DNA of 37,817 bases, taken from the NCBI RefSeq assembly GCF_006345805.1, contig NW_021835873.1:1-37817 (forward strand), read 5' to 3'. Below the pieces are notes generated by a model. The model saw only the letters and a list, made by a program, of their open reading frames with translations. It had not been told where the DNA came from and did no database searches. Below are positions 1-37,817 of this stretch, one piece after another (the stretch's first letter is position 1; each line of letters begins with the position of its first letter). Made by a program: the position numbers and the translations under genes. This stretch comes from Octopus sinensis. Its lineage: Eukaryota.

Positions 1-13
1 ATACATTACATAC

Positions 14-45
<32 letters not shown>

Positions 46-60
46 ATATATATATATATG

Positions 61-1135
61 CTTCAGCTTCAAGCATATAGTTTCCATCCGGATATTGACG
101 ATGGGTTGGTGCCTTCCTCTCAGATCGCTCTTCCAAGTTGATAATGGTTCGCGGTCTGACGTCTCCAGTGCGAGCAGTGCGTGCCTCAAGGTCAGTGCTT
201 GGGCCCTTGTTGTTCTTAGTCTTCAATAATGACTTGCCCGACGACCTCACGCAACACACCCTTCTATTTGCCGACGATATCAAACTGGTCGCTCCTCGCG
301 GTAGTATAGAGGATCTTCGTCGATGCCTCCACCAAATTTGGAAGTGGTCTAACGATTGGGGCCTGTGTCTGAACGTGTCAAAGTGCTGTCGGCTCTACTC
401 CTGCAACTCAACTTGATTTCGAGCCGAGTCATCTTCTGCTGGAGAGGACCGATCAGGTAAAGGACCTGGGTATCTTGGTGGATTCCTCCTTTTCGCCTTC
501 GGCCCAGTGCGTCCATGCTGCCAACAAAGCGCGCGGAATTCTGTTTTTGATTCGACGGTCATTCGGAATGCTCACAGCAGCCATATTCCTACCACTCTAT
601 GTCACGCTGGTGAGACCCACATTGGAGTATGGGATTCAGGCCTCTTCTCCTTATCTCCTCAAAGACATACAGCATCTCGAAAGAGTCCAGAGGCTGGCTA
701 CCCGCATGGTTCATGGTCTCAAAAATTTGTCCTACGAAGAAAGGTTGAGGACGCTCGACCTTTATTCTCTTGAAAAACGCCACCGCCGTGGTGATCTCAT
801 TCTCGCCCACAACATCATAGCGGGAAGTGTGTAACCTCTCGAAAGAGCTGTTCTTCACTCCTGCTCCGGAGCGTCGGCTGCGGGGTCATTCCGAAAAGCT
901 CTACCTGCGACGATTTCATCTCAATCGAGAGGAGAGGAGCTTTCTCCGTCGGGTTGCGGATCCGTGGAACAAGCTGCCAGACGAGATGGTGAAGTGCCGA
1001 TGACCGCTTTGTTCAAAGCCTCCCTGGACCTCAAGTGGCCTGAACTCTTTACATGAACACCACCCTGTACTTAACTCCATGTCCCCCTACATGGCCTTGC
1101 TATTGCTTTTGAGCCAAATTAACTAACTAACTAAC
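61..1135 (+). mobile_element. 5'-truncated CR1-clade LINE (RT C-terminal half, 3' UTR and (CTAA)n tail)
   Basis: Frameshifted RT motifs (VPQG)SVLGPLLFLVFNNDLP, LLFADDIKL, LYVTLVRPTLEYG and LERVQRLATRMV...LSYEERLRTLDLYSLEKR..RGDLI. Ends in aactaactaactaac just before the microsatellite. Confidence 0.9.
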
Positions 1136-1833
1136 ATATATATATACATACATATAATATATATTATATATATATATATATTATATATATATATATATAT
1201 ATACATACATACATATATATATATATATATTACATACATATATATATATATATACATACATATATATATATATATATTATATACATACATATTATATATA
1301 TATATATATATACATACATATATATATATATATACATACAATATATATATATATACATACATATATATATATACATACATTATATATATATATACATACA
1401 TATTATATATATATATATATGTATGTATGTATATAATATATGTATGTGTATATATATATATACATATATTGTATGTATATATATATATGTATGTATATAT
1501 ATATATATATATATATACATACATACATATATATGTATATATATATATATATACATACATAAATATATATGTATATATATATATATATACATACATATAT
1601 ATCTATATATATATATATATATATATACATACATATATATATATATATATACATACATACAATTATATATGATATATATTATACATACATTATATATATA
1701 TACATAACATATATATATATATATATACACATACAATATATATACATACATAATATATATATATATATATACATACATACATGTATATATATATAATATA
1801 TATATTATATATACATACATGTATATATTATAT

Positions 1834-1864
<31 letters not shown>

Positions 1865-1925
1865 CATACATATAATATATATATACATATAATATACATA
1901 CATACATATATATATAATACATACA

Positions 1926-1957
<32 letters not shown>

Positions 1958-2177
1958 CACACATACATATATATATATATACATATATATATATACACAC
2001 ATACATATATATATGTATATACATACATACATACTATTTATATTAATCATATATATATATATATACATACATATATATTATACATACATATATATATGTA
2101 TATATATATATATATGTATGTATATATATATATATGTATGTATATTTATATTATATATATGTATATATACATACATA

Positions 2178-2211
<34 letters not shown>

Positions 2212-2248
2212 CCATATACATACATATATATATATATATATACATACA

Positions 2249-2279
<31 letters not shown>

Positions 2280-2358
2280 CATATACATACATATATATAT
2301 ATACAACATATATATATATTATATACATATAATATATACATATACATACATAATATAT

Positions 2359-2392
<34 letters not shown>

Positions 2393-2678
2393 CATATATA
2401 TATATACATATACATACATATATATATATATACATATACATACATATATATAATACATATACATACATTATATTATCTATACATATACATACATATATAT
2501 CTTAATATACATATATATATATACATACAATATATATACATATACCATCTATATATATATATACATACATAATATATATATATACATATACATATATATA
2601 TATATATACGTATACCACATATACATATACATACATATATATATATATACATATACATACATATATATATATATACAT

Positions 2679-2709
<31 letters not shown>

Positions 2710-2759
2710 CATATACATACATATATATATATACTATATATATATATACATATACATAC

Positions 2760-2790
<31 letters not shown>

Positions 2791-2949
2791 CATATACATA
2801 CATATATATATATATATATACATATACATACATATATACATATATATACATACATATATATATATACATACATATATATATACATATACATATATATATA
2901 TATACATACATATATATATACATATACATATATATATATATATACATAC

Positions 2950-2983
<34 letters not shown>

Positions 2984-3270
2984 ATATATACATATACATA
3001 CATATACATATACATACATATTATATATATACATATACATACATATATATATAATATATATATATACATATACATACATATATATATATATATACATATA
3101 CATACATATATATATATATATAATATATAATATATATAATATACATATATATATATATACATATACATACATATATATATATACATACATATATATATAT
3201 ATATATATACATATTACATACATATATATATATATATATATAACATATACATACATATATACATATATAT
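1136..3270. repeat. ~2.1 kb compound (TA)n/(TACA)n microsatellite
   Basis: Almost purely ta/taca/tatg units; source of dozens of spurious YI-rich ORFs. Confidence 0.98.
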
Positions 3271-3653
3271 TGGAAGCACTCCGTCGGTTACGACGAGGAG
3301 GGTTCCGGTTGATCCGAATCAACGGAACAGCCTGCTCGTGAAATTAACGTGTAAGTGGCTGAGCACTCCACAGACACGTGTACCCTTAACGTAGTTCTCG
3401 GGGATATTCAGCGTGACACAGAGAGTGACAAGGCCGGCCCCTTGAAATACAGGCACAACAGAAACAGGAAGTAAGGGTGAGAGAAAGTTGTGGTGAAAGA
3501 GTACAGCAAGGATCACCACCATCCCATGCCGGAGCCTCGTGGAGCTTTAGGTGTTTTCGCTCAATAAACACTCACAACGCCCGGTCTGGGAATCGAAACC
3601 GCGATCCTATGACCGCGAGTCCGCTGCCTTAACCACTGGGCCATTGCGCCTCC
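3271..3653 (-). mobile_element. Full-length tRNA-derived SINE (octopus OR/OK-like)
   Basis: Minus-strand head ggaggcgcaaTGGCCCAGTGGttaagg...cgcGGTTTCGATTCCcag carries Pol III A and B boxes. It is followed by ~300 bp of non-tRNA body and flanked by TA repeats. Family name is from recall only. Confidence 0.8.
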
Positions 3654-3702
3654 ACATATATATACATACATATATATATATACATACATATATATATATA
3701 TA

Positions 3703-4545
3703 CTTGCAGAATTGCCCGGTGTTGCTCGGGGCTGAATTGCTTGAAAGTACTGTTAATGATTGCACTGAATTATGATGATTATTCAGGCAAATATTGATAA
3801 AAGTTTACGGTGGGAGATAAGGACTTAACGATCAAACGTGTGCCATTGCATTGTTTTGGGGGAACCAAATTTCTGATGAGCATTATAGGGGCACCAACTT
3901 TAAGTTTGAGAAAGTGTGGTGGTAGTCCAGGGTGCTCAAAGGAATTGAGTACCTCTATTGGATAGTTGATGACGTCCTCTGGGTCAGGAGTTGTATCGAT
4001 AGACTGATATACATAGACTTCCCCAGGAATGAGTTTTAGCATTTCATCATTAATATGGTGAACAGTTTTATTCCTCGGGGCCAGTATAGCCTTTTTGCCA
4101 ATCCAATCCATATTCTGATAATTAGCTTGTAGATCTGGGAACACTGCATCTCTGAGATCAGAAGGCGTCTTAACAATGGTACAAATGGAATCGATGGCAA
4201 TATTACCATTTTCATCCCCTGGTATTTTGCCTTCGCCAAGTGCAAGGAGGATGTGAGGAAATGCTGCTGATGTGATATTACGTCGCATATGAGCACGCAT
4301 ATTGGTGTGAAGTTTGAGAGTTACTTCCCTTTATAAAAAAAATATGCATTAAAATGGAAAAAATGATGGTAAATTATTTGTAAAATCATCGACTCATCGT
4401 AGACGCGCGCTAATACCCAGAAGGGCTCGATATGAATCACGACTATAAGATGCCCGGTTTTGGTTAAACTGCATCGCAAAATGTGGGAGTAGTTAGGAAT
4501 CTAAATCGGAGTAGACAGACACACAACCTTTCTTTTATATATAAA
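3703..4545 (-). mobile_element. Internally deleted Helitron carrying a PIF1-helicase fragment
   Basis: Minus-strand 5' end ttatatataaaagaaaggttgtgtgtctgtct; 3' end cccgagcaacaccgggcaattctgCAAG|t (hairpin plus degenerate CTAG); helicase fragment inside. Confidence 0.8.
3779..4320 (-). pseudogene. Helitron RepHel PIF1-like helicase fragment
   Basis: KAILAPRNKTVHHIN...YQSIDT...YPIEVLNSFEHPGLPPHFLKLKVGAPIMLIRNL..PKQCNGTRLIV; truncated at both ends. Confidence 0.9.
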
Positions 4546-4548
4546 TAT

Positions 4549-5225
4549 TTTCGTCCTAAAAAACTTTGTATGGATTGAATGGTTACCTCTATGGAAATAT
4601 ATACACACACGTTATACATACATGTGTGCATAGATGAATATATAAATACATTTATATATCTATATACACTTTTGGGCGATCTTTGTGCTACTTAGAGATA
4701 ACTTTAGATCTTATTTTCGTCCAAAAAAACTTTATATGAAGTGAATGGTTACCTCTATGGAAATATATACACACACGTTATACATACATGTGTGCATAGA
4801 TGAATATATAAATACATTTATATATCTATATACACTTTTGGGCGATCTTTGTGCTACTTAGAGATAACTTTAGATCTTATTTTCGTCCTAAAAAACTTTG
4901 TGCGGAGTGAATGGTTACGTCTATAGAAATATATACACACACATTATACATACATCTGTGTATAGATGAATATATAAATACATTTAAATATCTATATACA
5001 CTTTTGGGCGATCTTTCTGCTACTTGTATATACTTTAGATATTATATTCGTCCTAAAAAACTTTGCATGGAGTGAAAGGTTACCTCTATGGAAATATATA
5101 CACACACATTATACATACATCTGTGTATAGTTGAATATATAAATACATTTAAATAGCTATATACACTTTTGGTCGATCTTTCTGCTACTTGGATATAGGT
5201 CTTATATTCGTCGTAAAAAACTTTC
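4549..5225. repeat. Tandem repeat, ~166-bp unit, four copies plus a partial fifth
   Basis: Unit anchor ttcgtcc(t)aaaaaacttt recurs at about 4552, 4718, 4884, 5049 and 5209 (spacing 166, 166, 165, 160). Confidence 0.95.
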
Positions 5226-5659
5226 CTGTCACACACTCACGCACACGCACACACACGCGCGCACCCTCACGCGCACACACACGCACGTTAACTTACAATT
5301 TTATTTATATATTTGCGTGTCTGTGTGTAAAGAGGAAGTGGGAGGCAGAGTGAAAGAATCACTCACTACAGAAAGTGAATTACTTTCATTTTATTCGTTG
5401 CACATTGTGTGTGTGCGTTTGCCTGTGCTGTATCCCACACTAAGAGAAGCATTTGACTCATACACCGCAATGTGAGTTTTCTCTAAATTTTGTTTAATTG
5501 GGGTTGAAATTATAAAAAGTGGACCTGGCACGACCCGATGCATTCTACTCTTAAAAATGCTAGGTAAAATATGTAAATTGTAATTGAAGAAATCCTATAT
5601 TGTAGATTTCTATAAGATATAAAGGGAGGCAGATAAAATCTGCCTTTTATAATAAGAGA
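5226..5659 (-). mobile_element. Putative Helitron 5' terminal segment
   Basis: Minus strand begins a|TCtcttattataaaa, the same pattern as the other Helitron 5' ends here, followed by the palindrome aggcagat-ttt-atctgcct. Confidence 0.5.
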
Positions 5660-5717
5660 TACACATATACATATATATACATACATGCATATATATATAT
5701 ATATATATACATATATA

Positions 5718-5750
<33 letters not shown>

Positions 5751-5754
5751 GGAT

Positions 5755-6470
5755 ATATATATAAAACTGAGAATGTGTGTGTGTCTGTCTGTCTGTGTGT
5801 TTCCCTAAAACTTGAAAACTACACCACCAATTTCATTCAAATTTTACACATGCCTTACTTAAGGTCCGAGGAGTGTCATCGTCAAAAAAATTAACTTTTT
5901 ACCTAGGCCGACCCCACAGCAATATCATATCTTCTCCACTATTTCAGTATTACGTGTTAAAAGTGAAACAAAAACATCTCTCTTTTGTAATGCAGACACT
6001 TTCATTTTAATACTGAAACTATTAAAGTGAAAGTATTATATAACAGGGATCAACCATTAACACTGGTCATCCTTTCCGCTATGGTCTTATTAGCAATTCG
6101 TATAAAATTACATTAATGACTTGAACTTGAATCAGTGGTTTCACATAAATTAAAAAGGTTTGTTGTTGTTATTATTACTGTTTGACTATTGTAATCACGT
6201 TTGTTGGTTCCTCGTCAGGGAAACATTGCTGTGTTGCTTTTGTTAAATAATTGTAAACCGTAACCCTCTCCTTTCGGAGAAGGGGCTTTGGTTATTGTTT
6301 AAAAATTGAATTGTGTCCCTGTTTGGGGAAATTGACAATATTTTCACCGTCTTTACGGAAGCACTTTTGTTAAAATGCCTTCGATAGAAGAAAGTCCAAA
6401 AATGAATTTCGCTGCAGCCGCACACTTCTATACAAGATCCAATTGATCGAAATTGCAAGAGACGGGCCTA
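5755..6470 (+). mobile_element. Putative Helitron 5' segment, possibly the left part of the element ending at 14480
   Basis: tatataaaactgagaatgtgtgtgtgtctgtctgtctgtgtg...ccaatttcattcaaattttacaca matches the tatataaa+(gtct)n pattern of the 5' ends at 4545, 21961 and 26959. Confidence 0.5.
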
Positions 6471-6650
6471 CAATTCTAGTCTGTTATATATTTTGAGTAT
6501 TGTTATCACAACGATATCAAGATATAACTTTGTATTTTGTATTTTATGTGGAGATGTATATATATAGATGTACATGTAATATGTACACATATATATACAC
6601 ATATATACATGTATAATATATCTACCCATACGCACACACACACATACATA

Positions 6651-6786
6651 GGGGCAGGTGTGGCTGTGTGGTAATAAACTACGTTCCAAACACATGGTCC
6701 TGGGTTTAGTCCCACTGTGTGGTGACTTGGCATGTGTCTTCTGCTGTAGCCTCAGACCAACAAAAGCCTTCTAAGTGGATTTTGTA
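6651..6786 (+). mobile_element. 3'-truncated tRNA-derived SINE (same family as 32024-32414)
   Basis: gtggctgtgtggtaa...catggtcctgggtttagtcccactg...aagccttctaagtggatttt aligns to the head of the 32024 copy. Confidence 0.8.
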
Positions 6787-6848
6787 CATATATACAGGCA
6801 TACATACATATATATACATGCATACGTACGTATTCGACATAAACACTG

Positions 6849-7392
6849 TGTAGTGGGTGTGTGTGTACGTAAATAAATACATAAACTGTTTCATGATTAA
6901 AAAGGGATTTATTTACAGGGTTATAAGTACACTACATACAAATGTAAGCAAATGCTACGAATTGCTTGTATAGAACTCGTATTAAAGATGAATATGTTTA
7001 TGTGTGTGCGGGAATCATTCGAAACTAGTTGATAGATATTGTAGGCATTTCTCTCTGTCTGCCAAAACGCGGGGCGAGATAAATCTGTCTGCTGCCGTGT
7101 CCGCCGCGATTCTGTTTCTTTCTCTGTTTTTCCCTTGTATTTATAATATTTGAGACAGCTAGAAAGACAGACATACTGCAACGGAGTTACTACCTAAGTA
7201 GGTCAGCACTTGTCCAGTTGAACTTCGCCTGACATGGCTTAGGTCGCAGGTCAAAGGGAGATGATCAATCACTTTTTGACAGAACAAAGATATCCTATTT
7301 TCGCGCCACTAAATGCATTGGTTTTTGACGACCGATGATTCTTGGATTCGATTTCGAATCTAGGCTTAGAGAAGGAAGTGCTAATTCTTACA
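6849..7392 (-). repeat. 3' LTR (544 bp)
   Basis: Direct repeat of 12095-12638; TATAAATA on the minus strand at 7145-7138; AATAAA near 6910. Confidence 0.97.
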
Positions 7393-7405
7393 CTACCCCC
7401 CTTCT
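7393..7405 (-). promoter_or_regulatory. Polypurine tract
   Basis: Minus strand agaaggggggtag directly before the TG of the 3' LTR. Confidence 0.9.
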
Positions 7406-7988
7406 AGTGAGAAAGCCACAGAGATCGAACGATATTGGAATGTTATTTTTTTGTGTGTATGCAGAAAGAATTTACACATTGTAACAGACAAATGAACAAT
7501 AAAAATATGAAGCAAAGGTTTACTGTTTGTGTGTGCTATATGATGGGCAATATGTATATGTGCCCTGGCAGAAATATGTTGGCGCGTTGAAAGAGATGTG
7601 CGTCTATTGATTACTCGACCCACTAGAGGTCTAATAGAGGCAAGGTGTCTTTCAGTGGCGAAAAAGATCGAGTGGTAGCATACATGAGAATATGACTTGT
7701 AAATGTGTGTGAACATACAGTTAGCAAAAATATATTTACAAGAAAGCAAAAACATTTTAAAGAGAAAACAAAACATGTGTACATGCAAAAATGAAAGAAA
7801 TGTTCATCGGAAAAGTTCGATTGTGAAATGTTCCGTAAATGTTCATACAGACAGTTTTTCGTTGATGTGGAACAACGTTTTTGTTTTCATTTTTTTTTTC
7901 TTTATGTACACGAATGTTCTTTGATTTCTTTGGGTTTGTATGTGGGTGATGCAGTTATGTGAGCTATGTGTTGATGTGTGCATTTCAT

Positions 7989-10900
7989 TTAGGAAGATGG
8001 ATAAGTTAAGAGTTCGGAACTTACCCGAAAAACTTGCACGAACCTTGCTGGCCATCGAACTGTTCTTCCCGATTTGGTGTGTCGAGGTTGTGCAAAATCT
8101 GTGGTGTTTGCTGGAGTTGTTGAGTCTGTTCGAGGAAAGGAGGGAACTGCATGTAAGTCCTCCTCGAGGAAGGCTTCTTTTAAACGATCAATCGAGACTG
8201 TATTTCGTTTACCTCCAATATCGAGGACGAAATACTTGGGTTCTCTTTTGATAACCTTGTAGGGCCCGGAATATGGTGGTCGAAGTTGAGATGGTATCCC
8301 ATCATTCCTCACGAAAACATGAGTCCAAGTGTTGATATCTTTTGGGACACGTGAAACGACGTTCTGTTGTCTGGGGTCTGAAGGTGATAACTGCGACATG
8401 GATGTCCGTAATCGGTGCACATGTGGGTCAGGAAAGTCTTGTGAAACAGGTTCGATCATCTGCCCAGGTAAGGTGAATGCTGTGCCATAAACGAGTTCAG
8501 CCGGAGTATATCCCAGTTCTTCCTTAACCGTGGATCGAATTCCAAGGAGGATGAGAGGGAGATGTTCCAACCAGTGAGAACTGTCTGGAGCTGCTTTGAT
8601 AGATGCCTTGAGTTGGCGGTGAAAGCGTTCGACCATGCCATTTGCTGCAGGGTGGTAAGCTGTAGTGCGGGTGTGTTTACACCCGAGGAGACGAGTCAGC
8701 TCGGTGAAAAGGTGGGAATCGAACTGACGTCCTCTGTCGGTGGTGATGGTTGCGGGTGTGCCAAAACGCGAAACCCGTTGTGATATCAGCGTTTTGGCGC
8801 CCGTTTCTGCCGATGTATCAGATAAGGGCCAGGCTTCGGGCCATCGCGAAAAACGATCTACGCAGGTAAGCAAATATGTATAGTTCTGCGAAGGTGGCAG
8901 GGGTCCGATGATATCAATGTGAACGTGCTGAAATCGTGCGTCGGGTTGCGAAAATGAACCGATTGGTGATTTTATGTGCCGGTGGATTTTCGCTTTTTGG
9001 CACGCAACACCACTTGGTCCATTCTCTGATATCCTTGTTGATACTGGTCCACACAAAACGGGTCGATATCAGCTTTTGAGTGGAGCGAATACCAGGATGT
9101 GACAGAGAATGCAGAGCGGAGAAAACTTCCCGACGATGTTTCTGTGGTACATACGGGCGTTGGTAACCAGTGGAGATATCGCACCAAATATGGGCCGTAG
9201 ATGATGGTAGCGGAACATGCTGAAATTTCAGAGATGACGAATTCCGGAGCTTTAGAAGTTCTTCGTCATTCTCCTGGTCAGCTGCTATACGTGCCAGATC
9301 AATTGTAGACGTGGTGTGGATAGAATTGATGTGCGTGCGTGAAAGTGCATCGGCTGCTAAGTTGGTCGTCCCTTTGATGTGGCGTATATCCGTCGTGTAC
9401 TGCGATATGAAGTCGAGGTGGCGGATTTCTCTCGGCGAGTGGCGATCCGGTTTGGTGTTAAATGCATATACCAATGGCTTGTGGTCGGTGTATATGGCAA
9501 AATTGGTACCTTCTAGCATGTGACGGAAATGCTTAACGGCCACGTATGCCGCTAATAATTCCCGACTGAATGTGCTGTATTTGGTTTCCGCGGGTTTTAA
9601 CCGCTTAGAAAAGAAAGACAACGGTTGCCATATACCGTCAACAAGCTGCTGTAGTACACCTCCAACCCCGGAATCGGATGCATCAACGAGTAAACATCGT
9701 GGGGCGTCTGGTTTTGGATAAACCAACATGGTAGCGTTAGATAACGCTTTTTTCAGGGCAGCGAAAGAAGCGAGTTGATCTTCGGTCAGAGCTATATCTG
9801 CATTTTTGCAAGTTCGCTGACGTAGCAAATCCGTGAGCGGTTGCGCTATCTCAGCGAGGTGGGGTACGAACCGTCGATAGAAATTCGCTAGACCGAGATA
9901 TTCCCTTAATTTGCGGAGAGACGTGGGTGGTGGAAAATCCACGATGGCCTTGACTTTCTCGGGAAGGGGGCGAATTCCATCCTTATCGACGATGTGGCCT
10001 AGAAAATGAAGGGAAGCAACTCCGAACAAACATTTACTAGGATTGATAACAACACCGAATTTGCGAAGGCGTTCGAATAGCAGGTGAAGGTGTTGGTTAT
10101 GTTCTTCGTCCGAGTTACTGGCCACGAGTATGTCGTCTATGTAGGCATAGACGAAAGGCAAACCTCTAGTCAACATGTCGATAAACCTTTGGAATGTCTG
10201 TGCCGCGTTGCGTAAACCGAAAGGCATACGCAGGAATTCAAACATTCCGAAAGGTGTAGTAACTGCTGTCTTCGAGATGTCCGCAGGTTCCACTGGGATT
10301 TGGTTGTATGCTCGCACAAGGTCGATTTTGGAAAAGATGCGAGCTCGAAAAGTCTTGAAGGAAGGGCACTGGATAGGCATCACTAATAGTGCTTTTATTC
10401 AGCGATCGATAATCGCCGCAAACCTGCCAGTCGGTCGATGATTTTTTTTTTGGGACGCAGTGTATCGGCGAGGACCAGTTGCTGCTGGAAGGGCAGATGA
10501 TTCCGAAGTCGAGCATGTGCTGGAATTCCCTCTTGACGGCCTGGAGACGATCAGGTGGTAACCTTGTGGGCCTTGCAGCAACAGGTAGACCGCTGGTTTT
10601 GATGTGGTGGGTAACGTCGTGTTTGATCGGCTGGTTGTGGAATACTGGTCGAGCGACGTCCGGATATTCCTTCAGGATGGAACTGTGACGAGTCGTTGTT
10701 GTAAGCAATACAGTTGGGCTGACTGTGACCATACGAGCAGCTATACCGCGCACAGTAAGCTTGGTGGTGCTGTCGACAAGTCGTCTGTTCTTAATGTCTA
10801 CCAGGAGACCGAAATGATGCAGGAAATCGGCTCCTAAGATAGGGGTCGGCAGTTTAGCGACGACAAATACCCACTGAAATGTGCGGCGTAGTCCTAAGTT

Positions 10901-11123
10901 CAATGTTAGGGACTGTTCACCGTAGGTTGGGATGGGTGAATGGTTGACTGCCTGAAGACAGACTGGTGTCTGAAGTGTTGGAGACAGGGATGATGCTGAC
11001 TTCCGCACCGGTGTCAACCAGGAAACGCGTGCTTGTTACCCGATCGCAAACGAAAAACAGGCGACTGTGTGGGTGCGAGCCAGGAACTTCCGTCGCGTTC
11101 AATTCCTGGCTGTGCCGTTTCCC
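7989..11123 (-). pseudogene. pol: pol polyprotein (protease, RT, RNase H, integrase with GPY/F motif), several frameshifts
   Basis: FLVDTGAEVS (PR); [33 protein letters not shown] (RT); [21 protein letters not shown] (RNase H); [40 protein letters not shown] (INT). Confidence 0.95.
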
Positions 11124-11975
11124 GAACTAGATGAGGAAAACGAGTATGGTACCGTACATTTTTGTGCCCGTGTTCCGAATGTTTGGTGGCACCAACACGT
11201 GTCATGTGAGTTGCGGGTAACACTGGGGCTTCGGGACCGTCTGCCATCTCGTTGCGATCGGCTGGTGCTTCGACGCTGGGAACTAAGCTTTAGGGCCTGT
11301 ATTTGGGTTGTGAGGTTCTGTATTTGAGCAGCTTGCTGCGTCATTAATGCACGCAAGTCCGAAATCTCGGAAGAACTGGAAAGGATTGGTACTGGGAGCG
11401 GCTGGCGTCACCGTCGATACCGTTGGATATTTGTGCGGTACTTCGGCTATTTTGTCAGCTAGCTCCGCCAGTTCTTCAATGGATGTATTTTCTCTAGTAG
11501 AAGCGAGAACAACCTGGGTATTGGAGGGCAGACGCTGGAGAAAAAGCTGCTTGAAAATTTTTTCCGGGAGGCTCTCATCTCCGAGAAGCTGCTTCATTCT
11601 ACGAAGAAGTTGAGACGGCGTTTTGTCACCCAATTCTTCCGATATCAGAAGCTGGTGAAGTCGTTTCTGTTGCGATTCGGAGGTTCTGTTTATCAGAGTG
11701 GTTTTAAAAGTGTCGTATGATACAGAACCGGGTGGTGCCATGATAAGATCACGGACAACGTTTGTGATTTCTGGTGACAGAGAACCGATAACATGCGAAA
11801 GTCAAGACGCATCGCTCAGTATTCGGTGAGAGGAAAACTGTGCATCTATATGGTAAAACCATAATGCAGGGTCGTGGGTCCAGAATGGTGGAATTTTCAA
11901 AGAAATCGCCGCTTGGAATGCCATGTCGATCGGAGGTATGATGTTGGCCGCTGGATTCTGTTCCGGGAGGGCCAT
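11099..11975 (-). pseudogene. gag: gag with a CHCC-type nucleocapsid motif; one in-frame stop (11802-11804) and a frameshift near 11360
   Basis: MALPEQNP...LKIPPFWTHDPALWF...EELGDKTPSQLLRRM...LFLQRLP...LAELADKI...CWCHQTFGTRAQKCTVPY. Confidence 0.9.
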
Positions 11976-12080
11976 TGTGTACGTCGGAATTCTCAGGTGT
12001 TTCGTTGCCGGGTAATGTGCAAGCTGTAATTCTTCGACGCGGTTGATGAAGCTGGTTCCGGGGAAGGCGCAATTCGTTTG

Positions 12081-12092
12081 ACGGGGTCACCA
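12081..12092 (-). promoter_or_regulatory. Primer binding site complementary to the tRNA-Trp 3' end
   Basis: TGGTGACCCCGt two bases after the CA end of the 5' LTR. Confidence 0.88.
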
Positions 12093-12094
12093 AA

Positions 12095-12638
12095 TGTAGT
12101 GGGTGTGTATGTACGTAAATAAATACATAAACTGTTTCATGATTAAAAAGAGATTTATTTACAGGGTTATAAGTACACAACATACAAATGTAAGGAAGTG
12201 CTACGAATTGGTTGTATAGAACACATATTAAAGATGAATATGTTTGTGTGTGCGGGAATCATTCGAAACAGTAGTTGATAGATACTGTAGGCATTTCTCT
12301 CTGTCTGCCAAAACGCGGGGCGAGATAAATCTGTCTGCTGCTGTGTCCGCTGCGATTCTGTTTCTTTCTCTGTTTTTCCCTTGTATTTATAATATTTGAG
12401 ACAGCTAGAAAGACAGACATACTGCAACGGAGTTACTACCTAAGTAGGTCAGCACTTGTCCAGTTGAACTTCGCCTGACATGGCTTAGGTCGCAGGTCAA
12501 AGGGAGATGATCAATCACTTTTTGACAGAACAAAGATATCCTATTTTCGCGCCACTAAATGCATTGGTTTTTGACGACCGATGATTCTTGGATTCGATTT
12601 CGAATCTAGGCTTAGAGAAGGAAGTGCTAGTTCTTACA
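12095..12638 (-). repeat. 5' LTR (544 bp)
   Basis: Direct repeat of 6849-7392 with about 12 substitutions and two 2-bp indels by manual comparison. Confidence 0.97.
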
Positions 12639-12724
12639 ACTGTACCAATACAACTAATAACTGTTGGGAACACTTTCAAACCTGCGTTACATTTTAACCG
12701 GAATCTCAAAAACATTGTCCCCTT

Positions 12725-14272
12725 CAGCGCCAAGCTCAACTGCTCTATCCTGACATGGAGGGTATCAGCAATGAAATCTATAACAAAACACTCATTGACA
12801 TTGAAGACAGAATTGCTAAACTGGGTGGAAATGAATTGTCGACGTATGGCCTGCCACAAGCATTCAGGTCAGGGTCAAATAGCCTTCCCACTGCTGTCAT
12901 TCGTGAAACAACCTACGACACTCAAGCGCTTTCAAAGTACATTGTTGAAAATGAGCCTAAATTACTTCCGGACCAGCTTCAGGCCTACAGAACTATTCTT
13001 AATAGTGTACAGCAACGCGAGGGACGAATCTTCTTCCTCGATATTCCTGGAGGGACAGGAAAAACATTTATTACAAAGCTTCTCCTTTGCAGAAGTTAGG
13101 CAGCATCAGGACATTGCAGTAGCTGTAGCCTCCTCTGGTATTGCAGCTACTTTGTTACCTCTCAAATTAGCAGCATCCGAAATGCCTTCATGCAACATCA
13201 ACAAAAGCTCATATCAGGGACAAGTACTTAAAATGTGTCATCTAATTGTCTGGAATGAGTGCACTATGTCTCACAAGGGAGCTTTGGAAGCATTAGATAG
13301 AGCCCTGAAAGACATCCGAGACTGTCAGGCTCAAATGGGAGGTGTAACGCTTCAGTTGTCAGGTGATTTCAGGCAAACTCTTCCTGTCATTCCGAAAGGC
13401 ACTAGAGCAGATGAAGTCCAAGCATGCCTAAAGTCCTCTACCCTGTGGCATCATGTTACAATCCTCAGTCTCACCACTAACATGAAAGCTCAGCTACACG
13501 GCGACAAAATGTCCACAAAGTTTGCACAGGACATTTTGACACTTAGTGAAGGCAAGATGCCTCTCGGTGCTGCAGAACTAATGGAAGTGTGGTAATTTTC
13601 CTCTGTTGTTAATTCTGTAGATGACTTCAAAAACAAAGTCTTTCCCAACTTCACACACAACTACCAAAATTACAATTGGCTGTGTGAAAGAGCAATATTA
13701 GATCCAAAAAACGCCGCTGTTAACAAAATTAATCAACAGCTAATGCATTCTCTTCCCGGTACTATACACACTTACAAGTCTGTTGATACAATTCCAGACA
13801 TAAATGAAGTTGTGAACTATCCTCCTGAATTTCTCAATTCACTGGAGCCTCCTGGACTACCTCCACACATATTAGCACTTAAAGTTGGAACTCCTGTAAT
13901 GCTACTCCGCAATCTGGAACCACCAAGACTTTGCAATGGAACACGACTGGTGATAAAGAAAATGATGTCACACGTTATCGATGTGGAAACGGTGATGACG
14001 TCTTTATTCCAAGATTTCCTCTTACTCCATCAGGAGCAGAAATTCCATTTACATTCAGAAGACTGCAATTCCCCCTCCGTGTCAGCTTTGCCATGTCCAT
14101 TAACAAATCTCAGGGTCAAACCCTCTCTGTAGCTGGTCTTCTCTTGGAAGAGCCCTGCTTCTCGCATGGGCAACTGTATGTTGGCTGCTCAAGAGTAGGA
14201 ACGAAAAGAAACCTTTTTGTATATGCTCCACAAGGAAAAACAAGGAACATTGTTTACAACGAGGTGTTATAA
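12725..14272 (+). pseudogene. Helitron RepHel C-terminal PIF1 helicase, frameshifted; Rep/HUH domain absent
   Basis: FFLDIPGGTGKTF (Walker A), VASSGIAATLL, IVWNECTM, GDFRQTLPV, GLPPHILALKVG, CNGTRL, RLQFPLRVSFAMSINKSQGQTL, FSHGQLYVGCSRV, TRNIVYNEVL. Confidence 0.95.
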
Positions 14273-14452
14273 TCTCAACAGCCTGGAAGTATATACATGA
14301 TCCCCTTTTTTTAACAAACTTCATGTACTTTCATGTAATTATATTAATATACATATATATGTGTGTGTGTGTGTGTATGTGCGTGCGTGTGTGTGTGTGT
14401 GTGTATCCATATATATATATAACAGAAAAGTCTAATTCTTCAATTGAATGTA

Positions 14453-14478
14453 ACCGGGCAACGCCGGGTATCTCTGCT

Positions 14479-14480
<2 letters not shown>
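14453..14480 (+). other. Helitron 3' terminus (hairpin plus CTAG)
   Basis: accgggcaacgccgggt-atctctg-CTAG|t; the same motif occurs at 3703 and 26592. Confidence 0.85.
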
Positions 14481-14550
<70 letters not shown>

Positions 14551-14555
<5 letters not shown>

Positions 14556-14670
14556 TGAGGGAATAAAATCCAAACTTACAAGGAAAAAGAATTCAATTTA
14601 GAAATACTAAATCAAATTCCACACAATATAATCTATATAAAATATTAGAAATATTGTAATATTTTACCCC
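14551..14670. repeat. Fragment of an AT-rich interspersed repeat related to 27085-27160 and 33695-33790 (Penelope-associated)
   Basis: Shared motif agggaataaa(a)tccaaa(c/t)ttaca(a/g)ggaaaaa...gattta. Confidence 0.55.
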
Positions 14671-14737
14671 CACTTGGTAGACACCCAGGACAACAAAGAA
14701 GATTCAAGTGAGAAACCTGCCCGGGAAGTAAACCCAA

Positions 14738-15230
14738 GTGCAAGTGCCCCTACCAGCACCAAAAGCCCAAACAATGGAGATGAAAGAGCCAAAAAAAGAA
14801 GTAAAAGGAGGAAAAACTAAAAGAAAAACAAGAGATGAAACAGCCAAGGATAGAAGCAAACCTGACTATCCATATACCAAAAAGGATAGAAAGAGACAAC
14901 GCACACGAATGTGTAAATTCTACCTGAAAGGTGTCTGCTGGCATGGAGAGGAAGGTGCAGGCTGCCGTTTTGCACACCAAAGACCCTGCCACATAAACAT
15001 GAAACAGGACAGAAACCAACTACCAAAAGGAAAAGGAATGGACTACGCACCACCTGCCCCAAAACGGAGGTACGCAGATGTAGTCCGTGCTACACCAAAA
15101 TGTTATTGAAAGAGCAGCTGCTGAACAAGAATCTTTTTTGTGCATGGCACAAAAGATTGTACAGCAGCTAACCTGGCTCCATCAAACTCAAACTCGCAGA
15201 TGGGACTATCCACAATACAAGACCGCCACA
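14738..15230 (+). pseudogene. LINE ORF1 remnant with CCCH-type zinc finger
   Basis: Lys-rich stretch then CKFYLKGVCWHGEEGAGCRFAH (Cx7Cx8Cx3H), directly upstream of ORF2. Confidence 0.7.
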
Positions 15231-15281
15231 GCAAATAGACCCAAGGTGGACACCACCGGCAACAGCACACTCAACACCTCG

Positions 15282-18200
15282 ATGCTCCTAGTGGACATCA
15301 GAGGACTGTTAACACTCAGTAACAGGACAAAAATCCCTTTCTTGAGAGACCTTGTTACATGCAATCAAGCCTTATGCATAGCACTTACGGAAACACACCT
15401 GAAACCGGACATAGCAGATGCGGAAATACACATATCACAGTATGTTGTACTACGGACCGACAGAAAAGAAAGGAGTCATGTTGGAGTTGCTATGTACATC
15501 TGCGAGGACCTCACACCCCAGGTCCTTTTGTCATACTCAAATTCGGTGTATGACACACTACTTGTACATATAAGGCAACTTGGTGTAGTTATATGTGCTA
15601 CATATCACCCTCCAGATGATCCAAGCCATGTAGGCAAGTTTGAAGACTGCCTTATAAAAATAGAAGTTCTAGTCACATTAAAACAACACATAAGTGTACT
15701 TCTTATGGGAGACTTCAATCTGCCCAATGTCAGATGGCCCGAGGGCCTTACTCTCCCAGGAATGACAAGATGCGAACGAGGACGGGCGAGGTCCCTCCTG
15801 AACCTCATCAACACTTTGTACATGGAGCAAATACTCCAACCAGCCAGGGCAGGTAACATACTGGATCTCTGCTTCACAAATAATATGGATCGCATCCATA
15901 ATGTGAAAGTGACACCGACACTACTCTCGGATCACAACATGGTACAGTTGACTATGTACGGGCCAAAGGAAAGCATGGACATGCAGTCTACAAGAAACTC
16001 TCAGAATCTTTCCAGCTTGAACCTCCATAAGGCAAACTGGAAACAAATTGAGAAAGAGATTTTCAAACAAAACTGGCCTGTAATGCAAGCCATCTGCTAC
16101 AAATGTGTCCCAGAGAGAAAGGCCACTGTACACAAGAACAAAATCCCCAGAGAGAGGAAAATTCTTATGAGACGGCGTACAAAAGTTTCAAATCGCCTAA
16201 ACAAACAAATTGAAAGCAGTGAAAGCCTGAAAATAAAACTGTTGGAAATTGAAAAATGTCTGCAACTCTCCCATGAAAAAGAAAGAGCAGACAAAGAAGC
16301 CTGGGCTATAGACAACATAAAATCTAACCCCAGAGCTTTCTACAAGTTTGCCAAAGAAACAGCTACGGTGCACTGTAGGATAGGGCCACTCCTCGAAAAG
16401 GATGGTACTCTCACAGGAAATGCAATGAAGATAAGTGAAATACCAAATGAGCAATTCAAGAGTATTTTCACTCCACCCCTAGGGCATTTTCAAGTCAGCA
16501 ATACAACTGACTTCTTTACCACCGCAGATATAAAATCAGAGGCAGCGATGATTGATTACATCAATATAAAGGAAGACGATGTAATAAAGGCTATCGATGA
16601 AATGAACCCAAACTCAGCTACTGGCCCGATGGATTCCCAGCAATCCTTCTAAAAGTATGTAAGAGAGTCCTAGCAAGACCACTGCTTTTCCTCTTTCAGA
16701 GCTTCCTTGCAACTGGCAAACTTCCAAGAAAACTGAAGGAAGGTAAAATATGCCCTATTCATAAAGGAGGTAGCAGAGCGGAGGCCAAGAACTTCAGACC
16801 TATCTCTCTGACCTCACACATCAGCAAGGTCATGGAACAAATAGTCAGAAGGAAACTAATCGCCTTCTTGAAGAAAATAACTTGCTGTCTGACACCCAAT
16901 ATGGTTTCCGACCAGGAAGAAGCTGCCTAACTCAGCTCCTACAACACTGTGTCTGGGTACTGAAATGACTGCCCAACCACTCAAATGTGGAAGTGATATA
17001 TCTCGACTTTGCAAAGGCCTTTGATAAACTCGATCATGGAATGATATGTCACAAACTGCGTGATCTTGGCATAGTTGGAAAATTGGGAGAATGGCTTCAT
17101 GACTTTCTGAAGGATAGAAGTCAGGTGGTCGTAGCCAATGGGGCCACTTCCATTAACACACAAATAGTGAGCGGTGTTCCGCAAGGCACTGTTTTGGGAC
17201 CACTACTGTTCATAATGGCCCTCTCGGACATGCCCTCAGCCACGCAGAGAGCCACGGTCACAAGTTATGCAGACGATACAAAAGTTTCACAGATAATACA
17301 GAACCTTGAAGACACTATGCACCTGCAATGTGAGCTGGACAAAATATACAAGTGGGCTGAAAAGAATAGCATGCAGTTCAATGCTGAAAAATTTCAAGCT
17401 TTATGCTATCAGCATGAAAAACTAAATGCAATACCCAATAAATACACTGGACCTGGAGGGATTGCGATCCCAGAGGCACAATCAGTGCGAGACCTGGGTA
17501 TTTACATGAGTAATGATGCAACCTTTCATGTGCATGTTGCTAAATTGGCAATGGAATGTAGGCGGCTGACCTGATGGATTCTTAGAGCCTTTAGAACAAG
17601 AGACCAGGAATCCATCGGGCCAGTAGCTGAATTTGGGTTCATTTCATCTCTAGCCTTTATTACATCGTCTTCCCTTATATTGATGTAATCAATCATCGCT
17701 GCCTCTGATTTTATATCTGCGGTGGTAAAGAAGTCAGTTGTATTGCTGACTTGAAAATGCCCTAGGGGTGGAGTGAAAATACTCTTGAATTGCTCATGAT
17801 GGTCCTCTGGAGGACACTTGTCCTAAGCCACTTTGACTATTGCTCTCAGCTATGGTCACCATCCAGTGTCAAGTTAATCACAGAAGTTGAGGCGATCCAA
17901 CGAAGCTACACGAAGAAGGTAGCCTTTGTGCAGCATATAAGCTATTGGGAAAGACTCAAGAGATTAAGACTCTATTCCTTAGAGCGTAGGCGAGAAAGAT
18001 ATGCCATAATATACATCTGGAAGATCCTAGAAGGACTTGTCCCAAACTTTGGCATCGAGAGTTACACAAATACTAGAACAAGGCGCCACTCCATAATGCC
18101 AAGGACTCCAAATTTGCCATCAAGATGTAGGACAAGATACTGTGATAGCCTGGATTTCAGAGGCCCACAGCTCTTCTATATCCTCCCGAAGGACCTGAGA

Positions 18201-18350
18201 GACCTGCATGGGGTGGATGCAGATGTCTTTTAAATAAAACTGGATCTTTTCCTTTCAGGTGTCCCAGATGAACCAACTTCAGGTGCAGATGAGGGCGGCT
18301 GCATCGAACTCTCTCATGCACCAAATGGCAATTGCTAAAAAGCATTCGTG
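15282..18350 (+). pseudogene. LINE ORF2: AP-type endonuclease and reverse transcriptase, disrupted
   Basis: IALTETHL, YHPP, MGDFNLP, ILDLCFTN, SDHN (APE); YLDFAKAFD, GVPQGTVLGPLLF, YADDTK, LYSLERRRERY (RT); several stops and frameshifts. Confidence 0.93.
17616..17797 (-). repeat. 182-bp inverted duplication of 16447-16628 inserted within the same LINE
   Basis: Reverse complement of the upstream segment (about 4 mismatches); absent from the sister copy, which reads ggaatccat|gatggtcc at about 36570. Confidence 0.95.
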
Positions 18351-18444
18351 AAGTAAAATCAGGTAGCAACGCCGAATGGTGGTGCCCCAGCATGGCCACA
18401 GCTCGTGAGCTGAAACTAGATAAAATAAAAAAAAATTTTTTTAA

Positions 18445-21400
18445 TATAATTATGTATATCCTCTGACGAGGCCTTTGCTAGATCAGCTGGTTATGAAGAA
18501 CTCAATATACTTCTAGCCATCGCTCATCGTCTCTTTTCAACCAAATCCAGTGGCTAGCCTTCTCCACTGTAGATTGGATATCAGTCATGGTGGTATTGAC
18601 TTTACGATGAGTTAGGCCAAACGATAACAATAGTCGTCTCACGCTGTGTCCTACAAACCCTCTACATCCGACTTCGATAGGAAAATGTTCCGCTTTCCAG
18701 CCTGCGTCTTCACATTCCTCGAGGAGGTTTTCATAACGGTTTAATTTTCGAGCTCGAGTGGCGTCCATATTATCTTCGTGAGGAACCGTTAGCTCGACTA
18801 TATTTACAACTTTCTTTCTTTCACACCACATCAAAATATCTGGGTTTTTTCGAAACTGGGATGGGAAAGAAAACCTGGCACCCAGGTAAATCTGCAGTTA
18901 CCTCCCAATAGCCGTTCCACTTTTCATTTTTCTCAGGAAGTTTCTTGGTCTTCTTCTTGAAACGGATCTGCTGACCTGGTCGCACGAAGGTAATGAACTC
19001 TCTTGATGGTACTTTTAACGATTTTTCCTCAGTGTTGTTGAGATGAATTTGGTTCTTTATAGCATTGAAGATAACCTTAAGGACCAAGTTGTGCCTCCAT
19101 GTGTACCTGTTCAATGCTAATGAACAGTTGGAAAGAATATGTTTTAGTGTACCGATCTTTCCACATTTGCAGATGTCATTCTCTAAGACGTTCCATCTTA
19201 CTATATTCGTAGGTGATGGAAAAACATCATAAGATGAACGAATCAGGAAACTCAGCCGAGATGTCGTCCACTTCCACATCTCATCCCAACTTATCTTCCT
19301 CTCAACAACATGTTCTTCCCATCTCGTCATCTGACCTTGATGAACACATCGGATCAAATGAAGCTCTCTTCTCTCTGCTTCTCTTGTTTTGACGCTGTTG
19401 CTAACAACAGATCTGCGTTCACACGGCATCATGCTTGCAAACGGTCTGAACTGATCTGCGCCAAAACCAAATCCTTTCCGATGGTTCTGCGTTGCTCCCA
19501 CCATATCTCTGTGTATAAGAGAAGACAAGATGTTGTCAGTTTCTGCTTCTGCTTTCCACTTCCTGGCTGTTTTCACCTCTGGTGGGTTACGCCTGATTTC
19601 CATATCCTTCGATTCTCTCAGCATCATAACCGTCCGTATCTTCCCCAACTTATATTTTTCGACTATTGATGCTATTGGTAACTGCAACGAACCTCTTTTA
19701 CGATAAAGAGCTGAGCTGTTCAACATACGAGGTAGACCTAGCCACTTTCTAATGAACACATTACATTTTTGTTCAACCTTTTCAACTCGTGACAATGCTA
19801 CTTCGTATATTAAAAGTGGCCACGCAAGTCGCGGGTACAAGCCGAACTGCAAGCACCAAATTTTATATTTACCTGGTAACTTCGAAACATCAATCGCTGA
19901 TAACCCAGCCTCGGCCTGTTTCATAATTTCAATCCCACGACTGTTGGAATGCTTTCTTCAGATATTCGAAATTTAAATTCTTTCTGCACTCCCTTAACAA
20001 ATGTCAGACTACGCGACTTTTTTGCTCTAAATCGCATCCTTGACCACCTTACAAGTTCGTCTAATCTCAAAAGGGCATTCTGCATGATTTGTTTATCTGT
20101 AGCTAGAAGTGTCACGTCATCCATGAAGGCTTTCTTAGGCGATTGTACATGGGCGATTTGTTCCGAAAAATCTACACCTTTCAAAATCAACTCCATCACT
20201 AAGATAAACCACGTGACAGATATTGTACAGCCAGCAGCAATGCCAACCTCCAATCGGTGCCAATTTGTTGTAAAATTTCCAGTTGTAAACCTCATTTCGA
20301 AACTGTCATAGTACATCCTCATTATTTTGATCACTTTGTCAGGAATGTGGAAGTGGTCCATGGCTGTTATTAGTAAGTTCAGACTTTTCTTGTTCTGTTT
20401 GGCATCCTGGATCGCTTTCCAAATCGAAAAACAGTGTTCAACGCATCCAGGGATCCCGGGGATTCCGGCCTTTTGAACAGATTCATCAACATATCCGTTA
20501 CTCTGTAAATATGCCACTGTTCTCCTCGACAGAATTCCCATAAAGATCTTGCCTTTCACATTCAATAAGGATATCGGCCTAAACTGTTTTATGGTCTTTG
20601 CATTGGCCTCTTTCGGCAGGTATATACCTTCTGCCTTACACCAATCCTCTACTATAGTCTCCTCGCGTCACAGTTGTCGGATTAGGACGAAGAGCTTCTT
20701 TCGCAGACGATTGCAGTACTTGTAGACTTTACATGAGACGCCATCACCTCCTGGGGCACTCTTTGCTCTAGCTTTTCTTACGAAGTCATTCACCTCTCTC
20801 TCCCTGATGTCCCTAATCTGGAATTCGATATCAGGTCCTGAGAGATGATTTAACCCATGTAGAGGTGGCAGCGGCTGGTTACGGTGCGGATCGCTGTAGG
20901 TTTCCTTGATATGAGCATCCAATTCTTCTTTAGTGCACGATAAAGTACCACTCTTCGGTTCAGTGAACAGCTTCTTAGTAAACCCGTACGGGTCCTTCAG
21001 AAACTGCCCCCGAGTCCTTTTACTTTCTTTTCGACGCTCATATCGGCGGATATGTCGTTGCACATAACGACATTTCCTCTTCAAATCGTTATACAGCAAC
21101 GCAAGGCCAGGTTTCTCATCTAGTGCAGCACATCTCCATCGCTTTCTTAAGTCGGACTTTTCCTTCCTCAACTGCTGCATTTTTCTGATCCTCCTGCTTG
21201 GTCCACACTTTCCTTTCTCTAGTCGGATATTCTCTTTTATTCCAAATAAATCTTTTCCTATATCGTATATTGAGCTTGATAATTTTCCCAGTTTCTCCAC
21301 TGTAGAGCCTGTCATTTTATAAAGAGCCCCACAAACCATGTTTTCAAACTCTTTATATTTCACTTTCTCATTAGCAGCAGGCCACAAAACCCTCGGTTTC

Positions 21401-21960
21401 CTCTGAGTATTATCCGATGCACCAGTTTCATGACTTGTAGTTTCATCACGTGAAGAGTTCTCTGCTGTAGCATTTATCGATCCGCTGTGGTTTGAGTCCG
21501 GGGATGATTTGCCACGTGTTTTACGATCTGACGATCCACACTGCTCTGTCCTCTTCTCACAAGTCTTTCCCTGATGTATCTTCAAGCCTCTCTCAGTTGC
21601 AAAGGTTCTATAGCACAGCTTGCATCCAAAGTTGTTTGCATTTCGTTCGCTGTTCGAATGAATAATCATGTTCGTTTCCAAATAGTACTTAGCGCATCCA
21701 CCCACACGCAAGGGCTATATCCAAGTATCCAGAACATTCAGTCCGAATTACAAATCCGGGTAAGGTCCATTCCACAAAATATAAGCCCGTTATATGTATA
21801 TTAGATTTCACAGTGTTTACATTCCTATTGTATGGATATTAAAGTATATATCCGCAAAATCAAATAAATTTAGTTTAAAAAAAAAAAGATAGTAGCAACT
21901 AAGTTAAGTTGCTACTATCCCAGTTAAGTTAAGTCCAAGGTTAGCGTTGAAGTACGGATA
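18445..21960 (-). mobile_element. Hero-like (R2/NeSL group) non-LTR retrotransposon with restriction-like endonuclease, near full length, defective
   Basis: Single long ORF split into four pieces; the 5' boundary is approximate. Confidence 0.85.
18502..21711 (-). pseudogene. Hero-like ORF: N-terminal zinc finger, RT, CCHC knuckle, RLE nuclease
   Basis: CKLCYRTFATERGLKIHQGKTC; SAPGGDG; FRPISLLNV; GIAAGCTIS; KAFMDDVT; CKCGKIGTLKHILSNC; IVELTVPHE...PIEVGCRGF. In-frame stop at 20668, loss of the RT DxxxA(Y/F) motif, and frameshifts. Confidence 0.9.
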
Positions 21961-22440
21961 TCTCTATATTATAAATCTGAAATGCGAAAAGTTTGTTTGT
22001 CTGTATGGTTTTGGCATTGAGGACGGGTTAAAGGCCAATAGATCCCGTCGGATTGGCTCCAAAATTTACAGGGACATGTAAAATGAGGTGAGGATGCGAG
22101 TGGGCTAGGTTAGAAATCTCCATCTTAAAAGGTGTCGTTGCTAGGGCCAAAAACGCACTTTGACAAGTCTACTCTCATTCTTTTATGTATCTGTCTTCCT
22201 CCATCACTCATTCGCTTTCCTTACTTCCCATCACTTTCTATATATATAACGTCGTTTCACAGCGTCTAACTCCCTTACCTTCACTTTCTCTTTATAACGT
22301 CGTTTCACAGCGTTCTATATCTCCCCCTTCCCGCCTTCGACAGCACTTTCACACTCTCTCTCTACGTCTGTCTGCATTCATAGAGAGAATTATTATCGCC
22401 ACCAACACACAATCATGAGAACAAATATTATTTGTTGGTT
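21961..22440 (+). mobile_element. Putative Helitron 5' portion (no 3' end found)
   Basis: a|TCtctatattataaatctgaaatgcgaaaagtttgtttgtctgt...; internal duplicate tataacgtcgtttcacagcgt. Confidence 0.55.
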
Positions 22441-22534
22441 TAATTTATATATATGTGTGTGTGTGTGTGTGTGTTCTATATATAAATATGTATATATAAT
22501 GTATATATACAAAGTGTATATATCTGTATTTATG

Positions 22535-22740
22535 TATATTAAACTTTTTAATACTTTTTGATAGTTATATATATTTTTAAAAAATTATAAATATAAATTA
22601 ATAATTTTAATTTTAGATTTAAATTTTTCAATTTTATATTTTATATATTTTGTATATTATATTTTTATTTTTATGTTTTGGTTTATATTTTTCACTGTTT
22701 GATTTGCCTATTAGTGGTTTTATCTCTAATTTCATTTATA
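22535..22740. repeat. Partial copy of the AT-rich foldback element at 33695-34570
   Basis: Shares aaacttttt?aatactttttgatagtt and ttttcactgtttgatttgccta(t/a)tagtggttttatct with 34097-34122 and 34523-34560. Confidence 0.75.
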
Positions 22741-23045
22741 CATATATATATAATTTGTATATATAATGCGTGCACACACACACATATATACATATATATA
22801 TATATATATAATGTGTGCATTATGTGGTCGGTTGAACTGAAAATATGCACACCTATGTTAATAGTGCTGGCAAGTCTGCATGACAACTATTTTTTTCCTC
22901 AAATGAAAGGCGTGACCTCTAGGACAAAATTCCTCATCTTATAAAATGTGGCCCCAGTAGACCCGAATGAAATCGGGTTTATATTAACCAAAATGTGAAA
23001 AGGGGTCTAAATGGGGCTGGAAGGGGATTAAAATTTACAGGAGCG

Positions 23046-23330
23046 GGTGTTTAGGAATTCTCTATTACATCAAGCTAAAAAAATTTGCGCCAGCCTTTTA
23101 ATCGTCAATGTGTTGCCGTCCATGATGAAGAAGTTTTGAATGCTTGCCATAGTGAGTCTACTGTCGTGAGAAAGAATCACTTCAAAACTTGGTGTTTAGG
23201 AATTTTCTTTTACATCAAGTTCAAAATTTTACGCCAGCCGTTAAACTGTCAATACGTTGCTGTCCGTCGTTAAGAAATGCCAGCCATGGTGACTCTACTA
23301 TCCTCAGATTCTATCCCTTCAAACTTTGGT
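23046..23330. repeat. Diverged tandem duplication, ~145-bp unit x2
   Basis: ggtgtttaggaatt..c..ttacatcaag...cgccagcc..ttaa..gtcaat..gttgc.gtcc recurs at about 23046 and 23191. Confidence 0.75.
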
Positions 23331-23615
23331 TTCCAATATTTTATTATTTTTATTCAGCTCGCAAGTTCGTCTGTCCCTTTTAAATGTTAGTGTTTTGCTG
23401 TCTGCCTTGAAGCAGACCTTTCCGTTGTCACTGCCTGATATTTATGATTGATCTTTCAAAATATTTTACTTTCTCAACTTACTCAAGATCTTTTGTTGTT
23501 TATAAATGTGAGAGAGATAGATAGAGAGTAAGAGAAAGCGAGGGAGAGTCCGAGAGAAAAGAAAAGTAAGAGAGTGGGAAAGTGAGAGAGAAAGGAGAGA
23601 GAAACAAAGAGGGAG

Positions 23616-23616
<1 letters not shown>

Positions 23617-23652
<36 letters not shown>

Positions 23653-23945
23653 GTTTAACGTCCGTGATCCGTGCTAGCACGGGTTGGACAGTTTGACTGG
23701 GGTCTGGGAAGCCAGGAGGCTGCACCAGACTCCAGTCTGATCTGGCAGTGTTTCTACAGCTGGATGCCCTTCCTCATGCCAACCACTCTGTGAGTGTACT
23801 GGGTGCTTTTTTCGTGCCGCCGGCACAGGTGCCAGGGGGGCTGGTAGCGGCCACGATCGATTGGTCCTTTTTACGTGCCACCGGCGCAGAAGCCAGTCAA
23901 GGCGGCGCTGCCATCGGTCACGTTCGGATGGTGCTTTGTACGTGC
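23617..23945 (-). mobile_element. RTE-tailed SINE-like element with internal ~60-bp repeats and (GAT)n tail, 5'-truncated
   Basis: Reverse complement of the elements at 31659 and 32893 (ggaagggcatccagctgtagaaac...cggacgttaaacgatgatg). Confidence 0.85.
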
Positions 23946-24690
23946 TGAAAGGAAGCAACAGAAAATAACAACCACACTCTTACTCGCGCTTAGAGCGGGT
24001 CACCTTAAGCTAGTTAAATATATTACGATATTTAAAATTATAATGGGGGTTAGGGAGCAGTCATTAAAGATATTGACTATTTAACCTATGCATATTAAAT
24101 GTTAGAAATATTAAGGTTCAGGGAGCATTTACTTAAACCGCTGATCTATTTCCAATTGGCTAATTTCTTTAATCGTATCCGTGAGGCCTGTTTCAAAACA
24201 ATATGGGTTCAGAATGTTAATTGAACAGATCATAATAGTTTATCAAAACTGAATAAAATGTTGAATAAAAAGTAGCCAAAATAAAATAAAAATAATGATA
24301 ATAATTATATCTATTATCCTATTATGCATAAACGTAAATGCATTTATACATACATATACATCAAAGTATAATAAAGCCAAAAACGAACGATTTATAACGC
24401 AAACTAGCATACGTTTATATGGTTACGTGCTAATTAAACAAAAAAATAATTATATATCTATTATCCTATTAACACATACGAATTATATACATACTTATCA
24501 AGGTTAACTAAAAGTAACCGATTGAAAACATCAGCTTACATATCATTATACATTAGGTGAATAAACATCAAAGTCCAACGAATTATTTTTCACCCATATC
24601 CCGCATTTATGCATACATGCACATATAAGCAAATTCTGCACCTATATACGTAGCCTTCTAATACACCTATACATACATACATACATACAT

Positions 24691-24735
<45 letters not shown>

Positions 24736-25045
24736 TATAATCCTACATACTAACAGACCAGTACAAACATCACCTATACAAAAGTTTACTGAAGTCCATA
24801 TATAATATCTAATATACAAGAAGATAACATAAATAATACTTAAAACTATCACATGCATGTACACAAATAGACATACATGAAAATGCGAAAAATATAAATA
24901 AATAAATATAAAAATAAAATATAAATATACATATACACATGCATCCACACATATGTAAATCTATTAGTGATCACAATGTTTAGTATGTTGACTCATATAA
25001 CCATATACTGAGAACCCATATTGAATACTTAATAAACATAAGCAG

Positions 25046-26008
25046 ATGGTTGTGGACGATGGAGCCACCTCCAGGATGGCACAGGTGGCAGGCGGTGTTC
25101 CGCAGGGCGCTGTCTTGTGGCCACTGCTGTTCGTGGTGGCCCTTTCGGACATGCCCTCAGTTGCTGGGATGGCCGCCCTTGCTGGCTGTACGGATGGCAC
25201 AGGGGTCTCCCACGCAGTGCAGGACCCTGGAGGTGTTGCGCGTCTGCAGCGGGAGTTGGATACAGTGTGCGAGTGGGCTTAGGATGGCAGCATGCAGTTT
25301 GATGCAGGTGGGTTCCAGGCCCTGCGCTGCCGGTGCACAGGGGTGGGCGACATGCGGGCTGGATGCACTGGCCCGGGTGGACTTGTGGTCCCTCAGTCGG
25401 GGTTGGTGCGTGATCTGGGCGTTGGCATGGGCGGTGATGATCTGGTGATGGAGTGCGGACGGCTGGCTGGATGGGTTCTCCGGGCTTTCGGAGCGGTGGT
25501 GGGGGTGAGACACTGATGGTCCTGTGGAAAACTTTCGTCCTCGGCCGCTTGGGCTGCTGCTCCCAGCTGTGGTCGCCGCACAGTGTGGAACTGACAGCGG
25601 GGCTCGGGGCAATTCGAGGAAGCTACATAGGGGGGATCGTCTCGGTGCCACATGTCGGCTGCTGGGAAAGACTGAGTGTTGGGACTCTTCTCCCTGGAGC
25701 GAGGGCGGGAGAGATGGGCTGTGATGTGCATCTGGAGGGTCTTGTCCCAGACTTTGGCATTCAGGGTTGCCTGAGAGACTTACATGGTGTGGATGTGGGT
25801 TTCTTTGAGGCTAAACTGGATCTCTTCTTGTCGGGGGTCCCAGGTGAGCCTGCCTCGCGGCGGGGGAGGTGGATGCGGGTGGCGGCATTGGGCTCCCTTG
25901 TTGACCGGGTGCCACGTATCGGGGTGGATTCACATATTGGTGTAGCTCATTCGGCAGTGGTGCCCCAGCATGGCCGCAGCCTTCGGGCTGAAACATTTTT
26001 AAGGATTT
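25046..26008 (+). mobile_element. 5'-truncated LINE copy B2 with massive A-to-G hypermutation
   Basis: Aligns to 29754-30808 (GVPQG..., CSQLWSPHS, 3' tail), but most substitutions are A to G (e.g. YADDTKV becomes CTDGTGV). Confidence 0.93.
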
Positions 26009-26140
26009 ATAAAGGTAAATAATGAACAAGTACCAGAATATAAAAATTACAAATATGTACATACAGAAAAACAGCATAATACTAAAGACCACCACATGCA
26101 TTCATGCAAATAAACCTACATGAACAAATAAATATATGTA

Positions 26141-26241
<101 letters not shown>

Positions 26242-26493
26242 CTATACTCATGTATCCACACACACACTGATCCAATAGTGATCACCATATGTTTAGTACA
26301 CTGACTCATACTATGTACAAAACAATATACTGAAATCCAAAACTGAATGCATATCAATATACATAAAAAGACCAATTGAAATCCAAAAGTAAATACATAT
26401 CAATATACATAAAAATAAAATTAAGGCCAGTATAAAAATACAGATATGCACAAAAAAATGTATAATATATGTGTGTATATATATAAATTTATA

Positions 26494-26547
<54 letters not shown>

Positions 26548-26591
26548 TATATATATGTATGTATATATGTATATATATGTATATATGTATA

Positions 26592-26959
26592 CTAGCAGTA
26601 TCACCCGGCGTTGCTCGGGTTTGTAAGGGAAATAACTATAAAGCATTTTTAGAGAGAGCCAAAAAATGGAAAAAAAATTATGGTAAATTTTTTTTTTAGT
26701 TAAAAAGGTCGAATTGCGTCCCCTAGACAGTCTGTGGTTTGTGTTTCTGATTCTCGACCTCATGTCGAATTTATCGATTTTTTTCAGAACTGGGGGAACT
26801 TTTCAAAATTTTCGCTGTGTTAGTTTTGAATTATGACATTGGGCTATGTGTGTGTCAAGTTTCATCAGAGTCTGTTGAAAGCCGTGGTCATGGTGAGGGT
26901 ACAACCTAACAGACACGCAGAAACACACACAGACAAAGTGCCGTTTATATATAGAGAGA
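26592..26959 (-). mobile_element. Complete non-autonomous Helitron (368 bp)
   Basis: Minus strand a|TCtctctatatataaacggcactttgtctgtgtgtg ... acccgagcaacgccgggtgatactgCTAG|t; canonical termini and A|T target. Confidence 0.88.
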
Positions 26960-26983
26960 TATATGTATATATATGTATGTATA

Positions 26984-27026
<43 letters not shown>

Positions 27027-27084
27027 GTATATATATGTATATATGTATATATATATATGTATATATATATATATGTATGTATAA

Positions 27085-27461
27085 TAAATATTAGGGAATA
27101 AATCCAAATTTACAGGGAAAAAATCAGATTTAGGATTAAATCGATTTTATAGTAAAATATTATAAAATATTATTCGAGACAAAACCACTATTTTGCAAAA
27201 CAAACAAGGAAAGACTTAATTAATACATAAAATTTTAATAAATAGTCAAAAAAACCGCCACTACAATCGTTTCTTGTCTTGATCGACAATCTTCATAATT
27301 TGACACTGAATTATTGGAAGTCCACCTGAAGATTGTCGATCAAGACAAGAAACGATTGTAGTGGCGGTTTTTTTGACTATTTATTAAAATTTTATGTATT
27401 AATTAAGTCTTTCCTTGTTTGTTTTGCAAAATAGTGGTTTTGTCTCGAATAATATTTTATA
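27085..27461. mobile_element. Penelope-like element pseudo-LTR remnant forming a perfect inverted repeat
   Basis: Arms 27161-27295 and 27327-27461 (135 bp each) with a 31-bp spacer; contains a hammerhead motif. Confidence 0.75.
27322..27364 (+). ncRNA. Minimal type I hammerhead ribozyme motif
   Basis: ccac CTGAAGA ttgtc-gatcaa-gacaa GAAA c-gatt-g TA gtgg: all core nucleotides present, stems I, II and III pair. Confidence 0.8.
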
Positions 27462-27527
27462 TGTATGTATATATATATATATGTATATATAAATATATGT
27501 ATGTATATTATGTATATATATAGTATG

Positions 27528-27559
<32 letters not shown>

Positions 27560-27696
27560 AATATATGTATGTATATATATATATGTATGTATATATATAT
27601 GTATATATGTATGTATATATATATATATATGTATATATATGTATGTATATATATCTCTATATATAGATATGTATATAAATGTATATATATACGTAT

Positions 27697-27729
<33 letters not shown>

Positions 27730-27854
27730 CTCACTGTGATCACCGTGACCGACCAGGCTATCAGATGTTGTTACACATCGCTTGTCACAATGCGCTTCGC
27801 ATTGTGTTTTAGCTTTCGAATGACGCCACCCCGCTGGCTAAGCGAGCAGGCCAA
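27730..27854. repeat. Short interspersed repeat fragment (probable retroelement 3' end) within a microsatellite
   Basis: GC-richer 125-bp island with hairpin cacaatgcg-ctt-cgcattgtg (27786-27806); family not assignable. Confidence 0.4.
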
Positions 27855-27938
27855 CATATATATATTTATATACATCTGTGTGTGTGTATGTATATATACA
27901 TATATATGTGTGTGTATATGTATATATACATATATATA

Positions 27939-30808
27939 TTGCAACCATGCAATCAAGCTATATGCATGGCACTCATAGAAACGCATCTTGGACCTGATAT
28001 AGGGGATGCAGAAATAAACACACTGCAATATGTTGTCATACGCTCACATAGAAAAGGAAGGAGTCATGGTGGAGTTGTAGTGTACATCCGAGATGACCTC
28101 ATACTCCAGGTCCTGTTGTCATATTCAAACTCATTGTGTGACACTCAAATTGTACACATAAGGCAACTGAATATCGTCATATGTACTACATATCGCCCAC
28201 CGGATATCCCAAATCACACAGGCATGTTTGAAGACTGCCTAACAAAAATAGGAGAAGTTCTCACCAACCTGGAACAACACAACAGTGTAATCTTCATGGG
28301 TGACTTTAACTTCCCCATTGTGGAATGGTCTGGGGGGCAGATGCTTCCAGGGATGACACACCATCAGCAGGCACAGACAGAGTCCCTGCTCCATCTCACA
28401 AATGCCTCTTTCATGGAGCAAATAGTGCTGCAACCAACAAGGGCAGATAATATACTGGATCTCTGCTTCACAAACAATATGGATATTATCCATAATGTTA
28501 AAGTGATGCTGATAATGATCTTGGATCACAACATAATAAAGCTGTCTATGTATGGACCAAAAGCCCCCGCAGACACAAGCCTATACGAAGCATCCACAAT
28601 CTCTCCAACTTAAACTTCATAAAGCAAATTGGAAATTGATTGAGAAAGAGATCCTCAAACAGGATTGGCCTAAAAGTCTCTCCACACCAAACATTGACAT
28701 GAAACAAGCGTTTCATGTCCATAATACAAGCCATATGTGACAAATATGTCCCAGTGTGCAAGGCCAGCACACACATAAACAAAAATAGGATCCCTAGAGA
28801 AAGGAAGATTCTTATGAGACGACGGACAAGGATTGCGAACCGCTTGAGCAAACACCAAAAGTGGTGAGAAGACTCGGCTCGAAAGTCTGCATCAGTCTAA
28901 TGAAAAGGAGAGAGCAGATAAAGAAGCTTGGGTAATAGAAAATATAAAGTCAAACCTTAAAGCTATCTTGAAGTTTGCCAAAGAGACAGCCACAGTGCAC
29001 CAGAGAATAGGACCTCTCTTCCAAAAAGATGGCTCCCTTACAGGAAATCCCACGAGGATAAGTGAAATATTGAACGAACAGTTCCAAAGTGTGTTCACTA
29101 CACCTCTAGGACACAGGCAAGTAAACAACCCAGAAGAATTCTTTGCCACTTTACCTGCGGCCAAAGAGGCAAAAATTGAGTACATCAACATTGAAGATGA
29201 TGATATCACACTGGCCATAGATGAGATTGACACAAACTCAGCTGCTGGACCTGATGGATTTCCAGCGATCCTTCTCAAATAGTGCAAACAAGCCCTTGCA
29301 AAACCGCTACAGCTTCTTTTGCAGAGCTTTCTTGCAAGTGGTAAGCTCCCAGTCAAATTGAAGGAGGGGGTAATATGCCCTATCCATAAGTGAGGAAGCA
29401 GAGCAGATGCTAAAAATTATAGGCCTATCTCTCTGACCTCACACATCAGCAAAGTCATGGAACGAATAGTCCGTAAGAAACTAATCATGTTCCTTGAAGA
29501 AAATGACTTGCTGCCTGAGACCCAGCATGAATTTCGACCAGGTAGAAGCTGCCTAACACAGCTCCTGCAACACTATGACTGGGTGTTGAAACAGCTACTA
29601 AATGGCTCAGGTGTGGATGTGGTGTGTCTCGACTTTGCAATGGCCTTTGATAGGGTCGACCATGGTATGATATGTCAAAAACTGCGTGGTCTCGGCATAG
29701 GCGGAAAACTTGGAGAGTGGCTGCACAACTTCCTAAAAGATAGAAAAAAGGCAGTTGTAAGCAATGGAGCCACCTCCAAGGAAACACAAATTAGAAGTGG
29801 TGTCCCGCAGGGCACTGTCTTGGGGCCACTGCTGTTCATAGTGGCCCTTTCAGATATGCCCTCAGTTGTTACGATGGCCACCCTTGCTAGCTATGCAGAT
29901 GACACAAAAGTCTCCCACTCAATACAAAACTCTGGAAATATTGCACATCTGCAAGAGGAGTTAGATACAATATACAGGTGGTCTGAGGACAACAACATGC
30001 AATTTAATGCAGGTAAGTTCCAGGCCCTGAACTACTGGCACACAAAGGTAAACGACATGCAGACTGGATCCACTGGCCCAGGAAGAATTGTAATTAATGA
30101 GTCAAAATCAGTGTGTGACCTGGGCATTGACATGAGCAATGATGCATCTTTCCAAGTGAATATTACTAATTTAGTGATAAAATGCAGACAGCTAGCTGCA
30201 GAACAAGAGAGAAGGAGACACTGGTGGTCCTTTGGAAAACTTTCATCCTCGGCCGCTTGGACTACTGCTCCCAACTATGGTCACCGCACAGTATAAAGCT
30301 AACAGCAGAACTCGAAGCAATTCAAAGAAGCTACACTAAGAAGATCGTCTCAATGCAACATATCAACTACTGGGAAAGACTGCATGTATTAAAACACTTC
30401 TCCCTGGAGCGAAGGCGGGAGAGATGTGCAGTGACATACATCTGGAAAATCCTGGAGAGTCTTGTCCCAAACTTTGGCATTCAAAGTGACCCCAACCGCA
30501 GAACGAGGCACCACTGCATGGTGCCAAAATTCCAACATCGCCACCAAAATACAGGACCAGATACTGCAACAGCTTGGGTTTCAGAGGACCACAGCTCTTT
30601 AACATCCTCCCTAAATGCCTGAGAGACTTGCATGGTGTGGATGTGGGTTTCTTTAAAACTAATCTGGATCTCTTCTTGTCGGGGGTCCCAGATGAACCTA
30701 CCTCACGACAGGAGACACAGATGCGGGCAGCGGCATCAAAATCCTTTGTTGACAAAGTGCCACTTATCAGAGGTGGATTCACATATTAGTGTAGATTTAA
30801 GGATTTAT
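27939..30808 (+). mobile_element. LINE copy B1 (same family, second subfamily): ORF2 APE-RT, disrupted
   Basis: MALIETHL, GGVVVY, YRPP, MGDFNFP, ILDLCFTN, SAAGPDGF, YRPISLTS, GVPQGTVLGPLLF, YADDTKV; ends ttaaggattta. Confidence 0.93.
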
Positions 30809-31292
30809 ACATATATATATATATATATATATACATACATATATATATACATACATATATATATACATACATATATATATATATATATATATGTATATGT
30901 ATATAATATATATATATATGTATATATATATATATGTGTATATATATGTATATATATATGTATATATATATATATATATATAATATAGATATATATATAT
31001 ATATATATTATCTATATATATATATATATATTATATATAAATTAGTAATGCAATACTAGTGTATTGCTTTCCAGTAAAGAATATCGGTACTTCGTTGTGC
31101 CATATATTACTCTTTGTATATTCATATATATATATTGTATATAACACATTTATATACATATATATATATATACCATTATATATATATATATATATACACA
31201 TATATATATATATAACATATGTATATATATATATATATACATATGTATATATATAATATATACATATGTTATATATATATATATTATATATC

Positions 31293-31323
<31 letters not shown>

Positions 31324-31600
31324 GTATATATATATATATATACATATGTATATATATTATAATATATGTATATATATACATATGTATATATATATATATA
31401 TATACATATGTATTAGTATATATAATATACATATGTATATATATATTATATATATACATATGTATATATATCTTATATCACTATACATATTGTATATATA
31501 TATATATATATATATACATATGTATATTATATATATATATATATACATATGTATATATATAATATACATATGTATATATTATTATATATATATATACATA

Positions 31601-31632
<32 letters not shown>

Positions 31633-31658
31633 TTATACATATGTATATATATATATAT
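30809..31658. repeat. (TA)n/(TACATATG) microsatellite with an ~80-bp non-repetitive island at 31040-31122
   Basis: Direct inspection. Confidence 0.95.
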
Positions 31659-32014
31659 TCGAAATCGAATTGAACCAGCCAGGATCCCTGGTCTGGTGTA
31701 CGTAAAAAGCACTATCCGACTCGTGGCCGATGCCAGCACCGCCTCGACTGGCTTCCGTGCCGGTGGCACATAAAATACTCCAATCTGACCGTGGCCGTTG
31801 CCAGCCCCGCCTGGCACCTGTGCAGGTGGCACGTAAAAGCACCCACTACACTCACGGAGTGGTTGGCGTTAGGAAGGGCATCCAGCTGTAGAAACATTGC
31901 CAGATTAGACTGGAGCCTGGTGCAGCCTTCTGGCTTCCCAGAACCCTGGTTGAACCGTCCAACCCATGCTAGCATGGAGAACGGACGTTAAACGATGATG
32001 ATGATGATGATGAT
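31659..32014 (+). mobile_element. RTE-tailed SINE-like element with internal repeats and (GAT)n tail
   Basis: ...ggcacgtaaaagcacccactacactc...gttggcgttaggaagggcatccagctgtagaaac...catgctagcatggagaacggacgttaaacgatgatg. Confidence 0.85.
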
Positions 32015-32023
32015 ATATATATA

Positions 32024-32414
32024 GGCGTAGGAGTGGCTGTGTGGTGGGTGGCTTGTTTGGCAGCCACATGGTTCTGGGTTCGGTCCCGCTGCGTGGCATC
32101 TTGGGCAGGTGTCATCTGCTGTGGCCCCGGGCCGACCAATGCCTTGTGGGTGGATTTGGTGGAAGGAAACTTAAAGACCCCTGTTGTGTATGTGTGTGTG
32201 TGTGTGTTTGTGTCTGCGTTTGTCCCCTCACCATAACTTGACAACCGATGTTGGTTTGTCTATGTCTCCGAAATTTAGCAGTTCAGCAAAAGAAACCAAT
32301 AGAATAAGTATTAGGCTTACAAAATAATAAGTCCTGGGGTCGATTTGTTCGACTAAAGGTGGTGCTCCAGCATGGCTGCAGTCAAAAGACTGGAACATGT
32401 GAAAGAGTAAAAAG
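32024..32414 (+). mobile_element. Full-length tRNA-derived SINE with a LINE-like 3' tail; 5' half enriched in A-to-G changes
   Basis: A box gtggctgtgtgg, B box ggttcggtccc, internal (TG)n, tail ggtgctccagcatggctgcagtcaaaagactggaac...aaagagtaaaaag. Confidence 0.85.
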
Positions 32415-32439
32415 TGGATATTTCTGAAGAAAACTGGGC

Positions 32440-32892
32440 TTGGTTTACCAGCTTCTGGTCGAGTAGCGCATCCTGCTCAAAAGGTCCCTGAATAAGGGTT
32501 GTTTAAGGATGTTGAAAGAACCACCCATGTTTCCAGAGGTGAATTATTCAAACCCCAAAGAATCCCTCTCGACACATGGCTATGATGTTCCCCCAACTAC
32601 TTCTGCTCGTGGTCAGAGATGCACATATCGTCAGCTGCTAAGGGACATGCTCAACTGGTTACGGTCAAACAACTGACAAGTAAATCTGTGGTATTGAGCA
32701 GAATATTTGCTGTAGCCCATCTTTTATACCAAGACAAAACAATGTACATGATAACACTTCCAATCAGTTAGGATCAGAAGCCATGAGAGCCACTGCCTGG
32801 TACTGCATCAGGGCATTAGAGCCACTGTCTGGTACTGCATCAGGGCATTAGAGCCACTGCCTGGTACTGCATCAGGGCAATTTATTATTATT
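32440..32892 (+). mobile_element. Probable LINE 3' UTR fragment ending in a 32-bp unit x3 and (TTA)n
   Basis: agagccactgcctggtactgcatcagggcatt at 32786, 32818 and 32850, then atttattattatt; no coding evidence. Confidence 0.5.
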
Positions 32893-33382
32893 AGAAGACC
32901 CGGCAAGACCAGTGAGAACAGTCAAAATCAAACCAAATCAACATCAGCAGCTGTGGTTAAGCGAACCATCCGATCGTTTGTCCGTTGCCAGCTTCGCTTG
33001 GCCCCCGTGCCATTGGCACATAAAAGCACCATCCGCTCGTGTCCGTTGCCAGCCTCGCCTGGCCCCCGTGCTGGTAGCACGTAAAAGCGCCATCCGTTTG
33101 TGTCCATTGCAAGCCTCTTCTACCCCCTGTGCTGGTGGCACGTAAAGACACCATCCGTTCGTGGCCGTTTGCCAGCTCTGTCTGGCACCTGTGCAGGTGG
33201 CACGTAAAAAGCACCCACTACACTCGTGGAGTGGTTGGCGTTAGGAAGGGCATCCAGCCGTAGAAACACTGCCAGATCAGACTGGAGCCTGATGAAGCCT
33301 TCCGGCTTCACAGACCCCAGTTGAACCGTCCAACCCATGCTAGCATGGAAAACGGACGCTAAATGATGATGATGATGATGAT
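32893..33382 (+). mobile_element. RTE-tailed SINE-like element with four ~61-bp internal units
   Basis: ccatccg anchors at 32966, 33029, 33090 and 33151; same 3' region and (GAT)n tail as 31659. Confidence 0.85.
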
Positions 33383-33398
33383 ATATATATATATATAC

Positions 33399-33441
<43 letters not shown>

Positions 33442-33471
33442 ATACACACACACACACATATATATATACAC

Positions 33472-33502
<31 letters not shown>

Positions 33503-33628
33503 ATATATATATATATACACACACACACACATATATATATACACATATTATATACATATATATACATATATATATACATATATACATATATATATATACA
33601 TAATATATATACATATATATATACATAC

Positions 33629-33665
<37 letters not shown>

Positions 33666-34131
33666 CACATATATATATACATATATATATATATATAATA
33701 AAATATTAGGGAGTAAATCCAAACTTACGGGGGAAAATTAGATTTAGGATTAAATCTAATTTTTTAGTATAAATATATTTTATATTAACTGAGAGATAAA
33801 ACCACTATTAGGCAAATCAAACAGTGAAAATCATAAGCCAATACATAGAAATAAAATCAATTAAAAAATATAAAAAATATAAAATATATAATATAAAAAT
33901 CGAATTAAAATATTTAAATTAAAGTTAAATTTTTTTAAAATTATTTAAATTAATAAATTAAACTTATATATTTTATATATATATATATATATATTTTTTT
34001 ATTATTATTTTATTTATTTTTTTTATAAATTTTAAACTATCAAAAAGTATTAAAAGTTAAATATAAGATAAAGAGTAAAAGCACTTTATCTTATATTAAA
34101 CTTTTAATACTTTTTGATAGTTTAAAATTAA

Positions 34132-34170
<39 letters not shown>

Positions 34171-34199
34171 AATAATAATATATATATATATTTATTTTT

Positions 34200-34262
34200 T
34201 TAATTTTTATTTTATCTAATATCAGCTCACGAGCTGTGGCCATGCTGGGGCACCACCATTGG
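34200..34262 (-). mobile_element. Ultra-short 3' tail copy of LINE family A
   Basis: Reverse complement of aatggtggtgccccagcatggccacagctcgtgagctga.a.tagataaaa (18375-18430). Confidence 0.85.
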
Positions 34263-34263
34263 C

Positions 34264-34338
<75 letters not shown>

Positions 34339-34347
34339 TATATATAT

Positions 34348-34410
34348 ACTCTTTTACTCTTTTACTTGTTTCAGTCATTTGACTGTGATCATGCTGGAGC
34401 ACCGCCTTTA
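34348..34410 (-). mobile_element. 3' tail fragment of the tRNA-derived SINE
   Basis: Reverse complement reads taaaggcggtgctccagcatgatcacagtcaaatgactgaaacaagtaaaagagtaaaagag, matching 32354-32414. Confidence 0.85.
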
Positions 34411-34573
34411 TGTATATATTTAAAATTTATAAGTTTAATTTATTAATTTAAATAACTTTTTAAAATTTTAACTTAAATTTAACTTATTTAAATATTTAAT
34501 TCAATCTATGTATTGGCTTATGATTTTCACTGTTTGATTTGCCTAATAGTGGTTTTATCTTTAATTTAATATG

Positions 34574-34659
<86 letters not shown>

Positions 34660-34724
34660 CCACATATATATATATATATACACATATATACATACATATA
34701 TATATATACACACACATATATATT

Positions 34725-34759
<35 letters not shown>

Positions 34760-34791
34760 TTTCCTCCGGCTTCCCTTCTCTAGATTTTTCC

Positions 34792-34826
34792 GTTTCTGAC
34801 GAAGAGCTCCGCTCGAAACGTAAAAC
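34792..34826 (+). ncRNA. Minimal hammerhead ribozyme motif in a ~170-bp Penelope-type fragment (34760-34930)
   Basis: gttt CTGACGA a gagc-tcc-gctc GAAA cg TA aaac; palindromic stem III (acgt). Confidence 0.7.
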
Positions 34827-34984
34827 TGTCCTTCTTCCCTTCCTTCCTGAGCATCCAATAACACTCTATTTGTTCCACGTCCTCGCGTTGTTATGTTTTC
34901 TCTTTGTGTTTTCGTGTTTGGATTAACTATATATACATATATATATATATACACATATATATACGTAATATACATATATATATA

Positions 34985-37215
34985 TGAGAGACCTTGTTGC
35001 ATGCAATCAAGCCTTATGCATAGCACTTACGGAAACACACCTGAAACCGGATATAGCAAATGCGGAAATACACATACCACAGTATGTTGTATTATGGCCC
35101 GACAGAAAACAAAGCAGTCATGGTGGAGTTGCTATGTACACCCCCGAGGACCTCACACCCCAGGTCCTTTTTTCATACTCAAATTCGGTATGTGAGACAG
35201 CGTACAAAAGATTCAAATCACCTAAACAAACAAATTGAAAACTGTGAAAAGTCCCACCTGAAAATAAAACTGCTAGAAATTGAAAAATGTCTGCAACTCT
35301 CACATGAAAAAGAAAGAGCAGACAAAGAAGCCTGGGCTACAGACAACATAAAATCTAACCCCAGAGCTTTCTACAAATTTGCCAAAGAAACAGCTACAGT
35401 GCACTATAGGATGTAGCCACTCCTTGAAAAGGATGGTACATTCACAGGAAATGCAATGAGGCTAAGTGAAATACTAAATGAGCAATTCAAGAGTATTTTC
35501 ACTCCACCCATTTTCAAGTCAGCAATCCAACTGACTTCTTTACCACCGCAGATCTAAAATCACAGGCAACGATGATTGATTACATCAATATAAAGGAAGA
35601 CGATGTAATAAAGGCTATAGATGAAATGAAAACAAACTCAGCTACTGGCCCGATGGATTCCCAGCAATCCTTCTAAAAGTATGTAAGAGAGTCCTAGCAA
35701 GTCCACTGCAGTTCCTCTTTCAGAGCTTCCTTGCAACAGGCAAGTTTCCAAGACAACTGAAGGAGGCCAAGAACTACAGACCTATCTCTCTTTACCTCAC
35801 ACATCAGCAAGGTCATGGAGCGAATAGTCAGAAGGAAACTAATCGCCTTCTTGAAGAAAATAACTTGCTGTCTGACACCCAACATGGTTTCTGACCAGGA
35901 AGAAGCTGCCTAACTCAGCTCCTATAACACTATGACTGGGTGCTGAAATGACTGCTCAACCACTCAAATGTGGAAGTGATATATCTCGACTTCGCAAAGG
36001 CCTTTGATAAAGTCGATCATGGAATGATATGTCACAAACTGCATGATCTTGGCATAGTTGGAAAATTGGGAGAATGGCTTCATGACTTTCTGAAGGATAG
36101 AAGTCAGGTGGTCCGTTAACACAACAAATAGTGAGCGGCGTTCTGCAAGGCACTGTTTTGGGACCACTACTGTTCATAATGGCCCTCTCAGACATGCCCT
36201 CAGCCAAGCAGAGAGCCACGATTACAAGTTATGCAGATGATACAAAAGTTTCACAGGTAATACAGAACCCTGAAGACACTATGCACTTACAATGTGAGCT
36301 GGACAAAATATACAAGTGGGCCGAAAAGAATAGCATGCAGTTCAATACTGAAAAGTTTCAAGATTTATGCTATCAGCATGAAAAACTAAATGCAATACCC
36401 AATAAATACACTGGACCTGGAGGGATTGTAATCCCAGAGGCACAATCAGTGCGAGACCTGGGTATTTACATGAGTAATGATGCAACCTTTCATGTGCATG
36501 TTGCTAAATTGGCAATGAAATGTAAGCGGCTGACCTGATGGATTCTTAGAGCCTTTAGAACAAGAGACCAGGAATCCATGATGGTCCTCTGAAGGACACT
36601 TGTCCTAAGCCACTTTGACTATTGCTCTCAGCTGTGGTCACCATCCAGTGTCAAGTTAATCACAGAAAATGAGGTGATCCAATGAAGCTACACGAAGAAG
36701 GTAGCCTCTGTGCAGCATATAAGCTATTGGGAAAGACTCAAGAGATTAAGACTCTATTCCTTAGAGCGTAGGTGAGAAAGATATGCCATAATATACATCT
36801 GGAAGATCCTGGAAGGACTTGTCCCAAACTTTGGCATCGAGCGTTACACAAATAATAGAACAAGGCGCCACTGCATAGTGCCAAGGACTCCAAATTTGCC
36901 ATCAAGATGTAGGACAAGATACTGTGATAGCCTGGATTTCAGAGGCCCACAGCTCTTCAATATCCTCCCGAAGGACCTGAGAGACCTGCATGGGGTGGAT
37001 GCAGATGTCTTTAAAATAAAACTGGATTTCTTCCTGTCAGGTGTCCCAGATGAACCAACTTCAGAGCAGGAGGTGCAGATGAGAGCAGCTTCATCGAACT
37101 CTTCCATGCACCAAATGGCAATTGCTAAAAAGCATTCGTGAAGTAAAATCAGTAGCAACATGGAATGGCGGTGCCCCAGCATGGCCACAGCTTGTGAGCT
37201 GAAACTAGATAAAAT

Positions 37216-37219
<4 letters not shown>
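34985..37219 (+). mobile_element. LINE copy A2: 5'-truncated, internally deleted, close relative of copy A1
   Basis: Highly similar to 15342-18430; about 620-bp deletion at about 35195 and smaller deletions at about 35762 and 36110; same 3' tail. Confidence 0.93.
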
Positions 37220-37278
<59 letters not shown>

Positions 37279-37640
37279 TATATAGGTTATAAAATGAGAT
37301 AGGGGTTGAAAAATTCAACCCCAATGGGATAACATATATCTCAATATACTGCTAGATAGGTACCCAACAAGACTAATACATAGATGTTAAAAATTGCCAA
37401 ACAATTAGTTCATCTATTGTATTATATGGGCAAAGGTAATAATATTACCGTAAATATACTACAAAATTAGAAAATGGAGAAACATACTTAAATCAATAAA
37501 ACATCAACTAACAGATGATACCCAATCAATACTTTATTACACCATTACATCAGTAAAGGCATTATACAAAATATATAGTAAATATAAATAGACAAGGAAA
37601 TAGAAATGTAAAATATAAAATATAATGTAATTATATCATA

Positions 37641-37747
37641 TCTGACAGCTGTTCGGCAGTAAGGCAGTCATACCTCATTTAACCTATAAGCCATAAAGGC
37701 AGGTATAAATGAGGTTTAACAAGGATGCCCCACGGCCTCTTCAGAGA
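37641..37747 (-). ncRNA. Degenerate hammerhead ribozyme with extended stem II, in a probable Penelope pseudo-LTR (about 37285-37817)
   Basis: Minus strand: tct CTGAAGA ggc...(about 75 nt including acctcattta/taaatgaggt helix)...gcc GAA cagctg TC aga; one A is missing from GAAA. Confidence 0.6.
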
Positions 37748-37817
37748 ATTTAATTTGTTATAATTGTGAAAAAATTATTTTTCCATATACATATAAATAT
37801 AAAAATATAAAAATGTA

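What the first reader, a model, noticed from the sequence alone, without database searches (positions are those of the whole stretch)
25046..26008. Genomic LINE copy that looks like a fossilised A-to-I hyper-edited RNA
Seen: aligned by eye to its sister copy (25102-25325 vs 29808-30030), about 36 of roughly 48 substitutions in ~220 bp are A to G on the element's sense strand, and the pattern continues to the 3' end. Examples: gatgacacaaaagtc>gatggcacaggggtc, ggaaatattgcacat>ggaggtgttgcgcgt, acaatatac>acagtgtgc, ggtaagttc>ggtgggttc. Changed As mostly follow T or A, while As after G are mostly kept. Copies A1 and A2 have A at most of these sites, so G is the derived state. Established: ADAR deaminates A to inosine in dsRNA with a 5' U>A>C>G preference, RT reads inosine as G, and coleoid cephalopods edit RNA very heavily. 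APOBEC DNA editing would give G-to-A instead. Inference: a hyper-edited LINE transcript was retrotransposed in the germline, writing RNA editing into DNA and producing a dead-on-arrival, GC-shifted copy. This could be an ADAR-based anti-retrotransposon or mutagenic route. I cannot tell from the sequence whether this has been reported for this lineage.
Basis: partly seen in the sequence, partly recalled or inferred. Interest (0 to 1): 0.92.

Follow-up and report, generated by a model that had tools for sequence, protein, structure and literature searches.

The report
RNA-edited retrotransposon copy fixed in DNA
One truncated jumping-gene copy in an octopus genome has half of its A letters changed to G on one strand only, the scar expected if its RNA was heavily edited by the enzyme ADAR before being copied back into inheritable DNA, a route long assumed but, as far as the papers I could search go, not shown.

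Summary
Confirmed. Window 25049-26009 is a single-copy, 5'-truncated LINE (APE-RT family, at least 1,224 copies). Against the family majority, 141 of 271 A are G, 0 of 212 T are C, and 25 other bases differ. Conversion follows the 5' neighbour (T 80%, A 68%, C 42%, G 30%; p=5e-8), as ADAR does; ordinary copies show no such bias. The A-rich flanks are unconverted and the last 68 nt nearly spared. Contigs from four studies' runs carry the G-rich 5' half with its junction, so it is genomic. The genome's ADAR2 exon is identical to Octopus vulgaris ADAR2. A second, very young copy (41 A>G, 3 other differences in 928 bp) and two weaker ones lie elsewhere; three mirror T>C screens found none. Best reading (0.85): ADAR hyper-edited double-stranded LINE RNA was reverse-transcribed into the germline. 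The source duplex was not found and no edited RNA was seen. The event is rare (roughly 0.1-1% of copies), and a defence role is not shown. Closest known: APOBEC G>A-edited LTR elements and ADAR A>G avian retroviruses. I found no paper showing ADAR-edited LINE copies fixed in a genome, but two key papers were unavailable.

The parts
25049..26009 (+). A>G hyper-converted, 5'-truncated LINE copy (RT C-terminal part, ORF end, 3' UTR, tail); the 5' end may reach back to about 25040
   Evidence: unique in the genome; 5' half and both junctions seen in public run contigs
25049..25941 (+). converted tract: 140 of 253 family A read as G, at 60%, 54% and 45% in three successive segments
25187..25198 (+). 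remnant of the RT catalytic motif: family YADD reads CTDG here (two A>G changes and one G>A change alter residues)
   Evidence: translation as it stands; family ORF
25439..25768 (+). three internal deletions relative to the family (24 bp near 25440, 10 bp near 25732, 129 bp near 25764); none of the long deletions found in other fetched copies is at the 129-bp position
25942..26009 (+). 3'-terminal 68 nt and TAAGGATT-type tail, almost unconverted (1 of 13 A)
24760..25040 (.). 5' flank: A-rich (49% A, 8% G) old degenerate repeat, similar to the 3' flank; not converted; no clear target-site duplication
26010..26420 (.). 3' flank: A-rich (53% A over the first 110 bases), not converted
27946..30790 (+). 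unedited sister copy of the same family (APE endonuclease and RT remnants), same orientation; used as bait, not the parent
15084..18430 (+). copy A1 of a related LINE family (about 71% to the sister copy), unedited outgroup
34985..37219 (+). copy A2 of the related family, unedited outgroup

Best explanation
The copy is the DNA fossil of an ADAR hyper-edited RNA. Step 1 (inferred): a transcript holding the 3' kilobase of this LINE formed a long duplex, most likely by folding back on an inverted family copy in the same read-through transcript at some other locus. Step 2 (signature shown, enzyme inferred): ADAR deaminated about half of the adenosines to inosine with its usual 5'-neighbour preference, leaving the 3'-terminal 68 nt almost untouched. 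Step 3 (established chemistry, inferred here): LINE reverse transcriptase supplied by an intact copy primed on the 3' tail, put C opposite inosine and stopped after about 1.1 kb, giving a 5'-truncated insertion that reads A>G on the sense strand. Step 4 (shown): it entered the germline and spread; it is present in runs of four studies with allelic differences. Step 5 (shown statistically): new CpGs made by the edits later decayed, so the edits came first. The copy has no likely function. The route is recurrent but rare, and is best read as leakage of edited RNA into retrotransposition rather than a demonstrated defence.
For: One change type on one strand: 141 of 271 A>G vs 0 of 212 T>C. 5' order T>A>C>G matches ADAR1/2 on long dsRNA, where the 5' neighbour dominates and U and A are preferred (PMC3113232, Results part 1); G depletion upstream is shared across metazoans, octopus has the strongest hyper-editing signal and a weakened 3' G preference (PMC5625713, passages), in line with the weak 3' trend here. 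No codon-position bias (32 of 44, 20 of 42, 19 of 33). Flanks stay A-rich. 6 of 38 new CpGs carry C>T vs 2 of 163 other C (p=7e-4), and ordinary copies show 3.5-fold CpG decay; two runs have G at 25337, a CpA in the window. Independent repeat: L032/L002 differs from its nearest sister by 41 A>G and 3 other changes in 928 bp, tract 5' A 17 of 39 and T 5 of 17 vs C 5 of 40 and G 7 of 31. Weaker repeats: L109 in the related family, 25 of 153 A>G vs 1 of 103 T>C; L033, 15 private A>G vs 1 T>C. Mirror T>C screens: 0, 1 (no cluster on inspection) and 0 hits. ADAR2 catalytic exon with an open frame, identical to Octopus vulgaris ADAR2. A family fold-back substrate exists: L044, a head-to-head pair with about 1.1-kb arms 92% identical. 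ADAR substrates are mostly intramolecular (PMC13445718, abstract).
Against: No source duplex was found: L044 is not the parent (60 non-A>G differences in 568-710 columns), the nearest fetched copy differs at 7.6% of columns even ignoring A>G, and the window holds no inverted partner of the converted tract. No edited RNA was observed. No clear target-site duplication. 30% of A after G are converted, a weaker avoidance than the 6-8% upstream G reported for edited RNA traces (PMC2873906; a different measure), though saturation could explain it. The 3' neighbour trend is not significant. Between copies the strand asymmetry rests on few cases (2 clear, 2 probable, 1 mild vs 0), and the DNA searches with the edited copy favour A>G copies. 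In human cell culture ADAR1 did not edit L1 RNA detectably (PMC5224506).
Confidence: 0.85

Rival explanations
1. Same RNA editing, different write-back: an edited cDNA overwrote an existing copy in place (RT-mediated gene conversion) instead of making a new insertion.
For: No clear target-site duplication. In L032 the edits sit in bounded tracts, with about 500 unedited bases 5' of them.
Against: In the window copy conversion starts at the 5' truncation point and runs evenly for about 900 bases, as expected of a new 5'-truncated insertion; bounded tracts are also what a partial duplex gives. Unedited copies of this family sit in (TA)n repeats where duplications cannot be read.
Confidence: 0.06
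2. Deamination of DNA rather than RNA: ADAR acting on the sense DNA strand in a hybrid with antisense RNA, or an unknown single-strand DNA adenine deaminase acting on the second strand during integration.
For: ADARs can deaminate dA in DNA:RNA hybrids in model substrates (PMC12925331, passage). An element-derived antisense RNA would also confine changes to the element.
Against: The hybrid that exists during retrotransposition has the cDNA (minus) strand as its DNA, which would give sense T>C: 0 of 212 and none in three screens. The reported DNA activity needs mismatches or hyperactive mutants. Half-conversion of one DNA strand would have to escape inosine repair (recalled).
Confidence: 0.04
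3. Reverse-transcriptase hypermutation: a skewed dNTP pool made RT put C opposite A throughout one insertion event.
For: Would also be strand-specific, confined to the element and rare. A runs are heavily converted (AAA 18 of 29).
Against: Pool-bias hypermutation is known to go through G:T/U wobble pairs and so gives G>A or T>C, not A>G (recalled, no call). It does not predict the T>A>C>G 5' order, the bounded tracts in L032, or the spared 3' end.
Confidence: 0.03
4. A separate G-rich subfamily, selection, or GC-biased gene conversion.
For: GC rises to about 60% against 45% in the sister copy.
Against: No other copy above 76% identity over the main body among 40 scored of 3,782 and 40 of 986 candidates; three G-motif screens return no twin; the window copy and L032 share no more sites than context explains (p=0.11); the catalytic motif is destroyed; biased conversion would raise T>C equally (0 of 212).
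Confidence: 0.01
5. Assembly artefact from RNA-based polishing or base-calling.
For: The window is a whole unplaced 37.8-kb contig; the middle third of the copy was not spanned by a listed run contig.
Against: Contigs from 4 of 4 runs of four studies and two organism labels carry the G-rich sequence with its non-element flank, two of them with allelic differences; CpG decay on top of the edits; the second copy lies on a 174-Mb scaffold.
Confidence: 0.01

Closest known systems
APOBEC 'DNA-edited' retroelements fixed in vertebrate genomes (Knisbacher and Levanon, PMC4866542; passages)
   Same: A deaminase burst during retrotransposition is frozen into one genomic copy as a strand-specific cluster with a sequence context.
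   Different: There G>A from C-to-U on cDNA of LTR elements in vertebrates; other mismatch types were called very rare and invertebrates devoid of signal, and only LTR elements and DNA transposons were screened. Here A>G, ADAR context, non-LTR element, invertebrate, and the modified molecule is most likely RNA.
ADAR A-to-G hyper-edited avian retroviruses, RAV-1 and ALV (Felder 1994; Hajjar and Linial 1995; known to me only through PMC12925331 and PMC8586724, passages)
   Same: A>G at nearly 50% of adenosines in a reverse-transcribed element, attributed to ADAR on an inverted-repeat duplex.
   Different: Exogenous retroviruses; short U3 or inverted-repeat regions; the passages do not describe germline-fixed copies. 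Here about 900 bases of a LINE, inherited and polymorphic in a species.
ADAR hyper-edited repeat RNA in metazoan transcriptomes (Porath et al., PMC5625713; passages)
   Same: Dense A>G clusters, upstream G depleted, repeats as substrate; octopus has the strongest signal.
   Different: Those clusters are RNA-versus-genome mismatches; here the cluster is in the genome itself.
ADAR1 restriction of human L1 (PMC5224506; passages)
   Same: ADAR meets LINE RNA.
   Different: That restriction was editing-independent and no edits were found in more than 2.5 kb of L1 RNA; this copy shows editing reaching integrated DNA.
APE-type non-LTR retrotransposons of the CR1/L2/Jockey group (group name recalled)
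   Same: APE endonuclease plus RT, 5'-truncated copies, short tandem 3' tail; nearest atlas clusters are named after transposon BS RT.
   Different: Clade not placed on a tree here; not compared with the RTE-clade octopus element of PMC9115989.

Membership tests
ADAR hyper-edited sequence | dense cluster of A>G on one strand, other changes at background | tested here: met
   141 of 271 A>G, 0 of 212 T>C, 25 others in 932 columns
ADAR hyper-edited sequence | 5' neighbour U, A preferred over C, G | tested here: met
   T 32 of 40, A 57 of 84, C 34 of 81, G 18 of 61, p=5.5e-8; reference PMC3113232; no bias in ordinary copies
ADAR hyper-edited sequence | 3' neighbour preference (G, weaker in octopus) | tested here: inconclusive
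   G 62%, A 54%, C 54%, T 41%, p=0.11
ADAR hyper-edited sequence | a long double-stranded substrate covering the cluster | tested here: inconclusive
   no partner in the window; an inverted family pair exists elsewhere but is not the parent; source locus not found among 91 fetched loci
ADAR hyper-edited sequence | an ADAR gene in the organism | tested here: met
   PF02137 matches; exon identical to Octopus vulgaris ADAR2 over 160 aa
ADAR hyper-edited sequence | inosine in the RNA intermediate, or loss of the signature without ADAR | not testable with these tools
   no stranded raw RNA reads available; experiment needed
APOBEC DNA-edited retroelement | G>A cluster on the sense strand | tested here: not met
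   4 of 227 G>A
APOBEC DNA-edited retroelement | LTR element or endogenous retrovirus of a vertebrate | tested here: not met
   APE-RT non-LTR family in an Octopus
APE-type non-LTR retrotransposon (LINE) insertion | family encodes APE endonuclease and RT | tested here: met
   PF14529 and PF00078 in the sister copy
APE-type non-LTR retrotransposon (LINE) insertion | intact 3' end with tail, 5' truncation | tested here: met
   3' end and tail align with the family; 5' end stops inside RT
APE-type non-LTR retrotransposon (LINE) insertion | target-site duplication | tested here: inconclusive
   none clear
CR1/L2/Jockey group | placement on an RT tree with reference clades | not tested
   only automatic atlas names

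The most novel reading that the evidence does not exclude
ADAR hyper-edited fold-back LINE transcripts are recurrently written into the germline genome, forming an undescribed class of insertions: an RNA-editing counterpart of APOBEC DNA editing, present in at least two octopus LINE families and at different ages, with the RT-recognised 3' end spared by selection for priming. Such copies would be a datable fossil record of germline ADAR activity and specificity, probably findable across animals.
Probability: 0.5. Interest if true: 0.85.

Novelty: new variant of a known kind. Interest (0 to 1): 0.72.

Why it matters
[quoted passage not shown] This copy, with a second very young one, is direct sequence evidence that heavily inosine-substituted LINE RNA can be a template for integration in the germline: RNA editing becomes heritable DNA change, about 140 substitutions in one step. 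It makes the question testable by a plain genome screen (sense A>G against T>C clusters by element class), shows ADAR acting on LINE RNA in germline or early embryonic cells of an animal known for neural editing, gives ADAR context from single fossil molecules, and warns that such copies distort repeat ages and subfamily calls. Its rarity limits the effect on the genome as a whole.

Tried and rejected
Self-BLAST without masking was swamped by (TA)n (redone masked). Apparent T>C or A>G excess in several copies (L007, L017, L010, L023, L028) came from misaligned microsatellite flanks and vanished when positions were listed. The first G-motif screen found nothing, but it also missed the window copy, whose first base differs, so it counts only as a weak negative. 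L096 (mirror hit) has no T>C cluster; L095 has only 5 A>G vs 3 other changes in 1,171 bp and is left as mild. A first tabulation of L109 mixed several neighbouring copies and was redone on one segment with five relatives. L044 rejected as parent. Folding the unedited sister 3' kilobase alone gave no long hairpin (no shuffle control at that length). No target-site duplication found. Denominators were counted for one motif only. Literature: 10 full-text searches listed no paper on ADAR-edited LINE or SINE copies fixed in a genome; Hajjar and Linial 1995 and Carmi et al. 2011 were not held; passages of PMC5974252, PMC12599553, PMC7186786 and PMC2873906 did not describe it. No supplements were read; those of PMC4866542, which tabulate other mismatch types, may bear on novelty.

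Full report
What was checked. The window is the whole of contig C12344 of a 2.72-Gb genome. The stretch 25049-26009 stands out at about 60% GC with G over C and T over A, between flanks of 21-26% GC. It aligns to the 3' part of three LINE copies in the window; the nearest, at 27946-30790, carries APE endonuclease and RT remnants.

The substitution spectrum. I polarised changes against the column majority of other family copies fetched from the genome: 30 loci, of which the window's own locus and four partial or rearranged ones (L005, L014, L022, L026) were left out and the window's sister added, 26 rows. Over 932 columns with at least 70% agreement: 141 of 271 A>G, 0 of 212 T>C, 4 of 227 G>A, 9 of 222 C>T, 25 non-A>G in all (2.7%). 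Conversion depends on the family's 5' base: T 32 of 40, A 57 of 84, C 34 of 81, G 18 of 61 (p=5.5e-8). The 3' base shows a non-significant trend (G 62%, A 54%, C 54%, T 41%; p=0.11). Codon positions are hit alike (32 of 44, 20 of 42, 19 of 33), and the RT motif YADD now reads CTDG. In ordinary copies A>G is 0.5-0.6% after every base; 74 background segments totalling 134,755 bases hold 226 private A>G and 157 T>C, near the A:T ratio of the strand. Conversion is 60%, 54% and 45% in three successive segments but 1 of 13 in the last 68 bases (p=0.0009). The flanks remain 49-53% A.

Order of events. Six of the nine C>T changes sit where a family CA has become CG: 6 of 38 such new CpGs against 2 of 163 other C (p=7e-4). 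Ordinary copies lose C at CpG 3.5 times faster than elsewhere (5.9% vs 1.7%), so the simplest reading is edit first, CpG decay later. This holds although methylation of octopus transposons is reported to be low (PMC9476566, passages). The same decay on the other strand would turn some edits back, so the rate after C is probably underestimated; two runs indeed read G at 25337 where the window has CA.

Is it in DNA? Sixteen of 24 listed runs hold words of the stretch, six at half or more. Contigs of four runs from four studies and two organism labels were laid: each has one piece from 24950 to 25527-25552, across the 5' junction and about 80 converted sites, with 0, 4, 0 and 2 other letters and no gap; one piece crosses the 3' junction unchanged. 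One run may be the assembly's source and the DNA label is the tool's guess, but a non-element flank, allelic differences and two organism labels make an RNA-polishing artefact untenable. The middle third was not spanned by a listed piece.

Is it alone? No other copy exceeds 76% identity over the body (40 scored of 3,782 candidates; 40 of 986). An unedited 25-mer of the family occurs 1,224 times within two mismatches. Motif screens requiring several G at A positions returned: the window only, the window only, the window plus two loci, and in the related family one locus; an earlier, stricter one returned nothing and missed the window copy too. Mirror screens for T>C returned 0, 1 and 0, and the one hit has no cluster. 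The clearest second case is L032 (= L002; G000:C3 near 135.518 Mb): 41 A>G and 3 other differences from its nearest sister in 928 bases, 34 of them in one 330-base tract, favouring 5' A and T over C and G, none in the last 160 aligned bases. It is very young and shares no more sites with the window copy than chance and context allow (p=0.11), so it is an independent event. L109 (C2710, related family) has 25 of 153 A>G, 1 of 103 T>C, 7 of 115 G>A against five relatives. L033 (C11092) has 15 private A>G, 1 T>C, 8 G>A (p=0.003 before correcting for 79 segments tested). L095 is mild (5 vs 3). So there are two clear, two probable and one mild case against none on the other strand. My rough inference is about 1 in 1,000 copies for conversion along the whole length and up to about 1% for short tracts; only one denominator was measured and tract-limited copies are seen only where a motif falls in the tract.

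Mechanism. Shown: change type, strand, context, confinement to the element, genomic presence, precedence over CpG decay, recurrence, an ADAR gene. Established: ADAR1 and ADAR2 on long dsRNA depend most on the 5' neighbour and prefer U and A over C and G (PMC3113232, abstract and Results part 1); inosine is read as G in reverse transcription (PMC5224506, passage); octopus has the strongest hyper-editing and many potential long duplexes, with a reduced downstream-G preference (PMC5625713, passages); ADAR substrates are mostly intramolecular, sense-antisense duplexes rarely edited (PMC13445718, abstract). Inferred: the duplex was a fold-back at another locus. Such loci exist: L044 is a head-to-head pair of family copies with arms of about 1.1 kb at 92% identity, predicted to pair 92% of 2,511 bases, though it is not the parent. 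A read-through RNA of that shape ends in a sense copy with the normal tail. The spared 3' end, seen in the window copy and L032, fits either an unpaired or protein-bound end or selection for an end that RT still recognises; this is inference from two or three cases. Deamination of the cDNA in the RT hybrid would give the opposite strand (T>C) and is excluded for this copy. Rivals and their odds are listed separately; together I give them 0.15.

Defence or leak? The copy lost its catalytic motif, but it is 5'-truncated like most fetched copies and was dead in any case. With more than 99% of copies unedited at the screened motifs, mutation of integrated copies is not a large brake. Edited RNAs might mostly be retained or destroyed so that only escapees are seen; the sequence cannot tell. 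I therefore call it leakage of edited RNA into retrotransposition, with defence open.

Comparison with what is known. It works like APOBEC DNA editing of LTR elements (a deaminase burst frozen in one copy) but fails that family's tests: the change is A>G, the element non-LTR, the host an invertebrate; that screen covered LTR elements and DNA transposons, called other mismatch types very rare and invertebrates devoid of signal (PMC4866542, passages). It works like the ADAR-hyperedited avian retroviruses with nearly 50% A>G (PMC12925331 and PMC8586724, passages), which were exogenous viruses. A 2016 review lists ADAR mutation of retroelements as undetermined (PMC4982230, passage). Ten full-text searches (listings only, except the papers named) showed no report of ADAR-edited LINE copies fixed in a genome. 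The library lacks most subscription papers, two directly relevant ones were not held, and no supplements were read, so absence from print is not established. Two unchecked notes of this scan report the same signature in L1 copies of other genomes; they are leads, not support, and suggest the route is not special to cephalopods.

Verdict. Observation confirmed and extended; ADAR-edited RNA retrotransposed into the germline at 0.85; a new variant of a known kind; interest 0.72.

Noticed in passing
L032 (= L002, L093); G000:C3 about 135,518,117-135,519,567: Very young family copy with 41 A>G and only 3 other differences from its nearest sister in 928 bp; the best target for finding the parent duplex.
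   Followed up: yes
L044:761-3271 (G000:C20 about 2,029,200-2,031,700): Head-to-head inverted pair of family copies, arms about 1.1 kb at 92% identity with a short spacer; would form a very long hairpin if read through.
   Followed up: partly
L109:1456-2040 (G000:C2710) and L033:427-2083 (G000:C11092): Probable older or lighter A>G tracts, one in the related LINE family.
   Followed up: partly
window 17607-17797 and 16447-16637: Copy A1 has a 191-bp inverted duplicate of its own upstream sequence (98% identical) in place of part of the RT C-terminus: a built-in duplex about 970 bases apart. A1 shows no A>G excess against A2 in the two segments compared.
   Followed up: partly
L032:930-1007 and 2520-2600; L033:400-425 and 2135-2190: Copies of this family often sit inside (TA)n microsatellites at both ends, suggesting (TA)n targeting; the window copy does not.
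   Followed up: no
window 6871-12638, minus strand: LTR retrotransposon with two direct repeats of about 520 bp at 95% identity and RT, RNase H and integrase matches in separate frames; Ty3/gypsy-like domain order (recalled).
   Followed up: no
window 12585-14272 and 3779-4330: PIF1 helicase fragments, probably Helitron remnants.
   Followed up: no
window 18500-21714, minus strand: A different, broken non-LTR RT element (RVT_1 match).
   Followed up: no
window 14732-15109: Short ORF with a Cys/His-rich motif just upstream of copy A1's endonuclease (Torus match below cut-off); possible ORF1 remnant.
   Followed up: no
window 27165-27457: A 293-bp near-perfect palindrome (94%), with partial relatives at 33701-33941 and 34416-34572.
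   Followed up: no
L098 (C2502), L103/L104/L107 (C12622), L100 (C8702): Deaminase-domain (PF02137) matches with internal stops; the C2502 and C12622 loci are 98-99% identical and the first covers the whole domain in one stretch, like a retrocopy.
   Followed up: no
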